64,000 bases of DNA, from NCBI GenBank assembly GCA_007125155.1, contig SLDR01000010.1, positions 24,490 to 88,489 of the forward strand, written 5' to 3'. The stretch comes from Candidatus Campbellbacteria bacterium. GTDB taxonomy: Bacteria > Patescibacteriota > Minisyncoccia > Phycocordibacterales > CSBR16-193. Both the position numbers and the translations under genes were made by a program. The notes beneath the pieces were generated by a model. That model had not been told where the DNA came from. It made no database searches and saw only the letters and a program-made list of their open reading frames with translations. Below are positions 1 to 64,000 of the stretch, one piece after another. Numbering within the stretch: the stretch's first letter is position 1; the number at the start of each line of letters is the position of its first letter.

Positions 1-386
1 AAAAAAAGCTTATTTTCGCCCCAGATCCCTCTAAGTTCTTCCGCCTTCTCCTTTACACCCTTGTACATGATCAGCCGTCTTTCCAGGTCTTCTATACCTT
101 GCTCTTCCTCTTCGGTTAGGTCAAGAGAAGGAAGAAGGGATCTTGATTTTATAAGTATCAAGGTGGAGGCGACGAATATGAAGTGGGCGCTTTCTCGCAG
201 AGGAAATCGACCTTGCTTTTGTATATACGCTATAAAATCATCAGCCACCTGAGACAGGGCGATGTCATTTATAAAGAGCTTTCTTTTTTCTATCAGATCG
301 AGAAGAACGTCAAATGGACCGCTAAAGATCTCGGTTTTTACGTTGTAGACCTTGGTCCCACTGACTGTTTCTCGATCTACGCCCAT
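1..386 (-). CDS. scpA: Segregation/condensation protein ScpA, N-terminal part (gene continues past window start)
   Basis: Reverse-strand translation from ATG at 386..384 gives MGVDRETVSGTKVYNVKTEIFSGPFDVLLDLIEKRKLFINDIALSQVADDFIAYI..., which matches the ScpA N-terminus (FxGPLDLLLxLIxKxKLDIxDIPI). An in-frame stop lies immediately upstream of this ATG. Missing from the ORF track because the frame stays open to the window edge. Confidence 0.6.
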   Translation of the reverse strand, partial: MGVDRETVSGTKVYNVKTEIFSGPFDVLLDLIEKRKLFINDIALSQVADDFIAYIQKQGRFPLRESAHFIFVASTLILIKSRSLLPSLDLTEEEEQGIEDLERRLIMYKGVKEKAEELRGIWGENKLF

Positions 387-486
387 TTTTTAAATATAGC
401 GCGAAAGATACCTTTATTCAATGTTTTCTACTTTTTCTGTCATTTTTGTTCGCCGTTGACTCGGTAGAGATAGATCTTGTGGATAA

Positions 487-519
487 TTGAATTTGCAAAT
501 TATCTATGCGTTGTATAAT
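487..519 (+). promoter_or_regulatory. Sigma70-like promoter (TTGCAA -35 at 493..498, TATAAT at 514..519, TG just upstream)
   Basis: Near-consensus -35 and perfect -10 hexamers in an intergenic region. The 15-nt spacer is short. No CDS follows on the + strand before the convergent terminators at 781..850. Confidence 0.4.
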
Positions 520-812
520 TCTAAGTAGGGACCTTTGAGAAGCGAATCGCAAAAACGATTCAGTTGTTTAAAATGACCTAAAGCTGTTCGGAAAAGATGT
601 GATTACCTACGGGGAAAGCCGGACATACCGAGGATTCGATATATCTTCTAAAGCGCGCGGAAGATGAAGGTTACTACCTACGGGGAAAGCCGTCGGAAAC
701 AAAGATGTCATTTCCGAAAGTGGACACTCAAGGGTGTTCGGTTTATCTTAAATAACAAACTTTTCAAGGTCCTGAACAAAAGCCCCGCCGAGCGGGTCTT
801 TTGTTTTTAAAA
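520..812 (+). ncRNA. Candidate small non-coding RNA of unknown family, about 290 nt
   Basis: Bounded by the promoter at 487..519 and a hairpin plus T-tract at 781..812. Contains a 30-nt direct repeat (AAGATGnnnTTACCTACGGGGAAAGCCG at 594..622 and 661..692) and a local hairpin GAATCGCAAAAACGATTC at 543..560. No ORF of 60 aa or more with an RBS. Confidence 0.3.
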
Positions 813-850
813 CAAAAGACCCGTCTATTTTTTAAAGACGGGTCTTAAAA
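781..850. terminator. Convergent rho-independent terminators
   Basis: Hairpin CCCGC-CGA-GCGGG followed by TCTTTTGTTTTT on the + strand. An 11-bp hairpin AAGACCCGTCT/AGACGGGTCTT at 808..838 has a T-tract on the minus strand and serves the minus gene ending at 857. Confidence 0.55.
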
Positions 851-856
851 TGTGGA

Positions 857-1075
857 TCATAGTCCGATCTTGCTTTTGCTCAGCACCCTGAGAAGTGGGG
901 ACGAGACTTTCACATGTCTGGTTTTGACATGATCTAAAACCGTGATCGACTTGACCTTCAGACATATGTCAGGTCCGTGATCGATCTTTTCCAGATCAAC
1001 TACTCCCTCGATCGCGACGTCCTTAAAGTCTGTTTTTCCCCTGTTCGCCTCCTTGATGAAAACTTCAGCTTCCAT
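857..1075 (-). CDS. Hypothetical small protein (72 aa)
   Basis: ORF with GGAGGT RBS 6-8 nt upstream of the ATG (reverse complement of 1079..1089), and a terminator immediately downstream. No recognisable family. Confidence 0.5.
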   Translation of the reverse strand: MEAEVFIKEANRGKTDFKDVAIEGVVDLEKIDHGPDICLKVKSITVLDHVKTRHVKVSSPLLRVLSKSKIGL

Positions 1076-1302
1076 TATTACCTCCCATGAGTATTACTTT
1101 TTTATAAAGAACTTTATTGACGACTCGAAACATTAAAGCATGAAATAATAAATAAGTAAATAGCTTGAAAACATAGCGATCCGGGTCTTTTAGGGCCGAC
1201 TCCTTAAGGGCGATCGGATTGACAAATCGGCATCTATGATAAAGAATTCCAAAAGGTCTTGGAACAACAAACAACATTGATCTTTAAAAGGAGGTTTTTG
1301 AG

Positions 1303-1878
1303 GTGACAAAAAAAATGAGAGAACAGGATCTACTCGAAAGGCAGGTTGGACTTTTGAACATGTGCAAAGCAAACAGGGACCATGAAAGAAGGTCTTATGA
1401 AAAGGTATTAAGATCAGCCGATTCTCCCATTGAGTGCTTCTACGTGGCGTGTTCTTCATTCTGCGATCTTGATCTTAAGTGGCGAGCACTTGCGAAAGCG
1501 GAAAAAATGTTGGCCTATGAACTCGGTTCAAGAAAGGTCGCAGCTGAAGTAATGACGAGTTCATACATATCATTGATAGAGCAAGAGTTCAAGCGCATGC
1601 TTTTTTTTGAAAAGAGGATCCAAGAACTTGATGATATGCTTATTTCGGCAAAGTCTTTCGAAGAATGTTTGAGTGTATTCCTCAGATCCTTATTCGTTTT
1701 CGATAAATTCAAGAATCTCGAAATGGGGATGGCTTGTAGGGATCTGAGTATAAGAGCTCTTGGAAAAGCGAAAACTCATGTATTGAACAAAAAGCAAAGA
1801 CACCATCTCCGGGACTGTTTCAGATACTTTCGATATTTGACCGATGAGAATGCCGATGAAGCTGAAGTTTCTGAATAA
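1303..1878 (+). CDS. Hypothetical protein (191 aa, predicted all-alpha)
   Basis: AAAGGAGG RBS at about 1283..1290. Followed by a strong terminator. No recognisable motifs. Confidence 0.55.
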   Translation: MTKKMREQDLLERQVGLLNMCKANRDHERRSYEKVLRSADSPIECFYVACSSFCDLDLKWRALAKAEKMLAYELGSRKVAAEVMTSSYISLIEQEFKRMLFFEKRIQELDDMLISAKSFEECLSVFLRSLFVFDKFKNLEMGMACRDLSIRALGKAKTHVLNKKQRHHLRDCFRYFRYLTDENADEAEVSE

Positions 1879-1892
1879 TGATGTTCATTTCA

Positions 1893-1928
1893 ACCACCCG
1901 AATGTAAAAATTCGGGTGGTTTTTATTT
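1893..1928 (+). terminator. Rho-independent terminator
   Basis: CCACCCGAAT/ATTCGGGTGG 10-bp stem with GTAAAA loop, followed by TTTTTATTT. Confidence 0.7.
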
Positions 1929-1937
1929 GCCGTCGTC

Positions 1938-2954
1938 TTAAGAGAATCCCAAAAGGGCGGATATGAATATGACATAGAATAATACGTAAAAAGCCCCTTC
2001 CCACGAATTTATGTTCTTTGAGATGCCGGATAGCACAAAAAGGAATGTCGCTATCGCCAAAAAAGGCAGTCCGACCGAATATGTCTGATCATCAAGTTCG
2101 ACTCTGAAGAAAAGAGCCGGCAGGCCAACAACAACCATCATATTGAATGCGTTCGATCCAAAAATGTTACCTAGGGCCACATCAAAGCGTTTCATTAGCG
2201 CCGCCTTGATCGATACCAGAAGTTCAGGTAAAGAAGTTCCTATGGCAACGGCGGTTATGGTGATGGCCCCTACCCCCATCCCGAGGATCACAGACAGTGA
2301 TATGACCGAATCTACCAAATACTTGGAGCTAATTCCAAGTATGGCAACACCGATGACGAACATCATCATGTCATTGATCTTCAAACTCGGTCTTTCTACC
2401 GGTCTATTCTTATGACATTCCTTCATCGACAGATGGCTTGTGTGGTCTCTCCTGTCGGCCCTGGAGGGCAGTTTTTCGACTTCTTTGTTATTATTCTTGT
2501 CCCCGTCCTTGAAGGCGTAAAGGATGTATATTACATATACCAGGAGCATTATTATCGCTTCAAAAAAGGTTATTATGCCGTCCCAGGCAACTGCAAGAAA
2601 TATCGCGGTGCCGATGGCCAAAAGAGGAAGCTCGGTATTAATAAGACTTTTGGTAGCCACTAAACGTCCCGCCACCACGGCCGAGAATCCAACAACCAAA
2701 AGGATATTGGCCAGATTCGATCCAACGGCGTTCGCCGGCGCGAATTCTGTCAGACCCTTATAAGCCGCAAAGAACGAAGCGATCAATTCAGGGAATGAGG
2801 TTCCCAGACTTACTATGAGAACACCTACAATGAAGGGTGATAGGCCGATGGCTAAACCGATCTTCTCAGACCCCTTAAGAAGCCAGTCCGCGCCCTTGAC
2901 CAGTCCCAAGATCGAGATGAGAAAAATGATAGTCCATATAATAAGGGATTCCAT
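1938..2954 (-). CDS. Na+/Ca2+ exchanger, CaCA family (YrbG-like)
   Basis: Ten-TM protein with the two alpha-repeat signatures GTSFPEL and GTSLPEL that are typical of CaCA antiporters. Confidence 0.85.
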   Translation of the reverse strand: MESLIIWTIIFLISILGLVKGADWLLKGSEKIGLAIGLSPFIVGVLIVSLGTSFPELIASFFAAYKGLTEFAPANAVGSNLANILLVVGFSAVVAGRLVATKSLINTELPLLAIGTAIFLAVAWDGIITFFEAIIMLLVYVIYILYAFKDGDKNNNKEVEKLPSRADRRDHTSHLSMKECHKNRPVERPSLKINDMMMFVIGVAILGISSKYLVDSVISLSVILGMGVGAITITAVAIGTSLPELLVSIKAALMKRFDVALGNIFGSNAFNMMVVVGLPALFFRVELDDQTYSVGLPFLAIATFLFVLSGISKNINSWEGAFYVLFYVIFISALLGFS

Positions 2955-2966
2955 CTGTTCATTTTT

Positions 2967-4367
2967 TTACCCTTTCTTTTTCCTTTCGGTTTTTAGACCA
3001 AGTTCATTAAGTTGACCTTCCTCTATCTCCGACGGGATGTCCATCATAAGGTCCCTACCCTCTCCGGTCTTTGGAAAAGCTATCACTTCGCGGATACTTG
3101 ATTCTCCTTGAAGGACGGCAAGCAATCTATCCATTCCAACCGCTATCCCTCCGTGGGGAGGAACTCCGTAGCTGAAGGCGTCAAGCAAATGTGAGAATTC
3201 TTCTTGTTGCTTTTTGGAAAAACCGATCAGATCAAAAACGGTCTTTTGTACATCAGCTTCGTGAATACGAATGCTTCCACCGGCGATCTCAAATCCGTTA
3301 AGAGTAAGGTCAACTTGTTCGGAGATCACATCCTCCGGAGCGTCGGAAAGTTTTTTCAGGTCTTCTTTCCTTGGCGCTGTGAACATGTGGTGTTCAGGCA
3401 TCAAGTATCCAAGCTCACTTTTTTCTTTTTCAAAAAGCGGAAAGTCAACCACCCATGCGAAGCCGAGCTCGTTCGGATCATCGGGGTTTTTTCTTATATC
3501 AGGGCGATCGGAACCGTATTTCTCCATGATATCTTTGTGGTTCAAACGAGGCCAAGGGGTCTCGGTCATGTGTTTATTCGGGAAGAGTTCGGTTATCATC
3601 TTGGTGAACATCTCTTCCACGAGAGCCATTACATCCTCTCTGTCAATGAATGAGCATTCGATGTCAAGTTGAGTGAATTCCGGCTGTCGATCTCCTCTGG
3701 TGTCTTCATCCCTCATACAACGTGCGATCTGGAAGTACCTTTCAAATCCACCTATCATCAGAAGTTGTTTATACTGCTGAGGAGATTGAGGAAGTGCGTA
3801 GAATGACCCCCTGTAAATCCTTGAAGGTACGACATAGTCACGTGCCCCTTCAGGGGTCGAACGGGTCAAGATGGGTGTCTCTATTTCAATGAAGTCCTTT
3901 TTTATAAGAAAGTTCCTTGTAAAGTTGTTCACGGAAGATCTTGTTCTGATATTATCTTGAATGCGTTTCCTTCTGATATCCAGGTACCTGTATTTCATTC
4001 TTATCTCCTCATTTACCTCGTAGCCGTCCGTTGAAAGATCGAATGGCGGTGTGTCTGATTCGGAAATGATCTCCAATGAGGTCAGTTCCATTTCGATGTT
4101 ACCCAACGGTTCATCGGGATTGATCATTTTGTCCGGTCTGCTTTTGACTTCCCCTTCAGCGGACACTATCCACTCTGGGCGGACTTGATCGGCAAGGGAG
4201 TGAACGTTCTCAGGCTTAGGCAAGACCACAACCTGAACTTTTCCTGTCTCGTCCCTGATGTCCAAAAAGATAAGCTTTCCGTGGTCACGACGTATATCTA
4301 TCCTTCCCAGAAGTTTGACGGTGTCACCGATCTTTTCTTTTAGGTTCTTTATCTTGGTTCGTTTCAT
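2967..4367 (-). CDS. aspS: Aspartate--tRNA ligase, short form without GAD insertion
   Basis: Class II motifs: [35 protein letters not shown] (matches E. coli AspRS motif 2), and a C-terminal [10 protein letters not shown] motif 3. Length 466 aa. 4-nt overlap with pepA. Confidence 0.9.
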   Translation of the reverse strand: [466 protein letters not shown]

Positions 4368-5791
4368 GTTCCTTTTTTAATGTTATTTAAATAGTCCAGG
4401 AGAAGGATGATCGGGGCCCCCAATGATCCCTTAGCCAGATTATCGTGTTCTCCGGCTTCCATTCTCGGAGCAATGTCGATATGAGCCCATGAATCAGTAT
4501 ATTCCGTGAACTCTTTCAGGAAAGCGGCCGCACTACAGGCTCCGCCGTTCGGAGATTTTCTACTTGCGTTCACAAGGTCGGTGAATTCCCCTTTCATATC
4601 TTTACCGTATTCGTAACTCATCGGCATATGCCAAACTCTCTCGCCGGTCCTTTCTCCGGATCTTAAGAGCGCGTTCTTGAGGTCTTCGTTATCGGAGAAT
4701 AACGCGGAATATTTATCTCCCAAAGATACGACAGAGGCCCCGGTCAAGGTGGCTGTATCAATTACTGTCTTTGGCTTGAATCTCTTTAAATAATTTAATG
4801 CATCGGCCAATACAAGCCGTCCTTCGGCATCGGTATTTATCACTTCTACAGTTTTTCCGGACATCATGGTAAGTATATCTCCCGGCTTGTAGCTTGAGCC
4901 GGAAACAACATTTTCCACTGCGGGTATTACGGCCACGATATTGAGCTTCATTTTAAGTCTGGCTGCCGCTATGACGGTATGTATGACCGCGCCTCCTCCG
5001 CTCATATCCATATGCATTCCCAAGGAAGCTCCACCCGGTTTTAAGTTTATTCCTCCGGTATCGAAGGTTATACCTTTACCCGCCAGAGCAATGGGTTGCT
5101 CGTCGCTCTTTGTTCCGTTGTATTTCATAACTATCAGGTAAGGTCCATCATCAGAGCCTCTGCCAACACCCAATATTCCCTCCATTTTCAGGGAGGATAT
5201 CTTTTTTTTATCCAGTATCGTTACTTTGACTCCCGTATCTTTGGCTGCTTTTTTCACTTCTTTTACCAAGAAACTCGGTGAAAGCTCGGTCCCCGGGGTG
5301 TTGCACAAAAAACGCGCTTTGTTAATTTCTTCTCCCGCGATCACGCCCTTTTCGATACCGGCCCTGAAGTCTTTTGAGATATCCCCGAAGATCGTTAAAA
5401 AACTTATTCGTTTTTCCCTAGAATTCTTGTCGCTCTTTCGGTGATCAAAAGAAAAATCAGCCATAAGCGCATTGACTGCGAACAGAAAACCCGCATGTTG
5501 ATCATTGATATCCATCACACTGACGGAATGTTTTATGTCGTCGTATGATATGCCAATGTCCGTGACATGCGATTCCTTCGCCATCCTGAGCGCGCGGCGT
5601 AGCGTGTAGACGTATCTTTGAAGATCAAGATCCTTATTGGCCGGTATCTCAATGTTTAATTCCACTCTACCGTCCTCATACTCCTTAAGCCCGGTTTTGT
5701 TCTTTTCACTGAATATCAGCCTGACTATTCGCCGGGGAGCATTAGAGATCTGTTTTTTAGTGAATCTAATTTTCATACTTTTACTTATCAC
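4364..5791 (-). CDS. pepA: Leucyl aminopeptidase, M17 family
   Basis: NTDAEGRLVLADAL signature and a catalytic-domain pattern typical of the M17 family. The start codon choice among N-terminal Mets is uncertain. Confidence 0.9.
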   Translation of the reverse strand: MISKSMKIRFTKKQISNAPRRIVRLIFSEKNKTGLKEYEDGRVELNIEIPANKDLDLQRYVYTLRRALRMAKESHVTDIGISYDDIKHSVSVMDINDQHAGFLFAVNALMADFSFDHRKSDKNSREKRISFLTIFGDISKDFRAGIEKGVIAGEEINKARFLCNTPGTELSPSFLVKEVKKAAKDTGVKVTILDKKKISSLKMEGILGVGRGSDDGPYLIVMKYNGTKSDEQPIALAGKGITFDTGGINLKPGGASLGMHMDMSGGGAVIHTVIAAARLKMKLNIVAVIPAVENVVSGSSYKPGDILTMMSGKTVEVINTDAEGRLVLADALNYLKRFKPKTVIDTATLTGASVVSLGDKYSALFSDNEDLKNALLRSGERTGERVWHMPMSYEYGKDMKGEFTDLVNASRKSPNGGACSAAAFLKEFTEYTDSWAHIDIAPRMEAGEHDNLAKGSLGAPIILLLDYLNNIKKGT

Positions 5792-6777
5792 TCGGAAAAA
5801 AGTATTCCCATCGAACTTCTTACTTCCTTAATGGTCGATCTCGCTCTCTGCCCCGCTTTCCGGGCACCCTCACTCAATATCCTCTCGACCTCCTCGGGCT
5901 TCTTTTCATACTTTTGTCGTCTTTCCCTGAATGGTTGGGTATAAGCGCTCAGTTTTTCGGAGAGGAGGTCCTTGCTTTCCTTGTATCCAATTCCGCCTTT
6001 AATGTATCTCTCTTTTAATGAAGTTGTCTCTTTATGCGAGGCCACCAGAGAGTATAGCTTAAAGACGGAACAACTATCAGGGTCTTTGGGTTCGTCGACA
6101 CCCTTTGAATCCGTTGGGATCTTCATTACCGCTTGATTTATATCTTCCGGCTCTGCGAACAGAGATATCGTGTTACCGTAGCTTTTACTCATTTTTCTGC
6201 CGTCGGTACCCGGAATGGTGCCGACGGGCCCGAGTATGATCCCTTCCGGGACAGGAAAGACCTCTTTATAGGTTGAATTGAATTTTTCAGCCACATCTCG
6301 GGCATATTCTATATGCTGGCGTTGGTCCTCGCCGACCGGAACGAATTGCGCTTTGTGTATCAGTATATCGGCGGCCATTAGTATTGGGTAATCAAAGGTT
6401 CCGGCGTTCACTTCCTCCTTTTTGGACTGAGCGTCCTTATAAGCATGTGCCCTCATAAGGTAGGAGACATTGATGATACAGTTGAAATACCAGCAGAGCT
6501 CAGTCACTTCCGGTATATCGGATTGTTTATAAAAACATATTTTATCAGGGTCGATACCGGCACCAAGGCAATCGAGTGCCAGAGAGCGAGTGTTATCAAG
6601 AAATAAAGAAGCATCCTTAACGCTCGTCATTGCATGTAGGTCGGCAATAAAAAAAGTGCAGTGGTACTTATCTTTAAGTTCTATAACCTGCCTTATTGAG
6701 CCTAAGAAATTACCAAGATGCAAGTTTCCGGTGGGTTTCATTCCTGATACGAGTATCGGTTTAGTGTTCTTTTTCAT
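5788..6777 (-). CDS. trpS: Tryptophan--tRNA ligase
   Basis: Class I HIGH-type motif (TGNLHLGN) and KMSKS. The 329-aa length fits TrpRS. Confidence 0.9.
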   Translation of the reverse strand: MKKNTKPILVSGMKPTGNLHLGNFLGSIRQVIELKDKYHCTFFIADLHAMTSVKDASLFLDNTRSLALDCLGAGIDPDKICFYKQSDIPEVTELCWYFNCIINVSYLMRAHAYKDAQSKKEEVNAGTFDYPILMAADILIHKAQFVPVGEDQRQHIEYARDVAEKFNSTYKEVFPVPEGIILGPVGTIPGTDGRKMSKSYGNTISLFAEPEDINQAVMKIPTDSKGVDEPKDPDSCSVFKLYSLVASHKETTSLKERYIKGGIGYKESKDLLSEKLSAYTQPFRERRQKYEKKPEEVERILSEGARKAGQRARSTIKEVRSSMGILFSE

Positions 6778-6822
6778 GACTTGAATTTTTTTATTTCATA
6801 CTATCATAAAAGAAAAAAAAAC

Positions 6823-6852
6823 CGAATATCTCGGTTTTTTTTATGAATTGAT
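6823..6852. terminator. Bidirectional rho-independent terminator
   Basis: ACCGA-ATATC-TCGGT hairpin flanked by an A9 tract and a T8 tract, lying between dnaJ and trpS. Confidence 0.6.
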
Positions 6853-6899
6853 CTTTGGGTTTTATTGTCTTAGGCGAACATTGATATCCGCCCATCTAC

Positions 6900-7979
6900 T
6901 CATATCCCTTCATTTTTCAACTCCTCGATCGTCTTTCTTGCTCGTCTTGAGATCTTCTTCGGCATTGTTATTTTTATCGTAACCAACAGATCACCTCGTC
7001 CCGATCTGGAACCGGGAACCCCTTTTCCGCGAACTCTCAGGACCTCGTTGAACCCAATTCCGGCCGGGATCTTAATGTCAATCCTTCCGTCAAGGGTTTC
7101 GATGGTGTATGTGGATCCAAGAAGCGCATCGGAGAGCTTTATGTTCAGATCCATTCTGAGATCGTCTTTATCTCTCTGGAAGATCGGATGCTTTTTGACG
7201 TGAACTTTGGCGTAAAGGTCTCCTGTTACACCTCCGGGCACCGCTTCTCCCATTCCCGAAAGTCTTATCATCTCTCCGTCTTCGACACCGGCGGGTACGT
7301 TGATGTTTATCTCTTCCTCTTTCCTGTAAACACCTGTTCCTTGGCACTGCTTACACTTGACTTTCGGAACCTTACCTTTCCCGAAACAGACCCCGCAAAC
7401 TTTTTCTGTAGTGATCGTACCTAACAGCGACCGTCTTGATTCTCTGATCTTACCGCGACCGTTGCAAGTTGGACAGGTTACCGTGTCGCTTTCCTTCTCC
7501 GCCCCACTTCCTCCGCAAAGGTCACATGTCGAATTCTTTTGGATAAGTATTGAACGATTTGTTCCAAATATGGATTCCTCGAATGAAAGTTCTATATCTA
7601 TCGCAATATCCCTACCGCGTGAGGTCTGATCCCTTTTTCTTCCGAAGAAATCCCCGAATATATCTCCAATGTCGAAATCATCGAATCCCTGGGCCTCTTT
7701 GAATCCGCCAAATCCGGAAAAATCAAAACCCTCAAAACCGGATGCGTATTGATCGGCATTATTTCCCCCTCCGGAGAAAACTCGGCCATATGTATCATAC
7801 TCGGAACGTTTTTGGTCATTGGACAGGATCTGATAAGCCTCATTTATCTCTTTGAATTTTTCCTCGTCTCCGGATTTTTTATCAGGGTGGTATTTATGAG
7901 CAAGCTTTCGAAAGGCTTTCTTTATATCATCCTTGTTGGCACTTTTGTTGATCCCTAAAATTTGATAGTAATCCTTCAT
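6900..7979 (-). CDS. dnaJ: Chaperone DnaJ
   Basis: J-domain with HPD (KYHPDK), a G/F-rich linker, and four CxxCxGxG zinc-finger repeats. Confidence 0.95.
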   Translation of the reverse strand: MKDYYQILGINKSANKDDIKKAFRKLAHKYHPDKKSGDEEKFKEINEAYQILSNDQKRSEYDTYGRVFSGGGNNADQYASGFEGFDFSGFGGFKEAQGFDDFDIGDIFGDFFGRKRDQTSRGRDIAIDIELSFEESIFGTNRSILIQKNSTCDLCGGSGAEKESDTVTCPTCNGRGKIRESRRSLLGTITTEKVCGVCFGKGKVPKVKCKQCQGTGVYRKEEEININVPAGVEDGEMIRLSGMGEAVPGGVTGDLYAKVHVKKHPIFQRDKDDLRMDLNIKLSDALLGSTYTIETLDGRIDIKIPAGIGFNEVLRVRGKGVPGSRSGRGDLLVTIKITMPKKISRRARKTIEELKNEGI

Positions 7980-8051
7980 AAGTTCACAGTATATACTTCT
8001 TCAGCCCGCCATTCAACTTAAGCTTGATCGTGGCAGATCCGGATCAATTTA

Positions 8052-10001
8052 TTACTTTTTGTTCTCGCTGTCTTCATTGTCGTCCTCTTTCTTTTCTTCA
8101 TAAGTGGCGTCTCTTACCGTTTCATCTTTTTTGTTATCTTCATCCCCCGGCGCACCTTGCGTCTCAGGCTGATCCGTACTTTTATCACTTCCACTTTGTT
8201 CATATTGCCCCAGTTTTGAAGATTCTTCGGTCAAAGATCGGGTCGCGGATTGAATACCCGAAAGATCCTCGGATGTCTTTATTTTGTTCAGTTCGTCTAT
8301 TTTTTCCTTTACCTTTTTTTTGACATCCTCAGGTATGTTGTCCCCTTTATCAGTGATCATTTTTTCCGCCTGATAGATCGCCTGGTCCGCCGTGTTACGA
8401 GTTTCAGCCAACTGCTTCTTTATTTCATCCTCCTTTTTATGTTCTTCCGCTTCTTTTCTCATCTTTTCTATCTCATCATCGCTGAGTCCCGTGCTGGCCT
8501 CTATCCTTATGGATTGGGCTTTGTCCGTCTTCTTGTCCTTGGCCGTTACATTCAGGATACCGTCTTTGTTGATGTCGAAGATAACTTCTATCTGAGGGAT
8601 ACCGCGTGGAGCCGGTTCTATACCGTCGAGTATGAATCTTCCAAGACTTTTATTGTCGGCCGCCATCGGTCTTTCGCCTTGCAATACGTTAATTTCAACC
8701 GAAGTCTGTCCGTCAACGGCGGTTGAGAATGTCTGTGATTGGGATGCGGGTATTGCGGTGTTCCTCTCTATCAGTTTAGTGGCAACTCCCCCCATTGTTT
8801 CAATTCCCAAGGACAGGGGTATAACATCGAGAAGTAGTACATCTTTGACCTCTCCCGAAAGAACCCCCGCCTGAATGGCCGCTCCGAGTGCGACGACCTC
8901 GTCGGGATTGATACTCTTGTTTGCCTCTTTGCCGAAATATTCCTTTACTCTTTCTTGTATTTTAGGCATCCTTGTTTGTCCTCCGACCAGTATGATCTCA
9001 TCTATCTCGTTCACTGAGAAAGGAGATGCCGCGATGGCCCTTTCGGTTATCTCCATGGCTCGGTCGATATACTCCTGCGCCAAGTTCTCGAGTGTTGCTC
9101 TTGTAAGTGTTATCAGGAGATGTTTGGGCCCTTCTTCATCGGAAGTAATAAAAGGAATGTTTATCTCCGTTTCAGTGGTGGTGGAGAGTTCATGTTTGGC
9201 CTTTTCTGCGGCTTCGTCAAGCCTTTGGAGCGCCAGTGCATCACCACGCACGTCAATGCCTGATTCTTTCTTGTACTCGTCAGCTATCCAGTTGATTATT
9301 TTTTGATCGATATCTCTCCCGCCCATATGGCTGTCGCCGTCTGTTGATTTCACTTCCACCGTTGACTCATCGTCATCATCTCCCACCTCCAGGACAGAGA
9401 TGTCGAATGTTCCCCCGCCGAAATCAAAAACCACCAATTTTTCGTTCTTCTTTTTGTTGAATCCATATGCCAGCGCAGCGGCAGTCGGTTCGTTTATGAT
9501 GCGCTTTACATCAAGTCCGGCGATCTTACCTGCGGCTTTGGTGGCTTTACGTTGGTCGTCATTGAAGTAGGCGGGAACCGTTATCACCGCTTCGCTTATT
9601 GTTTCTTTGAGTTTACTCTCCGCGTCACTTTTGAGTTTTTGCAGTATCATGCTGGATAATTCTTCGGTCCTGTACCACTTATCACCCATTTTGATCTCCA
9701 CTCCTCCTTTTTCAGATTTTCTCATCTCGAAGGAAACGTTCTCTTTGTCTCTTTGTACCGCCTCATCTTCGAAGTTGTGCCCAACAAGTCTCTTCATTCC
9801 GTAAACCGTGTTTTGAGGATTTGTTACAGCCTGCCTTTTTGCCAGAAGCCCGACAAGCCGGTCTCCTTTTTTAGATATGGCCACTATGGAAGGTGTTGTT
9901 CTGTTGCCTTCCGAGTTCTCGATTATACGGGGCTCGTTACCTTCCATTATTGCCACCGCAGAGTTTGTAGTACCAAGATCTATTCCAATTATTTTTCCCA
10001 T
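8052..10001 (-). CDS. dnaK: Chaperone DnaK (Hsp70)
   Basis: [18 protein letters not shown] and the typical Hsp70 architecture, with an acidic C-terminal tail. Confidence 0.97.
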
Positions 10002-10042
10002 ATTATTATATTAATGTTTTAATTATATGAATAAAAATATGA

Positions 10043-10693
10043 CTAATTTTCTTTTGCCGACACTTCATCTTCGTTATCGTTCAGATACTCTCCAACCCTC
10101 ACCTTGGCACAGCGAAGGAGTTGGTCCCGTATCATGTATCCATCCTGAATTACCTCAACAATGATGTTGTCTTTACTTTTGTCTTCCACCTTAACGGTTC
10201 CGACCGCTTCGTGTAAGCAGGGATCGAAATTTTGATCTATCGGGGAGAATGAATATATACCTTTATCATTAAGGATCTTTATAAGCTGGTTTAGTACGTT
10301 CTCCATCCCCTCCTTCCATTCCTTCGGTAGTTCTTCCCAATTACCGCTATTGGCGGTTGCCATTTTAAAACTGTCCAAAACCGGCAATATACTCTCTGCA
10401 AACTTTCTTTCAGACCTTTCTCCGGCTTCCCGGGCCTCTTTTTCGTATCTTCTTCTTATGTTGACGAGGTCGCTTTTAGCTTTTTGCCACCCATCCAAAT
10501 ATTCCGCTTTTTCATTACGGCACTTTTTAAGTTCTATTTTAAGTTTATGCAATTTATCTTTAGATCCACCTTCTTCCTCTTCGATCGCATCGGGCTCCTC
10601 TTCGAAAGTGACGTCATTCTTTTCATACTCTTCGCCATTGATGGATACTTTTTTTTCAAGGTCTTTCTTTTTGTTTCTATTGTCCGCCTTCAT
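10043..10693 (-). CDS. grpE: Nucleotide exchange factor GrpE
   Basis: WQKAKSDLVNIRRRYEKE coiled-coil region and a C-terminal FDPxLHEA motif. Sits upstream of dnaK in the classical order. Confidence 0.9.
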   Translation of the reverse strand: MKADNRNKKKDLEKKVSINGEEYEKNDVTFEEEPDAIEEEEGGSKDKLHKLKIELKKCRNEKAEYLDGWQKAKSDLVNIRRRYEKEAREAGERSERKFAESILPVLDSFKMATANSGNWEELPKEWKEGMENVLNQLIKILNDKGIYSFSPIDQNFDPCLHEAVGTVKVEDKSKDNIIVEVIQDGYMIRDQLLRCAKVRVGEYLNDNEDEVSAKEN

Positions 10694-10829
10694 TTCTTGA
10701 TATTTATGATAAACAGCATCACTATAATATGTTTAAACAAATCTGTTTCTGTAACGTGTCATAATTATGAGAATAACATTGATCAGACACCAATATTCAT
10801 TTAGCTCCGGCTCTTTATTGGAGTAACCC

Positions 10830-11243
10830 TTATCTTTTGGACCACTGAGGTGACTTGCGTGATTTTTTAAGTCCGAATTTCTTTCTCTCCTTCCTTCTCG
10901 GATCGCGTTTCAGAAAACCCGCCTTTTTAAGTTTGGGCCTAAGATTCGGATCTATTTCGGTTAACGCTCTTGCGATTCCGTGCAAAAGCGCCCCGGCTTG
11001 GCTAGAAGACCCACCGCCTTTAATGAGTGCGGACACGTGAAATTTCTTATCCACTCCGCTTTCTTCAAAAACCCTTTCCACCAAGATCCTCAGTTCCTCT
11101 CTGGGAAAGTAGTCTTCCAAACTCCTTTCGTTTATTGAAAAGGAATTCTCTTTGTTTTCAAATAAACGAACTCTAGCGACCGCCGATTTACGCCGACCTG
11201 CCGCCTCAATGTATTTTTGTTTTGTATTTTCTGTTGTAGCCAT
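10830..11243 (-). CDS. rpsI: 30S ribosomal protein S9
   Basis: GRRKSAVARV, GGGSSSQAGALLHGIARAL and a C-terminal KKSRKSPQWSKR. Confidence 0.95.
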   Translation of the reverse strand: MATTENTKQKYIEAAGRRKSAVARVRLFENKENSFSINERSLEDYFPREELRILVERVFEESGVDKKFHVSALIKGGGSSSQAGALLHGIARALTEIDPNLRPKLKKAGFLKRDPRRKERKKFGLKKSRKSPQWSKR

Positions 11244-11246
11244 GAT

Positions 11247-11621
11247 CTATTCAAATATTTTCAAACGATTCATTAGTTTGGGCCGTAACTTGTTATTGGG
11301 TAACATGCCGTATACGGCCCTCCTGAATGCCTCCCCCGCTCCGCGTCTCTCGATCAATTTTTTTAAAGTTTCTTCTTTTTTACCACCCGGATATCCGGAA
11401 TATTTTACATATACTTTGTTTACCGTTTTGTTTCTCGTTGTTATGCGAACCGAAGATGCATTCTCGATAACCACTTTTTTTCCCATGATGCGGTTTTTCA
11501 CGAAATCCGGGGAGTTCTTTCCCCTTAAAGTTTCGGCCGCCTCTGTCGCAACACGTCCGAACGATCTGCCGGCGGCATCTATGGTTACCTCATCATTTGT
11601 TTTTATGTCTTTTGTGTTCAT
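11247..11621 (-). CDS. rplM: 50S ribosomal protein L13
   Basis: IDAAGRSFGRVATE...YSGYPGG...GMLP matches L13. The start is placed at the internal ATG (11621) that aligns with the canonical L13 N-terminus. The ORF track extends to 11672, which would overlap rplQ. Confidence 0.9.
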   Translation of the reverse strand: MNTKDIKTNDEVTIDAAGRSFGRVATEAAETLRGKNSPDFVKNRIMGKKVVIENASSVRITTRNKTVNKVYVKYSGYPGGKKEETLKKLIERRGAGEAFRRAVYGMLPNNKLRPKLMNRLKIFE

Positions 11622-11661
11622 GTTCCGAGTTATTCTATTCGTGCACTGTTGAAATGTCAAT

Positions 11662-12012
11662 TTATTCGACAAATTCTATGCAAGCCATAGGGCTGGCGTC
11701 TCCCACTCTAACGGAAAGCTTGCTTATTCGAGTGTAACCCCCGCTTCTTTCCTTAAACCTGGGAGCCAGATCCTCGAAAACCTTTAATGAAGCGTCTTTT
11801 CCGACCAGAGCGCTCACCCTTCTTCTGTCGGAGAGAGTGCCTTTTTTTCCATAAGTGATCAGCCGTTCCGCGAAAGGCCTAAGCTCTTTAGCTTTCATTT
11901 CAGTTGTTTTTATACGCTCATTTACAATAAGTGCTCTTGCCAATGAATTCAAAAGAGCCTTTCTTTGCTTCGAGGGTCTGTTGAATGAGCGGATTTTATT
12001 GTGGTGTTTCAT
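11662..12012 (-). CDS. rplQ: 50S ribosomal protein L17
   Basis: [37 protein letters not shown]...GGYTRI. Confidence 0.95.
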
Positions 12013-12033
12013 ATTTATATCGTTTTTTCAAAC

Positions 12034-13014
12034 CTATTTTTCTTTCGGTGACAGATCATGTTCCGCAAGAATATCCTTGATCTCTTGAACCGCTTTTTCT
12101 CCGAGACCTTCCAAAGCCAGAAGGTCTTCTTCCGATTTTCTTATGAGGCCACTGACCGTTCTTACGCCGGCATTTGAAAGTGCATTCATTGTCCTGGCCG
12201 AAAGACCGATCTCCTCGACGGGGGTTTTCAAGAACATCTCCGTGTCCTGTCCGTCTTTGGTCATCTCTTCTTCCCCGGTTTCGGACATATCATATAGTTC
12301 ACTCTCGCTGGCCTCTTCTTTGAAACCTACAACAGCCTTTAGTTGCTCTATCATAATTGAGATGGATCGTTCCAATGCCTCGTGGGGAGATATCGTTCCA
12401 TCGGTCTCTATGGAGATCTTTAGAAGGTTGAAATCGGTCCTGTCGCCAACACGCATATTCTCAACTTCATAAGAAACCCTTCTTATGGGAGTGAAGACAG
12501 CGTCAACCGCTATTGTCCCAATTGCCATCTTTTCCTTTTTCAGCTCATCCTTTGTAACGAAGCCAAGTCCTTGTTCGACTGTAAGTTCCATGTCCAAGGA
12601 AGCTTTCTTGTCAGTAAGTGTCGCGATATGTTGCTCCGGATTAACTATCTCGACTGCGCTGTTTGATGCGCCTAAGTCACCGGCCACAATAACGCCATCC
12701 CCCTTCTTTGAAAGGGTTATCTTCTGTGGTCCATCCGTATGAAGTCTCGCTCTGATCTTTCTGATGTTCAAAAGTATTGTTATAACATCCTCCTTCACGC
12801 CGTCTATGGTTGAGAATTCGTGATTCACACCTTCAATTTTTACGGTTGTCACCGCAACTCCCGGTAGCGATGAGAGGATTATCCTACGGATCGAATTTCC
12901 GAGAGTGTGGCCGTAACCGGGATAAAGACCTTCTATTTCATAGACCCCTTTGTTGTCTTCCTCAAGAATTATCTTTGGCCTGGAAGGAGTCACTATGGTC
13001 GGTTGTGTATTCAT
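12034..13014 (-). CDS. rpoA: DNA-directed RNA polymerase subunit alpha
   Basis: N-terminal LxPGYGxTLGNSLRRILLSS dimerisation domain and C-terminal alpha-CTD helix-hairpin-helix (LSARTMNALSNAGV). Confidence 0.95.
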   Translation of the reverse strand: MNTQPTIVTPSRPKIILEEDNKGVYEIEGLYPGYGHTLGNSIRRIILSSLPGVAVTTVKIEGVNHEFSTIDGVKEDVITILLNIRKIRARLHTDGPQKITLSKKGDGVIVAGDLGASNSAVEIVNPEQHIATLTDKKASLDMELTVEQGLGFVTKDELKKEKMAIGTIAVDAVFTPIRRVSYEVENMRVGDRTDFNLLKISIETDGTISPHEALERSISIMIEQLKAVVGFKEEASESELYDMSETGEEEMTKDGQDTEMFLKTPVEEIGLSARTMNALSNAGVRTVSGLIRKSEEDLLALEGLGEKAVQEIKDILAEHDLSPKEK

Positions 13015-13044
13015 ATTTAAACTTTTTAATTTTTTAAATGATTA

Positions 13045-13659
13045 TTAACGGCTGTAAAATTCCAGAACCGCATTTATATCAAAAAAAAGATCAACCTCTT
13101 CTTTGATCGGATCTCCTTTTAAAGTGACGGATTTTTTGGCGGGATCGACCCGTAGCCACGAAACCACCGTTGACAGAGTCAGGGACTCATCCTCCATGTT
13201 TTTGAAAAGCCCTTTTTCCAGACTCCTTGGTTTAATTGTAACTGTGTCGCCGACCTTGAGCTTATATGAAGGTATGGTTACTTTTCGGTCATTTACCATT
13301 ATATGGCCGTGTGATATGAGCTGGCGGCAAAATAATCTGGTTGGTCCGAATCCCGATCTGTTCAGAACACTGTCGAGGCGCTTTTCCAAAGACTCAAAAA
13401 GTGCATCAGGTATTTCTTTGCCTTTCTGTTTCATTGCCTGACGAACAAGCCTTTCAAAGGATCTCTCGGATAAGGCATAAGAATATCTACCTTTCTGTTT
13501 TTCTATGAGACGAAGACCATAGTCAGTTATTTGTTTTCTTCGCTTACTTTGTCTTTTTGATTTCTTTGATTCCGAAAGTGCGAATTTCTGCGTCTGTGTC
13601 TTTTCAAACACGGGCGCTCCGAGTCGTTTTGCAATTTTATATTTTGGTCCTATCTTCAT
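13045..13659 (-). CDS. rpsD: 30S ribosomal protein S4
   Basis: S4 RNA-binding domain LDSVLNRSGFGPTRLFCRQLISHGHIMVNDRKVTIPSYKLKVGD. Confidence 0.95.
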   Translation of the reverse strand: MKIGPKYKIAKRLGAPVFEKTQTQKFALSESKKSKRQSKRRKQITDYGLRLIEKQKGRYSYALSERSFERLVRQAMKQKGKEIPDALFESLEKRLDSVLNRSGFGPTRLFCRQLISHGHIMVNDRKVTIPSYKLKVGDTVTIKPRSLEKGLFKNMEDESLTLSTVVSWLRVDPAKKSVTLKGDPIKEEVDLFFDINAVLEFYSR

Positions 13660-13714
13660 AATTTTAATGGTCTATTGATATTTGAATAGTTTGATATGGT
13701 TTATCGTTAACCCA

Positions 13715-14143
13715 CTAAACCCTTCTGGGTTTCTTGGGTCTCGGTCCATTGTGCGGTACCGGTGTAACGTCGACTATCTTTACTATCGAAAGACCTTTGG
13801 ATACGAATCCTCTTATGGATGATTCACGCCCCGAACCGACACCTTTTACCGAAACCTTTATATCTCTTGCACCCATTGCATAAACCTGCTCACCGATTAA
13901 TTCACCCACTTTGGCCGCAGCGAACGGAGTTCCTTTCTTTGCGCCCTTAAACCCCAAAGATCCCGCCGATGAACTGGTTATTATATTCCCTTTGATATCG
14001 GCGAAAGCCACCTTGGTATTATTGTATGTCGCATGAACGTACAGTGTCCCTGTGTCAAGCTTTCTTTTTATGGTCTTACCGCCTTTTCGATATTTACCCT
14101 CGCTTTCACTTCCGGACTTTTTTACAATTCGTTTTTTTCCCAT
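13715..14143 (-). CDS. rpsK: 30S ribosomal protein S11
   Basis: TPFAAAKV...VKGVGSGRES...DVTPVPHNGPRPKKPRRV. Confidence 0.95.
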   Translation of the reverse strand: MGKKRIVKKSGSESEGKYRKGGKTIKRKLDTGTLYVHATYNNTKVAFADIKGNIITSSSAGSLGFKGAKKGTPFAAAKVGELIGEQVYAMGARDIKVSVKGVGSGRESSIRGFVSKGLSIVKIVDVTPVPHNGPRPKKPRRV

Positions 14144-14222
14144 TTTTAATTATTCTTGCTTTGAAAATATGAATCCACGACTTTTAATATTTACCATAAA
14201 AGCTAACCTATGTAAATAGAGT

Positions 14223-14606
14223 TTATTTCTTTTCCGTCTTCCTGCGACCTGTACCCATTGTTTTTCTAATATTTCCCCTCCTGGTCCTGGAGTTTGTTTT
14301 TGTTCTTTGGCCTCGACAGGGAAGCTTTCTTGAGTGACGCATTCCGCGATATGATTTTATATCCTGTTGACGCTTTATGTCCGAAGATACCCGCCTCCTG
14401 AGGTCTCCTTCGATTATGTAATTTTCCTCTATATACTTCCTGATCTTCACTTCCTCATCATCGGTGAGTTCATTTGACCTTTTACCTCTGTCTATGCTAA
14501 GAGCATCTAGTATTTCACCGGCACGCGAAAAACCTATTCCGTAAACTTCGGTTAATGCTATTTCAAGACGTTTATTGTCAGGGATGGTTATACCTATTAT
14601 GCGCAT
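14223..14606 (-). CDS. rpsM: 30S ribosomal protein S13
   Basis: MRIIGITIPDNKRLEIALTEVYGIG...EGDLRR...RGQRTKTNSRTRRG. Confidence 0.95.
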   Translation of the reverse strand: MRIIGITIPDNKRLEIALTEVYGIGFSRAGEILDALSIDRGKRSNELTDDEEVKIRKYIEENYIIEGDLRRRVSSDIKRQQDIKSYRGMRHSRKLPCRGQRTKTNSRTRRGNIRKTMGTGRRKTEKK

Positions 14607-14722
14607 ATTGAAATTTATTTTCGCAACTTACTTTATACTCAATGTGTTAATAATGCAACCCCCCGAGGGGATAACTTTCGGCCGACCCTCAATGATTTCA
14701 AATCTTTCATTTACAAAAAACT

Positions 14723-14839
14723 TCAACCTTGACGTTGTTTGTGGCGAGGGTTTGATTTACATATGACAAAAACCCTTCCTTGTCGTCTTACGGTTTTGCA
14801 ATTTGGACATATTTTTTTTACTGAAGATCTGACTTTCAT
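14723..14839 (-). CDS. rpmJ: 50S ribosomal protein L36 (38 aa; below the ORF-track size cutoff)
   Basis: Reverse translation of 14839..14723 gives [38 protein letters not shown], the L36 zinc-ribbon consensus. It sits between infA and rpsM as expected. Confidence 0.85.
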
Positions 14840-14848
14840 ATTTTTATA

Positions 14849-15067
14849 TTACATTCGTCGTATTATCCTACCTTTTTCGCTACTATAAGGATCGACTTCA
14901 ACTATAACTTTATCTCCGATCAGGACCTTTATTCTGAATTTCCTCATTTTTCCGGCAAGATATGCCTGCATTTCAGTACCATCGTCCAGTTCGACCTTGA
15001 ACCTGGTATCAGGATACGCTTCGGTCACAACACCTGTTACCTGTTTAATGTCTTTATCCTTTGTCAT
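14849..15067 (-). CDS. infA: Translation initiation factor IF-1
   Basis: S1-like OB fold: GKMRKFRIKVLIGDKVIVEVDPYSSEKGRIIRR. Confidence 0.95.
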   Translation of the reverse strand: MTKDKDIKQVTGVVTEAYPDTRFKVELDDGTEMQAYLAGKMRKFRIKVLIGDKVIVEVDPYSSEKGRIIRRM

Positions 15068-15152
15068 TTATGTAATGTTCTATATTTTTGATTTTGATCG
15101 GTCAAGATACTTGATGGTACCAAAATAGCTGAAAAAGTCAACATTTAGTTGA

Positions 15153-16535
15153 TCAATGTTCCGTTGTTATCTTGATTCTTTCAGGATTGCTTGGCAGGTA
15201 AGGCATCCAAAAAGGAGAGATGGATATCTTTGCTTCCACTATCGGATTTTCGCTTTGATTTATTATCAGATTGATCCTCTCCGTGTCTCTGACGGAAAGC
15301 CCGGCCAGATTTTTCGATAAAAGCTCCTTATCTATCCTTTGGTAAAAATCCACGTCTCCTGATACCGTGAATGTAATTTCATCTCTTTCATACAGGTTAT
15401 GCGTATCTTCGGGCTCAAAGGTTACACGTTCCCAGTTCTTTATCTCGACATGCTTTTCTTCATCGAAGGTTTCTTTGTAAAGATGACCGACGAGATCTTC
15501 TTCTTTCAATATTACTCCATGTAATACGGCATTCATCTCCAGAACAGCTTTTCCGTTTTCGTACCTTATTTTTTCACTTTCCTCCACCGTGTAGGCTCCT
15601 TTCAGCATTAAAAAACCACCCGGAACAGACCTTTCGACTTCGGATAGCAACTCCTCTTTTATTCCTTCCCGAATATCGAATCTTACCTGTTCGAGATCGT
15701 TTTCATCCACTATCGGGATCGTTCCTGACCCTCCGCCCGTCATTGGCGTCTCTGACCTGGCATAAATACCTTCAAATTGCGGCATACCCTCGAATCCCGG
15801 GATGGTGAATCTTGTCGGCCCTATATTGTAATTTGATCCGACTTCGTCTGCATATACATTTGTTCGCACAGTGCCCGGTTCTCCGCCACTCATTCCCGGA
15901 ACGGTCAGATTTCCCTGTATTCTGAATATCAGACCCTCGGGACTTTTGAACCTGGTATTTGTTATAAGAACCTGTTGAGATTCGCTGAATTCATTGTAAA
16001 CGGTGATCATTCCGGTAGCCTTTTCTTCAATACGCTCTTCTCCGGTCGCTTCCAGTGTTGCTTGTCGATGTTTTTTGGTATTTATACTAATGATATCGAA
16101 ACCGATATCTTGAGCCGAAGGTTCTTTGTACACGGTTAGTGTTTTATCAATATCGGCCTTTTTGCTTATCGGCGTAATGGTTACCTCGGCTGTGGCGAAT
16201 TGTGAAGATATTCCGAACCCCAAGACCATAATGGTTCCCAACCCCAACGCCATTCCTCCTATCCACCATGCGGTCTTTTTATTTTTCTTTTTTTCAAGTG
16301 GTGAGTATATTCTTGATGCATTATCTCTGTCTTCCGTATCTTCCGTATCATCATGTGATTCTTCAGGGATGTCGTTTTCCGTCTCCAGAGGAACCTTGAA
16401 ATCATGGATCTTACGCACATTGTTCTCTTTTTTATCTTCACCACTTACGCTATCCCCCGCGGGGCCATCTTCAAAACGAGGTGAAACCACATTCCTTATG
16501 GATCTTTTGTTATTTGGTGGTGTTATATCTTTCAT
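15153..16535 (-). CDS. Hypothetical membrane-anchored protein (460 aa; single TM at about residues 88-110, large extracytoplasmic domain)
   Basis: One hydrophobic segment, AWWIGGMALGLGTIMVLGFGI, after an acidic N-terminal region. No catalytic motifs. Immediately upstream of infA, where secY/adk/map are usually found. Confidence 0.55.
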   Translation of the reverse strand: MKDITPPNNKRSIRNVVSPRFEDGPAGDSVSGEDKKENNVRKIHDFKVPLETENDIPEESHDDTEDTEDRDNASRIYSPLEKKKNKKTAWWIGGMALGLGTIMVLGFGISSQFATAEVTITPISKKADIDKTLTVYKEPSAQDIGFDIISINTKKHRQATLEATGEERIEEKATGMITVYNEFSESQQVLITNTRFKSPEGLIFRIQGNLTVPGMSGGEPGTVRTNVYADEVGSNYNIGPTRFTIPGFEGMPQFEGIYARSETPMTGGGSGTIPIVDENDLEQVRFDIREGIKEELLSEVERSVPGGFLMLKGAYTVEESEKIRYENGKAVLEMNAVLHGVILKEEDLVGHLYKETFDEEKHVEIKNWERVTFEPEDTHNLYERDEITFTVSGDVDFYQRIDKELLSKNLAGLSVRDTERINLIINQSENPIVEAKISISPFWMPYLPSNPERIKITTEH

Positions 16536-16655
16536 TGATTTTTTTTAAAATTCTTAAAAAATGGTTCATCACCATTTATTGATCCTAATTATAACTTATA
16601 ATCTTCAGTTTTTAAATTATCATATGAGGATATTCTGGTCGGATCCTCTTCTTTT

Positions 16656-17816
16656 TCACTCCGTTCCTTTGTCGGAATTGATCTTGCGGTTAACAAAGAG
16701 ACCGCAAATGATCATCTCCATATCGCTTTCATCAAAATCATACTTAACGATCTCGGAGAGATACTCATGCAATGGCCGGATCTCGGTTTCGGGATGCTTC
16801 TTTATCAGAACATTCTTGAACGCCATTTCGATCCTTTGGTTTGAGTTGAAATAGACGATATCGGGGATCCAGTTCATATTCTTTTCGTACTCCAGCTCCC
16901 AGAATTGCATAATTGAAGATATGGTGTTTTCCAATTTTTTCAAGAAACCCTTTTCGCATTCTTCCGAGAAGTACATTGAAACGTAAGAAAGAGCTACGCA
17001 TCGGGGAACTTCGAACTTCTTCTCAATTTCTTCCAAAATTTTCGAATACCCGTGGTGTATATGTAGGTGTTCTTTCACGACATCATTCTCGATAAGAGTG
17101 ATAAGTGTTTCCGAGGTATTCACGTTCACATATTTTTTCAGACCTTTCTCATTAGATCTTCTTATGAGATCCGTAACGGCGTCGTTTTTTGGAAAAAAAT
17201 AGACCGGAGTCGATCCGACCGTTTTTTTTATCTGAGATCGGAGTGACTCAAGAAGCTCTGCCGGCGCGACGGAATTGAAGAGAGAAATATCCAACTCCTT
17301 TGCTTCGATCCCGTACGGTTTTTTGGCCGGGTACCCATTCAAACAGACGGATGTCACTTCCTTTTTTATGAATTCTATGGAATCTTTTTTTTGAAGAATC
17401 AGATCGGGAGCGTCATCGATCTTCGCTATTTCCTTGCTTAAAATATCATCGATCAGCTCCTTAGTTATTCTAAAAGATGTATTTTCTTTGTGTGTGGTTT
17501 TGCTAAGGTAGCTGTATTGATAGGGAGAATCTATCATGAATACACATCTCTCAATGTAAAACTCAGTCAAACCATCACCTTTTGTCAGACCCCTGTGCGC
17601 TCTATCGGCAAGATCATTGATCACGGCAGTAACGGCCTGCTCAAGCTCCGTTATTGAGCTGAAAAGACCTTCGAGAGTGGTTCTGGTGTTGTTTATGTGA
17701 ATGAATATACCCTCTTCCCCGCTTTGGCCGGGGTCTATTAGCGCGCCCTGAACTCCGCTCTCGGACACATCAATGATCGCAACTGCAGGTAATTTTGAAC
17801 TCGCAAATAAATTCAT
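16656..17816 (-). CDS. Actin-fold (ASKHA) protein, FtsA/PilM-like
   Basis: N-terminal VAIIDVSESGVQGALID resembles the phosphate-1 motif of actin-like ATPases, and a later GYSKILEEIEKKFEVPRCVALSYV region resembles the FtsA/PilM IIa region. Start set at ATG 17816, one nt after the alaS stop; the track ORF would extend 80 nt into alaS. Confidence 0.4.
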   Translation of the reverse strand: MNLFASSKLPAVAIIDVSESGVQGALIDPGQSGEEGIFIHINNTRTTLEGLFSSITELEQAVTAVINDLADRAHRGLTKGDGLTEFYIERCVFMIDSPYQYSYLSKTTHKENTSFRITKELIDDILSKEIAKIDDAPDLILQKKDSIEFIKKEVTSVCLNGYPAKKPYGIEAKELDISLFNSVAPAELLESLRSQIKKTVGSTPVYFFPKNDAVTDLIRRSNEKGLKKYVNVNTSETLITLIENDVVKEHLHIHHGYSKILEEIEKKFEVPRCVALSYVSMYFSEECEKGFLKKLENTISSIMQFWELEYEKNMNWIPDIVYFNSNQRIEMAFKNVLIKKHPETEIRPLHEYLSEIVKYDFDESDMEMIICGLFVNRKINSDKGTE

Positions 17817-17817
17817 T

Positions 17818-19605
17818 TTATTCCAAAACGGCTTTGACTCTCCTAACCCCTTCAGAGACCGATTCTTCTTTAATGATCTTGAATTTTCCCAGGGCACCGG
17901 TATTTTCTACGTGAGGACCGCCACACAGCTCCTTGCTGAATACGCCTGTCTCACCGTCGCCTATGTAGTAAACCTTTACCTGATCGGAGTACCTGTCCCC
18001 GAAGACACCATCGATCCCTTTTTCTCGCGCTTCCTGGAGGGTCATCTCTTCGCATATGACGGGTAATTTTCGGTCTATGGCATCGTTGACGATATCCTCG
18101 ATCTTATTTTTTTCTTCCTCCGTGAGCTTGCTGTGGTGAGAGAAATCGAATCTGGCTCTTTCGGCTGTTATGTTACTGCCCTTCTGTTTGACGTGTTCTC
18201 CCAGGACCTTCTTCAGTGCGGCATTTAAGAGATGTGTCGAGGTGTGATATTTTGTCTCTTCTTCCCCGGATCCCGCCAGTCCTCCTTTGAACTTTCCCGC
18301 CGTCCCCTTTCGGGAAATTTTTTGATGTTCTTCATATGCCTTTCGAAACCCCTCGACATCCACCCTGATGCCTTTCTCGTTAGCCAGATCAACGGTCATG
18401 TCTATGGGAAAGCCATAAGTGGAGAAAAGCAGAAAGGCATCTTCACCGCTTATGTCGTATTCTGACATTTTTTCAAATCTCTTCAGGCCCTCTTTTAGAG
18501 CATCTTTAAATTTATGGATCTCTATCTCGATCTTATTCGTAAGGTCAGTCGATGACGATCCGATCTCAGGATAAGCGTCTTTGTACTTTTCGATCACTTC
18601 CCTTGCGATCTCTATTATCAGTTCGAGGGCTTCTTTTTCATCGGATGATGATGCGGCCATTCTGAAGGCTCGTCTCAACAGGCGCCTTACTATGTACCCT
18701 CTGTCAGTATTGGAAGGAGTGACCCCGTCCGATATGATGAAAACCGTCGCCCGGATATGATCGCATATTATATTTTTTGCCCTTCGGTCCATCTGTGGGC
18801 GGAGATCTTCTATCTTTTTCATCATCGGTTCGAACAGATCGGTCTCGAAAACCGATGATCTGTTTTGCAGTACCGCCGTGACCCTCTCCAGGCCGGCCCC
18901 CGTATCAACACTTTTGTTCTTTAAGGGCCCTTTAATTTTTCCTTTTTCTTTCTCGTATTGCATGAATACGTCATTCCATATCTCTATGACATCACCATTC
19001 TCGTCCGCTTTCTGGAACTCTTCCGGTGTCAAATCTCCGAGTCCCGCGGGAGTTACGTCGTAGAACATCTCGGAATCAGGTCCGCAAGGGCCGTTATCAC
19101 CCGGACTCCACCAATTTTCAGAGGCCGGTCTGAAATATATTCTTGATTCTTTGATCCCGATATTTTTCCATATTTCCGCGGCCTCTTCATCTCTGGGAGC
19201 ATTAATGTCACCTTCGAATACCGTAACATAGAGGCGCTCAGGGTCCATGCCGAAACCTTCGCTTTCGGAAGTAAGGAGTTCGTAACTCCATTTTAGAGCT
19301 TCTTCTTTAAAATAGTCTCCCAATGACCAATTGCCGAGCATCTCGAAGAAGGTCAAGTGAGTATTATCACCCACCTCTTCTATATCGTTCGTTCTGACGC
19401 ACTTTTGAACATTGGCCAATCGCTTACCCCGGGGGTGTTTCTCTCCAAGGAGATAAGGTACTAAAGGTTGCATACCTGCGGTTGTGAACAGAACCGAAGG
19501 ATCATTTTCGGGTATCAATGACGATGAGGGAATTATCGCATGACCTCTTTTTTCAAAAAAACTTAAGAATCTTTTGCGTATTTCGGATGAATGCATAAAT
19601 GTCAT
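17818..19605 (-). CDS. alaS: Alanine--tRNA ligase, short form lacking the C-Ala domain
   Basis: AlaRS catalytic-core motifs (FTTAGMQP, WSLGDYFK) and an editing-domain HxxxH (HTSTHLLNAAL). At 595 aa it is truncated relative to canonical AlaRS of about 870 aa. Confidence 0.9.
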   Translation of the reverse strand: MTFMHSSEIRKRFLSFFEKRGHAIIPSSSLIPENDPSVLFTTAGMQPLVPYLLGEKHPRGKRLANVQKCVRTNDIEEVGDNTHLTFFEMLGNWSLGDYFKEEALKWSYELLTSESEGFGMDPERLYVTVFEGDINAPRDEEAAEIWKNIGIKESRIYFRPASENWWSPGDNGPCGPDSEMFYDVTPAGLGDLTPEEFQKADENGDVIEIWNDVFMQYEKEKGKIKGPLKNKSVDTGAGLERVTAVLQNRSSVFETDLFEPMMKKIEDLRPQMDRRAKNIICDHIRATVFIISDGVTPSNTDRGYIVRRLLRRAFRMAASSSDEKEALELIIEIAREVIEKYKDAYPEIGSSSTDLTNKIEIEIHKFKDALKEGLKRFEKMSEYDISGEDAFLLFSTYGFPIDMTVDLANEKGIRVDVEGFRKAYEEHQKISRKGTAGKFKGGLAGSGEEETKYHTSTHLLNAALKKVLGEHVKQKGSNITAERARFDFSHHSKLTEEEKNKIEDIVNDAIDRKLPVICEEMTLQEAREKGIDGVFGDRYSDQVKVYYIGDGETGVFSKELCGGPHVENTGALGKFKIIKEESVSEGVRRVKAVLE

Positions 19606-19675
19606 CTTATCAAAATTAAAGATAAAGAGGAATATTCAAAAAGACCGGTCAAGATCCCCTTTCTTCGTGCGCGGA

Positions 19676-20290
19676 TCAGTAAGATAATTTTTCTTTTATC
19701 ATACTCCTCAGAACTTCAAAATCTTTTTTAAGTTCATCTTTTCTGGAACTATTGTATATAGCGACAGCCGGATGGTAGAGCGGAACTATAAAAACTTCAC
19801 CATATGAAAATTTTGCTTTGAATTTTCTTCCTCTTACTTCGCTTATTGTCATTTTGAATGATTCATCCACATATCTGTAAAAAATGTATCTCATAGCATG
19901 TCTTCCCAGGGGTGCTAATATACGAGGTTTTATTATATCTATCTGTCGATCAAGAAAGGGAGCGTAGATGTTTATTTCATCAGCCGATGGATCGCGATTC
20001 ATGGGAGGCCGGTCTTTAACTATGTTCGTTATGTACACATCCTCTCTTTCGATATCCACGTGTTTTAAAAGTTCGTCGAGTATTTTGCCCGCCGATCCGC
20101 AGAACGGCCTTCCGGTCAGAGATTCATTTTTACCGGGAGCTTCTCCCACCATCATTATGTCCGCTTCATAACTTCCCTCGCCAACCACCGGATGGACCTC
20201 GTTTTTGATCCTCTCATTGTAAAGGGGTGATGCTGTCAAGTTTACCACTTCCTCTGTTATCGCTTTCATTTTTTCGACCTTTTCTTCCAT
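19676..20290 (-). CDS. Uracil-DNA glycosylase, family 4
   Basis: GEAPGKNESLTGRPFCGSAGKIL motif characteristic of family 4 UDG. Confidence 0.85.
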   Translation of the reverse strand: MEEKVEKMKAITEEVVNLTASPLYNERIKNEVHPVVGEGSYEADIMMVGEAPGKNESLTGRPFCGSAGKILDELLKHVDIEREDVYITNIVKDRPPMNRDPSADEINIYAPFLDRQIDIIKPRILAPLGRHAMRYIFYRYVDESFKMTISEVRGRKFKAKFSYGEVFIVPLYHPAVAIYNSSRKDELKKDFEVLRSMIKEKLSY

Positions 20291-20302
20291 CCTTTAAAAA
20301 AT

Positions 20303-20944
20303 TTAGGAGTTTTTGATATAAGGAACGTAAGAGACCATTCCCGTAAATCGATCCACCTCTTTAAATTCCGCATTTATTTTACTGAATACGATAAGGTCGT
20401 TTCCTATCGGTGCCACCATAATGCCGTTTTCCCTAAGGCTTTCTTTCATTTTGTTGGGAATATCGTCGTGCCTTTCGAAGGCCGCATTTACAAGTATCTT
20501 GTCGAATCCGTCGGAGTATATAACATCTTCTTCCGACGCGTGAAAAACAGCCACATTGGGCGCCTTTTCATGGTAAGATGATGCCCTGTTGCGGGTCAGT
20601 TCCACGAACTCATTAATTATGTCGATCCCGACTACCTCCCCTCCCGCTCCGACCAAATACCCCAAGAGTACCGTCGTCCAGCCTGATCCGCACCCAACAT
20701 CAAGGACCCTTTCACCCCCTTTAGGTTGGAGTAAGGAAAGAGTGAAGGCCACTATGGTCGGTTGTGATATTGTCTGTCCGTAGCCTATGGGGAGCGGATA
20801 ATCTTCGTAAGCTTCGACACGGTGATCATTTTCCACGAAGTCACCTCTGTCAACGGCCATGAACGCCTCTTTAAGATCCGGCGTTAGGACCCCGGTGTTC
20901 TTTTCAAGGTGTTCAATTAGATCTTCATTACTTTTTTCATTCAT
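20303..20944 (-). CDS. pcm: Protein-L-isoaspartate O-methyltransferase
   Basis: GQTISQP substrate motif and SAM-binding VLDVGCGSGW. Confidence 0.9.
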   Translation of the reverse strand: MNEKSNEDLIEHLEKNTGVLTPDLKEAFMAVDRGDFVENDHRVEAYEDYPLPIGYGQTISQPTIVAFTLSLLQPKGGERVLDVGCGSGWTTVLLGYLVGAGGEVVGIDIINEFVELTRNRASSYHEKAPNVAVFHASEEDVIYSDGFDKILVNAAFERHDDIPNKMKESLRENGIMVAPIGNDLIVFSKINAEFKEVDRFTGMVSYVPYIKNS

Positions 20945-21021
20945 GGTCTCAATTAACCGGATAACAAATAACTTCGATCACCATTCAGATCCGATGTGAC
21001 CTATAGATAAAGTACCGTGTT

Positions 21022-21474
21022 TCAGTTGTAGATCGATCTGAACATCTTCCAAGCCGATGAAGCTCCACCTGAATCATTGTGGTGCTCTATTAGCATATCG
21101 GGATTGCTGTTAAGCGTTGTGTCGTCGCATAGATATTTTTCTCTGGCACCGTGGCGATTAAGTTGACTGAAAAAAGCATCCATGAGAGTAGCCAACGCAA
21201 CCACTTCAACCTTCATTATACATCTTACAGCCTTTTGGTCCTCTGAAGAATCCATCACATGACGGTAAAGGCGATCTGCGTATCTGTGAGCCAAATAAGA
21301 GCAATCGGAATTTTTTGCATTGTAGGTCTCGGCAAGCGAATCTATCTCTTTATCGTAAGTCTCGTTTCCGGACAGTATGAGATCGAGTGTTCTTATTATT
21401 GAAGCGATCTCCGAAGATAACCCGGGATGCTCTTCTTCCGGCGCATTTTTTCTTTTGGAGAGATATTCCAACAT
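21022..21474 (-). CDS. Hypothetical protein (150 aa)
   Basis: ORF only; no recognisable motifs. Confidence 0.45.
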   Translation of the reverse strand: MLEYLSKRKNAPEEEHPGLSSEIASIIRTLDLILSGNETYDKEIDSLAETYNAKNSDCSYLAHRYADRLYRHVMDSSEDQKAVRCIMKVEVVALATLMDAFFSQLNRHGAREKYLCDDTTLNSNPDMLIEHHNDSGGASSAWKMFRSIYN

Positions 21475-21543
21475 TTAATAATTATAACCTTATATATTCC
21501 TGTCAACAATACTTCAATGTGGAAATATCATGTCGGTGAGCCC

Positions 21544-22275
21544 TTACCTTGCGGTCCACCCTCCGTCGACATAAATGACCTCTCCCGTCACATATTTCGC
21601 TTCATCGGATGCCAAGTATATCGCTGTCGCCGCAATATCATTCGGCTCCCCCATGTGTCCCATCGGGGTATTGGATTTGACCATTTCATGGAACTCTTTG
21701 TTCTCTTTTACAACTTCGGTCATTTTGGTGTCAATGAATCCGGGCGCTATCGCGTTTACTCGGATCTTGAGATCAGACAGATCCAGTGCGCCGGAGTGAG
21801 TAAGCTGTACGACTCCGCCTTTACTTGCACAGTATGCAAGCGCATTTTTAAAACCGACTCTGCCTAGTATGGAACTTATGTTTATGATCGATCCTTGAAT
21901 ACCGTTCTCTTTCATATGTCTCGCGGAGGCTCTCATTCCGTAGAATGTTCCGGAAAGATTAATGCCGATCACTCTGTCCCAACCTTCGTTATCAGTATCC
22001 GTTATTCCACCGAGGGAACCGATACCCGCATTGTTGACCATTATGTCAAGGTGTCCGAACTTCGACACCGTTTCGGAAACCAACCTGTCAACTTGATCAC
22101 TTCTTGATACATCACACTTGATGAAGTGGGATCTTTCTGTAGATGTCGGACCACTCATTTCATTTATGTCTGAATATACGACGTTGGCACCTTCCGACAG
22201 GAAGGCGTCGGCAATGGCTCTACCTATACCGGAAGAAGAACCTGTTACTATGGCTGTTTTGTTGTTCAGTCTCAT
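21544..22275 (-). CDS. Short-chain dehydrogenase/reductase (FabG-like)
   Basis: TGSSSGIGRAIA Rossmann motif, NNAG, and catalytic YCASKGG (YxxxK). Confidence 0.85.
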   Translation of the reverse strand: MRLNNKTAIVTGSSSGIGRAIADAFLSEGANVVYSDINEMSGPTSTERSHFIKCDVSRSDQVDRLVSETVSKFGHLDIMVNNAGIGSLGGITDTDNEGWDRVIGINLSGTFYGMRASARHMKENGIQGSIINISSILGRVGFKNALAYCASKGGVVQLTHSGALDLSDLKIRVNAIAPGFIDTKMTEVVKENKEFHEMVKSNTPMGHMGEPNDIAATAIYLASDEAKYVTGEVIYVDGGWTAR

Positions 22276-22307
22276 ATAAATTTATTTTATCAATAATTAT
22301 GTTACGA

Positions 22308-22655
22308 TCAAACGTCAAATTTTTCAGCGAGATGACCGATAAGGGGAAGTTCGGTCTCCTTATCATTAAGCGCGTTCACGATCCCGATTATTATGAAGGC
22401 CAAAAGCAAAAGTGAGCCGACCGAATATATTATGTACCCCAATATCGGCATAGTAAGAACCAGGAGAAGGAACAGCCATAGTACCAAAAGCAGGACTCCT
22501 TGTTTCAGATGAAATTTTACAAATTCATCATCCTTTGCGAGTAGAAAGGGTATTATTATCAATATCCCCAGATAAGCCAGGACTGCATAAAGCTTCCTGT
22601 CTTGCTTCTCGATCCCCGACCCCTCTTTTGTGTTCTCTTTTTGATCGTCATCCAT
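22308..22655 (-). CDS. Small membrane protein, DUF4870-like
   Basis: YLGILIIIPFLLAKDDEFVKFHLKQG pattern with 2-3 TM helices. Confidence 0.55.
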   Translation of the reverse strand: MDDDQKENTKEGSGIEKQDRKLYAVLAYLGILIIIPFLLAKDDEFVKFHLKQGVLLLVLWLFLLLVLTMPILGYIIYSVGSLLLLAFIIIGIVNALNDKETELPLIGHLAEKFDV

Positions 22656-22880
22656 ATTTCACCTTTAATTACGGTTTATTAAAATAATTCATATTATTAT
22701 ACTATATTTTTTACCACTCTCCTTAATTTGCCAATTTTTATTTGCGAGATGACGTATCCACTCTTACCGATTCGATACAGGTATTGAGGCCGCCTTTAAG
22801 TCTTGATAGGGCAAAGGATCTGTGGTATGGTTCCGTTCGGACATCGAACCTTTTAACCTTATCAAAGGAGGTGCCGGATC

Positions 22881-23210
22881 ATGCCTTCAAAGGAGTGTGT
22901 CGATAAGAATACGGAAGGCGTATCACGTATCTTATATTATCTCTCTGAAGGGTCAAAGGAAGTCGAGGAAATATGCGGAGGCTGTGAAGAGATTCATATT
23001 ATAACGGTCTCATTTTATGAGGAGGTATTCGCGGAGCTTGAAAGCGGAGAAGTCAAATACTTCGAGGAACTTATTCTCAGGAAAAGCGAGTATCCCGCAT
23101 GTCCCGACTGCCGGGGAAATCCTTTTTTTAACTTCACTAAACTGATAGGAGAGGTCAGAGAGGAGCTCGACAGAGAGAGGAAGGAGGAGTCTAAAAAGAT
23201 AAAGCAGTGA
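22881..23210 (+). CDS. Hypothetical Cys-containing protein (109 aa)
   Basis: AAAGGAGGTG RBS and its own terminator. Two cysteine pairs, CGGCEE and CPDC, suggest metal binding. Confidence 0.6.
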   Translation: MPSKECVDKNTEGVSRILYYLSEGSKEVEEICGGCEEIHIITVSFYEEVFAELESGEVKYFEELILRKSEYPACPDCRGNPFFNFTKLIGEVREELDRERKEESKKIKQ

Positions 23211-23215
23211 TCCAT

Positions 23216-23250
23216 GATCCCCGCCGATGCGATCGGCGGGGATCTTTCTT
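23216..23250 (+). terminator. Rho-independent terminator
   Basis: 13-bp stem GATCCCCGCCGAT/ATCGGCGGGGATC with a GCG loop, followed by TTTCTT. Confidence 0.65.
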
Positions 23251-23273
23251 ATCGTCACCTTCGATGTATTCCG

Positions 23274-24275
23274 CTACCCCCTATATTTCAAGGGGACTTT
23301 ACCATCCTTGGACAAACTATTCACGACATCATCATAAGTATCCCTTAACGAAGAGTTGTACTTATCCGTGGCGTATCTGGGGATATCTATCGTCTTTCTT
23401 CTTTCCTCAAGTAGAGAATTTATGATATCCAGTATCTCTTTCTGCTTGATCACCACTTCGTCTGTATCTTTGAATTTGCATTCCCCTTCCTTTGCGCATG
23501 CAATGAAGGTCTCGAGCTGTAATTTTATCTGCTCCATGAAGAATATTTGGTAGTGATGTTCTGAGGCCTTAATGTTCGAGCCGGACTTTTCCTTCATTTG
23601 TTCGTACTTAATTTCGATCAGTTCGTCCAGTCCGCTATTTTGCACGCCTACTATAACCGAAGGTATCATCTCTATAGGTCCTTTGTACTCGTTATCAAAC
23701 GGGTCGGGTGATTGGAAGTACTTTATTTCCCCAAGTTTACCCCTAAGGACACCGCTTATGATATTCTTCATTTTTTTGTCGCAATTCTCACTCGGATAGT
23801 CGCCGCTTTTGGCATCAATGCAGAGCTTGGGCGTGTCGTTGCCCTCCCTACCGTCAAGTTTGAACTCCATTATGATATCGGTGCCTCTGAAGACGTCGTC
23901 AAACTCGGAAGCCTTGATGGTCATGGCTTCATCTCCGAACCAAGAGTTCTCCTCGAGGCTGTCCAAAAGAATAAGTTCCAAAAGCTCCGATCTTTTTGTT
24001 CTGGGAACCCAATCGGGATCTCTTTTTTTCTTTTCAATTTTCTCATGATCTTTTTCGATCGCTTCTTTACCGAATATTTCCTCAAAATCATTCATCTTTA
24101 TCATCTGTTCTTCGTATCTCTTGCGGAGCTCCATTAAAATATGATCCTCCATCTCTTCGACGCCGGGGTTGCCATCACTCGGTGTTACAGTTAATTGTTT
24201 TTCGATCTTTGATCTCATTTTGATTCTTTTATTTATTAAGAGGTGATCAATTTCAATGATAATATCATAAGGCAA
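23274..24275 (-). CDS. Hypothetical protein (333 aa, acidic, coiled-coil rich)
   Basis: ORF with typical codon usage and no recognisable domain. The start is uncertain: M1 overlaps the upstream gene by 11 nt, and M20 at 24218 is an alternative. Confidence 0.5.
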   Translation of the reverse strand: MPYDIIIEIDHLLINKRIKMRSKIEKQLTVTPSDGNPGVEEMEDHILMELRKRYEEQMIKMNDFEEIFGKEAIEKDHEKIEKKKRDPDWVPRTKRSELLELILLDSLEENSWFGDEAMTIKASEFDDVFRGTDIIMEFKLDGREGNDTPKLCIDAKSGDYPSENCDKKMKNIISGVLRGKLGEIKYFQSPDPFDNEYKGPIEMIPSVIVGVQNSGLDELIEIKYEQMKEKSGSNIKASEHHYQIFFMEQIKLQLETFIACAKEGECKFKDTDEVVIKQKEILDIINSLLEERRKTIDIPRYATDKYNSSLRDTYDDVVNSLSKDGKVPLKYRG

Positions 24276-24801
24276 CGAAGGTAGAGATCACCACTTCTCC
24301 TTCGCTTACAAGCGGGGTATCCAGTTCGGTATCGAACAAACGATCCCGATCTTCCTCTCTGTCGGCGACCACATATATCACCGCATGGTAAGGTTCTCCA
24401 CTGACCGTGCTCCTTAAAAGCTCCACCCGGCCGGTCGTCTCTTCTCGCCCGAAAAGACCGGCTCCAAGTATGTTACCGGGTTCTCCGTCGGAGTCTTCAT
24501 GTATGACAATCCACCGACTTTCGTTCAAAAACATTTCCGATATCAGTACCCGCTCACCCGCCTCTTGGTCGGGAATATGGATCCTATCCCCATTTTCCTC
24601 TATGGTCATTATCTCTTCATTATGTTCTTCATCCTCCAATCCCCCGTTATCATGTTCCGGATCCTCAGTTCCGACACTTTCTTCAACACTTTTTGAAAAA
24701 AACATGATCAACGCAACCGATATGAAAGCTATCATGAAGATGACGATCTTTGCCATTGGTGTAAGGCCCGAAAAAAAATTTGTTTGTCCTCCCTGCTTCA
24801 T
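24265..24801 (-). CDS. Hypothetical membrane-anchored or secreted protein (178 aa)
   Basis: N-terminal hydrophobic helix (IVIFMIAFISVALIMFF) followed by an acidic soluble domain. Confidence 0.5.
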   Translation of the reverse strand: MKQGGQTNFFSGLTPMAKIVIFMIAFISVALIMFFSKSVEESVGTEDPEHDNGGLEDEEHNEEIMTIEENGDRIHIPDQEAGERVLISEMFLNESRWIVIHEDSDGEPGNILGAGLFGREETTGRVELLRSTVSGEPYHAVIYVVADREEDRDRLFDTELDTPLVSEGEVVISTFVAL

Positions 24802-24851
24802 ATGTTCTTAGTATTAAGTTATTGGTAATTAAAATTTAATAACGTCGTTAC

Positions 24852-25724
24852 CTATTCATGAGGCCGACGGTCCTTGTGTTCTCGGTTATTATTGAGATCG
24901 ATGATCGATTCGGCTTCGCTTAAAACGGTTTTATGTTTTTTTGGGTTAACTCCATAGAGTTCCAGCTTTTCCGAGTGTTCAACAATATCACGGCAGAGCA
25001 CCACGTTGTTTTCCATAAGTCTTTTCTTTTCCTTTTTTGAAAGACTTGTTATGGCCGTTACGGGATGTAGCTTGCTTTTTTCGATCAGGTCTTGAAGGTT
25101 CCCTTCTTTCGGGTGGTTCCAGCTGATCATATTTATGCCCGCGCATTCTCCGTAAGTCAGGGCGCTTTTGGTGAACTTGGTATTTGTTATAAGCCAGACC
25201 GCGTGAGGCTTCGTTTTGGCCGAAAGGTGCGGACTTTCCCACAGATCGTCAAAACGCGCCTTAACGAACAATGCCGTCTGCAGGTTGCTTTTGATCCCGT
25301 GTTCATTATGAAACTTGGTTTCCGCTACAAATATATGGGAATCATGACGGGCCAAAAAGTCGATCTCATGCTCTATGCACATCCCCTTCATCATGAGGCC
25401 GACCTCGGTCTCATAACCCAGTCTTGAGAAGACCCTGGCAACGAATTTCTCGAAAGGAAATCCCGTGGGACCCAATCCCATCACGGCTTCATTCAGGGAG
25501 TAACTGAGCGCGGCTTCTTTTTTGATCTTTTTAAGTTCGGAAAAGGCCTTTCGATAGATCTTTCTGGTCGTGATCCCTTTGTAAAGAATTTCCCTTATTT
25601 TTTCCAGCACTATTTCCGATTCCTCCCCCGACGCGCCCGCAAGATCCAAGGAATTTTTAAGTTTTGCGGGGTTGAAAACTTCCGTGTCTCCGTTTGCTTT
25701 TTTTACGATGGTATCGAAGCTCAT
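24852..25724 (-). CDS. ATP-cone domain fused to an Mrr-like (PD-D/ExK) restriction endonuclease domain
   Basis: N-terminal IVKKANGDTEVFNPAKLKNSL matches the ATP-cone (VIKRdGxxExFdxxKI). The central EHEIDFLARHDSHIFVAETKFH matches the Mrr catalytic D-x(n)-E-x-K core. Confidence 0.65.
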   Translation of the reverse strand: MSFDTIVKKANGDTEVFNPAKLKNSLDLAGASGEESEIVLEKIREILYKGITTRKIYRKAFSELKKIKKEAALSYSLNEAVMGLGPTGFPFEKFVARVFSRLGYETEVGLMMKGMCIEHEIDFLARHDSHIFVAETKFHNEHGIKSNLQTALFVKARFDDLWESPHLSAKTKPHAVWLITNTKFTKSALTYGECAGINMISWNHPKEGNLQDLIEKSKLHPVTAITSLSKKEKKRLMENNVVLCRDIVEHSEKLELYGVNPKKHKTVLSEAESIIDLNNNREHKDRRPHE

Positions 25725-26824
25725 TGGTACTTGATGATATCAATAATACCTCCACCTATGCAACGTTCCTTATCGTAAATAACAAGGGATTGTCCGACGG
25801 CGAGTCCGTGCAGAGGTTCCTTTAATGATACCACGGGCCCGTTCTTTTTGAGCGATACACGACAAGATACTTCGGTCTGCCTGTATCTGGTCATACACGA
25901 AAGATCCTGACCTTCAAGTTCTTCGATCGAATTATCCGGTATCCAGTTCTCATCCGAAATGATCACCTCTTTCGACTTGTGGTTTTGAGGATTTTGAGAA
26001 ACTTTCAATGTATTCGATCCCGCGTCTTTTTCTATTATGTAAAATGGATCACTGTCCGGGGTTTTTTTCTCTACGGTGAAACCGTGTCTTTGTCCGATGG
26101 TGTAAAAATGGGATCCATCATGAAAACCAATGATATTCCCCCTCTCATCAACAACATCTCCTTTGACCGGTGGAATGTACTGTGAGAGAAAGTGCTTTAG
26201 ATCCACTTCACCTATAAAACAGATCCCCTGACTGTCCTTTTTTGTGGCCGTTGGCAGACCTGCAGAAAGAGCCTCTTTACGGACATCCCTTTTTTGCATT
26301 TCACCGATGGGAAAAAGAGTTTTAGAGAAGACCTCGGAATCTACCGCCCAAAGAAAATATGACTGGTCCTTATTATCGTCTATTCCTTTGAAAAGCTGAT
26401 ATTCCTCCTTTCCTTCTTTATTTATATTCTTTATTCTGGCATAGTGGCCGGTCGCGATAAGATCCGCCCTCTCTTCCTCTATTGCCCATTTGTAAAAAAG
26501 ACCGAATTTTACAAATCTGTTGCACATAACATCCGGATTCGGTGTCCTGCCCGCTCTATATTCTTCGATCATATATTCAGTGACCTTTTTTTCGTAATGC
26601 TCCTTTGCATCGAATGTTTTAAAAGGGATGTCGAGTACGTCGCATACTTTCATGGCGTCGCGTCGGTCTTCTCCGGAAGTGCACCTTATGAAATCCGGTT
26701 GCCAGGTATCAATAAAAACACCTACAACATTGTATCCTTTTTTCTTCAGTATCATTGCGGTGACCGAGCTGTCGACCCCTCCGGAAAGTCCCACGTATAC
26801 GACCTCTTTATTTTTCGTTGTCAT
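25721..26824 (-). CDS. mnmA: tRNA-specific 2-thiouridylase MnmA
   Basis: PP-loop GLSGGVDSSV, and CNRFVKFG with the catalytic Cys. Confidence 0.9.
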   Translation of the reverse strand: MTTKNKEVVYVGLSGGVDSSVTAMILKKKGYNVVGVFIDTWQPDFIRCTSGEDRRDAMKVCDVLDIPFKTFDAKEHYEKKVTEYMIEEYRAGRTPNPDVMCNRFVKFGLFYKWAIEEERADLIATGHYARIKNINKEGKEEYQLFKGIDDNKDQSYFLWAVDSEVFSKTLFPIGEMQKRDVRKEALSAGLPTATKKDSQGICFIGEVDLKHFLSQYIPPVKGDVVDERGNIIGFHDGSHFYTIGQRHGFTVEKKTPDSDPFYIIEKDAGSNTLKVSQNPQNHKSKEVIISDENWIPDNSIEELEGQDLSCMTRYRQTEVSCRVSLKKNGPVVSLKEPLHGLAVGQSLVIYDKERCIGGGIIDIIKYQ

Positions 26825-26923
26825 TATTAATAAATTATCATTTATGTTTTTTATTTACAAAAAACCCTTTTTAAAAAAAGATCCTTGTAATTCAATAATG
26901 GGACGAAAATTTGACCGGGTCTG

Positions 26924-27892
26924 TTACTGTCTCAAGTAATTCGCACGATTGTATTGATGACCGTCAAAATCCTCGGCATAGTACATATTCCCGGCAAGAT
27001 CGGAAAGAAAATACCAGTAAGGGTTCTCCAAAGGATCCATGGCCGCTTTTATGGCGTTGGCACCCGGATTGTTTATGGGCGTAGGAGGAAGACCCGTGAA
27101 CAGGTATGTGTTGTAAGGGTTGTCTATCTGAAGGTCTTCGAGGGTGAGTTGATAAGTATTTTTGTTATTTACATATATGAAGGTTGCGTCGACCTGAAGG
27201 GGCATCCCGGCATCATATCTCCTCCAGAGGATATCGGCGACCTTCCTCTTGCTCTCGACTGTGTTTGCCTCGGCTTCAAGAATGGATGCCATTATTATAA
27301 TGTCTTCGATCGATCGGTCCGTTTCCTTATCTTCTTTGATGCCGTTCAGTCTTGTTTCGAAGTTTCGCTCCATCCGATCAACTATCATTTCGGTTGTGAT
27401 GGAAGGGAAGAAAAAGTAAGTATCCGGAGCGAGGTATCCTTCTTTTGCGAGTGAGAAGAAAACTTCTCTGTCGAAGTTCTCAAATCTTTCATCAAGATAG
27501 CCGGCGATCCTCTCCAGACCCCATCCTTCAATAATGGTGACTCTCATAGGTCTCTTTCCATGGTCCCCCTCCACTATTCTTCTGGCGACATGATGAACGT
27601 GTGCCGGTTCGTGGAAATAATAGTCCCCGGCCGGTATGATATGTTCTCCCTTATAAAGAATGACGAATATTCTAAACCAGAATGATGATCGAATGACGTT
27701 CTCTTCTCGCATTTGCTCAGCTATGGTCGCCAGACTGCTACCTTCCTCTATCTCAACAGTTATTGAACCATTTATATCACCCGGTGGCGCTATGAACATC
27801 ACAAAGGTCACTATTGATATACATATCAACAGTATCGTTGATTTAAGGATGACCCAGCCAATGGACCTTTTTCTTTTATTGATGTTGATCAT
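26924..27892 (-). CDS. mltG: Endolytic murein transglycosylase MltG (YceG-like)
   Basis: N-terminal TM anchor plus the YceG domain (LQVDATFIY...YNTYLFTGLPPTPINNPG). Confidence 0.9.
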   Translation of the reverse strand: MININKRKRSIGWVILKSTILLICISIVTFVMFIAPPGDINGSITVEIEEGSSLATIAEQMREENVIRSSFWFRIFVILYKGEHIIPAGDYYFHEPAHVHHVARRIVEGDHGKRPMRVTIIEGWGLERIAGYLDERFENFDREVFFSLAKEGYLAPDTYFFFPSITTEMIVDRMERNFETRLNGIKEDKETDRSIEDIIIMASILEAEANTVESKRKVADILWRRYDAGMPLQVDATFIYVNNKNTYQLTLEDLQIDNPYNTYLFTGLPPTPINNPGANAIKAAMDPLENPYWYFLSDLAGNMYYAEDFDGHQYNRANYLRQ

Positions 27893-27935
27893 TTTTTTTT
27901 AAATATTACTTTGCGGTCTACGCGAATCCTTTCGA

Positions 27936-29300
27936 TCAGACAGGGAGATCTGAGGGAGCGTCACCTTTCCTTGAAGTCACTCTCTGCAGTGTCGGGGTTG
28001 CCGATGATTCACCCGGGATGTGGAATATTGTCGCTAATTCCTCGGTACTCATTACTCCGTGTGGAGATTTGTAGGGAGGATAGAAATAGGATCTCCATCT
28101 GTAAGCGTTATACATCTGCTTCGAGACCCTCTTTTTCCTGAACCCTTTGTAATCCTGCCATGGGTAGTCGAAAACGGTATGTCCTCTTGTGGGTGCGAAT
28201 CCATTCATGTGTTCATAGTTGTATTGTTTGAATACGCTGACCAAACCGCTTATTGTGATAGGGTCAAAAGAGTCTTTCTCGGATATATACAAGGATCTTA
28301 TACCTACATCAAATGCTCTTTTGCTAAGGTTTCTTTCTATGGCTTTTATCGTCTCCGCCTGCCAAGTGGTCAGATTTATGGATGGAGCCCCCTCGGGAAC
28401 TTCGTCTATTCTGAGCGAAAGCTTGGGGGGCGCATTGTCCTTAATGATCTTTTGTATTATTTTTTGTCCTTCGTCCTTCCAATCAACCTTTCCGAAAAAA
28501 GAACCGGGTTTTTTCTTTTCCTTTTTATGTGCTCTTACAAGTATCTGTATCCACACAGCCTCTCCTCTGTTCAATGATGCCAAAAACTCAAGAACGGAGT
28601 TCATCGGATCGACGATGTATTCTTCTTTTATCTCTCTGTCCAATCCGTAGTCGATATATGTTCTAATCGGATAAGGGTCAGGCTTGGTGAGCTTGTATTC
28701 GCATGCCCAAAAATTGTATTTTTCCAGATCGAAAGGAATGTAATCGGTATAGTCTTCGACCTCGTAGACCTCGGCATCGGGGTATTGGGAATATATTGCC
28801 GCCTCTATGTGCCTCCTCCAGTTCTTCCGCATCCATATAAAGAAGTGGATCCTCCCTTCAAGAGATACCATTTCCAGTGAGAACCACGGACGTGTCTTCC
28901 CCTTTATCCAACGATCGATGAAAGTTCCTTCTCCCCCTGTCTGATGAAATGCTTCCAACAGAAGTTCCATGGCTATAAGGGGCTTTTTGGTGTCTTTTGG
29001 AACCTTTACCTCCATCAGTATCGTCTCTTGATCCATGAAAAAAGAGATCCGCTTATATGCCATGTAGGTATTTATGGCCGCCATGGTAAAGATCACGGGC
29101 AAAAAGATCAGAAGGACACCCAGCAACACTCTGAGAAAGATCTCTATGTTCCCGCCAGTTAGCCCGATGAGCAACAGAAGGCCGATGATCGAAAAAAAAG
29201 GCATCAAACCGACCATTACGTATATGGCGATTAGAACCTTTCTGTCCTGATCTTTCTTCTGTTCCTCTTCCGACGGAGGTGAGATCGATGTTTCCGGCAT
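27936..29300 (-). CDS. Hypothetical membrane protein (454 aa; 2 N-terminal TM helices plus a large soluble domain)
   Basis: Two hydrophobic helices followed by a soluble domain with a C-terminal MSTEELATIFHIPG motif. No Walker motifs. Family not recognised. Confidence 0.55.
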   Translation of the reverse strand: MPETSISPPSEEEQKKDQDRKVLIAIYVMVGLMPFFSIIGLLLLIGLTGGNIEIFLRVLLGVLLIFLPVIFTMAAINTYMAYKRISFFMDQETILMEVKVPKDTKKPLIAMELLLEAFHQTGGEGTFIDRWIKGKTRPWFSLEMVSLEGRIHFFIWMRKNWRRHIEAAIYSQYPDAEVYEVEDYTDYIPFDLEKYNFWACEYKLTKPDPYPIRTYIDYGLDREIKEEYIVDPMNSVLEFLASLNRGEAVWIQILVRAHKKEKKKPGSFFGKVDWKDEGQKIIQKIIKDNAPPKLSLRIDEVPEGAPSINLTTWQAETIKAIERNLSKRAFDVGIRSLYISEKDSFDPITISGLVSVFKQYNYEHMNGFAPTRGHTVFDYPWQDYKGFRKKRVSKQMYNAYRWRSYFYPPYKSPHGVMSTEELATIFHIPGESSATPTLQRVTSRKGDAPSDLPV

Positions 29301-29308
29301 ACTTGCCC

Positions 29309-30349
29309 TTATTCTACCACATGATAGAGGCCGTCTTCATCCTTTACAAAATGATTCGGATTTTGAAGGTTTACAAGTATGGTGTTCTCTCTGACGAATC
29401 TCTCCTTAAGAACCTCCTTTATTATCTCGTCTGCGGGAAGAGGGCCCTTTTGCTTTAGTATCCTTTTTATAACATCCCTGACAACTCCGCCCGTATATCC
29501 CCATTCCTTTAGAGCGTAGAGTCCTCGGCCTACCAGTACGAATCGGGGATCCTTTATGAGTTCGTTATGGGTAGTGGCAACATGGGCCTTCTTATTGAAA
29601 ATCTCTTCTATAGTTTTGGCGACCTCTCGGAAATGGATCGGTCTCCCTTGTTTTCTTAATACCAAAAATGCGTAATCCCGCATTCCTTTGGTGTTTATAT
29701 TTTTAGAATCTGCCTTCCCCCATTCTCCCAGAGGATTTTTTGATATTTTTTTAGATATTGAAAGCCATCTCCTGGCGATCTCTTCCTTTTTATAATCATC
29801 CGATACGTCCTCGAGGTATCTGAGAAATCTTTTTATCATGTCCGGTTCGGAGACCAATTCTTCATTGGACAGACTTTGGTAGAGCTTATGGAGGGATTCG
29901 TGTATCTTGCTCGAGAGGTCGGGATCAACGTGCCAACGATGTTTAAAAAGGTCGTCTTCTTTTTCTTTGTTGAAGTAATCGTCCAGATAAAGAAGAAACT
30001 GAAAGTGATTCCTGGTCTCCTTATCATCTGAAAGATAAGAGAGGAGATCCTCTTCGGATACGACAGCCCCCAGACCTTTGATTATGTCGTGTAGCTCATC
30101 AAAAACATGCGAGTATTTTTTGTATTCTTTGGATGATTTGATGGTTGATATGGAGTGTTTTTCGATCTGTCGAACACGCTCTCGAGTTATTCCATACTTC
30201 TTGCCTATAGCCTCAAGTGTTCTTTTTTCAGTATTTTTACCGAGACCATGACGTTCCGTTATTATTTCTTTGCCTCGGTCGGAAAGGGATTGCAATAAAG
30301 CTTTATTGACTTGTTTAGGTTTAAAGGTAACTATTGCGGTTTTTGGCAT
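29309..30349 (-). CDS. Putative transcription regulator: sigma-70 region-4 HTH plus C-terminal HARE-HTH domain
   Basis: N-terminal LEAIGKKYGITRERVRQIEKHSI is a sigma-70 region-4 HTH. The C-terminal MRDYAFLVLRKQGRPIHFREVAKTIEEI...GRGLYAL is a HARE-HTH. The start is ambiguous between ATG 30349 and TTG 30400. Confidence 0.55.
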   Translation of the reverse strand: MPKTAIVTFKPKQVNKALLQSLSDRGKEIITERHGLGKNTEKRTLEAIGKKYGITRERVRQIEKHSISTIKSSKEYKKYSHVFDELHDIIKGLGAVVSEEDLLSYLSDDKETRNHFQFLLYLDDYFNKEKEDDLFKHRWHVDPDLSSKIHESLHKLYQSLSNEELVSEPDMIKRFLRYLEDVSDDYKKEEIARRWLSISKKISKNPLGEWGKADSKNINTKGMRDYAFLVLRKQGRPIHFREVAKTIEEIFNKKAHVATTHNELIKDPRFVLVGRGLYALKEWGYTGGVVRDVIKRILKQKGPLPADEIIKEVLKERFVRENTILVNLQNPNHFVKDEDGLYHVVE

Positions 30350-30449
30350 TTTGATTTTTATATGAATAAACTTGACCTCTTTTATTATTTTTTTATTCAA
30401 ACGTGCTAGGATTTATACCATATATAAAAATATTTTTCAAACATTTTCT

Positions 30450-33353
30450 TCACAATACGATGTTGATTATTCGGTTGGGAACATAAATGATTTTATTAAT
30501 TCTCTTATTTCCGCACCATTTTGAAAATACGGATGTCCTTTCCAGCTCCTTTATCGCTTCCTCCTTCGATGAATCCCTTGCTATCTCCATCTCGCCTCTT
30601 TTTTTGCCATTGATCTGTATCGCCACCTTTGTGCTCTCGTCCAAGGTCTTTTCGGGGTCATATGCGGGCCACTTGGATCTATGGATCGACGTCCTTTGAC
30701 CGAGGCCTTCCCAAAGCTCATCGGCAATATGCGGAGCGAAAGGAGCAAGCAAGGTAAGAATATCCCTCAGGTCTTTTTTTGATATTTTTTCTTTCGAATC
30801 CATGTGTTTTACAAGTATCATCAAAGAGGACACGGCCGTGTTGAACGAGAAGGACGATATGTCGTCCCCCACCTTCTTGATGGTCTTGTGTATGATGGAT
30901 TCCGTATCCCTATCCCTTATTTGGGAGGGGGATACCTTACCGGGAAGACGCCAGACCCGCTCCAGGAATCTGCGTGTCCCCATCAACCCGTTGATGCTCC
31001 ATGACACCTCTCCTTCAAAGGGCCCCATGAACATTTCATATAGACGCATAGAGTCGGCCCCGACATCGTTCACGACCTTATCCGGACTTATGACGTTGCC
31101 CCACCTCTTGCTCATTTTTCTTCCATCCGGACCGAGGATCAATCCCTGGTTCCTCAGTGCCTTAAAGGGCTCCTTCGTGGTTACGACCCCTTCTTTGTAC
31201 AGGAATTTATGCCAGAATCGAGAGTATATGAGGTGGCGTGTGGCGTGTTCTATCCCACCGACGTATAGATCCACCGGCATCCAATATTTTTCCTTATTGG
31301 GATGAACGGGGTATTTTTTGTTCTTGGGATCGATGTAACGAAGATAGTACCAGCATGATCCCGCCCATTGAGGCATGGTATTGGTTTCTCGTTTTGCGTT
31401 CTCATTACATTTGGGACATTTAGTTTTCACCCACGAGGTTATGTTGGCAAGGGGCGATTCCCCCGTTCCCGTGGGTTCATATGACCTTACTTCCGGAAGC
31501 CTGATCGGCAGTTCGTCTTCCGGGACCGGTACCACTCCGCATTTTTTGCAATGTATAAGAGGAATCGGTTCACCCCAGTATCTCTGTCTTGAAAAAACCC
31601 AGTCTTTAAGTTTGTACTTGGTCCTTATTTTTCCCCCGACTTTGTTATTGATGGACCTCTTGGCCACTTCGTTATCCATGCCCGAGAACTCGCCTGAATT
31701 ATCCAAGACCCCGGAGCCGGTGTATGCCATGTTGTCCCCTTTTTTCAGCCATTCAGTCCATATGTCCAGCTCGGCACATGTCATCAAATCAACCGTTTCA
31801 TCGAGTTTACCCCACATAATTTCATGTTTTTCATTTTCCTCCGGTGCGATCTTTTTACGCTTGTGGCTCTTTAGTTCAAGGTGGACCGCAGTAGTTAATG
31901 CTTTTCTGTTCTCATTCTTATGAGCCGCATAGTAGTGTGCCTCCACATAAAAAGGGGTGATTTTTTTGAATCCAAGATCAAAGTATCCTGTCTCCTCTTC
32001 CACTTCTCGCTTTGCCGCTTCGATAATGTCTTCATTTTCTCCCACTCCTCCGACAACAAATGTTATCCATTTGTGTTTCTTCCATCTCAAGAAAAGTGTC
32101 TTTCCCGAATCGGGGTCAGTGACTATGACATGGACCGTCTTTCTTTCGATCGTTCTTTTCTTCTCTTTGGGCGGATTACGTTCATCGATCCTTTTCGGAA
32201 AGACCACATATCGTATCGGGAGGTCCTTTTCTTTTGCGAAAGCATGATCTCGATCATCATGAGCGGGTACCGCCATGATGGCTCCCGTGCCGTAGTGCAT
32301 CATCACGTAATCGGCAACCCAAACCGGTATACTCTCGCCGTTGGCGGGATTCTTGGCCAATATGCCTTTGACCTCCACCCCTGTTTTCTTTTTTTCCTCG
32401 GTCGTTCTTTGCAGTTCGGTCTTCTTTGTCGCTTTTTTGATGTAGTTCCTGACTGCGGTCTTATTATCTATCGATGACCACATTTCTCCTATTATGGGAT
32501 GCTCGGGGGCGACCACCAGGTATGTTGCACCGAAGAGAGTATCGGGTCTTGTGGTAAATACCGATATGGAATACTCGGTATTATTTTCCGGAGCCGTTTT
32601 AGATCTTTCTCCGACCGGAGTCAGAAGAAAATCGATCTCGGATCCCTTACTTTTTCCTATCCAGTTCCTTTGTGAATCCTTTACGGATTCGGGCCAGTCG
32701 GAAAGACCATCGAGGTCATTCAATAACTCTTCGGCGTAGTCGGTTATCCTCAATACCCATTGGCGAAAAGGTCTCTGTTCGACCTCTGAACCACACCTTT
32801 CACAAAGACCTCCCTCAAGGTCCTCGTTTGCCAGACCCGTCTTGCAAGAAGGACACCAGTTTATGGGTTCATGTGATTCATATGCCAGACCGGCTTTGAA
32901 TATCCGTAAAAATATCCACTGCGTCCATTTATAATACTCGGGATCGGTCGTATTTATCTCTCTATCCCAGTCATAGGAGAGCCCCAGCTTCGATAGCTGT
33001 TTTCTGTAACGCCCAACATTCTTTTTAACCGCGGTTTTGGGATGTATCTTATTTTTAATGGCGAAGTTCTCGGCTGGCAGACCAAATGCGTCCCAACCCA
33101 TGGGGTGGAGTACATTGAACCCCTTCATCCTAAGATATCTGGAGTAGATGTCGGTTGCAATATAACCGCGAGGGTGGCCGACATGTATCCCTTCTCCCGA
33201 TGGATAAGGAAACATATCCAGAATATATTTTTTCTCTTTTCCTCCGGTGTGTTTTACGCGATAGAGTTTGTCTTTTTCCCAGCGTTTCTGCCATTTCCTT
33301 TCGATTCTGTTGTGGTCGTACTTTTTCATGGATCTCTGCTTTCGCTCTGTCAT
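30450..33353 (-). CDS. leuS: Leucine--tRNA ligase carrying an internal Nudix-hydrolase-like domain insertion
   Basis: HIGH-type HVGHPRGY, editing-region TTRPDT, and KMSKRWGN. Residues about 385-540 insert RWKKHKWITFVVGGVGENEDIIEAAKREVEEETGY, an exact match to the Nudix box Gx5Ex7REUxEExGU, at the position of the leucyl-specific domain. Confidence 0.9.
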   Translation of the reverse strand: MTERKQRSMKKYDHNRIERKWQKRWEKDKLYRVKHTGGKEKKYILDMFPYPSGEGIHVGHPRGYIATDIYSRYLRMKGFNVLHPMGWDAFGLPAENFAIKNKIHPKTAVKKNVGRYRKQLSKLGLSYDWDREINTTDPEYYKWTQWIFLRIFKAGLAYESHEPINWCPSCKTGLANEDLEGGLCERCGSEVEQRPFRQWVLRITDYAEELLNDLDGLSDWPESVKDSQRNWIGKSKGSEIDFLLTPVGERSKTAPENNTEYSISVFTTRPDTLFGATYLVVAPEHPIIGEMWSSIDNKTAVRNYIKKATKKTELQRTTEEKKKTGVEVKGILAKNPANGESIPVWVADYVMMHYGTGAIMAVPAHDDRDHAFAKEKDLPIRYVVFPKRIDERNPPKEKKRTIERKTVHVIVTDPDSGKTLFLRWKKHKWITFVVGGVGENEDIIEAAKREVEEETGYFDLGFKKITPFYVEAHYYAAHKNENRKALTTAVHLELKSHKRKKIAPEENEKHEIMWGKLDETVDLMTCAELDIWTEWLKKGDNMAYTGSGVLDNSGEFSGMDNEVAKRSINNKVGGKIRTKYKLKDWVFSRQRYWGEPIPLIHCKKCGVVPVPEDELPIRLPEVRSYEPTGTGESPLANITSWVKTKCPKCNENAKRETNTMPQWAGSCWYYLRYIDPKNKKYPVHPNKEKYWMPVDLYVGGIEHATRHLIYSRFWHKFLYKEGVVTTKEPFKALRNQGLILGPDGRKMSKRWGNVISPDKVVNDVGADSMRLYEMFMGPFEGEVSWSINGLMGTRRFLERVWRLPGKVSPSQIRDRDTESIIHKTIKKVGDDISSFSFNTAVSSLMILVKHMDSKEKISKKDLRDILTLLAPFAPHIADELWEGLGQRTSIHRSKWPAYDPEKTLDESTKVAIQINGKKRGEMEIARDSSKEEAIKELERTSVFSKWCGNKRINKIIYVPNRIINIVL

Positions 33354-33592
33354 TTATGTTAAACACTATACATCAATAAAGGACCTATTGGCAAACCCGG
33401 TCATTTTCACGATCATCCCGAATGTGCCACACCGGCAACGTTGCGTGTTCATTGTCGGTCAAGTTCGTTGTAGGACCTTGCTTTCGGACATTTAAGATGC
33501 GTACCGCCGTCTCCATTTTTTAGGGTCCCTTCCAGTCTGATGCACGGATCAGATGCCGGTGGACCGTTCTGAACCGCCAGGATCCCAAGGGG

Positions 33593-33621
33593 TTGACTAG
33601 AAGATATTATTATTATATATT
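33593..33621 (+). promoter_or_regulatory. Sigma70-like promoter (TTGACT, 17-nt spacer, TATATT)
   Basis: Consensus -35 and an AT-rich -10 lying 120 nt upstream of the CDS starting at 33744. Confidence 0.4.
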
Positions 33622-33743
33622 TGCCTCATGAATATGTGTACTTTGAGAGTTACTTCCCGTCCATAGAAGGGAGTCGACGGTCACTTAAGTGGCGCTGGAA
33701 AATTTTTAAATGAAAGAAGAAGAAAGAGAAGGAGGTTAACAAT

Positions 33744-34349
33744 ATGGAAAGCAATGACCTGAGAGTTGTCAGAGCGGATAGTATGGATCTTTTCAAAAAA
33801 TCGGTGGCTTTACAAAAGTCGGTCTATTGTAATGAAAGGAGGTATGAGGACCCAAATGATCACATGGATCCTTATGCTTTTGATGATTATGATAGAGAGA
33901 GGCAAACCAGAAGAATTTTAATTATGGGTAAGGATGATATCCCTTTGGCTACGGCCAGGGTGATCATTCCCGGAAGTTTGAAGCTACCCGCATTTTCCTT
34001 GCAACCACAGATAGAGGAAAGTCTTTCGGATAAGATGCCGGTGGTTGAGTGTTCCGCCTTTTGTGCGTCGAGATCCGCATGCAAAGAAGCCGGGGTGTCC
34101 CAGAAAACGAGGAGAAAGATACTGCTGATGTTGATCGATTCCCTTTGTGGTTTGGCTGAGGAGATTGGTCTGGATCATTCGGTGATGACATTGGAGAAGG
34201 TGCTCTATGTTTATCTCCAAAGGTGCGGATTCAAACTGAAGGCCGAAGGTCAACCTGTTTATTATTTCGGCTGGCGTATCACCTGTTGGGGATCTAGAGA
34301 AGACATGGTATTTGGTGTAAAGAATGCTTCTTTGAGTAAGACTAATTGA
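33744..34349 (+). CDS. GNAT-fold N-acyltransferase, N-acyl amino acid synthase / LuxI-like
   Basis: Strong GAAGGAGGT RBS. The N-terminus LRVVRADSMDLFKKSVALQKSVYCNERRYE...DDYD...RRILIMGKDDIPLATARVI follows the N-acyl amino acid synthase/autoinducer synthase pattern (F.V..A.s.eel.....LRy.VFc.E.g...). Confidence 0.5.
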   Translation: MESNDLRVVRADSMDLFKKSVALQKSVYCNERRYEDPNDHMDPYAFDDYDRERQTRRILIMGKDDIPLATARVIIPGSLKLPAFSLQPQIEESLSDKMPVVECSAFCASRSACKEAGVSQKTRRKILLMLIDSLCGLAEEIGLDHSVMTLEKVLYVYLQRCGFKLKAEGQPVYYFGWRITCWGSREDMVFGVKNASLSKTN

Positions 34350-34368
34350 ACGGGTAAGTAACAATTAA

Positions 34369-34400
34369 AAGGCGTCCTTTTTACAAAGGGCGCTTTTATT
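34369..34400. terminator. Bidirectional terminator
   Basis: GCGTCC/GGGCGC stem with a 10-nt loop, followed by TTTTATTTTT. It lies between convergent genes. Confidence 0.5.
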
Positions 34401-34401
34401 T

Positions 34402-35100
34402 TTATAATGGTTTGACCCAATTCTCTCTTCCGGAGTAATAGCCACACTTTTCACAGTCGGAATTATATCCCAAAAAAGGCTCGTTCAGGAGTTCAACGAT
34501 ATCGGAGAGGGTTTTTTCCATGTCGATAGAACCTATGTCAACTCTGTCTACAAGACCTTCAAACTCTATTTTTATTTCCGGGTTACTTTTATCCTTTGGA
34601 AAGTAATGTAAAAGATACGCTCTGTCAGACACTTTATGTCCGGCTTTTCTAAACATGAATCCATAGCCGGCAAGTTGGTCGCGATAGTACTTTTGTTTGT
34701 CCTCTTTTGGCGGATTACCGGATGACTTGTAATCGGCCGGGATCAGTCGACCGTCATCTTCCATTAGGACATCATCGATCTTTCCTTGAAAGACGTAACC
34801 CCACTTCTCATTGATCACTCTCAATGGCGCCATGTTTTCCCTCCAATTATTCAAAAGATCAAGATCTTCAAATACTTTTATCTTCTCTTTTATGAGCCGG
34901 GAGGCCTCCGGCGGAAATGTACCTTTTAAACGATAACTGTCATATCTGCTCTTCAATATTTCGTCCATGGCCGAGTTGAGAAGAAGCGGAAGCATCGGCG
35001 CTCTCCTGTAGTGATTATCGACCCAGAAGCAGGCCGGACATTCTCTGAATCCATACAATCCACTCGGGCTCAACCTCCAAAGTCCTTCTTTGGTTCTCAT
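34402..35100 (-). CDS. PD-(D/E)xK family nuclease, Cas4/RecB-like fold (putative)
   Basis: N-terminal Cys pair (CPACFW) and C-terminal CEKCGY, plus an internal DYK motif, resemble Cas4/DUF83-type nucleases with Fe-S or Zn ligands. The assignment rests on motifs only. Confidence 0.4.
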   Translation of the reverse strand: MRTKEGLWRLSPSGLYGFRECPACFWVDNHYRRAPMLPLLLNSAMDEILKSRYDSYRLKGTFPPEASRLIKEKIKVFEDLDLLNNWRENMAPLRVINEKWGYVFQGKIDDVLMEDDGRLIPADYKSSGNPPKEDKQKYYRDQLAGYGFMFRKAGHKVSDRAYLLHYFPKDKSNPEIKIEFEGLVDRVDIGSIDMEKTLSDIVELLNEPFLGYNSDCEKCGYYSGRENWVKPL

Positions 35101-35438
35101 ATTGATATCAGGTTAACATTTTTTAACTGACATCCGAAGGGCCGCTGTTTTAACGGGTCTTATCTTCATGTCTATTCATTGTTTTTGTCTCCGCCATGGT
35201 CTCCAAACCAAAGGTCGTTATGACAGCTTGTTTCCGAATAGCCTCACCATCATTTTTCATTTAGTTTATCTCATTTCTTTTCAGTCAATCAATTTCCGAT
35301 ATCTCTATAACATCAGGGCCGACCCTATGAACCGAACTGTTTCTTTCATGTATCCGGTTTACGGGTACGGTTTGACCACGTTAAATTCTCGTAGAAGATG
35401 CCCCTAAAGACAAAAAATGATCGTGTAGCGGGCGATCT

Positions 35439-35960
35439 CTAGATGTTCCGTGGATCATATGCCCAATGAAGAATGGTTTGTCGTTGTTTGGGCCGACAGG
35501 AAAGATCGCCCGGGGTGCAGTTCTTTGCCAGCTGAGCGATATGTCTTCTGATCTGTTTCCATCTTCTGATCTGCCTCTCATCCTCGTCTTTCAGACGTCG
35601 TCCGCGGTAATATCTACAGTACCACTGGAACCAACCCCGAGGATCATACTTTTCGTTTATCCAACCTTTTTTCCTCCAGTAGGAAAGCGATTTGCCGGCA
35701 TTTACCTTGAAATAGTTAAGTTTAGGGTCATGTCTGTCGGAACAGAGCTTGGCCTCCGTGAACCAGTCTCTCGGAAACTCAGCTTTACAATCGGTCATAT
35801 ACTTACCACCGAAAACCCCCATTTTTAGCATTTCTTTGGGCGTCAGATCCGGGTCGAATTCCGGATCGAAATTTTTACCTTCCGGCTCCGTAAGATCATA
35901 GGAATGATCCGTCTGCATGAGGTCGTTTACCACTATCCTTAAAGGTCTTTTTTTATGCAT
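35439..35960 (-). CDS. Hypothetical protein (173 aa; W/Y/R-rich, GVFGGKY motif)
   Basis: ORF overlapping the upstream membrane-protein gene by 8 nt, which suggests an operon. No family recognised. Confidence 0.5.
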   Translation of the reverse strand: MHKKRPLRIVVNDLMQTDHSYDLTEPEGKNFDPEFDPDLTPKEMLKMGVFGGKYMTDCKAEFPRDWFTEAKLCSDRHDPKLNYFKVNAGKSLSYWRKKGWINEKYDPRGWFQWYCRYYRGRRLKDEDERQIRRWKQIRRHIAQLAKNCTPGDLSCRPKQRQTILHWAYDPRNI

Positions 35961-36399
35961 AGTGGAGTATGTAGTGGATCAAAAGTCCTAGTGATCCCCA
36001 CCAGCCGATAAAGGAGATAATAAAGCTCAGCGAGATAGATCTTTGCATTTTTTCGTCTAAAAGTTCACGCGCTCTCCCATCCTTCTCTCGTTCTATGAGT
36101 ATGGGGCTTATATGTAGCGATAGATAAAGACCGTTGGCCAGCAGTATCGGGATCATTGTCGCGTGTATCGCGGTTATCCAGTTTACGGGATTTTGAGTGT
36201 AGAAGATGATCCCTCCCAAAACCGCCAGGAACATACCGGTCCATATAAGAGGCTTGGTGACTTTGTGTGTTCTAATGGTGGCTTCCGTCCAATAACTCGA
36301 TCTTCGTCCCAGAAGGCCGTGAAGATCTATTACCGTTACGGCTCCGAGTCCGATGATAAAACCCGATATAAAAATAAATAGTCCAATAAATTCAAACAT
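35953..36399 (-). CDS. Hypothetical integral membrane protein (4 TM)
   Basis: Four hydrophobic helices. ORF only. Confidence 0.5.
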   Translation of the reverse strand: MFEFIGLFIFISGFIIGLGAVTVIDLHGLLGRRSSYWTEATIRTHKVTKPLIWTGMFLAVLGGIIFYTQNPVNWITAIHATMIPILLANGLYLSLHISPILIEREKDGRARELLDEKMQRSISLSFIISFIGWWGSLGLLIHYILHYA

Positions 36400-36406
36400 T
36401 TTAATT

Positions 36407-36631
36407 TTATTGATCTTTTAGATCTTTCTCAATGTCCGCCTTTATTTCCTCAAACTCATTCTCGATCTCTTTTAGCCGAGCCGAACTTCTCTTGGTCAAG
36501 GTGGCCGCTTCTTTTACCTTTTTAAGACCTTCTTCCACATCTATTTCATTTTGATTTTCGAACCATTCGGCTATTTCCGAAAGCTTGTTAAGGTCTTTGC
36601 TCAGACCGGACCTTTGATCTTTTTTTGGCAT
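36407..36631 (-). CDS. xseB: Exodeoxyribonuclease VII small subunit
   Basis: 74-aa helical protein, LSEIAEWFENQNEIDVEEGLKKVKEAATLTKRSSARLKE. Located immediately downstream of xseA. Confidence 0.8.
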   Translation of the reverse strand: MPKKDQRSGLSKDLNKLSEIAEWFENQNEIDVEEGLKKVKEAATLTKRSSARLKEIENEFEEIKADIEKDLKDQ

Positions 36632-36635
36632 ATCT

Positions 36636-37946
36636 TTATTTTATTTCTTTTATCTCTGATATTATATCACCATCTGAGAGCATTACATCCATCCTCTCCC
36701 CTCTCTTCAATCCCGACTTGCTCTTTATGATCCGGCCTCTAACTCGAGCTATGGCATACCCCAGTTTAAGTTGCCTTTCCGGGTTATTGGCGGAAACTAT
36801 TCTGTTCAGATCTTTATTTTTATTCAAGCACATGCGCAATGCCCTTGAATAACAGTCGGTGATCATCTTAGAATTTTCCGAAACTTTTAATAGACCTTCT
36901 TTTACGGCATTGACCATCTTCGCTCCGGTTTGGTCTTTTTTGATAATGATCTCTTCCCTCAGCTCAAAAAGTCGCCTTTCTATCAGATTGAGTGCTTGAA
37001 TTATCCTTGCCTTGTTTCTGTTGTTTTTTTCTATCATTGCAGTCAGGACACCCTTGCTTCTTGTAAAGGTTCGATTGATGAGGTCGGATCTTTCTCTGAT
37101 CCCGTTCTCGTACCCTTCCAATACTTTTCTCGCCGATCCCTCCAGCGTGTGCCGGGCCTCATTCCAAGGTTCGTTCAAAATGGAAGCAACCAACGATGGC
37201 GTTGATCTGGCCATATCGGCCGCCATGGATGCCAACGGAACATCCATATGGTGACCCACACCGGCTATTACCGGCTTTGGAAATGAAACTATTTCCCGAA
37301 CCAGCGCCTCATTATCGAATCCCGCAAGTGACTGCATGGATCCACCGCCTCTCATTATGACCAAAATATCGACATCTTCGATCTTGAATCGTCTGACCGC
37401 AAGAGTTAACGACGGTCCTGAACCCGGGCCTTCAACCGGACAGTGAAGTACCTTTATTTTGAATCCGGATCTTCTCAGATTATTGGTGAAGTCATGAATG
37501 ACCTCACCTCTTGTAGAAGTAATTATTCCTATTCGTTGAGGAAAGTCCGGGATGGCTCTTTTTCTTGATCCTTCGAACAAGCCCTCTTCAGAGAGTTTCT
37601 TCTTAAGCTTCTCGTAGGCGATCTTGAGTTGACCTTCACCGACAAGTTCGACCGTCTTAGCATGGAAAGATAATCTTCCGAAGGGGCCGTAGAATTCCGG
37701 ATAGCCTTTGACCAGAACCTCCATTCCGACCTCAAGTTCCAGTCCGCTCAACACATAGTCGCTTCCCCAAATCGTACACGGCAGTATATCACCGGTCTCC
37801 TTATCCTTAAGGACCGGATAGACATGTCCCTTTACGGACATTTTAAGCTCGCTTATCTCCCCTACAACATTAAGACCGGGCGTATTAATGCGCGAGTTTA
37901 GAAAGGATATGAATTCGGTTACGGTGTAGTATTCATTCTCCATCAT
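36636..37946 (-). CDS. xseA: Exodeoxyribonuclease VII large subunit
   Basis: N-terminal OB fold and a catalytic domain with VIMRGGGS and GVGHHMD motifs. Confidence 0.9.
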   Translation of the reverse strand: MMENEYYTVTEFISFLNSRINTPGLNVVGEISELKMSVKGHVYPVLKDKETGDILPCTIWGSDYVLSGLELEVGMEVLVKGYPEFYGPFGRLSFHAKTVELVGEGQLKIAYEKLKKKLSEEGLFEGSRKRAIPDFPQRIGIITSTRGEVIHDFTNNLRRSGFKIKVLHCPVEGPGSGPSLTLAVRRFKIEDVDILVIMRGGGSMQSLAGFDNEALVREIVSFPKPVIAGVGHHMDVPLASMAADMARSTPSLVASILNEPWNEARHTLEGSARKVLEGYENGIRERSDLINRTFTRSKGVLTAMIEKNNRNKARIIQALNLIERRLFELREEIIIKKDQTGAKMVNAVKEGLLKVSENSKMITDCYSRALRMCLNKNKDLNRIVSANNPERQLKLGYAIARVRGRIIKSKSGLKRGERMDVMLSDGDIISEIKEIK

Positions 37947-37965
37947 TTTTGATGACCATCTATAT

Positions 37966-38400
37966 TCATACTTCCTTTATCTCGAATTCATCCTCGCTAC
38001 CTTCTTTGAGGTATGCAAAATAAGTCTTCACCTCCACTTCGGAAAAGTTATCCATGACAATATCTCCGGCTTCCTTGAGATCTCGTATGTGCTGTTCCAA
38101 TTCGGACTCTTTGTCGGTAAAGTTCATTCCGGAGTAAGCACCGCAGTCTTGGTGATTAACAAGATATATGACCGAGCATTTATGTAGCTTTGCTGACACA
38201 TCCGAATCTCTAAGAAGGCAGTTTCGATAACCTTGTTCTTTCGGTCTTACAAGATCTTGTATCCCCCCTCCCCGAGTTATAAGGTCGCAGTCGATGTTCT
38301 GCTTTTTTATAAAATCGGCAATGTAGTTTCTGCCGTCCATTCTCTGATGGAGTCGAAAATCTTCACAAGTTATCACCGCTCCTTCGCATTTGTGTGACAT
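37966..38400 (-). CDS. Small protein with beta-carbonic-anhydrase-like metal-ligand motifs (CxDxR ... HxxC)
   Basis: ITCEDFRL (C-x-D-x-R) and VNHQDCGA (H-x-x-C). Only 144 aa, shorter than canonical beta-CA. Assignment is tentative. Confidence 0.35.
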   Translation of the reverse strand: MSHKCEGAVITCEDFRLHQRMDGRNYIADFIKKQNIDCDLITRGGGIQDLVRPKEQGYRNCLLRDSDVSAKLHKCSVIYLVNHQDCGAYSGMNFTDKESELEQHIRDLKEAGDIVMDNFSEVEVKTYFAYLKEGSEDEFEIKEV

Positions 38401-38460
38401 GGTATTATGTTTTACTAATTATAATTTTTATGGATAAAAATCCTATTTAACCTCTATATT

Positions 38461-38690
38461 GATCTCATTCGGAAGGCTTTTACCAAGTTCGACTGACTTA
38501 CCCTCTTCATCATTTTCCGAATGCCGGTTCTCCGTTACAGGCACCGTCAAACTCCTTCGAACACCTTATCTTTGGAGGTTGCAGCAGTACCCTTTCACTC
38601 TTGACCGATCAGTGAGTTCTTGTTCGCCGAACGGGATCGACATCTCACTGATCACACGCCGACACTTCCGGGAAGGTCAATTTGGTTCAA
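38461..38690. ncRNA. Structured intergenic element of unknown class (strand unresolved)
   Basis: Nested inverted repeats: CATTCGGAA...TTCCGAATG (38467..38526); GATCAGTGAG...CTCACTGATC (38608..38654); CTTCCGGGAAG palindrome (38665..38675). No ORF with an RBS. Lies between two minus-strand genes. Confidence 0.3.
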
Positions 38691-38693
38691 TTT

Positions 38694-39410
38694 TTATTCC
38701 AAAAACTTTAAGGTTTCAACTTCAACTCCTTCATCCTTTATCTTTCCTTTGATCTCAACCTTTGCTCCCACCTCAAATCTGTCCGAGTCGCAGATACCGG
38801 TTTCTCCTCCGGCGACGCAGGTGCTTTTATTCGTGAAAACAAGTGGTTCATTCAAAGCCGGCTCACCCGGTCTTTCATAGAGCAAGTGCCACACCCCATC
38901 GGGATACCCCGGATTATCCCGGGTTATGTTTCCGATCTCTCGGAATTCGCCTCCGATCCTTTTTTCAACCGAGTCGACCTTCCATTTTCCATCCTCCTTT
39001 ACCATATTGATGCTTTTGTACGCAGATCCTCCGGAATAATCCAGCTTCACTTTCAGAACTGCGGAATCATCACCTTCGAGCAGGACCTCTTCTATATCAA
39101 AACCTCGATCGGGAACATCTTGGACCCCGAAAAAAAGTGCGATATCTCTTTCTGGTGAGTCGTCACCGATCTCATTTAGGGCTTTGTTGGATAGTTTACT
39201 CATAACCCTTTCTTTGGCCTCAAGATCTTCCGACGGCGGAGCCATTGCGATAAAGTCGTTAACAAAAGAGGTGCCGGCCTCCCTGACAGCCAACTCTTCA
39301 GGCGATGCTTCCACCACATGATCCATATCTTCTCTTTCACCCAGGAATATGAAGATCAAAAGAAGGAACACGAAAAGTACCGCTGTGAACCATACGAAAT
39401 TTTTATTCAT
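38694..39410 (-). CDS. Hypothetical secreted or membrane-anchored protein (238 aa)
   Basis: N-terminal signal anchor (FVWFTAVLFVFLLLIFIFL). ORF only. Confidence 0.5.
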   Translation of the reverse strand: MNKNFVWFTAVLFVFLLLIFIFLGEREDMDHVVEASPEELAVREAGTSFVNDFIAMAPPSEDLEAKERVMSKLSNKALNEIGDDSPERDIALFFGVQDVPDRGFDIEEVLLEGDDSAVLKVKLDYSGGSAYKSINMVKEDGKWKVDSVEKRIGGEFREIGNITRDNPGYPDGVWHLLYERPGEPALNEPLVFTNKSTCVAGGETGICDSDRFEVGAKVEIKGKIKDEGVEVETLKFLE

Positions 39411-39532
39411 TTTTTAGTTATTATTAACTTTTAAATTATTTATTTTGACCTGTTGGTCTTTATGTAATCATGTAACGGTTCATTTATCAATAGAAGGTGA
39501 AAGACCTTACTTCAATAATGCCGGTAGGCAAT

Positions 39533-39561
39533 TTGACCATTTCCGTTATAAGTGGTATATA
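39533..39561 (+). promoter_or_regulatory. Sigma70-like promoter (TTGACC, 17-nt spacer, TGgTATATA extended -10)
   Basis: Near-consensus hexamers 75 nt upstream of the CDS at 39636. Confidence 0.5.
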
Positions 39562-39635
39562 TTCAAAAGTGATCTGAATGTGTATTAAAAATACGTTTAT
39601 CCGTTCTTTAACAAACAAAGACCAAGGAGGTTATC

Positions 39636-40025
39636 GTGACAGCCATTATAAAAACCTATATTCAATTTTTCTTTACAGGTCATTGTTTATTAAAATATTC
39701 CATACAGGAGGTTGAAGAAAGAGAGCTGCCTTATGACATCTTGATCCCTATAAACGCTTACGGTTACAGGTTCTTTGACGTCATCGTCATACCTTATTCT
39801 TATAATGGCCTAAACCTGACGTGTAAAAGTGAAAGATTCGATTTCTCGGCAAATTACTATTTCAGTGACAGGATCTACACGATAGACGAATTCAGGAAAT
39901 TTTTCCCAAAGGAGGAGCAAATGATAAAAATAGCCTCATTGGTCGGTTGTGGAAGGATCGCACGATGCAGTCCCGGAAATTTCGTACCCATTGGGATCGA
40001 TGATGAGATAGTTGAACCGATTTGA
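39636..40025 (+). CDS. Hypothetical protein (129 aa, GTG start)
   Basis: AAGGAGGTT RBS, its own promoter and terminator. No recognisable family. Confidence 0.5.
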   Translation: MTAIIKTYIQFFFTGHCLLKYSIQEVEERELPYDILIPINAYGYRFFDVIVIPYSYNGLNLTCKSERFDFSANYYFSDRIYTIDEFRKFFPKEEQMIKIASLVGCGRIARCSPGNFVPIGIDDEIVEPI

Positions 40026-40055
40026 ATTGTTGCGCCCTTACTCGAAGTTAGCTTG

Positions 40056-40094
40056 AAGCCCCTCTTCAATGAGGGGCTTTAGTATTATTTTTTG
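40056..40094 (+). terminator. Rho-independent terminator
   Basis: GAAGCCCCTC/GAGGGGCTT stem followed by a T-rich tail. Confidence 0.6.
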
Positions 40095-40266
40095 TACGCA
40101 TGTGCTTTATTTTTTTTAAAAATGTGTTATGATTTTTCAATGGCGAAGAAAATGAACATTTTTTGGAGCCGAAAAAAGCTTAGAAAAGCATGAGTGCCCA
40201 CTTTTTTAAAGGTGGGTTTTTTATATAGGAAGAAGTTCTTTGAATCTTTAAATTGGAGGAGGCTTT

Positions 40267-40464
40267 ATGCTAGGCACATTGTTTACCAGATGTCCTCATT
40301 GTGAGGACAGGAGTAAGGTTGACTACATCGGACACTTGAATTCGGGGATTTTTAAAGTTTTCTCTTGCCATGAATGTGGCAAAAGCTTCACTCGAGGACC
40401 GGGTATGGAGGTGAACCCTCAGATCTTTAAACCCGCTCCAAGGTTTGCAGGCACACAGAGGTGA
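40267..40464 (+). CDS. Small zinc-ribbon protein (65 aa), InsA-like CPxC...CxxC
   Basis: GGAGGAGG RBS. CPHC...(19 aa)...CHEC four-Cys ribbon. Own terminator at 40474..40502. Confidence 0.55.
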   Translation: MLGTLFTRCPHCEDRSKVDYIGHLNSGIFKVFSCHECGKSFTRGPGMEVNPQIFKPAPRFAGTQR

Positions 40465-40473
40465 TCTCTACCG

Positions 40474-40502
40474 GCACCCCTCCAATGAGGGGTGCTTTAT
40501 TT
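40474..40502 (+). terminator. Rho-independent terminator
   Basis: GCACCCCTC/GAGGGGTGC 9-bp stem with CAAT loop, followed by TTTATTT. Confidence 0.65.
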
Positions 40503-40632
40503 GCCGTTGTGTTCAAATGTATCCACAACTCGAATGATGTTGCCTTAATTCAACAATACTGTTATTATTTTTTTCAAATATAAGTTCTTTGAGTTTTGAT
40601 CCCAACGATCAACAAAACAAAGGGAGGTAGTT

Positions 40633-40773
40633 ATGTTCTCGGGAGGATTACAAGTAACTTCAAATTGCCCGCATTGTAAAAGGTCCGGAGGGGTTATGGT
40701 CATTCTAATGATGCTCTCCAAAACCTTGTTTTTCTGCAAACTCTGTTCTCGTAACTTCAGGTCTGACTCTTAA
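40633..40773 (+). CDS. Small zinc-ribbon protein paralog (46 aa; below the ORF-track cutoff)
   Basis: AAAGGGAGGTAG RBS 3 nt before the ATG. CPHC...CKLC spacing mirrors the gene at 40267. Followed by a bidirectional terminator. Confidence 0.45.
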   Translation: MFSGGLQVTSNCPHCKRSGGVMVILMMLSKTLFFCKLCSRNFRSDS

Positions 40774-40797
40774 CGTGAAACTTAACCTTATTACAAA

Positions 40798-40830
40798 ACA
40801 CCCTTCTTGGTCCAAGAAGGGTGTTTTTTA
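40798..40830. terminator. Bidirectional rho-independent terminator
   Basis: ACACCCTTCTT/AAGAAGGGTGT stem flanked by an A-rich tract upstream and T6 downstream. It lies between convergent genes. Confidence 0.65.
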
Positions 40831-41934
40831 TATTTTGAACTCCATGACGTCTCCGTCCTTTACCACATACTGTTTACCTTCCGTTCTAATGTATCCCCTC
40901 TCGCGCGCGGAACTCTTTGATCCACACTCAATAAGTTTGTGCCATTCAATAACATCAGCCTTGATGAACTTATCATGAAAATCCGAATGGATGACCCTCC
41001 CCGCCTCGGGTGCCGTGGAACCTGATCTGACATCCCAAGCCCGGGTCTCTTTTTCTCCGGTTGTGAAAAAAGTAACCAGGTTTAAAAGTTCGTAACCCGA
41101 TCTGATCACGTCTTCGATTCCGGCATTTTCTTCTCCACCCATTTCCCTCCTGAAACCGGACCGTTCATCATCGTGGACTCCGGCTATCTCCAGCTCCACG
41201 CCGATATCAACCTCGATGATGGGGGCGTTCGGAGTATTGTACTCAATGGCCGAGATCAGAGAAGGAAAACGTTCATCTTTTATCTCGGTTATGTTGTGAG
41301 ATCCTGTTTTTTTATTGAATACATAAAGCACCGGTTTGGCTGTGAGGAGGTTGAGGTGTTTGAACATATCTCTTTCTTTTTCACTCATGTCATCAGAGGA
41401 TGCGAACTTGCCCTTTTCAAGCACGTTCTTTAATGCGTCAAGAACCTCCATCTCTTCACGGGCACTTTTACTATTCGCTTTGAGTTCCTTTTCAATTTTT
41501 ATCTTTCTTCTTTCAACGGTCTGGAGATCGGACATTATGAGTTCAAGATTTATGGTCTCTATGTCCTGGCGTGGATCTATCACACCGGAGACATGTATTA
41601 CGTCGTCATCTTCGAAGGTTCGCACCAAATGGAGGATGACGTCGACCTCTCGAACATTGCTTAAAAAAGAGTTGCCCAGACCTTCACCTTCGGATGCACC
41701 TTTTATGAGTCCGGCGATATCGACGAAACGAGCCACAGCGGGCACTTTCTTATCTGAGCGACTGAACTCATTGAGTCTGTCAAGTCTTATGTCGGGAACC
41801 GCCACCACGCCTATCGACGGTTCTATTGTGCAAAAAGGATAATTTTCCGCAGGTACGGACTGCTCGGTCAGAGCATTAAAGAGACTGGATTTCCCAACAT
41901 TGGGCAAACCCACGATTCCTATTGAAAGCGACAT
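40828..41934 (-). CDS. ychF: Ribosome-binding ATPase YchF (Obg-like ATPase)
   Basis: G1 motif IGIVGLPNVGKSS, DIAGL, NKxD-like, and a C-terminal TGS domain (VVKDGDVMEFKI). Start placed at Met-13 of the track ORF. Confidence 0.9.
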   Translation of the reverse strand: MSLSIGIVGLPNVGKSSLFNALTEQSVPAENYPFCTIEPSIGVVAVPDIRLDRLNEFSRSDKKVPAVARFVDIAGLIKGASEGEGLGNSFLSNVREVDVILHLVRTFEDDDVIHVSGVIDPRQDIETINLELIMSDLQTVERRKIKIEKELKANSKSAREEMEVLDALKNVLEKGKFASSDDMSEKERDMFKHLNLLTAKPVLYVFNKKTGSHNITEIKDERFPSLISAIEYNTPNAPIIEVDIGVELEIAGVHDDERSGFRREMGGEENAGIEDVIRSGYELLNLVTFFTTGEKETRAWDVRSGSTAPEAGRVIHSDFHDKFIKADVIEWHKLIECGSKSSARERGYIRTEGKQYVVKDGDVMEFKI

Positions 41935-42078
41935 AGAAGTACATATTACCAATAAGATGCAATTATGCAATTATTTCTTTGGTATTGTTTATCAGTTCAT
42001 TCTTTGGTGACCTGCTTCAATAAGGTCGAGTATAAAAAAGACTGATGCAAAAAAGCGGGTCTTGGCGGGATCATGCTT

Positions 42079-43410
42079 CTACTTTCTAACCTTTCCGAAA
42101 CTGAAGGGGTGTTTCTTTGTTATCGAATGCTGTTTTGCCAATGTGAGTTTTCTCTCCCACACGATCCAGGCCAGGACCGCAGAGAAAAGCATCACCGAAG
42201 AGCTTATGAAGAATACGTTCTGGACCCCGATGACATCCGCTATCGGCCCCAAGATAAATAGACCCGTAATACCGCCCAAGCCTTGACTAAATATGAATAC
42301 GGAGTTAAGTTCTCCTATTTTTTCCGTTTTCATTTTGTCCCCCACTGCTCCGGATATGGTGGGGACCAACATTGCTATCGCCAAACCCAAAAGCAGAGAA
42401 AGAGGAAACAGAACCGCTATATCGTTACTGAGACCGAAACCGAAAAGGCTGACCGAGGCGAGAACGGATCCGGTCGCTATCAGTCTTCTGCTTGACCACG
42501 TGTCGGCCAGAACGGAGAACGGAGCCTCCATTAACATCGGGAGGTTGAACAGTGCGAACATTATTCCGATCGCCATATATGTTGCCCCGACCGAATCAGC
42601 GAAAAGAGGTATCATCACCATCTGAGAGTAAACAAGGAATCCCAGCAAAAAAATGAAAGGCCATATCTTGAGGAGCCCTCGTGTGTTATAGAAGTCGCTT
42701 ATTCCCTTGAAGTAAAGACTTCTCCAACTTATGGAATTGAAGGCCTCAAGAGCCTTCAGCTCCTTTTTTAAGGGATCCTCGGGCAAGTATTTGCTGGTCA
42801 AAAAAGCCCCGACGACAAGGAATGGCGGAAAAAGTATGAACAGTAAACGAATATCCATGACATATTCAAGAAGCAGTCCACCCGTTACCGCCCCGATTAT
42901 AAGCGACATGGCCTTCCCGATGTCGTAAAATCCCCATGCCTCACTTCTTTTTCCGGGGCAAGCGTGGTTTCTGTTGAACGTATCGGCTGAAGACCAGAGC
43001 ATTGCCGACACAACGGAATGGTAAAGCTGATAGAGGACCGCGTGCCACATGGCGCGAATGATCGCCAACACCGGCCATATCGGCAGATAAAGCAAAATAG
43101 TGAACCTTAAAAGTTTGCGTTGAGAGTATCTGTCCAGAAATTTCCCGATGGGCAGGATCCAGAATAAGGAAAAAAAGGTTACCAACGCCGAGATGAATGT
43201 AGCCGCCCCGTAGGAACCGAGAACATCAAAAAAGAACAGGGGCAGAAACGGTATTACCAAGCCCCAGCTCAAATAGTAGATAAAGACGACCAAAGTGATC
43301 TGCTTCACCGGTTTGGGAAGATTCTTTATCTCATTTGGTGTTGTGCATAACTTCTCGAAAAATGACATTATCGGCAAATATGAACCATGATATACATGAT
43401 ATAATTTCAT
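42079..43410 (-). CDS. MFS transporter
   Basis: 12 predicted TM helices with MFS-type loop motifs. The true start is possibly the internal Met at 43368. Confidence 0.8.
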   Translation of the reverse strand: MKLYHVYHGSYLPIMSFFEKLCTTPNEIKNLPKPVKQITLVVFIYYLSWGLVIPFLPLFFFDVLGSYGAATFISALVTFFSLFWILPIGKFLDRYSQRKLLRFTILLYLPIWPVLAIIRAMWHAVLYQLYHSVVSAMLWSSADTFNRNHACPGKRSEAWGFYDIGKAMSLIIGAVTGGLLLEYVMDIRLLFILFPPFLVVGAFLTSKYLPEDPLKKELKALEAFNSISWRSLYFKGISDFYNTRGLLKIWPFIFLLGFLVYSQMVMIPLFADSVGATYMAIGIMFALFNLPMLMEAPFSVLADTWSSRRLIATGSVLASVSLFGFGLSNDIAVLFPLSLLLGLAIAMLVPTISGAVGDKMKTEKIGELNSVFIFSQGLGGITGLFILGPIADVIGVQNVFFISSSVMLFSAVLAWIVWERKLTLAKQHSITKKHPFSFGKVRK

Positions 43411-43860
43411 TTGATGATAAGCAAAGCAAAAGCGAGCCTGATCATATATCTTTCTTTAATAATTCTCGTTACCCTCGGTTTTACTTTTCACTTGACCAGC
43501 GAACGGCGGTTCCTGGATCTTGAAAATAACAGATGCCAGTATGAGGTTTATGAAGGGTTGTGCAAGATAACCTCGGTAAATACGGAGAATGTACCTGAAA
43601 GTGGCCCAAGAGATGATGATGTGTTACTGAGGTTTGAATTCAAACCTGCAATTATTGAAGATCTTCCGGTCTATTCGGATAAGATAGCGGAAGATAAAAG
43701 AACGGTCCACATTTCGAGATCTTTTGTGGATAGACTGGATATCAGAGCCGGTGATCTGTTTAGATGCGAAATGAGACATATTGTGGCCGGGGACTGCCCC
43801 AAGGTCGCATTTGATATTTCTTGGGCCTCGAAAATATTCGATAGCATGGATCATCGTTAG
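43411..43860 (+). CDS. Hypothetical membrane-anchored protein (149 aa)
   Basis: N-terminal TM helix. A TATAAT lies 6 nt upstream of the ATG, consistent with a near-leaderless transcript. Confidence 0.45.
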   Translation: MMISKAKASLIIYLSLIILVTLGFTFHLTSERRFLDLENNRCQYEVYEGLCKITSVNTENVPESGPRDDDVLLRFEFKPAIIEDLPVYSDKIAEDKRTVHISRSFVDRLDIRAGDLFRCEMRHIVAGDCPKVAFDISWASKIFDSMDHR

Positions 43861-43948
43861 GTCACTCAATTATCAATTCCCATAAATTCGTTTTCCGGTC
43901 AGCGACCTTCCTGTCGATTTTTTGGGATTTTCAACACATAAAAGAAAA

Positions 43949-43970
43949 GACCCTTCGATGAAAAAGGGTC
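43949..43970 (-). terminator. Rho-independent terminator (minus orientation)
   Basis: GACCCTT/AAGGGTC stem with a T-rich tail on the minus strand, just downstream of the gene ending at 43983. Confidence 0.5.
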
Positions 43971-43982
43971 CCTGTTAAATGA

Positions 43983-45341
43983 TCAGCTTATATTTTTATT
44001 CTTTTTTGTCGGATAACCGCAATCTTTTATCTCGGGACACTTCCCGTAGGTCATACACTGAGGCTCCGTATAGTCCGCAAGATCCGGGTGTGCGATCTTG
44101 ATCTTCGTTGCCATATCCCGGGCTATCCTTCGTATCTCCCACTGAGCTTCGGGACACGCCCTTTTTCCTATACTGTGGATCGCATTCCAACCGTTTATGT
44201 GTATCCAGTCGTAGATCTTCAAGGAATGAGGTACGACTCCGACCGCATCGCCCTTGGGTACTCCATCTTTTGTCAGCTCATCGTAAAGCTTAATTAGAAT
44301 GGAGTGAAGCCTTGTGTATTCGGTCAAGAATTCCGATCTCACGATCGACGGAGGCACGACCATTCTTTCTTCGGGGTCGTCCACGGCGTCTTCCAGGGCA
44401 TTGTAAATGCTCTCTACGCTCTGGTTCCAAGTTCTCTGTCTTGTTGCTTGATGGAAACAGGTCAAGGACATCTCTGTCAAAAATTCGAAATGGATGTGCT
44501 TAAGGTTTGCCAGCTCGGCTTCGTCTCTTTGGACCACCGCCCTTTCGATCCCCCATCCGATATCCTCCTCGGCCGGTATCATGGATCCCAGCATAATGAC
44601 GGGAGTTTTATGTCTTTTAAAACTCTCTTTGAGTTTTCTCAACATCAGAACCATCGTTAAGTTGTACGATGAGAAAAGTTGCGAAGAGGGATACCAGCTT
44701 AAAGGCTCGTAGTTAAACCCGAGATCTTCGAATAAATATGGTGTTCTGTTTGAAGCCAGAGCTTTCATTTTCTTCACCACCTCCAAGGTTTCGGACGACA
44801 CTTCAGTGTTTTTCGACATCGAGATCAAGTCACATATCTCTCGGGCATTCCCGGTCGTGGTAATGTTGGTCTTGGTGTAAAGTGGAAGAAGAAAACGCGC
44901 ATCTTCAGCTGTTATACCGGCCTCACGGGTTTTGTTATAGAAATCGAAAGTGTGTCGGAACACCCTTTCGGTCTCCGTTCCCAGTCTTGATCTTTTTATG
45001 GAATCGGGAATGTGAAAACCTCTATCGGCGCTTGCTCTTCTTAGGGACTGCTGTAGATGTTCCAGGTATTCCGGTAAACATAAGAACAAAGTCGTTGCTC
45101 GTGACAGATCTTCTATGCTGAAAGTGAAATGGACCTGGTCGCCGACCGAACCGTGCCCTCTTCCGAAACTGTTCTCTATCACGACCCTTTCCTTTTTCAA
45201 TCGTTCTTCCTTTGGCATCGCGAGAAGCTGCTTCATTATTACTTCCGTAGAGTCCTTTTTAAAGCAACTTAAAGCGGCGGCCGCCACCAGTGTTTGAGGA
45301 TCTTCCGGGCATCCTATCAGTTTAACTTTGAAATCATACAT
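43983..45341 (-). CDS. Tandem ThyX-like (Thy1 domain) protein with divergent active-site motifs
   Basis: The N-terminal half has VKLIGCPEDPQTLVAAAALSCFK and GHGSVGDQVHFTFSIEDLSRATT, matching the ThyX fold. The canonical RHRx7S motif is replaced by PEY...QQSLRR in half 1 and by RQRTWNQSVES in half 2. At 452 aa it is about twice ThyX length. Confidence 0.55.
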   Translation of the reverse strand: MYDFKVKLIGCPEDPQTLVAAAALSCFKKDSTEVIMKQLLAMPKEERLKKERVVIENSFGRGHGSVGDQVHFTFSIEDLSRATTLFLCLPEYLEHLQQSLRRASADRGFHIPDSIKRSRLGTETERVFRHTFDFYNKTREAGITAEDARFLLPLYTKTNITTTGNAREICDLISMSKNTEVSSETLEVVKKMKALASNRTPYLFEDLGFNYEPLSWYPSSQLFSSYNLTMVLMLRKLKESFKRHKTPVIMLGSMIPAEEDIGWGIERAVVQRDEAELANLKHIHFEFLTEMSLTCFHQATRQRTWNQSVESIYNALEDAVDDPEERMVVPPSIVRSEFLTEYTRLHSILIKLYDELTKDGVPKGDAVGVVPHSLKIYDWIHINGWNAIHSIGKRACPEAQWEIRRIARDMATKIKIAHPDLADYTEPQCMTYGKCPEIKDCGYPTKKNKNIS

Positions 45342-45407
45342 TCCGCACCTCCTTGTAAAGCGGGTTATTGTAAATGGACACTCGTTTTATCTTCGGCTGT
45401 TATAACA

Positions 45408-46187
45408 TTAAAGATCGTTTGTGGCAAGACAGACCCGGATCTTCGGATCTTTCTTGATCTCCTGTTCGACTATTTGACCTATGGCAAATGCATAGGCATG
45501 ATGTTTGCCAAATCTGTTAATATCTCGTACCTCGTCGCTTTTCTCAGATCTGAGTCTTATTTTCTGACCCACCTCGGTCTTCTCATTATCGACTATCCTT
45601 ATATCTGATTTCTCATCAAAACCGAAGTATACGGTTTTCTTATCAGTTCCGTCACCAAGTTCCTTGATCCTGTAATTATCACGGTTAAGTATCAAGATAC
45701 CTTCCTTCTCGGTTTTTTCTATCAAAGTTCCGTACTCTTTGACCAAATTATTCATATCAGAGAAACCTTCCCTGTATCTCTGGGTTATGTCAGTGATCAC
45801 CGATATGCGGGGGGTTATTATCGACAAGAGATATTGCATGTCACCTTCATCTGAAGTACCCAGGGTAAGTATCAAAAACTCAGGGAAATCCTTCTCAAAT
45901 ACTTTCAACGGTGCTTTGAATATTGTCGGTAGCCACTTTTTGTATTCATTGTATCCGCTTGGTAGATCGAGGATGGCCAAAGGCATGCCGATCTCCGTGT
46001 TGAAATTCTTAGGATTCGCCCTTACACCGACACCCATTTCTTTAAGACGTGACCTTATCTCTCTTTTTGTGAAATTTTTATTGGTGCTACCTGCTATGGC
46101 GATTATTACAGGCTTATTTATGAAGATCGCCATTTTGGTCATTAACCTTAAATAATGTTTCAGTAAGAATTTTAGAATTGTCTTCAT
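45408..46187 (-). CDS. Mur-ligase-like protein, central domain only (MurF-like, truncated)
   Basis: NPKNFNTEIGMPLAIL matches the MurF GNxNNxIGxP motif. The P-loop is degenerate (IAGSTNKNFT versus GSNGKTT). No N- or C-terminal Mur ligase domains are present. Confidence 0.5.
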   Translation of the reverse strand: MKTILKFLLKHYLRLMTKMAIFINKPVIIAIAGSTNKNFTKREIRSRLKEMGVGVRANPKNFNTEIGMPLAILDLPSGYNEYKKWLPTIFKAPLKVFEKDFPEFLILTLGTSDEGDMQYLLSIITPRISVITDITQRYREGFSDMNNLVKEYGTLIEKTEKEGILILNRDNYRIKELGDGTDKKTVYFGFDEKSDIRIVDNEKTEVGQKIRLRSEKSDEVRDINRFGKHHAYAFAIGQIVEQEIKKDPKIRVCLATNDL

Positions 46188-47398
46188 TTTCCTTTTATAA
46201 AAAGTTTCTCAATTCGGTCAAAGGCCTCAATGATATCGTCTTCTTTTCTTCCAAAACTCATTCTGATGTGACCTTCTCCGTTGGGCCCGAAAGCCACACC
46301 GGGAACGGTTGCGACCTGAGTTTTTCCAAGGAGCCAGAAAGCGAACTTATTGGAGTCTACGAGCCCTTCTTCGGTCAGGAGCGTTTCACCGTCCTCCATT
46401 GCCAAGTCGTTAATAGTGGACGAAATTCCGGGGAAAATGTAATAGGCGCTATCCGGTTTTACGAAATCAAAAAGATCTTTTAGCCTCTCCATCCTTCCGC
46501 AGATCAGATCTCTCCTCTTTCCGTATTCGTTTCTAAATTCCCGCACCTTTTCATTCTCAATTTCCAAAGCCCCCATGGCTCCGTATTGAGATATCACCGG
46601 TGCACACGTCACAAGGCTGTCATGAACTTTGGTAATTTCCTTCACGATCTCCTCATCGCTGTGCAGGTAAGCCACTCTCCAACCCGTCATGGCGAAAGCT
46701 TTGGAGAAAGAAAATATTCTGATGATCCTTTTTCTGAGTTTAGGCACTTCGGCCAATGAGAAGAATTCTTGCCGGTCATAAATGAAGTCTTTATAAACTT
46801 CATCGGATATCAAGAACAGGTCGTTCTTCTCGGCCAGATCGGCTAGATCCAGGAGTTGATCCTTTGTGTATATGGTGCCGGTAGGATTGTTGGGATTACA
46901 ATAGAATATTGCTTTCGTTTTTTCAGTAATGGCATTTTTGAATTCTTCTATATCAAAGCTCCAACCTCCCCCTTCATCCAGAGGCACAAAGACAGGTTTA
47001 CATCCGGCCAAATGTATAACTTCCCGGTAACTGGTGTAAGTTGGCTCCGGTATGATAACCTCGTCACCCGGGCTTGTTATGGCCATCACGGTAGCCGTAA
47101 TTCCTTCTATTGATCCCGCCGTTATCAGTATCTCCTTTTCCCAGTCATAGTACATATTTTCCCGCTCCAATGATTCTTCGATCAGCTCTCTTAATTCGGG
47201 CAATCCCGGTGATAGAGAGTATTTGGCGACCACACCCCTTTTCAATGCCCTTTCCACTCTTCTTTTAATGAATTCCGGGGTGTCGAAATCGGGTATTCCT
47301 TGAGCTAGTGAAATAGCATCGGGGTAACCCGATGCCTCGATCTCTATTTTTTTTATCGCTGACAGCTGAATGTTTTTCGTCCTTTCAAACATATCCAT
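46184..47398 (-). CDS. Class I/II pyridoxal-phosphate-dependent aminotransferase (AspC family)
   Basis: NPNNPTG and SFSKAFAMTGWRVAY (PLP-lysine motif). Confidence 0.85.
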   Translation of the reverse strand: MDMFERTKNIQLSAIKKIEIEASGYPDAISLAQGIPDFDTPEFIKRRVERALKRGVVAKYSLSPGLPELRELIEESLERENMYYDWEKEILITAGSIEGITATVMAITSPGDEVIIPEPTYTSYREVIHLAGCKPVFVPLDEGGGWSFDIEEFKNAITEKTKAIFYCNPNNPTGTIYTKDQLLDLADLAEKNDLFLISDEVYKDFIYDRQEFFSLAEVPKLRKRIIRIFSFSKAFAMTGWRVAYLHSDEEIVKEITKVHDSLVTCAPVISQYGAMGALEIENEKVREFRNEYGKRRDLICGRMERLKDLFDFVKPDSAYYIFPGISSTINDLAMEDGETLLTEEGLVDSNKFAFWLLGKTQVATVPGVAFGPNGEGHIRMSFGRKEDDIIEAFDRIEKLFIKGK

Positions 47399-47649
47399 AT
47401 CTCTTCTTCTCTAAAGATCATTTTGATATTGCCCCCATTCTATCACATTATTATTCGGTTTGGTTTCATTTCTTAATTCTTGCCGACTGGTGTAATATAT
47501 TTCAATATGGGCGGTTGATCGGATCCTCATAGAGATCAAGGTGTTTCCGACAGACTCCGGCAACCCCCAATACCGCTTTACCGTATACCGCTCACTATTT
47601 TCCGCCTCGTTCATTAAGAGCGGTCAATAAACTTTTTAAAGTTGTGTAA

Positions 47650-48828
47650 GTGATATCTATGGAAATGGAAGCTTTCAGCCTCTTGGTTCTCTCTCTGATT
47701 GCCGGGGCGTATATTTTATTTATCCGCCTTTTGGGAGTTATTCCATCAACCTCCTTTTTCAACGTTGAGATCTTCAAAACCAAGCCCGATATCAGAGAGG
47801 GTTTCTTTGATCTTGCGAAGGGATTGGCGATAATTGCTGTTGTGGTGATACACGCTGTTCTTTTATTGAATTACTTTTCCGATGATCTTTCAGTTGACTA
47901 TTTGGCATGGAGTGAACATATCAACCGATTGGTCAGGTTTGCGATACCCGTCTTCTTCATCTGCTCCGGTGCCTTGCTATTCTTGGAGGACACGGGCAAA
48001 ACCTCTCTTAAGCGCTTCTATTTTCCCAAGGTAAAACGTCTTGTTATTCCCTATGTGATCTTTTCAGTATTCGCAACGTTTGCCTTTTCGCAAGAACCGG
48101 GAGGTTTTGCCGACCGGACCATACAGGCCCTCTCCGATCTTTTTACAGGGGGAGCCCTGGCGCCTTATTGGTTCATACCCGTTCTTTTTCAGCTCTATCT
48201 TTTGTACCCCATACTTTGGTATATTCTGGTAGTTAAGAAGATGGATTCCGCCAAATTTCTCGCCGGTTCATTCGTTATCTCTCTTTTAAGTTATTTCCTT
48301 TTCACATCATATTGGTTCAACCTCCACGGTTACATGGGAGATCTGGTATTTTTCGGCCCTTATCTGTTTTTTTTCGCTTTCGGAATGGTGTTTAAACCTC
48401 TATTTTTCTCGGGAGCTGAACGGGTCCGTGACTGGATGTCTGAGACCGGATTTCTCTATTTCGCATCCGTTATCTTGTTCGTATATTTTTTGATCGGCGC
48501 CATCGACCCCCTTACCCATTACTACAATGTCAGGTTGATATACGGACCCACCATGATCTTGATCATTCTCTACATATATCCGCTACTTAAAAACGGGAAG
48601 ATAGGCACCCTCATAGAGAGAGTCGGAGCGCAAAGTCTGTATATCTACCTTCTGCATTTTATACTTCTTTTGGCAATGTCCCCTTTTGTCGAGGCGATAC
48701 TGATCGAAGGAGTCGACCCGTTTATCACACTGATCCTTGTTATCGTCATTAACCTGTCAATGACCTGCGGTGCAATATATCTTGCGAGAAAGATGATAGA
48801 GGCGGCCGGGATCAAAACCGCCAAATAA
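47650..48828 (+). CDS. Acyltransferase family 3 (OafA/YrhL-like O-acyltransferase)
   Basis: 10-11 TM helices with conserved His/Arg positioned as in the acyltransferase 3 family. Confidence 0.75.
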   Translation: MISMEMEAFSLLVLSLIAGAYILFIRLLGVIPSTSFFNVEIFKTKPDIREGFFDLAKGLAIIAVVVIHAVLLLNYFSDDLSVDYLAWSEHINRLVRFAIPVFFICSGALLFLEDTGKTSLKRFYFPKVKRLVIPYVIFSVFATFAFSQEPGGFADRTIQALSDLFTGGALAPYWFIPVLFQLYLLYPILWYILVVKKMDSAKFLAGSFVISLLSYFLFTSYWFNLHGYMGDLVFFGPYLFFFAFGMVFKPLFFSGAERVRDWMSETGFLYFASVILFVYFLIGAIDPLTHYYNVRLIYGPTMILIILYIYPLLKNGKIGTLIERVGAQSLYIYLLHFILLLAMSPFVEAILIEGVDPFITLILVIVINLSMTCGAIYLARKMIEAAGIKTAK

Positions 48829-48994
48829 AAATCAGGCGCCTTAGCGTAACGCTATTTTGCCTTGCAAAAAAAGGATATTTTAAGACCGATCATCGGTATC
48901 TTTTTATAATATTGTGCAGTCCGTGAATTCGTGTCGCTGTGCATTTGTGGATAATAAAAAAACTTTTAACGTGTGTTAGTATTGGTTCATAAGA

Positions 48995-49140
48995 TATTTG
49001 CGGTCCGTACAGTGAAGAGGGGTGAAAATCCCCCGCTAACGCGTAACGGTCAGAGCCCGACCCTGTATGGAATGTTCCGGAAGGAGCCGCGCAAGGTTCG
49101 CGTCAAACCGAGGGGATCATTTTGCTTGGCGCTTGTAGCC
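48995..49140 (+). promoter_or_regulatory. Candidate cobalamin (B12) riboswitch upstream of nrdDG
   Basis: GGUGAAAAUCC at 49021..49031, followed by GCUAACGCGUAACGGUCA, matches the conserved core GGUGaaAAUCCnnnGCuGaCgCGCaaCuGUAA. A downstream CCGGAAGG matches the GGGAAGG element. It lies in the 340-nt leader of nrdD. Confidence 0.5.
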
Positions 49141-49168
49141 AAAATTTTTATTAATAAACATATAACTT

Positions 49169-51256
49169 ATGTACTCGAAAATAAAAAAAAGGAACGGAGG
49201 CACAGTGAGCTTCGATGATGAAAAGATAGTCCGGGCGATAGCAAAAGCCGGCGAAGCAACCGGTGAATTCGATCTGAAAGAGGCGCGTAAGTTAACAAAA
49301 AAGGTTCTTGAGGCTTCAAAAAACAGCATCAAGAATAAGATCCCCAAAGTTGAAGAGATCCAAGACGTTGTTGAAGATGTTCTTCTTAATTCAAAGTACA
49401 AAAAGACGGCCAAGGCATACATCCTATACAGAGACCAACATAGACTGCTGAGGGATATGACCAACTCCGTCAACAACGGTTTGGTCGACAATTATCTTGT
49501 AAGATCAGATTGGAAGGTCAAGGAGAACAGTAATATGGCCTACTCTCTCCAGGGTCTGAATAACTATATATCAAGTGAGGTAAGCAAGAATTATTGGTTA
49601 AGCAGGATATATCCTGAGAATGTAAGAGATGCACACAATGAAGGAGATTTTCATATCCATGATCTCAGTATTCTTTCCGTCTATTGTGTGGGATGGGACC
49701 TTTTAGCGCTTTTAATGAACGGTTTCACCGGAGTCGAAGGCAAAGTGTCCAGTAAACCGCCGAAACACTTCAGAGCCGCTTTGGGACAGGTGACCAATTT
49801 CTTCTATACACTTCAAGGCGAGGCGGCCGGAGCCCAGGCTTTCAGCAACTTCGACACATTGCTCGCCCCTTTCATAAGATACGATGAGTTAAACTACAAA
49901 GAGGTGAAACAGGCCCTTCAAGAGTTCATTTTCAATGTTAACATTCCGACACGAGTCGGATTTCAAACCCCGTTCACCAACGTGACGTTGGATCTTTCGG
50001 TTCCCGATTATTATGCCGAACAATCGGTCATTATCGGCGGTAAACCCAAAAGGGAAAAATACAAGGATTTTCAGGAAGAAATGAATATCTTCAATAAGGC
50101 CCTATTGGAGGTAATGTCCGAAGGAGACGCCAGCGGAAGGGTCTTCACATTCCCGATCCCGACATACAACATCACAAGCGACTTCGACTGGAATAGTGAT
50201 ATTAGTCGGCTACTTTGGAAAGTGACCGCCAAATACGGGCTTCCATATTTCTCGAATTTTATAAATTCAGATATGAAACCGGAGGATGCGCGATCCATGT
50301 GCTGCCGTTTGCGGATAGACAATAGAGAACTTGAAACGAGAGGTGGAGGTCTGTTCGGAGCCAATCCGCTTACAGGTTCGATCGGGGTCGTAACAATTAA
50401 TCTTCCACGACTGGGATATATCTCGAAGAACAAAGAAGAATTCTTTGATAATCTGAAGAACTTGATGTACTTGGCAAAGGACAGCTTGGAGATAAAAAGA
50501 AAGATCTTGGAAAGGTTCACAGAGAATGATCTTTATCCCTATACCAAATTCTATCTTAAAGGGATCAAAGACCAGTACGGCAGTTATTGGAAGAACCACT
50601 TCTCCACTATCGGTATAGCGGGAATGAATGAGGCCGTCCAAAACCTTTACGGGAAGAACATCGCCACTCCGGAAGGTCAGGAGTTCTCAAAAGAGGTTCT
50701 TGAACTAATGAGAGAGGAAATGGTGAAATTCCGAGATGAGACCGGAAACAACTACAATTTGGAAGCAACACCGGCGGAAGGTACCCTTTTCAGACTTGCG
50801 ATCCTCGACCAGAAAAAACATCGAGATCCCATCTTTGCCAACGGAAGAGGAAAGAATGTGAAAAGCCCTTTCTATACAAATTCCACCCATCTACCGGTCA
50901 ATTATACGGATGACGTATTCGAAATGCTTGATCTTCAGGATGATCTTCAAACGAAGTACACCGGAGGAACGGTGGCTCATTTGTTCTTCGGCGAAAAGAT
51001 AGAAGATGGGAATTCAGTCAAAAATTTGGTCAAAAAGATCTGCGAAAATTACAGAATGCCATACTTCACGATAAGCCCTACATTCAGCGTATGTCCCGAC
51101 CATGGATACATTCCCGGAGAGGTTCCCGTCTGTGACAAATGTAAAGGCAAATGCGAGGTCTATTCGAGGATCGTGGGTTACTTGCGACCTGTAAATCAAT
51201 GGAATGACGGAAAGAGATCCGAGTTCGTAATTCGAAAGACATATAAAAATCAATAA
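49169..51256 (+). CDS. nrdD: Anaerobic ribonucleoside-triphosphate reductase (class III)
   Basis: N-terminal ATP-cone (KIKKRNGGTVSFDDEKI) and a C-terminal Zn ribbon CPDHGY...CDKCKGKCEVYSRIVGYL with the glycyl-radical RxxGY motif. Confidence 0.95.
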   Translation: MYSKIKKRNGGTVSFDDEKIVRAIAKAGEATGEFDLKEARKLTKKVLEASKNSIKNKIPKVEEIQDVVEDVLLNSKYKKTAKAYILYRDQHRLLRDMTNSVNNGLVDNYLVRSDWKVKENSNMAYSLQGLNNYISSEVSKNYWLSRIYPENVRDAHNEGDFHIHDLSILSVYCVGWDLLALLMNGFTGVEGKVSSKPPKHFRAALGQVTNFFYTLQGEAAGAQAFSNFDTLLAPFIRYDELNYKEVKQALQEFIFNVNIPTRVGFQTPFTNVTLDLSVPDYYAEQSVIIGGKPKREKYKDFQEEMNIFNKALLEVMSEGDASGRVFTFPIPTYNITSDFDWNSDISRLLWKVTAKYGLPYFSNFINSDMKPEDARSMCCRLRIDNRELETRGGGLFGANPLTGSIGVVTINLPRLGYISKNKEEFFDNLKNLMYLAKDSLEIKRKILERFTENDLYPYTKFYLKGIKDQYGSYWKNHFSTIGIAGMNEAVQNLYGKNIATPEGQEFSKEVLELMREEMVKFRDETGNNYNLEATPAEGTLFRLAILDQKKHRDPIFANGRGKNVKSPFYTNSTHLPVNYTDDVFEMLDLQDDLQTKYTGGTVAHLFFGEKIEDGNSVKNLVKKICENYRMPYFTISPTFSVCPDHGYIPGEVPVCDKCKGKCEVYSRIVGYLRPVNQWNDGKRSEFVIRKTYKNQ

Positions 51257-51259
51257 ATA

Positions 51260-51952
51260 TTGATGATAATAGGCGGATTCCAAAGGTTCTCGTTAATTGA
51301 TTACCCCGGGAAAACTTGTGCCGTGATATTTACCCGAGGATGTGGATTTCGTTGCAAATATTGCCACAATCCGGAACTTGTAATACCGGAAAAATATTCA
51401 GCAAAGATCGGACTCGAATCGATAATGACTTTTCTGGAAGGCCGTCGCAATAAGCTTGATGCGGTGACCATCTCCGGGGGAGAGCCGACCGACCAAATAG
51501 ATATCGAACCGGTGATCGGTGATCTTAAAAGAATGGAGTTTTTGATCAAACTCGACACCAACGGTACGCGTCCCGAAGTGCTGAAGAGTTTGATAGAGAT
51601 GGAAATGATCGATTACGTCGCAATGGATGTAAAGGGGCCTTTCGAAAAGTACGAGGACATAACCGGATGTTACGTGGATACGGAAAAGATAAAGGAAAGT
51701 ATCGATATCGTGCTGAATTCGGGTGTAGATCACGAATTCAGAACAACCGTGGCATCCGAGATCCTTAGTGAAGAAGACCTCCTGAAGATAGCCATGATGA
51801 TCACCGGAGCAAAACGTTATTATCTTCAGACATTCACATCTTCAAAGATGATATGTACAGAACCCTCCGCACTCTCACCTCTCCCGATTAAAGATATGCA
51901 AAGTTGCGCCCGTAAAATCAGGGGGTATGTTAAGGATTGCCGGGTTAGATGA
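51260..51952 (+). CDS. nrdG: Anaerobic RNR-activating protein (radical SAM)
   Basis: CGFRCKYC radical-SAM cluster motif. Located immediately after nrdD. Confidence 0.9.
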   Translation: MMIIGGFQRFSLIDYPGKTCAVIFTRGCGFRCKYCHNPELVIPEKYSAKIGLESIMTFLEGRRNKLDAVTISGGEPTDQIDIEPVIGDLKRMEFLIKLDTNGTRPEVLKSLIEMEMIDYVAMDVKGPFEKYEDITGCYVDTEKIKESIDIVLNSGVDHEFRTTVASEILSEEDLLKIAMMITGAKRYYLQTFTSSKMICTEPSALSPLPIKDMQSCARKIRGYVKDCRVR

Positions 51953-51987
51953 ATTACGGTCGGAGATATCGATCGAAAGAATACGAC

Positions 51988-52365
51988 CTATCTGTCAGAC
52001 CACAGACCATGTACGTTGCAATACTCTCTCGCAGTAACACTCTCACCTTTGATACTGAACTCGGCTTCCGGTGCATCGCCCGGTTTTAGGAACTTTCGGC
52101 AGTATTTTCCGTCCACTATGACCTCTATCCACTCTATGTAATGCTCCTCTGTCATGGGATGGGGGTCGGAGCCGACCTTTACCTTGACCCCATTCTCCGT
52201 CGTCTCTATGACCGGAACATGTTTTTCCAGTCCTTCATCTTTGGTCTTCTCTTCCTTCAATTCCATTGGTTGACCGCAACATACGAGTTCTCCGAAACCT
52301 GTATGCAGAAGCTCGACAATGTTGCCGCACACGTTACATTTATATATCTGTTTAAGTTTTGTCAT
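51988..52365 (-). CDS. dfx: Superoxide reductase (desulfoferrodoxin, 2Fe-SOR)
   Basis: N-terminal desulforedoxin CxxCGN...CCG and a neelaredoxin-like centre with [14 protein letters not shown] and YCNVHGLW ligands. Confidence 0.9.
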
Positions 52366-52475
52366 ATTTAATTTTTAATAAATTAATAAAGATCTTTCAC
52401 CTGTGATGGAATCCCGATGTTCCCATTCTTCCGTTAGATTTGTTTACCTTGAGCTGACGCCTCCCGCCGATCTCG

Positions 52476-52676
52476 TCACCCGCAAGCTCTCCGGTCTTGA
52501 TTGAACTTTTCGATCGAACGTTCATAAGTCGCCTCGGCTTGAGGTGAAAAGTAGCAGGCGGGCAACTCGCCCCTTCCCTTGTGATACTCCAGACATTTGC
52601 AACATATCCCCTTTCTTGGGCAACCTGAGTATGTGCAGTTGCATTTTTCTATGTTCTCCTCTCTTTTGCACTCCAT
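52476..52676 (-). CDS. Small cysteine-rich protein (66 aa)
   Basis: MECKREENIEKCNCTYSGCPRKGICCKCLEYHKGRGELPACYFSP has eight Cys in 45 aa. Start placed at the internal ATG 52676; the longer track ORF is low-complexity upstream. Confidence 0.45.
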   Translation of the reverse strand: MECKREENIEKCNCTYSGCPRKGICCKCLEYHKGRGELPACYFSPQAEATYERSIEKFNQDRRACG

Positions 52677-52785
52677 TGTGATAATTTTAACACACTTTAA
52701 CGGACCAAATCCAAGTATTGACCCGGAAGACGATATGTGCAATAAATTAAATACAAGACTGAACCTTAAAAAAAGGAGTAGTACA

Positions 52786-53100
52786 ATGGAACAGAGATCC
52801 ATCCTTTTCTGGATAGAACCCGTTGAGGCGACCGAAGAGATCGACCCCGAACACTGTGACGAATGTGGTGAGATATGTGTAGGTACCGGCCATCTGAAAA
52901 TATGTGCACTGGTTGAGGGAGATGATCCCGATAACTGCATCTATTATCAAATATGTAGAACATGCAAAAGCTCATTTCTGAGTGAAGGTGGGGCTCAAAG
53001 TCATCATCCATCGGAGGAGAGATTCGTTGAAGCGGAGATATTTGCCGATTCCGGAATATTAGGTATTTTCGCAGAGAATCGATCCAAATACTTCAACTGA
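52786..53100 (+). CDS. Small Cys-rich, zinc-ribbon-like protein (104 aa)
   Basis: AAAGGAG RBS before ATG 52786. CDECGEICVGTGHLKIC and CRTC motifs. Terminator at 53122..53150. Confidence 0.5.
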   Translation: MEQRSILFWIEPVEATEEIDPEHCDECGEICVGTGHLKICALVEGDDPDNCIYYQICRTCKSSFLSEGGAQSHHPSEERFVEAEIFADSGILGIFAENRSKYFN

Positions 53101-53121
53101 AACTGATCTTTTTTACTATTG

Positions 53122-53150
53122 AAGAGCCGGCCGAGTCGGCTCTTTTTTAT
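53122..53150 (+). terminator. Rho-independent terminator
   Basis: GAGCCG/CGGCTC stem followed by TTTTTT. Confidence 0.6.
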
Positions 53151-53214
53151 AGGCATAATGGTGTTGACCGAGTAAGGTTGAAAATGAAACAATATAATAT
53201 TACTAACATTCCAT

Positions 53215-53535
53215 ATGGGAAACAAAAGAACATTTGCGGGAGGAAAGTTCACCCGACGCCACACATCCGCCATACCGGCGTCGGTCGGTCTTTTGAAGAT
53301 GCTCCATGATAGGTCGGAAGTTAAAAAGATATCCCTGGGTATCATAAAGGCCGGCAAACCGTCCGGCGGAAAGATGCATGTAAAACTCAAACTACGCTGT
53401 GGAGGTTTTTTAATGACCGTAAGGGGAAACAACAGCATTCAGGAGATGGGAGTTTACACAGATGATGCAAAAAAGACATTGGAAGCGATAAGTAATGAAA
53501 CATTGAAACAAGGAATGGATGTTCATATAGACTAA
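53215..53535 (+). CDS. Hypothetical protein (106 aa)
   Basis: ORF followed by the hairpin at 53552..53573. No clear RBS. Confidence 0.35.
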   Translation: MGNKRTFAGGKFTRRHTSAIPASVGLLKMLHDRSEVKKISLGIIKAGKPSGGKMHVKLKLRCGGFLMTVRGNNSIQEMGVYTDDAKKTLEAISNETLKQGMDVHID

Positions 53536-53551
53536 TTCTTATGAAAAATAT

Positions 53552-53573
53552 CCCGGCAGTTCCACTGCCGGGG
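53552..53573. terminator. Bidirectional hairpin terminator
   Basis: CCCGGCAGT/ACTGCCGGG stem between convergent genes. The T-tract is clearer on the minus strand. Confidence 0.5.
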
Positions 53574-53605
53574 TTATTATTTAAAAAAATAAGGAGATCT
53601 CGGAC

Positions 53606-54409
53606 TTAAAGACAGACTTCCGTCCCGACCTTATTGCCCTCAATGAAATCGATTATCACTCGATCGTTCATCCCGGCTATGGCGACTTTTTTTACTCCTC
53701 CTTCAAGACACATGATGGCCTCTCTTCTTTTGACCTTCATTCCGCCGGTTCCTTCTCTTGAGCATCCGGTCACGTCGGGTTTTAGGAGGCCGTTTATCTT
53801 TTTCAAGATCTTGGCATTTGAATTTTTTAGCGGATCACTGTCATATATGCCCCCAACCTCGGTTATAAAGAGAACACCGTCTGCGTCTATAAGTATGGCT
53901 ATCATTCTTGCAAGCTGATCGTTCTCGCTTATTCCTTTCTCCATCATTTTTATCTCCTCGTCGGATACTCTGTCGTTCTCGTTGATGACCGGCACAAAAG
54001 GCGTTCCGAAGCAATCAATAATTCCCTTTCGGATATTTTCTCTTTCATTACCATCGGTCCAATTTGCGAAAGTCACCAATGTTTCGCACACTTCCATACC
54101 GAATTTATTAAGGGAATCTCCCCAACTGTTCATAAGGTGTCTGCTACCGATTCCGGCAATGTCTTTTTTATTGAACTTCCGTGAGAATGAATGATCGAGA
54201 CCAAGTCGAGTGATCGTTTCCCTACCCGCTTGAATGGCACCCGAGGATACTATGGCTATGCCTACCCCGGCACTGCTGGCTTCGGCGACCTGTTTGGCGA
54301 CAGATTGGAATATATCAGGGTCCAGTTTGCCACTCTTTGACATTAATGTTCGTGTACCGAATTTTACGACAAATTTTTTCATATATTCTCCTCCTTCTTC
54401 ATCATACAC
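53606..54409 (-). CDS. proB: Glutamate 5-kinase (amino-acid kinase family, no PUA domain)
   Basis: VVKFGTRTL, IAIVSSGAIQAGRE, PVINENDRV and GTGGMKVK match ProB blocks. At 267 aa it has the kinase domain only. Confidence 0.7.
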   Translation of the reverse strand: MYDEEGGEYMKKFVVKFGTRTLMSKSGKLDPDIFQSVAKQVAEASSAGVGIAIVSSGAIQAGRETITRLGLDHSFSRKFNKKDIAGIGSRHLMNSWGDSLNKFGMEVCETLVTFANWTDGNERENIRKGIIDCFGTPFVPVINENDRVSDEEIKMMEKGISENDQLARMIAILIDADGVLFITEVGGIYDSDPLKNSNAKILKKINGLLKPDVTGCSREGTGGMKVKRREAIMCLEGGVKKVAIAGMNDRVIIDFIEGNKVGTEVCL

Positions 54410-54427
54410 TCCTGAAGCTTCAAGGGT

Positions 54428-55207
54428 TTATATATATTCTTTCAAAAATATAGATTCGTTCCCCTTAAAAGGTATCGACTTGGATCCTCTCTTACACAAA
54501 GGGCAGGTCTTCGAGCTCCATTTTTTTATTTCCAACTCTATCAAAGCTGTCAATTTCATGCCGTTATGCTCCTCGAACGGCAGTTTGGAGGGACAATGCA
54601 CCAGAGCTCCTACAAAAGGCAACCATTTTGCTCTGAAGGGGTTATCTCGTTTTACCGTGCGTCTCGCAAGGTTTAAATTTCGGCCGTTACCGACGACGCC
54701 TTCTATCTGCAATACAGTTTCTCCGGACCCTATGACCCACCTGTCCCATTTCATACCGGTATCGCTTTCACGGTCCTTTTCCGTAAAGCCGACCCTGGCG
54801 TTTATGAGCCGCGCCAGATCACCGGCAAACATTATTTCCTTTTCGGAAGAACAGATAACCCAGTCCACTTTTGTGTGCAGATAAATAAAGAGATCCTCCA
54901 GGCAAAACAGAAGCTGGCAGGCCAAGAACTCAGATATCAAAGGCCTGTTAAGGACTTTAAGACAATCTACGTAACCGTCACTGCAACACACTTCCCCGCC
55001 AAGATCGACGTGAGGTTTATTCGGATCGCCGTCATGGGACCAGATCGCATGGTTTTCCTTGAAAAGATCCATGAAACTCGACATTTCGATCTTTGAGTCT
55101 TTGGTAAAGAAACTCCTGCAATTGACACTGTACCTCCTGACATAGCTCTCAACGATCTCCGTAAAACTTGATGTGCTCATTTTAGATACTCCTTGTTTTT
55201 TGTTCAA
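54428..55207 (-). CDS. Phosphoribosyltransferase-like protein (type I PRTase fold, divergent)
   Basis: VLQIEGVVGNGRNL resembles the PRPP-binding loop (hydrophobic-x4-D/E-D-x-x-x-T-G-G-T) but is degenerate. Confidence 0.4.
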   Translation of the reverse strand: MNKKQGVSKMSTSSFTEIVESYVRRYSVNCRSFFTKDSKIEMSSFMDLFKENHAIWSHDGDPNKPHVDLGGEVCCSDGYVDCLKVLNRPLISEFLACQLLFCLEDLFIYLHTKVDWVICSSEKEIMFAGDLARLINARVGFTEKDRESDTGMKWDRWVIGSGETVLQIEGVVGNGRNLNLARRTVKRDNPFRAKWLPFVGALVHCPSKLPFEEHNGMKLTALIELEIKKWSSKTCPLCKRGSKSIPFKGNESIFLKEYI

Positions 55208-55331
55208 AGAACTTTCAGTGGGACCTTATATGTATTCTAGCCGGAAGTGTATACCAAAAAAAAATTCGGGTCAAAACCCGCTCTTTTGTCCGGAGAATGA
55301 TCGGCTTAAGTTTGTGCTCTCTTTATCTGGA

Positions 55332-56099
55332 TCATTCAAGCCCTTTGGCCTCTAAGTCTTCGAATATATCGATTCTAACTGACGGAGATAAAGCCAAGGC
55401 TTTAATAGAACCTTCCGCCTCTTCGATGGTGTGAGGTACTTCTTCATTTTCGATGTTTCTTAAAACCTCTTTCATTTGTTCGACCTTAAGTGTTCCCAGC
55501 TTCAAGGTCCTGTCGGATATGAACCAATATTGCAGCTCAGGCTCAAGTCGGTCCACTCTGCCATTTACCCTCTCAAGAGACTCACAAAGAAGTTTCATCG
55601 AGACTTGATTGGTGAAATTTATCCGCTCCGACATCGACATCTCGTCAATGAGCTCCTCGGAGAATATGACTTGCATTGAATCAAGCTTTCTTTTCCTCCT
55701 TATTATGCCAAATGTAGGGCCTAGTATCGCGATCCCGACTATACCGATAACCGCATCCTTCGGTTCCTCTTGTCTTCCAGACCAAGTCCTTAAGACCTTA
55801 CGGGTCTCATCCTCGGGATAATGAAAGGCGAGTTCTCTTAACAGCCAGACCGCTCTCTCCCGCGCCATCTCCCTGCTTGCGGGCAACAGAGGATGATGAT
55901 ACGGATCTTCCGTGCTTGTCTTTACAGAGCATTCGGCTACCGCAGTTCCGGGTAGGTAAATGTCGATATAATATCTGAAAAAAGAGGAAAATTTATCATC
56001 GATCTTGCTATAAGCCATAAGCGCTTCGCCATTCATTTTCAAATGGCCGGAACCGGCGACAGCGGGCGCTTTTTTTTTGTTATGCAAGTGTTTTTTCAT
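55332..56099 (-). CDS. Hypothetical protein (255 aa)
   Basis: ORF only. Confidence 0.45.
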   Translation of the reverse strand: MKKHLHNKKKAPAVAGSGHLKMNGEALMAYSKIDDKFSSFFRYYIDIYLPGTAVAECSVKTSTEDPYHHPLLPASREMARERAVWLLRELAFHYPEDETRKVLRTWSGRQEEPKDAVIGIVGIAILGPTFGIIRRKRKLDSMQVIFSEELIDEMSMSERINFTNQVSMKLLCESLERVNGRVDRLEPELQYWFISDRTLKLGTLKVEQMKEVLRNIENEEVPHTIEEAEGSIKALALSPSVRIDIFEDLEAKGLE

Positions 56100-56263
56100 G
56101 ATAAAAGGTCCATATTCAAACGCAGTATATCACTTTTGGACTTCGATGCAAAAATTTCAGATTTACCAAGTTTCAAGCGCAATAATAATACTTGAAGAAT
56201 CCACTGACCATAAAAAAAGAGACGGTCAAACGCCCGCCTCTTTACTCAGGTGGAAGCGATCCT

Positions 56264-56533
56264 TTAGCCTGATATCACAAGCTTTCTTGAAAGCATTTTA
56301 TCAGGCGTGATCAATCTCAAATACTCACCCTCAAGGGTTATTCGTGTCATTCTGAAAAGAATATCGGAAGACTTCGCTAATGTGACCGTTTTTCCGCATC
56401 CGGAGCATCTCATCGAGAACACTTTATTTTCGGATCTTATCGTTATCTCACCCTCGCACTCTTGATGGAAGGCCTTCAGGTCTTCGAATCTGGGTTTAGA
56501 TATACCTTCTCCATTCAATATTATTGTGAACAT
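56264..56533 (-). CDS. Hypothetical small protein (89 aa) with CSGCG motif
   Basis: AAAGGAGGTGG RBS precedes the ATG. No recognisable family. Confidence 0.5.
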   Translation of the reverse strand: MFTIILNGEGISKPRFEDLKAFHQECEGEITIRSENKVFSMRCSGCGKTVTLAKSSDILFRMTRITLEGEYLRLITPDKMLSRKLVISG

Positions 56534-56595
56534 ATTCCACCTCCTTTTTTTGTTTTAAAGATCCGTCTCTGACCTGCCTTAAATATTGCAACAGA

Positions 56596-57486
56596 TCAAT
56601 AAGATGTCAAAAAAGATTCTGAGGACAGATCACGCGAAACACCGAATATCATTATCATCAAGCATAGATCGTAAAGTTCTACCATCGCTTTCATAAAATC
56701 GTCATCGCCCGGAAGGCAGTCCGCCTCCAAAAAGAAATAATAGTCCCAGTCCCTCTCTTCATTAATACCGAGCGTCCTTGAATGCAGTTTTGTAAGATTT
56801 ATATCAAGGTCGGCGAAGACTGAAAGAATATCCCTAAGTATGCCGGGTCTGTCTTTAATGCTTATTATCATAAGAGTTTTACCCGGTCCGGGTATGTCCT
56901 TGAGGATGCCGTCTTCCGTATGGGCAAGTACATAAAACTCGGTGGCATTACCTTTTCTGTCTTCGATGTTCTCCGCCAGGATCTTAAGACCGTACTTTTC
57001 GGCCGTTTCCTTTTGGCCTATGTATGCGATCGATGTATCCTTTGCGAACTTCGAAATGCCGAAGGTGGAACTGTTCTGGGCCTCTCTCTCGGCGCTCGGA
57101 TAGTTCAGGTTGAGCCATTTTCTGCACTGAGTCAGGACCTGAGGATGCGACCTTATCTTTTTGATCGTGCCGGGATCATCAGTATAAGAAAGAAGGTTAT
57201 GATTGATCTTAAGTTTGCATGAACCGATGACCGTAATGGGGTACTCCAAGATGGAATCCAATGTTTCCAGTACAAGTCCGCCGACGTAGTTCTCAATTGG
57301 AACCACTCCGAATTTCGCACTCCCGGAGCAAACTTCATCGAAGACATGCTCAATGGTCGGGGTGAATATGAATTCCGAAGAGTCAGTGAACATCTTCTCC
57401 GCAACCGTATGAGAGAATGTTCCTTTCGGGCCCAATACCGCCACGATATTCCGATCTTTGAGTTTGTTGCCCATTTTAGAGATCAT
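56596..57486 (-). CDS. pheA: Prephenate dehydratase
   Basis: PDT domain (VAVLGPKGTFSH, TEFYVL) plus a C-terminal ACT domain. Confidence 0.8.
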   Translation of the reverse strand: MISKMGNKLKDRNIVAVLGPKGTFSHTVAEKMFTDSSEFIFTPTIEHVFDEVCSGSAKFGVVPIENYVGGLVLETLDSILEYPITVIGSCKLKINHNLLSYTDDPGTIKKIRSHPQVLTQCRKWLNLNYPSAEREAQNSSTFGISKFAKDTSIAYIGQKETAEKYGLKILAENIEDRKGNATEFYVLAHTEDGILKDIPGPGKTLMIISIKDRPGILRDILSVFADLDINLTKLHSRTLGINEERDWDYYFFLEADCLPGDDDFMKAMVELYDLCLMIMIFGVSRDLSSESFLTSY

Positions 57487-58382
57487 TTCACGAAATCGAG
57501 CCAGTGTTTGTAAGCCGGCAGCCTTCCGGAAACGGTTGCTTTATAAGCGTCCCTCACTTTCTCGGTCTTGGGGCCCTCTCCGCCCTCTCCAAAAATATGA
57601 CCGTCTATTTTACTTATGGAATTCACCTCGGTCGCCGTCCCTACGAAGAACGCCTCATCATAACCTTCAATATCTTCAGGTTTTATGTCCGTCTCCTCCA
57701 CCTTAAAGCCCATATTATTGATAATGAAGATAATGCTATCACGGGTTATGCCCGGAAATATCTTACCCTCCCTTGGAGTATGGAAGACATCATCCTTTAT
57801 AAAAAAAATATTCTCCCCCGGTCCTTCGGCGATACATCCTTCATGATCAAGAAACAGAGCCTCGTCATAACCCGACGCCCGAGCTTCCAGAGAAGCCATT
57901 ATCGAGTTGGAGTAGTGACCCGAGACCTTGGCGCTGAGAACAGCGGAATCGGGGTGTATCCTCTTAAAAGAGGATACTCTTACCGACACAGATTCTTTCT
58001 TGAAGTATTTATCCCATTCCCAAGCTATTATTGCAAAATGTAGTGACGCATCCGTAGGTAAGAGTCCCATTTTGTCTCCATAAAAAATGATGGGTCTGAT
58101 GTAGCATTCCTTGAGTTCATTATGTTTTACGACTTCAATAACTGCAGAAATTATATCCTCTCTTGAATAAGGTATATCCATCCCCACCACAGATGATGAG
58201 TTGAAAAGCCTGCCGATGTGATCTTTTAGCCTGAATATCGCCGGACCGTCTTCTGTCTTGTAACAGCGGATCCCTTCGAAGACGGCGGATCCGTAGTGAA
58301 GGCTGTGGCTCAAGATGGAAACCCCGGACTTCTCGTAAGGAACAATATCACCGTTCAACCAAATAAATTTTATGTCATTCAT
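57483..58382 (-). CDS. ilvE: Branched-chain amino acid aminotransferase (class IV)
   Basis: Fold-type IV PLP motifs (EGPGENIFFI, GITR). 4-nt overlap with pheA. Confidence 0.85.
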   Translation of the reverse strand: MNDIKFIWLNGDIVPYEKSGVSILSHSLHYGSAVFEGIRCYKTEDGPAIFRLKDHIGRLFNSSSVVGMDIPYSREDIISAVIEVVKHNELKECYIRPIIFYGDKMGLLPTDASLHFAIIAWEWDKYFKKESVSVRVSSFKRIHPDSAVLSAKVSGHYSNSIMASLEARASGYDEALFLDHEGCIAEGPGENIFFIKDDVFHTPREGKIFPGITRDSIIFIINNMGFKVEETDIKPEDIEGYDEAFFVGTATEVNSISKIDGHIFGEGGEGPKTEKVRDAYKATVSGRLPAYKHWLDFVK

Positions 58383-58520
58383 ATCTTATTTCGTTATGAA
58401 CTAACTGATTCATTCTATTAGGACACGGCCGTTAAGTCCATAGGGGTTTACAATGAACAAATATTGTACTATTGTTAAATACGTGACTGTCCTCTAAAAT
58501 TTAATAAGGAGGTTCTTGAA

Positions 58521-58772
58521 ATGAAAATATTGGAAGAAGCCCTCAAAATGGGAAATTACCAAATATTCGAAACCGAGGCCAAGGGGTCATGTCAGATGAA
58601 TTGCGGTAATTTGGGATCATGGGATGTATTTTTCAGTGTCAGGGTGTTTCCCGGCTGTAGTTATGGTCTGTTATCCTTTTGCCGGGGATGTCTTGTCCAT
58701 TTGATAGACAAGGCCCGTGAAGCACAAAGATTCGATTTTTATAAACCGGGTCCCAAAACCACCTTCCATTGA
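58521..58772 (+). CDS. Small Cys-rich hypothetical protein (83 aa)
   Basis: AAGGAGG RBS and its own terminator. Eight Cys residues (CQMNCGN...CSYG...CRGC). Confidence 0.5.
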   Translation: MKILEEALKMGNYQIFETEAKGSCQMNCGNLGSWDVFFSVRVFPGCSYGLLSFCRGCLVHLIDKAREAQRFDFYKPGPKTTFH

Positions 58773-58790
58773 TCCGGAGTTCCTTTTTAA

Positions 58791-58822
58791 AACCGACGTT
58801 TCTGTAAACGTCGGTTTTTTGA
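58791..58822 (+). terminator. Rho-independent terminator
   Basis: AACCGACGTT/AACGTCGGTT 10-bp stem with TCTGTA loop, followed by TTTTTT. Confidence 0.7.
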
Positions 58823-58861
58823 TCTTATGCCAACGAGAGCACCCGTATAGGCACCGGCCCC

Positions 58862-59110
58862 CTACTCCTGCATCAATCTTTGTATCTCGCCTTGATATTT
58901 ACGCATGACCTCCATAGTGGCCGCCATCTCACTTTTGCCTTCTTTGGTCTTTTGCTTTACCTCTTTTCCGATCTTTTCAAAAAGCTCGGGATTCTTCTCA
59001 ACAAGTTTGATTATCATCTCCTGCTGTTCCTCAGGTACGCCCTTCATCTTGGCCTTCATGTATTTTTTCAAAAAGAAATTCTTTATTCCCATGTTTTTTT
59101 GTTTGATCAA
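58862..59110 (-). CDS. Hypothetical small helical protein (82 aa)
   Basis: ORF only. Confidence 0.4.
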   Translation of the reverse strand: MIKQKNMGIKNFFLKKYMKAKMKGVPEEQQEMIIKLVEKNPELFEKIGKEVKQKTKEGKSEMAATMEVMRKYQGEIQRLMQE

Positions 59111-59209
59111 TAATTAAAAAACAATTATAGCACAAGACAAAAATAGAAACAGCCTTAATATAATGATACTTCATCGATATGTTAAAATGGATCAACATGA
59201 GACCTGAAT

Positions 59210-59884
59210 ATGGCAAAATATGAAATTGAAATAAAAACTTTACTTGGCAAAGAAGACGCCAAACAAGATCTGATACGCAAAATGAAAAAAACGGATCCGG
59301 AATTCAGAAGGCTGTCAAAGAACAACCAGCTAAATCATTACTTTGCTGGAAGCAACATAAACGAATTGTACGAGAAGGTGGAGGCTTTTTTGCCGAACGA
59401 CAGAAAATCAATAATGAAAGAAATAATTGAAGCCGGAAATGAATTTTCGGTCAGAACCCGGAAGAAAGACTCCGATGTTTATCTGGTCATAAAGGCTTCG
59501 GTTGATGAAGGCACAAGCGAAAATACCGTCTCAAGACTTGAGTTCGAAGAGAAGATCGATCTTACGCTTGACGAGATCGATAGTTTGATACTGGAGGTCG
59601 GATATACCTATCAAGCAAAATGGTCTCGAGAGCGTTCCGAATATACGTATAAAAAAATGAACGTATGTATAGACAAGAACGCAGGTTACGGATATGTGGC
59701 AGAGTTTGAAAAGGTTATCGATGATGAAAAGAAGATCCCTCAAGCAAAATCAGAAATTAAACGATTTATGGAAGAACTTGGACTCGAAGAACTTCCCCAA
59801 GACAGACTGGGAAGGATGTTTGATCACTACAACAAAAATTGGGAAAAATACTACGGGACGAACAAAACCTTCACGATCAAATAA
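59210..59884 (+). CDS. CYTH-domain protein (CyaB/thiamine-triphosphatase-like)
   Basis: N-terminal YEIEIKT (EIExK motif) and the overall CYTH pattern. Confidence 0.65.
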   Translation: MAKYEIEIKTLLGKEDAKQDLIRKMKKTDPEFRRLSKNNQLNHYFAGSNINELYEKVEAFLPNDRKSIMKEIIEAGNEFSVRTRKKDSDVYLVIKASVDEGTSENTVSRLEFEEKIDLTLDEIDSLILEVGYTYQAKWSRERSEYTYKKMNVCIDKNAGYGYVAEFEKVIDDEKKIPQAKSEIKRFMEELGLEELPQDRLGRMFDHYNKNWEKYYGTNKTFTIK

Positions 59885-59887
59885 GTG

Positions 59888-60757
59888 CTAAACCGGAAAC
59901 TGTTTTGACAATACCAGAGCTCCGTATATCCCTCCGATCGCTCCAAGTTCGGCCTTTTTGATCTCAGGGATATGAGGAAGGAAATTGGCGAACTTCTCGA
60001 CATGATGACGTATTCTGTCAATTGGAATGGCCGGATCCCCCACCACCATTGATCCGCCGATGACCACCGTGTCCGGGGACCAGAACAGGATCGAGTTAAA
60101 TACACCTATCGCACTTTCAAATGCAAGTCTCTCCCATATCTCCGCGTCAACCACATCCCTGGGATCCATCCCCGTGGTTTTGTTGAGGGCCGTGCCGGAT
60201 ACATGATCTTCGAAGGTGGATGCGGGGGTTACGTCCAACTTGTATGCCAAGGCTTTCTCTTTGTTGATCAATGAGTGATTTATTATATGGTGACCGGGCT
60301 CGAATCCGACCGTCGCTCTATCTATCAGTCCATCAACTATCCTGGCACCGCCCACACCGGTACTGATGGTAATATAGGAGCATATTTCACTTCCTACTCC
60401 GGCGCCGTAATGAACCTCTCCCAGGCCCACCACATCTGAATCATTCCCGACCACCAACGGCGCCGAGAGTTTATCCTCGAAGATCCGACGGATCGGCTTA
60501 TCCACCCATCCGGACATATTGGGGGAATATACCAACCCTTCCATCTTCTTATCCCAGACACCGGTTATTCCTCCCCACATTCCTTCGATCTTCTCACCAT
60601 CGGCGATGGCCAGAGCTGTTTCGCAAAAAAGCTCCGCACCTTCCTCCACACTGACCGGAGTATCATGTATGATCGGTTCGGAGAATTTTTCTCCGTCCTC
60701 GGTTGAACTGATCCTGATCTTACTTCCACCTATGTCAAATAATATCTTCATATTCAC
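59888..60757 (-). CDS. ROK-family sugar kinase
   Basis: DIGGSKIR N-terminal ATPase motif and ROK-like glycine-rich segments. Confidence 0.75.
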   Translation of the reverse strand: MNMKILFDIGGSKIRISSTEDGEKFSEPIIHDTPVSVEEGAELFCETALAIADGEKIEGMWGGITGVWDKKMEGLVYSPNMSGWVDKPIRRIFEDKLSAPLVVGNDSDVVGLGEVHYGAGVGSEICSYITISTGVGGARIVDGLIDRATVGFEPGHHIINHSLINKEKALAYKLDVTPASTFEDHVSGTALNKTTGMDPRDVVDAEIWERLAFESAIGVFNSILFWSPDTVVIGGSMVVGDPAIPIDRIRHHVEKFANFLPHIPEIKKAELGAIGGIYGALVLSKQFPV

Positions 60758-61725
60758 TTCATTAGCTTTTTAAATTTCTCAATAAAAGGAACCGTGTCAG
60801 GGTCCGTCTTATAACGAGAGACCGAAAGTTCCAATGATGCCCAATCGGCGACCAACAGTCCTTTAAAGATCTTTTCCGCCCTACTGCTCCCTTCCAACTT
60901 GAACCTGAAGGTTTTTATACCTCTTTCCTTGTATATCTGCTCCGTAATGTCCATTCTTTTTTGAATTCTGGGATGATCCTCTTCATCCGAGAGGATATAA
61001 ACGGCGATCTCGGAACTCAAGCGTCTGGTGCCCTCTACGGCCCCGAACCCTTCCATCTCATTGTGGTTCAACTCCGGAAAGACATTATAAAATGATGGTA
61101 TCTTGGTCGTCTCATTGAATTTGATCTTCCAGTTATAAGCAAGGGTCAGATTGTCTGAGGAAGCGTATATCAAAGGTATCAGACCGCTTAGATTTTCAGC
61201 GACCTCCAAGCCTTTTGCGCGTTCCCTTTTGGGATCCAGCTTATCCGCAAGTCCTCGAAGTTCACTTAAGGATCTATCACTTCCTAAAAGTGCGGCCAAA
61301 GCCATAACGGAATGACCCACCGCATTTCTTGGTTGTATACCTTCATCAGGTACCACGATCATGGGCAGAGCCGATCGATCGGCGAGGGCTTTCATTTTCC
61401 CTCCCGTTGTTATCACGGCCACATTAGCCCCTTCATCCATTGCTTCTTCCAGAGCATCAAGGGTTTCCTCAGTATTTCCCGAGTAAGAAACAAACACAAA
61501 GAGGATCTTCTTTTTTTGAGCCGGCGAGATATCGGGCAAACCGTAACCGTTATGGATAGTTATCGGCAAAGAAGGATCAACTGCCTTAAGGATACCTCCG
61601 CACAGATGGGATCCACCCATGCCTACAACCACGACCGATTCGTACTCGGTGAACAGTTTCTTCTTATCGATCATTTCCGGTTTAAAACGGAACTGATCAG
61701 GTAAACCCAGTATCGCTTCTTCCAT
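60754..61725 (-). CDS. Bifunctional phosphoglucose/phosphomannose isomerase (SIS domain)
   Basis: SIS-domain motifs (VVVGMGGS, VSYSGNTEET). 4-nt overlap with the ROK kinase gene. Confidence 0.75.
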   Translation of the reverse strand: MEEAILGLPDQFRFKPEMIDKKKLFTEYESVVVVGMGGSHLCGGILKAVDPSLPITIHNGYGLPDISPAQKKKILFVFVSYSGNTEETLDALEEAMDEGANVAVITTGGKMKALADRSALPMIVVPDEGIQPRNAVGHSVMALAALLGSDRSLSELRGLADKLDPKRERAKGLEVAENLSGLIPLIYASSDNLTLAYNWKIKFNETTKIPSFYNVFPELNHNEMEGFGAVEGTRRLSSEIAVYILSDEEDHPRIQKRMDITEQIYKERGIKTFRFKLEGSSRAEKIFKGLLVADWASLELSVSRYKTDPDTVPFIEKFKKLMK

Positions 61726-61815
61726 TTATCAAAATTTTAAAAATAATAATCTTATTCTAACTTAAAAATACGACCTATGCAGTTATGATCGGCGCTGATG
61801 TGCTCCCGTCCCCAT

Positions 61816-62586
61816 TTAATTCTCGAAGGGCATGGGAGCGAAATGTATCACATGTTCGAGCACGGTCTTGACGGAAACACGCTGGTCGGCGTTCATTTTC
61901 TTTATTGCCGGAAGGGTGCGGATGAACCTTATTAGAGCCTCGTGCTCGGGCGGCCCTTCTCGCATCTTGTCATAAATAACCTCCTCCAGCAGATCGAGAA
62001 ACATCTGAGCTCCGGCCTTATCACGCTCATCGATATATTTTTTTAGCATTTTGCTTCTTACCGCTATGGTCGAAGAAAGGAACTCATCTACCGAGACCGA
62101 ACAGCCGGTCTCCGTCTCAAGGAACGAGATCGCGAGCCTGGAATAAAGGGTGGTCAGAAGGATATCTTCGGACGGAATTATCAATATGAAACGAATATGG
62201 CGTGGCGTACTTTCAAAAAGTTTGAGCAGTGCGTTCTGAGATTCGGTGGTCATGGTGTGGGTCTCAAGAACGCACACCTTTTCCGAGTCCTTTGCCGGAT
62301 TTACACTGCTCCAATTACGTAAAAAATTCGCGTCCTCGATCGCAAAGGAACCCTTAACATAGTGAAGAAGGTCGGGATTCTCTTTTAAAGTAACATCCCA
62401 GCAGGTGCTTACGGCTTTCAATATCCTCTTTCCGCCCTCCGAAGGGTTTCGAGTAATGAAGCAGAATGCATGATGATGGGATCTTTTAAGAATTCCCTCA
62501 ACGGAGTCCGTCTTAGACGAACCCGAATGCTCCTCCACTCTCTCCGCATTAGTATTTTGTGGTAATGCTTTTCTTGTAGACATCAA
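61816..62586 (-). CDS. holB: DNA polymerase III delta-prime-like subunit
   Basis: HHAFCFITRNPSEGGKRILKAVSTC (HAYLFxGxxGxGK-like) and TESQNALLKLFESTPRHIRFILI (AANALLKTLEEPP). The track ORF overlaps the mreB stop by 38 nt, so the true start is probably internal. Confidence 0.65.
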   Translation of the reverse strand: MMSTRKALPQNTNAERVEEHSGSSKTDSVEGILKRSHHHAFCFITRNPSEGGKRILKAVSTCWDVTLKENPDLLHYVKGSFAIEDANFLRNWSSVNPAKDSEKVCVLETHTMTTESQNALLKLFESTPRHIRFILIIPSEDILLTTLYSRLAISFLETETGCSVSVDEFLSSTIAVRSKMLKKYIDERDKAGAQMFLDLLEEVIYDKMREGPPEHEALIRFIRTLPAIKKMNADQRVSVKTVLEHVIHFAPMPFEN

Positions 62587-63562
62587 GATGTTCTAATGCG
62601 ATCCCGGTTCCCCGCGCCACGCAGTACATTGGGTCTTTCGCAAGGCGTGCGTTCACCCCGATTCGCCGGTTGACCAGTTCGGTGAGATTCCTAAGCTGAG
62701 AGGTCCCTCCCGTCATAACTATGCCTTGATCTACTATATCGGAAGAGAGCTCGGGAGGTGTCTCTTGAAGAACCTCCTTTATCGCCCGGATCATTTCACG
62801 CAGATCCTTCGTTATGGCTTTAAGTATCTCGTTACTTTCCACCTCTATGGATCTGGGAAGCCCCGATACGAAGTCCCTTCCCTTTATGGTCATCGTTAGG
62901 TCCTCTTCCAACGGAATGGCGGAAACCACTTTTATTTTCACATCCTCTGCCGTCTTATCACCTATTCCGAGATTGAAATTCTTTTTGACGTAGTCGGCTA
63001 TGGACTGGTCAAGCTTATTGCCTCCGTACTTTACCGAAGTCGACGAAACGATACCTCCAAGTGAGATCACAGCCACATCCGTCGTACCCCCGCCGATATC
63101 GACGATCATGTGCCCGGTGGGTTCATGGATCGGGATTCCCGCCCCGATGGCCGCCAGAATGGGCTCCTTGACCACATAGGCGTTACGTGCCCCCGCTCTG
63201 ATGGCCGCCTCAATGACCGCACGCCTTTCCGTCGAGGTCACTCCTGCCGGCACAGATACCAGAACGTCGGGCTTCATTATGTTGAACCTTCCGAGAGCTT
63301 TATCCAGATAGTATCGAAGCATGGCCTCAGTGACGCGGTAATCGGCAATAACTCCGTCCTTCATCGGGCGATATGCAACTATGGCCTCAGGTGTTTTCCC
63401 CACCATCTTTTTAGCTTCCGCACCTATCGCCAGTATCTTATTATCTTCCTCAGAGACGGCTACGACCGACGGTTCATTCAGAACTATCCCTTTTTTGGGA
63501 ACGAATACCAGGATATTCGCGGTGCCGAGATCTATTCCTATTTTTTTGTAAAACAATCCCAT
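62549..63562 (-). CDS. mreB: Rod shape-determining protein MreB
   Basis: IGIDLGTANI and DIGGGTTD motifs. Start placed at Met-47 of the track ORF (MGLFYKKIGIDLGT). Confidence 0.9.
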   Translation of the reverse strand: MGLFYKKIGIDLGTANILVFVPKKGIVLNEPSVVAVSEEDNKILAIGAEAKKMVGKTPEAIVAYRPMKDGVIADYRVTEAMLRYYLDKALGRFNIMKPDVLVSVPAGVTSTERRAVIEAAIRAGARNAYVVKEPILAAIGAGIPIHEPTGHMIVDIGGGTTDVAVISLGGIVSSTSVKYGGNKLDQSIADYVKKNFNLGIGDKTAEDVKIKVVSAIPLEEDLTMTIKGRDFVSGLPRSIEVESNEILKAITKDLREMIRAIKEVLQETPPELSSDIVDQGIVMTGGTSQLRNLTELVNRRIGVNARLAKDPMYCVARGTGIALEHLDVYKKSITTKY

Positions 63563-63668
63563 ATGCTTATACGAGAATACATTATATATCAAATAAAAAC
63601 AAAGCGCCAAATCAAATGGTTCACATAAAACTTTCACGATATAGCGTATATGATATACTTGTTCCAAT

Positions 63669-64000
63669 ATGGAAAAAACAAACACGATACATCTCAACAA
63701 AATAGGTCATTTAGTACAAAGATTCAGGGAAAAACACGGTCTGACCCAAAAGGAACTTGCCGAGAGAATGGGCACCACTCAAAGCGCGGTGGCTCGAATA
63801 GAGGCCGGTGACCAGAACGTCAGTGCAACCACCCTTTCTAAAATGAACCATGCCCTTGGAATAAACCTTTTCCACATGGATTCCGGTACTTTGACCGTGC
63901 GAATAGAAGGAGGCCGGAAGCTCAAGGGATCGATAGAAACAAGAACATCTAAAAACGGAGCAGTTGGCCTTTTATGCGCCTCGATGCTTAACAAAGGAAG
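63669..64000 (+). CDS. murA: XRE-family HTH fused to the MurA N-terminus (UDP-GlcNAc 1-carboxyvinyltransferase); continues past the window end
   Basis: Translation from ATG 63669: the first 70 aa are a Cro/C1 HTH (LTQKELAERMGTTQSAVARIEAG), then LTVRIEGGRKLKGSIETRTSKNGAVGLLCASMLNKG matches the MurA N-terminus. No stop codon lies between them. Confidence 0.5.
   Translation, partial: MEKTNTIHLNKIGHLVQRFREKHGLTQKELAERMGTTQSAVARIEAGDQNVSATTLSKMNHALGINLFHMDSGTLTVRIEGGRKLKGSIETRTSKNGAVGLLCASMLNKG

Follow-up and report, generated by a model that had tools for sequence, protein, structure and literature searches.

We assign positions 526–808 on the + strand of the window (the whole 64-kb stretch of DNA that was analysed, from a soda-lake Patescibacteria MAG), with moderate confidence, to the gene of a previously undescribed structured ncRNA, which would work in trans as a scaffold that offers two identical modules for docking. 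As far as sampled, this ncRNA is confined to one clade of the Paceibacterota (Patescibacteria/CPR). The predicted primary transcript of about 283 nt consists of a structured body (528–773) and a terminator hairpin; its ends at 526 and 808 are placed from the promoter and the terminator. The initial annotation had proposed a non-coding sRNA gene on the + strand bounded by a promoter and a terminator, and the comparative evidence bears this out: the gene has its own promoter and intrinsic terminator, kept in orthologous loci, and alignment of these loci reveals both conservation and compensatory base changes. Since the described elements are conserved in nine independent loci, a chance origin is excluded for them.

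Gene boundaries and distribution

The RNA is present in nine distinct Paceibacterota loci and one partial locus, located between scpA and variable upstream genes, and in the loci found it is always divergent from scpA, a chromosome-segregation gene. Homologs of ScpA point to the Paceibacterota. The covariance model scores 204–293 bits on the nine copies. scpA is the sole neighbouring gene which is strictly co-inherited with the RNA; at the scpA locus of relatives whose ScpA is 56% and 51% identical, the RNA was not found. Patescibacteria have tiny genomes, and few ncRNAs are known from them. Nucleotide identity is 72.9% for the RNA, compared with 67.1% for the scpA DNA and 55.6% for the spacer, and the RNA is kept under stronger purifying selection than the neighbouring essential gene, so that it is probably important for the clade.

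Concerning other sequence collections, a metagenome scan with a three-block pattern gave 18 matches, of which only one is real (L033, identical to L011), while the other 17 are chance matches in GC-rich DNA. When a genome collection was scanned for ACGGGGAAAGCC in two spaced copies, all matches were tandem repeats with no relation to the RNA (Streptomyces, Lachnospiraceae, Haloparvum and others). Neither a viral-contig scan nor BLAST against phage and plasmid collections found a match to the RNA. Pfam scans of the neighbouring ORFs of 72 and 191 amino acids gave nothing useful. In a search for antisense targets, sequences complementary to the repeat were not enriched within the 64-kb window (20 found, 18.5 expected).

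The promoter is of the sigma-70 type (492–519, + strand), with a weak −35 element and an invariant −10 region. The initial annotation was right that a promoter lies here; its −35 element, TTGCAA (493–498), leaves a spacer of only 15 nt, and the promoter scan instead selects TTTGCA (492–497), 16 nt ahead of TATAAT (514–519), with 10 of 12 matches. The sequence TGTATAAT (512–519) is invariant in all 10 loci and lies 8–9 nt ahead of the GGAC of helix P1; transcription would start 2 nt ahead of this helix.

Around −48 to −40 relative to the RNA promoter, at 478–486, there is a perfect DnaA box (+ strand TGTGGATAA, − strand TTATCCACA), one of only two in the 64-kb window. In 10 of 10 loci, the spacing between this box and the TATAAT −10 element downstream of it is exactly 27 nt, whereas the scpA ATG is anywhere from 37 to 116 nt away from the box. 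We infer that DnaA binds this box and that, fixed at about −44, the box probably allows DnaA to modulate transcription of the RNA. DnaA-box-like sites as a whole are not enriched in the window (19 against 15.8 expected); a replication origin was considered here and rejected, based on this lack of enrichment and on GC skew and gene orientation, which give no origin signal.

The terminator scan places an intrinsic terminator with flanking A and U tracts at 775–808 on the + strand. It contains 15 pairs, 94.8% paired, five of which show compensatory change; in L037, for example, CCCGC/GCGGG is replaced by CUCGC/GCGAG. Three overlapping palindromes are present at the 3′ end (784–796, 793–823 and 816–846). 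All of the convergent hairpin terminators described by the initial annotation therefore exist, but only the first palindrome (784–796; 775–808 with its tracts) is kept in the relatives. The two others (feature 809–850, to which no strand is assigned) are specific to the window, without conservation in the other loci, and probably terminate the convergent ORF of 72 amino acids. The terminator at 775–808 is also able to terminate a convergent gene on the − strand.

Secondary structure of the RNA body

The body is composed of ten helices arranged in a chain of four three-way junctions (P1/P2/P3, P3b/P8/P4, P4/repeat-1/P5 and P6/P7/repeat-2). In the window copy, the + strand fold has a z-score of −4.5. 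Across the alignment of nine copies, pairing is maintained in 91% of the pair cells. Compensatory changes occur at 32 of 83 pairs, a count that is partly inflated by shared ancestry, as the nine sequences come from one narrow clade. Shuffled alignments give a mean of 14.9 such pairs and none of 500 shuffles reaches 32, while slid controls give 2–10. Also, G-U cells outnumber A-C cells (54 vs 24), which favours the + strand. Despite differences in sequence, each of the helices P2, P3b, P4 and P8 reappears in almost every single-sequence fold.

Helix P1, supported by covariation, closes the molecule: its 5′ strand (528–542) pairs with 760–773, with 14 pairs, 96% of the cells paired and compensatory change in four pairs. 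It is followed by the P2 hairpin (544–561), identified in single-sequence folds, whose A-rich loop CAAAAA belongs to the hairpin GAATCGCAAAAACGATTC already pointed out in the initial annotation. The stem and A-rich loop of P2 are found in eight of the nine homologs, with stems that differ (GAAUCG, GUCG, GAACU, AGCU and AGCC). The 5′ strand of P3a/P3b (563–578) pairs with 740–756, according to covariation and per-sequence folds; P3a is 98.8% paired and has AU, CG and GU at one position, and P3b is recovered in per-sequence folds with differing sequences. The P8 hairpin (722–739) branches from the P3b/P4 junction and is present in all nine per-sequence folds, in the variants ACAC/GUGU, GCGU/GCGC, GCU/AGC and GCC/GGC.

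Covariation also defines the inner helices, all on the + strand like those above. The 5′ strand of P4 (583–594) pairs with 711–721 and shows compensatory changes at seven of 11 pairs; its variants include UUCGGAAA, GCUUUUUAAAA, GUCUGAAAAA, UCGAAAG and UUAUUUAGAAA. RNAalifold had proposed a pairing of the repeat-1 GAAAG with UUUUC, which was dropped in favour of P4 because P4 covaries far better. P5 (622–625 with 706–709) contains one pair that is AU in four copies and GC in four, and another that is CG in three, UA in three and UG in two. In P6 (635–639 with 693–697), three of five pairs show compensatory changes and 95.5% of the cells are paired. Additional tertiary pairs were sought among the unpaired alignment columns and none were found.

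Repeat modules and the palindromic loop

The direct repeat of the initial annotation is confirmed close to where it had been placed: positions 599–621 and 670–692 match at 21 of 23 nucleotides, with ACCTACGGGGAAAGCCG identical over 17 of 17, and AAGATG precedes each copy. In the 64-kb window, CTACGGGGAAAGCC occurs only at the two repeat sites, and we estimate the chance of a 17-mer repeat within 521 nt at about 1e-5. On the basis of the motif consensus, we infer that the two repeats are copies of one 23-nt module, namely a hairpin with a sarcin-ricin/loop-E internal loop and a UNCG-type tetraloop as its cap. In the window, the proposed hairpins are UGUG-AUUA-CC-UACG-GG-GAA-AGCC (repeat 1, 598–620, + strand, an arm of the P4/P5 three-way junction) and GGUU-ACUA-CC-UACG-GG-GAA-AGCC (repeat 2, 669–691, + strand, an arm of the P6/P7 three-way junction). 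The consensus of the repeats is GGUU-AGUA-CC-UACG-GG-GAA-AGCC, and 18 of 18 repeat copies fit A-N-U-A / C-Y / tetraloop / GG / GAA. [quoted passage not shown] At the position of the bulged G, which is normally conserved in the motif, the copies have G (12), U (3), A (2) and C (1), and those of the window (AUUA and ACUA) are without G. The canonical form of the sarcin-ricin motif is AGUA/GAA; a variant, AUUA-GAA, is compatible with the motif according to modelling (PMC1865062).

In the outer stem of repeat 2, there are one GC-to-AU double change and two UG-to-UA changes. As the repeats are almost invariant, their internal fold lies beyond the reach of covariation, and an alternative fold, a hairpin of 3–4 bp (GGU-NANU-ACC) followed by single-stranded ACGGGGAAAGC, is an equally good fit. 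The initial annotation suggested that the repeats could serve as tandem binding modules, which is plausible; in the fold proposed here these would be two hairpins of the sarcin-ricin/loop-E type.

The layout of the repeats parallels that of the 23S rRNA sarcin-ricin loop (SRL), AGUA-C-GAGA-G-GA(A/C), in having AGUA opposite GAA with Watson-Crick flanks. There are differences from the SRL and from 5S loop E: the cap is UACG and not GAGA, the inner stem has 2 bp, the module lies outside rRNA, and the bulged-G position is G in only 12 of 18 copies; the likeness is one of sequence. The sarcin-ricin motif is modular and autonomous and is often found at multi-helix junctions (PMC8450098 and its reference 16). 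The P6/P7/repeat-2 unit shares with 5S rRNA a topology of a closing helix, a hairpin arm and an arm with a loop-E-type internal loop; however, it has 63 nt compared with 120, is embedded in a larger RNA, and shows no 5S sequence signatures and no Rfam 5S match. A resemblance was also found to RT-18 RNA (RF03021): in the L017 copy the match aligns the outer stem, UAGUA, the inner hairpin and GAAA, at a sub-threshold 23.6 bits (gathering score 41.3). It is seen in one of the three copies scanned, with no reverse transcriptase gene nearby, and the resemblance is that of a shared structural module, not of family membership.

Several other motifs were considered by eye and rejected. A CsrA sponge was suggested by the similarity of ACAAGGAUGU to the SELEX consensus, but the window and L018 carry AGA in place of GGA. 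A kink-turn in the P5/P6 internal loop was dismissed because its key G varies to A, and a hammerhead core (GAUGA...GAAA) because the spacing is wrong. T-box, TIGR array and ToxI-type repeats were ruled out on sequence variation or context.

The P7 hairpin (642–666, + strand) has a stem that is 98% paired, with compensatory changes, and a loop (649–659) which contains AAGCGCGC at 651–658 and within it the palindrome GCGCGC (653–658). GCGCGC is invariant in nine of nine copies, whereas the longer sequence is AAGCGCGC in eight and AGGCGCGC in L037. Loop length ranges from 9 to 17 nt, the 5′ part being A/U-rich and variable in length. The hairpin loop thus exposes a self-complementary sequence, as in kissing loops, with a self-duplex energy of −13.7 kcal/mol, and a homodimer may arise if AAGCGCGC of one molecule pairs with its counterpart in another. 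There is a parallel in the HIV-1 DIS kissing loop (AAGCGCGCA): both loops present GCGCGC preceded by two purines, and the octamer of HIV-1 Lai is identical to AAGCGCGC. In contrast to the DIS, the P7 loop has 9–17 nt with a variable A/U-rich 5′ part, and belongs to a bacterial RNA. RNA homodimers are known whose formation is driven by palindromic and kissing-loop interfaces (PMC12990946).

Known RNA families, alternative readings and a possible role

Rfam 15 gave no family match at gathering score on either strand, and at E≤10 with permissive filters no described family was found with three divergent copies (window, L037 and L017), although a list at E≤10 would not show few-bit matches of the kind used by PMC8172020. 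Riboswitch or cis-leader membership was rejected as well: no + strand gene lies downstream, and the promoter of scpA (− strand) stands between the element and the ATG.

Bacterial RNAs with a complex fold and more than about 200 nt are rare, and those of known function are mostly ribozymes, ribonucleoprotein cores and, recently, self-assembling cages. The RNA could be a machine made of RNA alone, whether a self-assembling homo-oligomer or a ribozyme with the apical domain as its conserved core; we regard this as unlikely, though it is the alternative that fares best. The junction-rich complex fold and the invariant palindromic loop are in its favour, and recent work has demonstrated homo-oligomers for several orphan RNAs of bacteria (PMC12286853, PMC12990946). 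With OLE, ROOL, GOLLD and raiA, the RNA has in common a stand-alone gene under its own promoter and with its own terminator, many covarying helices and invariant junction and loop nucleotides, and its palindromic or kissing contact is a candidate for self-assembly (PMC12286853, PMC12990946). However, it has no sequence or structure homology to these RNAs and no Rfam match, is seen in only one Paceibacterota clade, without phage or plasmid association, and at about 250 nt is smaller than them. Only one candidate intermolecular contact is visible, and no known ribozyme core was found in the Rfam scans (E≤10, three copies).

Each repeat could instead bind a small-molecule ligand or a metal ion and not a macromolecule, which would make the RNA a trans-acting tandem-aptamer sensor. 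Two near-identical invariant modules are seen in tandem riboswitches too, and non-Watson-Crick loops form ligand and metal sites (PMC8450098). Against this, the + strand has neither a gene downstream nor an expression platform, and beyond the terminator, which has a constitutive design, lies a convergent gene. Sarcin-ricin modules are not known to serve as ligand pockets. There is only a slim chance that this reading is correct.

It is also improbable that the RNA is a diverged housekeeping RNA (RNase P, 6S, SRP or tmRNA) missed in CPR by the Rfam models. Diverged CPR RNase P RNAs have indeed been found only below noise cutoffs (PMC8172020), paired 5′ and 3′ ends are common to our RNA and to the RNase P, 6S and SRP RNAs, and 6S RNAs show little sequence conservation. 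Nevertheless, none of RNase P, 6S, SRP and tmRNA was matched at E≤10 with permissive filters in the three divergent copies (for RNase P RF00010 and RF00011, neither there nor at gathering score), and ARAGORN finds no tmRNA in the window or the nine loci. The 6S family was rejected since the two-sided central bubble is missing, with only 1 nt separating P5 from P4 on the 3′ side and an interior made up of junctions with hairpin arms; an SRP domain IV motif is absent too.

One echo is that of RNase P, in which P4 joins CR-I (GGAAAGUCC, containing a bulged U) to CR-V (ACAGAAnnCGGCUUA). The initial annotation had noted this likeness with doubt, and its doubt was justified. GGGGAAAGCCGG resembles the P4 strand GGAAAGUCCGG, and likewise GGGGAAAGCC the CR-I/P4 strand GGAAAGUCC; a hairpin after the first helix and paired ends are also common to both RNAs. 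However, our motif lacks the bulged U and occurs twice, and neither a P4 3′ strand nor other conserved regions of RNase P are conserved. The would-be 3′ strand (GUUCGGUUUA in the window) is not kept in the other loci: AAGCCG of the window can pair with CGGUUU (740–745), but the corresponding segment in L011, L013, L015 and others is unrelated and not complementary; the P4 pairing, possible in the window and weak in L011, is absent elsewhere and was rejected. The topology differs as well, the order here being P1, a hairpin (between P1 and P3, not inside P2), P3 and the chain of three-way junctions, whereas in RNase P it is P1-P2-P3(hairpin)-P4 with a nested specificity domain.

A − strand leader or riboswitch controlling scpAB can be given hardly any credence. 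The element is always immediately upstream of scpA, and the − strand folds better than shuffles (z = −3.1). However, scpA has a conserved promoter of its own, TTGAAT-17-TATATT, which is situated between the element and the gene and stops 7 nt short of the ATG; as this promoter abuts the ATG, the RNA region is not the leader of scpA. Pairing in the body is 85.4% on the − strand compared with 90.1% on the + strand, because 49 G-U cells become C-A, and both the U-tract and the invariant −10 element have the orientation of a + strand gene. Equally negligible is coding constraint from a small protein starting at ATG 664 (MKVTTYGES...): an ORF beginning MKV(S/T)TYGE(S/N) exists in seven of nine loci (48 amino acids in the window), but it stops after five codons in L015 (ATG AAG GTA AAT ACC TAA) and after nine in L037 (MKVSTQRES), ranges from 19 to 50 amino acids with unrelated C-termini, and lacks a Shine-Dalgarno sequence at the proper spacing, while the same nucleotide block occurs upstream in another frame as ATG followed directly by TGA, and conservation tracks base-pairing (32 compensatory pairs). 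The view of the initial annotation that the stretch has no credible ORF thus holds, no conserved ORF having been found.

Under the favoured reading of a trans-acting scaffold, the RNA would be rigid, and its two identical modules would bind a partner in two copies, for which a protein or protein dimer is the likeliest candidate and the surface of another RNA an alternative. The palindromic P7 loop could join two RNA molecules into a homodimer, and DnaA control would couple the level of the RNA to replication status, beside the scpAB cell-division operon. A more far-reaching proposal, which we consider a long shot, is that the RNA represents a new class of ornate RNAs in the ultra-small CPR bacteria, that it is under direct DnaA control and that the GCGCGC loop and the two sarcin-ricin modules build a symmetric RNA or RNP dimer that serves chromosome replication or segregation together with ScpAB; if this were true, the ncRNA would take part in the bacterial chromosome cycle as a structural cofactor. 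We know of no established link in bacteria between a structured RNA and the replication and segregation cycle, and confirmation of either DnaA control or self-assembly would provide one. Three testable handles are available: the two sarcin-ricin-type modules, the palindromic loop similar to the HIV DIS, and the DnaA box at a fixed position in the promoter.

A structured RNA gene divergent from scpA

We used the scpA loci of relatives (L numbers; L008 is the window's own genome) to compare the region between 386 and 856. This region is intergenic: the chromosome-segregation gene scpA starts at 385 on the − strand and continues past the window edge, and on the far side a − strand ORF of 72 aa terminates at 857. 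The ScpA homologs belong to Patescibacteria/Paceibacterota, the nearest relatives having 69–50% identity. In nine distinct loci, alignments place the same element in a gap of 420–600 nt upstream of scpA and in opposite orientation to it; the far-side gene differs among loci (72-aa ORF, AspRS, Na/Ca exchanger, peptidase M17 or DnaJ).

The features listed in the initial annotation are present. The promoter (TTTGCA-16-TATAAT, 492–519, + strand, with TGTATAAT at 512–519) has a weak −35 element; the direct repeat (599–621 and 670–692) matches at 21 of 23 positions with an identical core (17/17); the hairpin GAATCGCAAAAACGATTC lies at 544–561; and the terminator hairpins are three overlapping palindromes clustered at 784–846. 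The terminator itself (775–808) has its U-tract 3′ of the stem on the + strand.

For the + strand of 525–830, the predicted fold is 4.5 sd better than that of shuffles and includes a long-range closing helix. Standard pairs occupy 91% of pair cells when the sequences are aligned with the model. The comparative alignment proposed in the initial annotation shows compensatory, both-side changes in 32 of 83 pairs (shuffle mean 14.9; 32 reached in 0 of 500 shuffles); the nine sequences are related and such counts overstate independent events, but control structures slid by 1–3 columns, which keep that relatedness, give only 2–10 such pairs. Compensatory changes are found in 7 of 11 pairs of P4 and 3 of 5 of P6; in P5 one pair occurs as AU (4) or GC (4) and another as CG (3), UA (3) or UG (2). 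Double changes are also seen in P1, P3, P7 and the terminator. P2, P3b and P8, which MAFFT misaligned, were assessed by independent single-sequence folds and recovered in nearly all nine homologs, with differing stem sequences. Mean pairwise identity is 72.9% for the RNA gene vs 67.1% for scpA coding DNA and 55.6% for the spacer.

The + strand is fixed by the invariant TGTATAAT, 8–9 nt upstream of the first helix in 10/10 loci, by the terminator U-tract, by the excess of G-U over A-C cells (54 vs 24) and by a separate scpA promoter. The latter, a − strand block near-invariant among relatives (TTGAAT, 421–416; 17 nt; TATATT, 398–393), ends 7 nt before the ATG (385–383), so the element cannot be the scpA leader; this spacing suggests that the scpA mRNA has little or no leader. 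These comparisons show an independent, conserved, structured, non-coding gene, and we regard it as very probable that the + strand carries a genuine gene for a structured ncRNA.

Coding and known-family readings

A small protein was considered for the ORF from ATG 664 (MKVTTYGES...), which recurs in seven loci. This ORF is only 5 codons long in L015 and 9 in L037, neither its length nor its C-terminus corresponds between loci, and its nucleotide block is also found upstream in another frame, with TGA directly after; the N-terminal 'conservation' is RNA-level conservation of repeat 2. With no ORF in 386–856 longer than 48 aa, the initial judgement that a credible ORF is lacking is upheld.

The Rfam scan that had been suggested (Rfam 15) gives no match at gathering score in the window or the nine loci; at E<=10, three divergent copies give only terminator-like noise and a match to RT-18. 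CPR genomes carry diverged RNase P RNAs (PMC8172020), so the faint likeness to RNase P P4 remarked on initially was tested explicitly, and it fails: the strand that would complete P4 lacks conservation, there is no bulged U, the motif occurs twice and the helices follow another order. A 6S RNA is rejected for want of a two-sided bubble, the tmRNA reading fails in the window and nine loci, and the SRP and riboswitch readings also fail.

Architecture, repeat modules and possible role

The fold is a rod broken by four three-way junctions (P1/P2/P3, P3b/P8/P4, P4/repeat-1/P5 and P6/P7/repeat-2). Its elements are the closing helix P1 (528–542/760–773), the A-rich-loop hairpin P2 (544–561), P3a/b (563–578/740–756), hairpin P8 (722–739), P4 (583–594/711–721), the repeat 1 module (598–620), P5 (622–625/706–709) with an internal loop after it, P6 (635–639/693–697), hairpin P7 (642–666) and the repeat 2 module (669–691), all on the + strand.

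AAGATG precedes both repeats, and the 17-nt core has no third occurrence in the 64-kb window. Because the repeats are nearly invariant, covariation does not distinguish between two folds, which fit the counts equally well: a small hairpin GGU-NANU-ACC with ACGGGGAAAGC single-stranded after it, and a longer hairpin in which the outer stem GGUU/AGCC encloses an internal loop (AGUA facing GAA), the inner stem CC/GG and the tetraloop UACG. The longer hairpin explains every invariant repeat base. All 18 repeat copies fit A-N-U-A/CY/loop/GG/GAA (AGUA 12, AUUA 3, AAUA 2, ACUA 1); the bulged G is not conserved and is lacking in both window copies, the weak point of a sarcin-ricin reading. The 5′ strand GGUUAGUAC is shared with eukaryal 5S rRNA loop E, and the layout resembles that of the 23S sarcin-ricin loop. 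The sub-threshold RT-18 match, in one homolog, has the same stem-UAGUA-hairpin-GAAA-stem layout; in our reading the two have a module in common and are not homologous. The canonical sequence of the sarcin-ricin motif (loop E, bulged-G) is AGUA/GAA, and AUUA-GAA has been modelled as a variant (PMC1865062). Overall, we give the sarcin-ricin fold of the repeats an even chance.

Sarcin-ricin-type modules are autonomous and recurrent; they provide docking surfaces and are often found where several helices join (PMC8450098). The RNA could be a trans-acting scaffold, its two identical junction-arm modules docking two copies of a partner; such a protein-scaffold role is tentative and rather doubtful.

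The P7 loop ends in the palindrome GCGCGC in every copy (AAGCGCGC in eight, AGGCGCGC in L037), with 0 to 9 extra nucleotides in its 5′ part. GCGCGC is self-complementary (computed loop–loop duplex about −13.7 kcal/mol), and no complementary partner was found elsewhere in the RNA. The dimerisation loop of HIV-1 Lai has the identical octamer. Natural RNA homodimers most often use palindromic and kissing contacts as their interfaces (PMC12990946). The present RNA may dimerise via P7, functional importance of this being improbable.

A perfect DnaA box TGTGGATAA (478–486) lies exactly 27 nt upstream of TATAAT in 10/10 loci (window, L010, L011, L013, L015–L018, L037 and L038), at a variable 37 to 116 nt from the scpA start. 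The predicted box, centred near −44, would suit activation or repression of the RNA promoter, and synthesis might be tied to DnaA; judged from sequence, functionally important DnaA control is unlikely. DnaA boxes are not enriched in the window, which has no origin-like skew. A one-mismatch box TGTGGATCA is found just beyond the terminators (851–859), in the window only.

Distribution and neighbouring elements

The RNA is a new family built from known modules, of the kind of orphan complex-folded bacterial ncRNAs. Its interest lies in its complexity, host lineage and three testable handles, and is limited by its narrow distribution. A covariance model built from our homolog alignment and derived structure gives the nine copies 204–293 bits, and a tenth, truncated where its contig stops, 48 bits. 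The model detects a single copy in the window, and the scpA loci of L039 and L040/L041, two relatives further removed, give no match. Two collection-wide pattern scans, demanding exact blocks that diverged members would escape, gave one extra copy, identical to a known one, the remainder being chance matches. Nothing similar is found in viral contigs, phage records or plasmid records. In this sampling the RNA does not occur outside a single narrow clade.

The L010 copy (L010:1-191, − strand) keeps the promoter, the P1–P4 5′ strands and repeat 1, then diverges fully from the family until the contig stops. Either the assembly is chimeric here or this variant has been truncated or rearranged. At L040:5598-6000 (ScpA 51% identity), the 403-nt gap upstream of scpA is unrelated sequence with hairpins; it does not match the new model and may hold a different element.

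Past the conserved terminator, two additional perfect palindromes (15-bp arms, 793–823; 11-bp arms, 816–846) overlap each other and the terminator, share the word AAAGACCCG and are without counterpart in other loci. The window's own genome has a 191-aa ORF (1303–1878, + strand) without Pfam match that is missing at the syntenic locus of the closest relative (L011). The 72-aa ORF (857–1075, − strand), which converges on the RNA gene, encodes a small conserved protein without Pfam domain; homologs occur in the window, L011/L012, L017, L013/L014 (L013:2298-2500) and L015 (L015:1-190). An in-frame TAA in L013/L014, where L015 has TAC, is followed by a still conserved frame and points to a putative pseudogene, sequencing error or recoding. 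This ORF is also matched in contig SKMP01000011.1 (GCA_007120995.1) and in a soda-lake sediment metagenome.

Follow-up and report, generated by a model that had tools for sequence, protein, structure and literature searches.

The leuS locus and its product

The stretch of DNA analyzed here (the window; 64,000 nucleotides from Candidatus Campbellbacteria bacterium) carries on its minus strand a gene for a leucyl-tRNA synthetase (LeuRS) that holds a Nudix domain in frame. The features of this gene are given below, where Tth denotes residues of the Thermus thermophilus LeuRS (1h3n; E = 3.6e-216 in the alignment with the query).

30450..33353, minus strand: leuS open reading frame, 967 aa, single and uninterrupted; stop codon at 30450..30452; first 8 codons probably untranslated
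32670..33329, minus strand: class I catalytic (Rossmann) domain, N-terminal half, aa 9-228; PF00133 at aa 20-233; aligns with Tth 1-223
33174..33185, minus strand: HIGH motif as HVGH, aa 57-60, within the N-terminal Rossmann half
32202..32669, minus strand: CP1 editing domain, part 1, aa 229-384; PF13603 at aa 229-397, profile positions 1-152 of 185
32538..32555, minus strand: threonine-rich editing motif TTRPDT, aa 267-272, in CP1 part 1
32247..32264, minus strand: AHDDRD (AHDxRD editing motif), aa 364-369, in CP1 part 1
31731..32201, minus strand: inserted Nudix module, aa 385-541, ~157 aa, a complete autonomous domain with the N-terminal arm xP-x-x-ID-x-x-NPP...VER
31983..32051, minus strand: Nudix box (GX5EX7REUXEEXGU), aa 435-457, read directly from the sequence as GGVGENEDIIEAAKREVEEETGY
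31905..31928, minus strand: family-specific motif A-x-H-K-x-x-N-R, aa 476-483, downstream of the aromatic pair Y474 and Y475 at +17/+18 after the box (X-loop region)
31593..31730, minus strand: CP1 editing domain, part 2, aa 542-587, within the stretch aligned with Tth 375-579
31116..31133, minus strand: site of the missing leucine-specific domain (Tth 580-636), aa 741-746; in the alignment, Tth 579 and 637 are separated by ~4 query residues
31104..31118, minus strand: KMSKR (KMSKS-type loop), aa 746-750, directly after the site of the missing leucine-specific domain
30558..30914, minus strand: anticodon-binding helical domain, aa 814-932; PF08264, 78.7 bits; C-terminal part aligned with Tth 637-875
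30453..30557, minus strand: C-terminal tRNA-binding domain, aa 933-967, after the anticodon-binding domain, from the alignment to Tth 637-875

Because the identical database protein (P0001) is 959 residues long and homologues begin MKKY(D/N)H, the real start codon of leuS is probably M9 (33329). In an NCBIfam search, the product scored 998 bits on TIGR00396 (leuS_bact; cut-off, 548.4), the match being divided in two by the insert. Both class I signatures, HIGH and KMSKS, are present as HVGH and KMSKR in columns conserved among 90 homologues; the N-terminal Rossmann half also holds the ZN-1 cysteine cluster, and its H, G, and Cys columns are invariant in the same set. The query shares with canonical LeuRS (T. 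thermophilus 1h3n/2byt and Escherichia coli 4aq7) the domain order, the HIGH motif, ZN-1, CP1, the KMSKS-type loop, and the anticodon-binding and C-terminal domains. It departs from them at two points: a 157-residue Nudix domain stands where the T. thermophilus enzyme has a 12-residue loop (363-374), and the leucine-specific domain of the T. thermophilus and E. coli enzymes (Tth 580-636) is absent. As judged from the sequence, the gene product is a predicted fully functional bacterial-type LeuRS with intact aminoacylation and editing sites. A promoter-like TTGCCA-N18-TATAGT lies upstream of the leuS open reading frame, but sites of this kind were found in the region about as often as expected by chance (6 versus 5.4).

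Position of the insert in the synthetase

Query residues 9-384 align with Tth 1-362 and residues 542-741 with Tth 375-579. By this alignment, the Nudix insert replaces Tth 363-374, which form a variable loop on the protein surface in the late part of the CP1 editing domain. The CP1 editing profile PF13603 scored 191.7 bits, with the match split by the insert, and the TTRPDT and AHDDRD motifs align with T. thermophilus T247/T248/T252 and D344/D347. The corresponding query positions (T259, T260, R261, T264, D358, and D361, numbered from M9) were invariant in 90 sequences. CP1 part 2 is followed immediately by SRQRYWG (aa 588-594), the C-terminal beta-linker motif at which the chain returns to the catalytic core. 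The first-pass annotation had placed the insert at the position of the leucine-specific domain and had described the CP1/editing region as shortened. Both statements are ruled out by the 1h3n alignment and the Pfam matches: the insert lies in a CP1 loop, the leucine-specific domain is deleted separately at aa 741-746, and the editing domain retains its profile score, its two motifs, and its three invariant threonines and two invariant aspartates.

The same short spacing at the leucine-specific domain site was found in 118/118 homologues. This domain is neither universal nor defining for the bacterial LeuRS family, and the LeuRS chains of Mycoplasma mobile and Agrobacterium align contiguously across the site.

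The Nudix module

Alignment with the LeuRS of T. thermophilus, together with end-to-end alignment with free-standing homologues, set the boundaries of the insert at aa 385-541. Pfam NUDIX (PF00293) matched aa 404-523 at 40.3 bits (E = 3.9e-10; gathering score, 21.1), and the excised insert segment by itself scored 44.6 bits. AlphaFold2 modeled the module alone with a pLDDT of 95.7; in the full-length model (mean pLDDT, 88.1; pTM, 0.80), the module reached ~90 and its two linkers 87-90. The predicted fold is the Nudix alpha/beta/alpha sandwich. In these models, the insert is a self-contained Nudix domain predicted to fold independently. The first-pass annotation had reported a continuous 967-aa reading frame, a Nudix-like insert at about aa 385-540, and a perfect Nudix box at 31983..32051, and had proposed a profile search and a structure prediction as checks; the frame is a single one, the box lies at exactly those positions, the insert limits shifted only to aa 385-541, the profile match is significant, and the predicted structure is a Nudix fold.

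GGVGENEDIIEAAKREVEEETGY is the sole Nudix box in the window. Across 90 homologues, its residues G435, E450, E454, and G456 were kept in 90/90 sequences, E441 and R449 in 89/90, and E453 in 88/90, compared with a mean column identity of ~35% over the module as a whole. As the box residues are retained in 88-90/90 sequences while the module overall is so divergent, we predict that the domain is catalytically competent, and the alignment indicates strong purifying selection on its putative metal-binding and catalytic residues. The motif downstream of the box is nearly as constant (K479 and R483, 90/90; N482, 89/90; H478, 83/90). Position 474, at +17 after the box, is aromatic throughout the 90 homologues (Y, 64; F, 26) and is Y in the query. 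The X-loop of Nudix enzymes determines substrate specificity (PMC5389931), and an X-loop tyrosine about 16-18 residues past the box correlates with ApnA hydrolase activity, a correlation only, as reported by Dunn et al. (1999) and relayed in PMC5389931.

Similarity to characterized Nudix subfamilies is low (15-25% identity; TM-scores, 0.6-0.7). Among PDB profile matches, the lupin Ap4A hydrolase ranked first (E = 1.3e-7), with the decapping enzyme AvrM14 next, and the top Foldseek matches were RppH and Ap4A hydrolases. With this group (E. coli RppH, the lupin and human Ap4A hydrolases, Chlamydia CT771, and T. thermophilus Ndx1), the module shares the Nudix fold, a complete box, and an aromatic residue about 17 positions after it; it differs in its own invariant A-x-H-K-x-x-N-R motif and N-terminal NPP...VER arm, in the 15-25% identity, and in being nested in another enzyme, whereas members of the group are free-standing. 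The best structural match was the Enterococcus faecalis MutT/nudix protein 2azw, which gave a full-length profile alignment and has a similar Y-F-x-x-x-H-R/K after the box; 2azw is 16% identical to the module and, unlike it, is a free-standing Firmicute protein, a structural-genomics entry without an assigned function. Among the NCBIfam equivalog models, none came near its cut-off for the module, the RppH models NF001937 and NF001938 scoring 15.5-18.9 bits against cut-offs of 116-139. Ap4A-type substrates would be compatible with the module's nearest structural and profile neighbors. Other cues from similarity and gene neighborhood are mixed: likeness to RppH and AvrM14 points to RNA 5' ends, and the adjacency of Fpg to free-standing relatives points to 8-oxo-GTP.

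Distribution of the module

PF00293 was found in 120/120 of the closest LeuRS homologues, all from Patescibacteria metagenome-assembled genomes; a survey of related synthetases for the same insertion was among the checks that the first-pass annotation had proposed. The insert occupies the same CP1 site in 117/119 homologues, and the other two carry a Nudix domain at a second site. Some homologous LeuRSs have two or three Nudix modules; in the second-type modules at the alternative site, the box is degenerate: Q replaces its first E, and R gives way to A, M, or T. Sister LeuRSs add Ham1/ITPase, serine-hydrolase, HAD, or DUF559 domains. Among the matches listed for species-representative genomes, a sample and not a census, 30/33 of the closest loci were embedded in LeuRS. 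The module family as a whole gave 301 matches among 1.84 billion representatives, mostly LeuRS. By sequence, this is a small family centered on aminoacyl-tRNA synthetases (aaRSs), and in our taxonomic survey, itself a sample, the Nudix insertion extends lineage-wide among the LeuRSs of Patescibacteria.

Prolyl-tRNA synthetase (ProRS) likewise carries an insertion of this module. Five free-standing Patescibacteria Nudix proteins (P0135, P0136, P0149, L020 2951-3433, and L028 3893-4438) align end to end with the insert at 29-40% identity and share its N-terminal arm, Nudix box, and AHKxxNR motif; these are separate genes of 160-185 aa annotated as generic NUDIX/MutT, whereas the insert is nested in LeuRS. 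The gene for P0135 lies 2 bp upstream of a syntenic leuS, another free-standing paralogue lies two genes upstream of proS, and another lies between argS and ileS. Among 11 paralogues analyzed, aaRS genes adjoined the free-standing copy in 3/9 informative contexts, a modest enrichment. Free-standing copies also neighbor genes for Fpg, dUTPase, thymidylate kinase, PRPP synthetase, and a PRK-family kinase.

Comparable fusions occur elsewhere among synthetases. An isoleucyl-tRNA synthetase (IleRS) with a histidine-phosphatase domain is another Patescibacterial example. IleRS with a GNAT N-acetyltransferase (NF040702, ileS_w_GNAT, among the NCBIfam matches) is likewise a class Ia aaRS with an extra small-molecule enzyme domain; LeuRS-Nudix differs from it in both host enzyme and guest fold. 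No curated model for LeuRS-Nudix was found in NCBIfam.

Proposed function and alternatives

We favor, at roughly even chances, a reading in which an autonomous Nudix pyrophosphohydrolase of ~157 aa, predicted to be active, is nested in a CP1 loop of LeuRS and serves nucleotide house-cleaning rather than a step of aminoacylation or editing. The domain would be an active Mg2+-dependent hydrolase acting on a nucleoside-polyphosphate compound, the likeliest substrates being Ap4A-type dinucleoside polyphosphates, which aaRSs themselves make, or aberrant NTPs. A house-cleaning or nucleotide-recycling activity would thereby be physically attached to an essential aaRS, and expressed along with it, in a very small cell that depends on salvage. 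The Nudix domain would probably take no part in aminoacylation or editing, and the CP1 loop may be a permissive docking site. We counted in favor of the house-cleaning theme the Ham1/ITPase, HAD, and serine-hydrolase domains of sister LeuRSs and the nucleotide-related neighbors of the free-standing copies. Counted against a role outside the synthetase mechanism is the retention of a Nudix domain in every LeuRS of the clade despite the change of site, along with the adjacency to aaRS genes, which could equally mean coupling to aaRS chemistry. The low similarity to characterized Nudix subfamilies, the lack of an assigned function for 2azw, and the mixed neighborhood cues also weigh against the favored reading.

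One form of such coupling, a built-in control of alarmones or by-products in LeuRS and ProRS that destroys Ap4A/Ap3A or adducts formed by attack of ATP or ADP on Leu-AMP, seems to us unlikely. In its favor, cellular Ap4A originates mainly from aaRSs, several Ap4A/ApnA hydrolases are among the nearest characterized relatives, the X-loop residue is aromatic, all 120 LeuRSs have at least one Nudix domain whatever the site, and the module occurs in ProRS and as free-standing copies near leuS, proS, argS, and ileS. However, LeuRS is not known as a strong Ap4A producer, and the module sits in the editing domain rather than beside the synthetic site. Its two insertion sites in different lineages argue against precise geometric coupling, the other guest domains (Ham1, HAD, serine hydrolase, and DUF559) have no Ap4A link, and 6/9 informative free-standing contexts had no aaRS nearby. 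Hydrolysis of the aminoacyl-adenylate itself was set aside as a Nudix function: Leu-AMP, an acyl-phosphate, contains only one phosphate and does not chemically resemble the Nudix substrate class. That the host binds RNA would suit an RppH-like RNA 5'-end pyrophosphohydrolase or decapping enzyme acting on 5'-triphosphate or Np4N/NAD-capped RNA, possibly LeuRS-bound tRNA-Leu or its precursors. We regard this as distinctly improbable, given RppH scores of 15-19 bits against NCBIfam cut-offs of 116-139 and the 5' monophosphate that mature tRNA carries after RNase P processing.

A module with no enzymatic role (structural, ligand-sensing, or tRNA-binding) might replace the lost leucine-specific domain or exert allosteric control of editing. 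The leucine-specific domain is indeed missing in all members, the degenerate boxes at the alternative site mean that noncatalytic Nudix copies do occur in these LeuRSs, and the high confidence with which the linkers were modeled suggests rigid docking on CP1. Against this stands the 98-100% conservation of the catalytic residues in the query's module type, which would be surprising in a purely structural module; the free-standing paralogues retain the same box, and other bacterial LeuRSs without a leucine-specific domain (M. mobile and Agrobacterium) have no Nudix domain. We give a nonenzymatic module little credence. An artifact or mobile element (misassembly, frameshift fusion, or a spliced-out intein) has a negligible probability. 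The only observation on its side was the endonuclease-like, unrelated DUF559 domain inserted in one relative. The open reading frame is continuous, the identical protein occurs on contigs of the NCBI, ENA, and Logan assemblies, and >100 sequence clusters (50-75% identity) share the architecture. An intein is disfavored by the end-to-end alignment of the insert with Nudix proteins that stand alone; no Hint/intein family was among the Pfam matches of the leuS protein, and neither a compositional break nor flanking repeats were found. Assembly error, frame error, and intein were ruled out on these grounds. The core first-pass reading of an in-frame Nudix domain in LeuRS thus withstood its assembly and frame-error test, with several independent assemblies and >100 homologous clusters in agreement.

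Beyond the favored house-cleaning reading, we put forward with considerable reserve, as a doubtful broader proposal, that Patescibacterial aaRSs serve as scaffolds recruiting small nucleotide-phosphohydrolase domains, with the CP1 Nudix acting in cis on nucleotide by-products of aminoacyl-adenylate chemistry (Ap4A-type alarmones) or on bound RNA. If so, these domains would be accessory domains of aaRSs belonging to a functional class not recognized before, one that connects translation with nucleotide signaling or sanitation in ultra-small cells.

Significance and annotation

Accessory domains of aaRSs are a classic route to new functions. Here an intact, predicted active enzyme is nested in the proofreading domain (CP1) of a bacterial LeuRS and conserved across a major uncultured lineage. 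No published description of a LeuRS-Nudix fusion was found in the literature searched, in agreement with the first-pass remark that the fusion appeared undescribed; LeuRSs of this architecture from many Patescibacteria genomes already stand in public databases without comment. If the Nudix domain is active, it would offer a tractable handle, one that can be purified, on nucleotide-pool policing in genome-reduced, salvage-dependent Patescibacteria and on whether dinucleoside polyphosphates made by aaRSs are destroyed at their source. It would also make the tolerance of the CP1 fold for domain insertion approachable, which would be useful in engineering. There is a consequence for annotation as well: public databases name these Nudix-bearing proteins as plain leucine--tRNA ligase or "class I tRNA ligase family protein," and one is misnamed after its guest domain.

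A Nudix module nested in leucyl-tRNA synthetase

The leuS gene and its downstream neighbors in the window comprise the following features:
27936..29300 (-), DUF8128 protein, beyond the Sigma70_r4 protein (both within 27936..30400)
29309..30400 (-), 3' neighbor of leuS, 363 aa, matching Sigma70_r4 and, weakly, HARE-HTH
30450..33353 (-), leuS, a single unbroken ORF of 967 codons
31116..31133 (-), gap in LeuRS at aa 741-746, where the leucine-specific domain is missing
31983..32051 (within leuS), Nudix box GGVGENEDIIEAAKREVEEETGY, aa 435-457
33329..33353 (-), first eight ORF codons, MTERKQRS, probably untranslated

The leuS ORF, described in the first-pass annotation as continuous through an in-frame insert, is indeed unbroken over its 967 aa and scored 998 bits against TIGR00396 (cut-off 548), the model for bacterial-type leucyl-tRNA synthetase (LeuRS). 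Pfam domains tRNA-synt_1, Anticodon_1, and the LeuRS editing domain (PF13603) were detected alongside NUDIX (PF00293). The HIGH and KMSK motifs and the editing motifs TTRPDT and AHDxRD were all present, and the catalytic residues of the editing domain (CP1) did not vary across 90 aligned homologues; as judged from these motifs and residues, both the synthetic and editing sites are intact. The true start is probably M9 (nt 33329): P0001, an identical protein in the databases, is 959 residues long and opens with MKKYDHN at M9, and MKKY(D/N)H is the start shared by homologues. For a promoter-like TTGCCA-N18-TATAGT at 33394..33365 (-), the frequency here was no higher than in shuffled sequence.

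In a Pfam search of the whole protein, PF00293 matched aa 404-523 with 40.3 bits (E 3.9e-10), above its gathering score of 21.1, confirming the Nudix match proposed for this ORF; the excised insert segment alone reached 44.6 bits. The Nudix box lies exactly where it was first placed and is the only one in the 64-kb window. Free-standing proteins of 160 to 185 aa from Patescibacteria align end to end with aa 385-541, from the N-terminal arm (..ID..NPP....VER) through to the C-terminal helices, and for two of them (L020, 2951-3433; L028, 3893-4438) the contig confirmed a gene of its own. AlphaFold2 modeled the module alone, from a 45-sequence alignment, with a pLDDT of 95.7 and pTM of 0.88, and the full-length LeuRS with 88.1 and 0.80, respectively (module and both linkers, ∼87 to 94). 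The expectation that the insert would fold as a Nudix domain is borne out by this predicted structure, for which Foldseek ranked Nudix enzymes at the top: RppH, Chlamydia CT771, and the human, worm, and Aquifex Ap4A hydrolases. Together, sequence and model show the nested Nudix fold to be complete and autonomous, with conserved catalytic residues. None of the NCBIfam equivalog models scored near its cut-off against the module, which therefore falls outside every characterized subfamily.

The module occupies a CP1 loop

The window LeuRS aligned to that of Thermus thermophilus (Tth; 1h3n) in three blocks: query 9-384 to Tth 1-362, 542-741 to 375-579, and 746-966 to 637-875. Residues 385-541 thus stand in place of a short loop, Tth 363-374, ∼15 residues past the catalytic aspartate of CP1. 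From established structural work we take CP1 to span Tth 224-417, enclosing this loop. The E. coli and Neisseria LeuRS chains also break in alignment at the insert point. The leucine-specific domain (Tth 580-636) is present in the T. thermophilus and E. coli enzymes but wholly absent from the window LeuRS, ∼200 residues beyond the insert, and the short spacing at its site recurred in 118/118 homologues checked. The first-pass annotation, correct in its core observation, was therefore wrong in two points of anatomy: the insert does not sit at the leucine-specific domain, and CP1 is not shortened, PF13603 matching with 191.7 bits and merely being split in two by the insert.

The architecture is clade-wide

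PF00293 was found in 120/120 of the best LeuRS homologues. The source-named members were MAGs of Patescibacteria, Paceibacterota, Parcubacteria, or Vogelbacteria, with one exception labeled Nanoarchaeia. A survey of related genomes for the same insertion had been proposed; the segment from AHD to SRQRYWG carried an extra ∼157 residues at this late-CP1 site in 117 of 119 classifiable proteins, and in the other two the Nudix modules occupied the N-terminal hinge of CP1, a second insertion site. By profile count, 105 proteins have one module, at the late-CP1 site, and 6 have one at each site; 5 have two at the hinge and one late, 2 have a pair confined to the hinge, and 2 had no site assignment. 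When 1.84 billion representatives were searched exhaustively by HMMER using just the module (E ≤ 0.001), only 301 proteins matched, and among the 150 best of these about two thirds were LeuRS or its fragments. Among species-representative genomes, at least 33 close loci were detected, 30 of the 33 listed being embedded in LeuRS. Genome labels among the matches listed were Patescibacteria, Berkelbacteria, Adlerbacteria, Moraniibacteriota, Paceibacterota, Minisyncoccia, and Saccharibacteria. The window corresponds to contig SKMP01000011.1 of assembly GCA_007120995.1. The LeuRS-Nudix architecture is clade-wide, and this distribution shows the feature to be real, old, and lineage-wide; the continuous ORF and the homologues across the lineage rule out an assembly or frame error. 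We detected no break in base composition across the insert and no meaningful repeats flanking it, and the probability of an artefact or an intein is negligible.

Many of the "Saccharibacteria" labels among the matches listed may be generic. Two contigs from MAGs labeled as uncultured Gammaproteobacteria (L003 and L035) match the Patescibacteria-type module: the 2.6-kb L003 encodes LeuRS-Nudix at 47% identity, probably through binning contamination or mislabeling, and L035 has a weak module match (29% identity) without LeuRS flanks.

Related modules in ProRS and as free-standing genes

The same module occurs in an archaeal-type ProRS, inserted after the anticodon-binding domain and before the C-terminal domain. 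Two archaeal-type ProRS genes encoding 643 aa each (L060, 2906-4837; L063, 2762-4693) have a Nudix at this position and lie near a PRPP synthetase gene, and the Nudix of the L060 protein (P0199) belongs to the family of the window module. Free-standing P0136 lies two genes upstream of ProRS-Nudix (L063), and P0135 (163 aa) is separated by 2 bp from a Nudix-bearing leuS downstream of it. The 53-kb contig that encodes P0135 (JGI sample 3300071358) is syntenic with the window, its leuS likewise being followed by the Sigma70_r4/HARE-HTH and DUF8128 genes. P0180 is situated between argS and an ileS carrying a histidine-phosphatase insertion (L066). Aminoacyl-tRNA synthetase (aaRS) genes adjoined free-standing copies in 3 of 9 informative contexts, more than the chance expectation of roughly 10% per context, in a small sample. 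Another copy, P0149, follows an Fpg/MutM DNA glycosylase gene at a distance of 4 bp (L061, 4016-5513; L062, 110-1607), an adjacency suggestive of a MutT-like (8-oxo-guanine) function in at least part of the family. One more adjoins a PRK-family kinase gene; neighbors of the remaining copies were not informative.

The L066 cluster (1-10498) interleaves aaRS and nucleotide phosphohydrolase genes: thymidylate kinase, zeta-toxin-like kinase, Nudix, dUTPase, ArgRS, Nudix (P0180), IleRS (1184 aa with inserted His_Phos_1), and Nudix.

Candidate functions of the module

Across 90 LeuRS homologues, the Nudix-box residues G435 (90/90), E441 (89/90), R449 (89/90), E450 (90/90), E453 (88/90), E454 (90/90), and G456 (90/90) were conserved, against a mean column identity of only ∼35% for the whole module, a pattern pointing to selection on catalytic function; that the module serves instead as a structural element or sensor without catalysis is quite improbable. 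K479 and R483 of a family-specific motif, A-x-H-K-x-x-N-R (aa 476-483), were invariant, and residue +17 after the box was aromatic in 90/90 (Y 64, F 26). Tyrosine in this region, the Nudix X-loop, correlates with ApnA hydrolase activity (PMC5389931).

The module may thus be an active pyrophosphohydrolase, most likely on dinucleoside polyphosphates or aberrant NTPs, judging from its nearest relatives, from the aromatic residue in the X-loop, from house-cleaning domains co-inserted in sister LeuRSs, and from the nucleotide-salvage neighbors; the CP1 loop would be a permissive docking site with no part in a joint mechanism. We regard this reading as about evenly balanced between right and wrong. 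Every LeuRS of the set strictly keeps at least one Nudix and the module's distribution is centered on aaRSs, both of which favor a functional link with aaRS chemistry in which Ap4A would be broken down at its place of synthesis; we nonetheless consider such a link unlikely. In a family-profile search of PDB sequences, the best match was lupin Ap4A hydrolase (E 1.3e-7) and the runner-up, over nearly the whole domain, the decapping effector AvrM14; RppH-like action on RNA 5' ends seems rather improbable. Hydrolysis of dinucleoside polyphosphates or aberrant NTPs is the reading we prefer.

Novelty and other guest domains

LeuRS and Nudix are each well-known families, and extra domains on aaRSs are a known phenomenon; IleRS with a GNAT domain is likewise such a case and has its own NCBIfam model. 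The suggestion that this fusion was undescribed held up: full-text searches of the literature on LeuRS or aaRS with Nudix and CPR/Patescibacteria yielded no description of it, and the Nudix clan review (PMC5389931) mentions no tRNA synthetase fusion. Source annotations read plainly leucine--tRNA ligase, except that one Ham1-bearing relative, P0003, takes its NCBI name ("non-canonical purine NTP pyrophosphatase") from the guest domain, though it is a LeuRS.

Patescibacteria LeuRSs with two or three Nudix modules also occur (P0010, P0011, P0013, P0018, P0032, P0042, and P0072); their additional copies lie at the N-terminal CP1 hinge, flanked by RLLxDLD and WPESIKxSQRNWIG. In the second hinge module (KHWSEDKY type) the box is degenerate, Q replacing its first E and either A, M, or T its R, and this module therefore may be inactive. 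Other guests occupy other permissive sites: Ham1/ITPase (P0003/P0008/P0009), alpha/beta serine hydrolase (P0020/P0022/P0072/P0076/P0081), and endonuclease-like DUF559 (P0029) early in CP1, between NWIG and TTRPDT, and HAD_2 (P0018/P0082) within the second zinc knuckle. A further ∼135-aa insertion (…KLSLNFY…ETRALNPEEK…GLIAWEIEP…), without a Pfam match, follows the first zinc knuckle of P0036, P0077, and P0103, between SRQRYWG and TMPQWAGS. P0250 (393 aa) fuses Ser_hydrolase to Nudix without LeuRS sequence; these two LeuRS guests are thus also joined to each other on their own.

What the first reader, a model, noticed from the sequence alone, without database searches (positions are those of the whole stretch)
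48995..49168. Cobalamin-riboswitch-like leader controlling class III ribonucleotide reductase nrdDG
The 340-nt region upstream of nrdD contains GGUGAAAAUCC followed by GCUAACGCGUAACGGUCA, and later CCGGAAGG. These match the most conserved blocks of the B12 riboswitch core. B12 riboswitches upstream of B12-independent RNRs are an established regulatory logic where a B12-dependent class II RNR or B12 salvage exists. If real, this implies cobalamin sensing in this organism although no cobalamin genes are in the window.
Basis: partly seen in the sequence, partly recalled or inferred. Interest (0 to 1): 0.5.

Follow-up and report, generated by a model that had tools for sequence, protein, structure and literature searches.

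The report
B12 riboswitch controlling anaerobic nrdDG
The leader of the anaerobic ribonucleotide reductase operon is a genuine vitamin-B12-sensing RNA switch of a known compact type that standard annotation thresholds miss, found in what appears to be an ultra-small (Patescibacteria) bacterium; the kind of element and its logic are already known.

Summary
Window 49000-49149 (+) is a compact cobalamin riboswitch with no P6 extension (Cbl-II-like), followed by an intrinsic terminator 20 nt before the nrdD ATG.

- **Rfam score.** The window scores below Rfam's curated cut-off: AdoCbl-II 25.3 bits against 36.5, E=0.0012 in a 451-nt search. The alignable leaders in front of orthologous nrdD genes in Patescibacteria/Berkelbacteria MAGs pass the thresholds (37.4, 39.4, 45.4 and 51.9 bits).
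- **Covariation.** Across 28 distinct copies, 95.8% of cells pair and 16 of 21 pairs change on both sides.
- **Kissing loop.** L5 (CGCG) is complementary to the loop of a downstream P13 hairpin (CGCGUCA). That hairpin is present in 26 of 28 copies, although it was not part of the search pattern.
- **Switch.** The L13/P13-3' segment can instead pair with the terminator 5' strand. This antiterminator is more stable (-12.9 vs -9.4 kcal/mol) and is conserved in relatives. It matches the mutationally validated P. megaterium metE mechanism.

'CCGGAAGG' is a variable insert hairpin, not a conserved B12 block. The expression platform is a terminator, not RBS sequestration.

This is a new member of a known kind. 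No B12 gene or nrdJ lies in the window.

The parts
48974..48982 (+). Probable extended -10 promoter element (TG-T-TAGTAT). It would place the transcription start about 8-10 nt before P1. This is an inference.
   Evidence: The block TGTTAGTAT / TGTTAGAAT / TGTTATTAT is conserved at the same position in the window and L001-L003 (alignment A1). The sigma-70 scan found no canonical two-hexamer promoter on this strand.
49000..49004 (+). P1 5' strand (GCGGU). It pairs with 49086-49090 (GCCGC).
   Evidence: The long-range helix co-varies: GCGG/CCGC, GUGG/CCAC (L095), ACGG/CCGU (L003), UUCAG/CUGAA (L008).
49005..49012 (+). P3 5' strand (CCGUACAG). It pairs with 49063-49070 (CUGUAUGG).
   Evidence: 8 pairs. 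6 of 8 show changes on both sides among the 8 close relatives, and 8 of 8 among the 28 distinct copies.
49013..49018 (+). J3/4 (UGAAGA), a conserved junction.
   Evidence: GTGAAG is invariant in alignment A2 and aligns to the GGGAAA junction of the Rfam model.
49019..49033 (+). P4 stem (GGGG/CCCC) with the conserved L4 loop UGAAAAU.
   Evidence: It matches the Rfam consensus GUGAAAUUC. The two outer pairs co-vary (GC, CG, UA, AU) and the inner GG/CC is invariant.
49037..49045 (+). P5 (UA/UA) with L5 = A-CGCG (CGCG at 49040-49043), the aptamer-side partner of the kissing loop.
   Evidence: The P5 pair at alignment A2 columns 42/48 (window A49038-U49044) switches between A-U and G-C (4 and 4 sequences). 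L5 CGCG is invariant.
49047..49062 (+). P6 short hairpin (CGG-UCAGAGC-CCG) plus J6/3 (ACC). There is no P6 extension (P7-P11).
   Evidence: It aligns to CgGUaAaAGUCcGAGc of RF01689. The stem is invariant in A2 and one of its three pairs varies in A3.
49063..49070 (+). P3 3' strand (CUGUAUGG).
49074..49087 (+). Variable insert hairpin GUUCC-GGAA-GGAGC.
   Evidence: Predicted hairpin of -6.3 kcal/mol. Relatives have a different hairpin at this position (L090 GACCC-CGAAA-GGGUC; L095 CCUC-CCAA-GAGG; L098 GUCC-UCA-GGAC), and L001/L002 have none.
49086..49090 (+). P1 3' strand (GCCGC).
49095..49109 (+). P13 hairpin GGUU-CGCGUCA-AACC. L13 CGCG (49099-49102) is complementary to L5 CGCG (kissing loop).
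   Evidence: A hairpin whose loop starts with CGCG lies downstream in 26 of 28 distinct copies, against 12.6% of shuffles, and L13 was not in the search pattern. All four P13 stem pairs co-vary.
49100..49106 (+). Antiterminator 5' strand (GCGUCAA). It pairs with 49126-49132 (UUGGCGC). This pairing excludes both P13 with its kissing loop and the terminator.
   Evidence: The MFE of the nascent transcript 49095-49137 is this helix (-10.6 kcal/mol). The best structure containing it scores -12.9, against -9.4 kcal/mol for P13 plus terminator. An equivalent 8-10 bp duplex is conserved in L001-3, L090, L095 and L100 and, by eye, in L008 with a different terminator sequence.
49126..49149 (+). Intrinsic terminator: UUGGC-GCUUGUA-GCCAA, then AA, then U5 (49145-49149).
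   Evidence: Found by the terminator scan. It is conserved, with stem changes, in L001-L003, L090, L095, L100 and L008.
49169..51256 (+). nrdD, class III anaerobic ribonucleotide reductase with an N-terminal ATP-cone.
   Evidence: Pfam NRDD 4.4e-199 and ATP-cone 3.9e-22.
51260..51952 (+). nrdG, radical-SAM activase.
   Evidence: Pfam Radical_SAM and Fer4_12. It is conserved downstream of nrdD in relatives.

Best explanation
Window 49000-49149 is a corrinoid (vitamin B12 family) OFF-riboswitch that controls the nrdDG operon by premature transcription termination.

The aptamer is compact and lacks the P6 extension. P1 encloses a junction of P3, P4, P5 and P6, plus a variable insert hairpin.

When a corrinoid is bound, loop L5 (CGCG, 49040-43) forms a kissing loop with L13 (CGCG, 49099-102). 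This stabilises the weak 4-bp P13 hairpin, leaves UUGGC (49126-30) free to form the terminator hairpin with GCCAA (49138-42), and RNA polymerase stops at the U-tract (49145-49), 20 nt before the nrdD start codon.

Without ligand, GCGUCAA (49100-06, made of L13 and the first 3' nucleotide of P13) pairs with UUGGCGC (49126-32). This 7-bp antiterminator allows read-through into nrdDG.

What is shown: the sequence and structure match, the covariation, the conserved complementarity, the computed energetics and the gene context. What is inferred: ligand binding, the direction of regulation, and the physiological rationale of switching off a B12-independent RNR when B12 is available for a B12-dependent enzyme.
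For: 1. Rfam: the only riboswitch match is to the cobalamin clan (full-length RF01689, 25.3 bits, E=0.0012).
2. Alignable leaders in front of orthologous nrdD genes pass curated thresholds: L001 37.4, L002 39.4 and L008 45.4 bits (RF01689), L003 51.9 bits (RF01482), L015 58 bits (RF00174) (alignments).
3. Covariation, close set: in 8 close sequences 97% of cells pair and 10 of 25 pairs change on both sides, against 18-48% paired for slid partners.
4. Covariation, broad set: in 28 distinct sequences 95.8% pair, 16 of 21 pairs change on both sides, and no shuffle reaches the observed score. P1 also co-varies.
5. Kissing loop: a CGCG-loop hairpin lies downstream in 26 of 28 distinct copies, against 12.6% of shuffles, although L13 was not in the search pattern. 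The classical nrdD leader L015 has L5 CCCCC and a downstream hairpin loop GGGAG.
6. Expression platform: a terminator is present, the antiterminator is the MFE of the nascent RNA, and it scores -12.9 vs -9.4 kcal/mol. In L002, L003 and L100 the unconstrained MFE forms the antiterminator, while blocking L13 restores the terminator in all three and P13 as well in L002 and L003. The antiterminator duplex in six relatives is reached by only 0.6-5% of shuffles.
7. Gene context of the same core variant: distant nrdDG, class I nrdAB, an nrdB fused to an ATP-cone, and a CobQ/CbiA-like gene.
8. The identical logic (kissing loop, then P13, then terminator; otherwise P13-3' pairs with terminator-5') was proven by compensatory mutagenesis for the P. 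megaterium metE riboswitch (PMC10327014). Cobalamin riboswitches on nrdAB and nrdDG alongside nrdJ are reported in P. acnes (PMC3848588).
Against: - The window copy itself is 11 bits below Rfam's gathering score and is not reported in a standard scan.
- The whole-leader fold is not unusually stable (z=-1.25).
- P6 and the kissing-loop bases do not vary within this subfamily, so they carry no covariation evidence. L008 has L5 UGCCG without an obvious compensating change in L13.
- The terminator stem is short (5 bp, -6.5 kcal/mol) and is separated from the U-tract by AA.
- No B12-dependent enzyme, transporter or nrdJ is present in the 64-kb window, so the physiological logic is unverified for this organism.
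- No binding or transcription experiment exists.
Confidence: 0.88

Rival explanations
1. Decaying relic: a former cobalamin riboswitch that has drifted below detection and no longer binds ligand. nrdDG would then be expressed constitutively or attenuated by the terminator alone.
For: The Rfam score is sub-threshold (25.3 vs 36.5 bits). Non-canonical positions are flagged in P1 and P5 of the Rfam alignment. No B12-related gene lies in the window.
Against: Every helix is intact in the window under the subfamily-specific structure, and the copy scores 110 bits with model R1, although it was one of the sequences that model was built from. The differences from the nearest relatives are compensatory: in P13 U-A replaces C-G, and P3 is 8 of 8 paired. 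L5, L13, the antiterminator and the terminator are all preserved. The flagged Rfam mismatches arise because this subfamily closes P1 around an insert hairpin, which RF01689 does not model.
Confidence: 0.05
2. Same fold, different effector: a cobalamin-like aptamer variant whose specificity has shifted to another ligand. It could be a specific non-cobalamin corrinoid such as cobinamide, or an unrelated metabolite tied to dNTP synthesis.
For: The subfamily is strongly associated with ribonucleotide reductase operons. It has a distinctive L5/L13 (CGCG rather than the UCCCG consensus cited in PMC10327014). The ligand form cannot be read from sequence.
Against: The core nucleotides that align to the Rfam cobalamin models are conserved. 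One copy precedes a CobQ/CbiA-like gene (L082). L5/L13 is a docking element rather than the ligand pocket (PMC10327014). RNR association is the classic B12 logic (PMC3848588).
Confidence: 0.04
3. Translational or ON-type control: ligand binding acts on translation initiation, or activates expression, rather than terminating transcription.
For: There is no obvious Shine-Dalgarno sequence before the ATG at 49169 and the leader there is A/U-rich. Activating corrinoid riboswitches exist, for example A. halodurans cobT (PMC10327014). Some other copies of the variant appear to be RBS-sequestering (L094: P13 lies next to GGAGG).
Against: A terminator with a U-tract is conserved in the window and seven relatives. 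P13 and the terminator are compatible with each other, whereas the antiterminator excludes both. That is the repressing topology (PMC10327014). Nothing in the aptamer or P13 is complementary to the start-codon region.
Confidence: 0.03

Closest known systems
Rfam RF01689 AdoCbl-II (formerly AdoCbl-variant) and the Cbl-II structural class (env8HyCbl type), clan CL00101
   Same: The architecture is the same: P3-P4-P5-P6 around a junction, the conserved L4 GUGAAAnUC, a short P6 hairpin (CGG-7 nt-CCG) with no P7-P11 extension, and an L5-L13 kissing loop. The window gives a full-length alignment to the model, and the orthologues L001, L002 and L008 exceed the gathering score.
   Different: The window copy scores 25.3 bits, below the 36.5 cut-off. 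L5/L13 is the self-complementary CGCG rather than the C-rich L5 / G-rich L13. P1 is a long-range helix that also encloses a variable insert hairpin. env8HyCbl works through an RBS hairpin (as cited in PMC10327014), whereas this element uses a terminator.
Rfam RF01482 AdoCbl riboswitch (the model includes the P13 hairpin)
   Same: The Berkelbacteria orthologue L003 passes this model (51.9 vs 50 bits), with the P13 hairpin aligned. Both have a compact aptamer followed by P13.
   Different: The window's own score against this model was hidden by clan competition. The outer P13 pairs of the Rfam model are not conserved here. Those bases instead form the P1 3' strand.
Priestia megaterium metE corrinoid riboswitch (mechanism dissected in PMC10327014)
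   Same: The regulatory topology is the same. The kissing loop stabilises P13 and the terminator forms. Without ligand, the P13 3' side pairs with the terminator 5' side as an antiterminator that is more stable than P13.
   Different: That riboswitch has L5 UCCCG, whereas this one has ACGCG. Here the antiterminator also consumes three of the four kissing-loop bases of L13. The regulated gene differs (metE vs nrdDG). No experiments have been done on this element.
Cobalamin riboswitches on B12-independent RNR operons (nrdAB and nrdDG of Propionibacterium acnes, PMC3848588)
   Same: A B12 riboswitch sits in the 5' UTR of nrdDG or nrdAB, with apparent premature termination. The logic is to repress B12-independent RNRs when B12 can serve NrdJ.
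   Different: The host is an apparent Patescibacteria (CPR) MAG rather than an actinobacterium. Presence of nrdJ is unknown here.

Membership tests
Cobalamin riboswitch clan (Rfam CL00101), Cbl-II-type | Operational annotation criterion: a score at or above the curated Rfam gathering threshold for a clan member. | tested here: inconclusive
   The window copy scores 25.3 bits against 36.5 (RF01689), with E=0.0012 in a 451-nt search, and is not reported at gathering thresholds. Alignable leaders upstream of orthologous nrdD genes pass: L001 37.4, L002 39.4, L008 45.4, L003 51.9 (RF01482) and L015 58 bits (RF00174).
Cobalamin riboswitch clan (Rfam CL00101), Cbl-II-type | Junction of helices P3, P4, P5 and P6 in the family's order, supported by compensatory changes. 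| tested here: met
   97% of cells pair and 10 of 25 pairs change on both sides in 8 sequences. In 28 distinct sequences 95.8% pair and 16 of 21 pairs change on both sides. Slid controls give 18-49%. P6 shows little or no variation, so it adds no covariation evidence.
Cobalamin riboswitch clan (Rfam CL00101), Cbl-II-type | Conserved core nucleotides: J3/4 GAAG, L4 GGUGAAAnUCC, and AACGGU...AG(U/C)CCGA (P6 and J6/3). | tested here: met
   The alignment to the RF01689 consensus shows these blocks. They are invariant or nearly invariant in A2.
Cobalamin riboswitch clan (Rfam CL00101), Cbl-II-type | L5-L13 kissing loop linking the aptamer to the expression platform. | tested here: met
   L5 CGCG (49040-43) and L13 CGCG (49099-102) are complementary. 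A CGCG-loop hairpin is present in 26 of 28 copies, against 12.6% of shuffles. There is no covariation within the subfamily. Between subfamilies, L015 has CCCCC and GGGAG. Physical docking cannot be tested here.
Cobalamin riboswitch clan (Rfam CL00101), Cbl-II-type | Absence of the P6 peripheral extension (P7-P11), which distinguishes class II from class I. | tested here: met
   P6 is a 3-bp stem with a 7-nt loop (49047-49059).
Cobalamin riboswitch clan (Rfam CL00101), Cbl-II-type | Direct binding of a corrinoid (AdoCbl, MeCbl or HyCbl). | not testable with these tools
   This requires in-line probing, ITC or a reporter assay.
Cobalamin riboswitch clan (Rfam CL00101), Cbl-II-type | Association with B12-related genes. 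| tested here: met
   The same core variant lies upstream of nrdDG, nrdAB, an ATP-cone nrdB and a CobQ/CbiA-like gene. Several other copies precede unannotated secreted proteins.
Repressing transcriptional corrinoid riboswitch (P. megaterium metE type, PMC10327014) | A terminator compatible with P13, and an antiterminator formed by the P13 3' side with the terminator 5' side that is more stable than P13 alone. | tested here: met
   P13 alone is -2.0, the antiterminator helix alone is -7.5, the best structure with the antiterminator is -12.9 and the best with P13 plus terminator is -9.4 kcal/mol. This is conserved in relatives. These are computations only.
B12-dependent/independent RNR isozyme switching (as in P. 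acnes, PMC3848588) | The same genome encodes a B12-dependent class II RNR (nrdJ) and a route to obtain corrinoids. | not testable with these tools
   No nrdJ, btu or cob gene was found in the 64-kb window or in the 22-kb locus L111. The rest of assembly GCA_007120995.1 could not be searched.

The most novel reading that the evidence does not exclude
The host appears to be a Patescibacteria (CPR) bacterium. These organisms are generally thought to have reduced genomes without cofactor biosynthesis (my own knowledge, not tested here). The most novel reading is that this lineage has no B12-dependent RNR at all and uses host-derived corrinoid purely as a signal, for example of host contact or host physiology, to shut down its only RNR operon and hence dNTP synthesis, rather than for isozyme switching. 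A milder version is that a CPR lineage scavenges corrinoids and runs a B12-dependent NrdJ, with a CGCG-kissing-loop riboswitch subfamily on its class I or class III RNR operons that curated Rfam thresholds only narrowly catch or, in this window, miss.
Probability: 0.12. Interest if true: 0.6.

Novelty: new member of a known kind. Interest (0 to 1): 0.3.

Why it matters
- **Annotation.** A functional-looking cobalamin riboswitch is invisible at Rfam gathering thresholds in this window. Its closest orthologues (L001, L002) pass by only 1-3 bits. B12 regulons in divergent, small-genome lineages may therefore be under-annotated in the same way.
- **Biology.** It indicates that a Patescibacteria lineage senses corrinoids and ties RNR expression to them. 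That predicts corrinoid uptake and probably a B12-dependent RNR in organisms thought to depend on hosts for cofactors. The prediction can be tested by searching the complete MAGs.
- **Mechanism.** It adds an independent natural example of the switch design validated in P. megaterium (kissing loop, P13, antiterminator, terminator). Here the kissing loop is a palindromic CGCG and the antiterminator directly consumes the kissing-loop bases.
- **Limit.** None of this is a new principle.

Tried and rejected
- **Rfam at gathering thresholds on the whole window.** No hits. The other sub-threshold hits in the leader (snoR18, 30_292, fstAT, sRNA162, SNORA28, DicF; E=1.4-6.3) were dismissed as chance.
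- **Whole-leader MFE folding.** It is not informative (z=-1.25). It mis-pairs P13 and cannot see the kissing loop.
- **Model R1 alignment of P13.** It fails for copies with long inserts because it picks the insert hairpin. I replaced it with a model-free CGCG-hairpin search with shuffles.
- **First energetics script.** It locked onto the wrong CGCG in the window (the P1 3' strand), and my first hand coordinates for P13 were off by 2 nt. Both were corrected.
- **NrdR-box search as a rival regulator.** There is no site in the leader. The single 3-mismatch hit elsewhere is at chance level.
- **Canonical sigma-70 promoter scan.** No + strand hit. The promoter proposal rests only on a conserved extended -10-like block.
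- **L008 as a kissing-loop covariation test.** L5 is UGCCG with L13 CGCGCCA, so there is no clean compensation. Inconclusive.
- **L046 (Gastranaerophilales).** Only a weak core-like match about 250 nt upstream of nrdD, below Rfam thresholds. Not used.
- **L085 and L082.** The L13-to-terminator complementarity is not significant there (78% and 21% of shuffles reach it), so the specific antiterminator design is confined to the window's close group.
- **Literature on riboswitches in CPR/Patescibacteria.** Nothing on natural cobalamin riboswitches.

Full report
**1. The observation.**
GGTGAAAATCC is at 49021-49031, GCTAACGCGTAACGGTCA at 49035-49052 and CCGGAAGG at 49077-49084. They lie in a 340-nt intergenic region (48829-49168). 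Upstream is an acyltransferase-family gene (47650-48828, +). Downstream is an ORF starting at ATG 49169 that is NrdD (ATP-cone + NRDD, E=4e-199), followed by a radical-SAM activase, NrdG, at 51260-51952.

**2. Direct test against known RNA families.**
At Rfam's curated thresholds the 64-kb window has no hit at all. With permissive filters on 48800-49250, the best match is a full-length alignment (model positions 1-81) to RF01689 AdoCbl-II at 48997-49073. It scores 25.3 bits against a gathering score of 36.5, with E=0.0012. Two further hits to families of the same clan were suppressed. Everything else has E above 1 and no other riboswitch class appears. The window copy alone is therefore suggestive but sub-threshold.

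**3. Comparative evidence.**
- The closest NrdD relatives in a species-level genome collection are MAGs labelled Patescibacteria group (L001 and L002, 83% aa identity), Berkelbacteria (L003, 72%) and other CPR lineages.
- L001 and L002 also share the neighbouring aminotransferase (81%) and a Mur-ligase-like gene (60%) with the window. The window comes from NCBI assembly GCA_007120995.1, contig SKMP01000011.1.
- The leaders of L001-L003 align with the window over the aptamer, a second hairpin and a terminator.
- These orthologous leaders do pass Rfam's curated thresholds: L001 37.4 and L002 39.4 bits (RF01689), L008 45.4 bits (RF01689), L003 51.9 bits (RF01482, whose model includes P13). A Clostridia nrdD leader, L015, is a classical RF00174 cobalamin riboswitch at 58 bits.

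**4. More copies.**
A degenerate pattern of the core (P4/L4 through P6) returned 30 further copies from metagenome contigs. Downstream genes are:

| Loci | Downstream gene |
|---|---|
| L085, L089, L102, L108, L110 | distant nrdD-nrdG (29% identity) |
| L090, L095, L100 | RNR large subunit (ATP-cone + Ribonuc_red_lgN + lgC) |
| L083, L087, L096, L106 | RNR large subunit followed by nrdB, i.e. class I nrdAB operons |
| L098 | nrdB fused to an ATP-cone, followed by an nrdA-like gene |
| L082 | CobQ/CbiA-like gene |
| several others | unannotated secreted proteins |

Every RNR whose class could be assigned under this variant is B12-independent. The class of the L090/L095/L100 large subunits was not confirmed, because no nrdB was found next to L090.

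**5. Structure and covariation.**
With an explicit structure on the 8 closest sequences (A2), 97% of cells form standard pairs and 10 of 25 pairs change on both sides. Sliding the 3' partners by 1-3 columns gives only 18-48% paired.

A covariance model built from A2 (R1) found 38 matches in 83 sources. The window has exactly one copy. On the resulting alignment of 28 distinct sequences, 95.8% of cells pair and 16 of 21 pairs change on both sides. The covariation score is 0.458, against 0.132 for shuffles and at most 0.125 for slid partners. That alignment is fitted to the model, so it leans towards the structure. A2 is a plain MAFFT alignment and gives the same picture.

A long-range P1 (49000-04 with 49086-90) also co-varies: GCGG/CCGC, GUGG/CCAC, ACGG/CCGU and UUCAG/CUGAA. 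P6 varies little or not at all and the kissing-loop bases never vary, so they say nothing either way.

The window's anatomy, with coordinates verified:

| Element | Coordinates | Sequence |
|---|---|---|
| P1 | 49000-04 / 49086-90 | GCGGU / GCCGC |
| P3 | 49005-12 / 49063-70 | CCGUACAG / CUGUAUGG |
| J3/4 | 49013-18 | UGAAGA |
| P4-L4 | 49019-33 | GGGG-UGAAAAU-CCCC |
| P5-L5 | 49037-45 | L5 CGCG at 49040-43 |
| P6 | 49047-59 | 3 bp, 7-nt loop, no extension |
| J6/3 | 49060-62 | ACC |
| Insert hairpin | 49074-87 | GUUCC-GGAA-GGAGC |
| P13 | 49095-109 | GGUU-CGCGUCA-AACC |

Relatives carry unrelated hairpins at this position, and L001 and L002 have none. It is not a conserved B12 block.

**6. 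Kissing loop.**
L5 is CGCG in all copies, but that was imposed by the search pattern. L13 was not in the pattern. Even so, 26 of 28 distinct copies have a downstream stem-loop whose loop begins with CGCG (consensus CGCGUCA), against 12.6% of shuffled controls. The two exceptions have near-variants. CGCG is self-complementary, so L5 and L13 can form four Watson-Crick pairs. The classical nrdD leader L015 has L5 CCCCC and a downstream hairpin loop GGGAG, which is the family's usual pairing. The published L5 consensus is UCCCG (cited in PMC10327014).

**7. Expression platform.**
- **Terminator.** UUGGC-GCUUGUA-GCCAA followed by AAUUUUU (49126-49149) ends 20 nt before the ATG. It is conserved, with stem changes, in L001-L003, L090, L095, L100 and L008.
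- **Antiterminator.** GCGUCAA (49100-06: three L13 kissing bases, the rest of the loop and the first P13 3' base) is complementary to UUGGCGC (49126-32, the terminator 5' strand).
- **Energetics.** This 7-bp helix is the MFE of the nascent RNA 49095-49137 (-10.6 kcal/mol). Over 49091-49152, the best structure containing it scores -12.9 kcal/mol, against -9.4 for the best structure containing P13 plus terminator. P13 alone is only -2.0.
- **Relatives.** In L002, L003 and L100 the unconstrained MFE forms the equivalent antiterminator. Forcing L13 to stay unpaired restores the terminator in all three, and P13 as well in L002 and L003. The L13/P13-3' to terminator-5' duplex is 8-10 bp in L001-3, L090, L095 and L100, and only 0.6-5% of shuffles reach it. 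L008 keeps the complementarity (CGCCAG with CUGGUG) although its terminator sequence differs (by eye).
- **Limit.** The more distant L085 and L082 do not share this particular design.

**8. Mechanism.**
The inferred mechanism is a repressing transcriptional switch.
- With corrinoid bound, L5-L13 docking holds L13 and stabilises the weak P13. The terminator forms and nrdDG is not transcribed.
- Without ligand, the more stable antiterminator forms and the operon is read through.

This is the topology demonstrated by disrupting and compensatory mutations for the P. megaterium metE corrinoid riboswitch (PMC10327014). What is shown here is the sequence and structure match, the covariation, the conserved complementarities and the computed energies. 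Ligand binding, the direction of control and the identity of the corrinoid form are inferred.

**9. Physiological logic.**
Cobalamin riboswitches on nrdAB and nrdDG, together with a B12-dependent nrdJ, are reported in P. acnes (PMC3848588). The logic is therefore established.

In this window I found no nrdJ, no corrinoid transporter and no cob gene among about 55 ORFs scanned with Pfam, and no RNR-large-subunit homologue by tblastn. The leader has no NrdR box.

**10. Novelty and score.**
The element belongs to a known class and follows a known regulatory logic and a known switching mechanism. Three things are new:
- This copy is missed by curated thresholds.
- Its host appears to be a Patescibacteria bacterium. 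I found no literature on natural cobalamin riboswitches in that group.
- It belongs to a widespread subfamily with a palindromic CGCG kissing loop.

I rate it a new member of a known kind, with interest about 0.3.

Noticed in passing
L095:3257-3371 (-) and L095:1882-1995 (-): One metagenome contig carries two copies of the riboswitch in tandem (100.7 and 117.4 bits with model R1). The upstream copy precedes a 291-aa SAM-methyltransferase-like ORF (2251-3126, -) and the downstream copy precedes the RNR large subunit. A methyltransferase under B12 control is unexplained.
   Followed up: partly
window 30450-33353 (-): The leucyl-tRNA synthetase (967 aa) appears to carry a NUDIX domain (aa 404-523, E=3.9e-10) immediately after the editing domain. 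This would be an unusual fusion or insertion.
   Followed up: no
window 43983-45341 (-): The ThyX (Thy1) protein is 452 aa with two matched Thy1 stretches, about twice the usual length, which suggests a tandem-duplicated flavin-dependent thymidylate synthase. It lies 4 kb from nrdDG.
   Followed up: no
L098:3600-4874 (-): An RNR small subunit (NrdB) with an N-terminal ATP-cone sits directly under the same riboswitch variant. Its ATP-cone is 54% identical to that of the window's NrdD.
   Followed up: partly
window 48974-48982 (+): The extended -10-like block TGTTAGTAT is conserved as TGTTAGAAT / TGTTATTAT in L001-L003, about 18 nt upstream of P1. It is a likely promoter, although the two-hexamer scan found none on this strand.
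   Followed up: partly
window 48842-48854 and 48885-48897 (+): Two terminator-like hairpins with T-runs follow the acyltransferase gene, ahead of the nrdDG promoter region.
   Followed up: no
L088, L091, L094, L107 (downstream ORFs): The same riboswitch core precedes secreted or PEP-CTERM-type proteins with no Pfam assignment. They could be corrinoid-binding or uptake proteins.
   Followed up: no
L084:820-946 (+): A second, weak cobalamin-like match (21.5 bits with R1; L5 UGCCG as in L008) lies on the same contig as a strong copy at 6348-6453 (-).
   Followed up: no
window 15153-16535, 16656-17897, 23274-24275, 27936-29300 (all -): Four large ORFs (333-460 aa) have no Pfam match at E<=1e-5. 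Such unannotated ORFs are commonly seen in CPR genomes (my own knowledge, not tested here).
   Followed up: no
window 51988-52365 (-): A desulfoferrodoxin (superoxide reductase) gene lies convergent with nrdG, next to the oxygen-sensitive class III RNR. The adjacency is not shared with L001-L003.
   Followed up: partly
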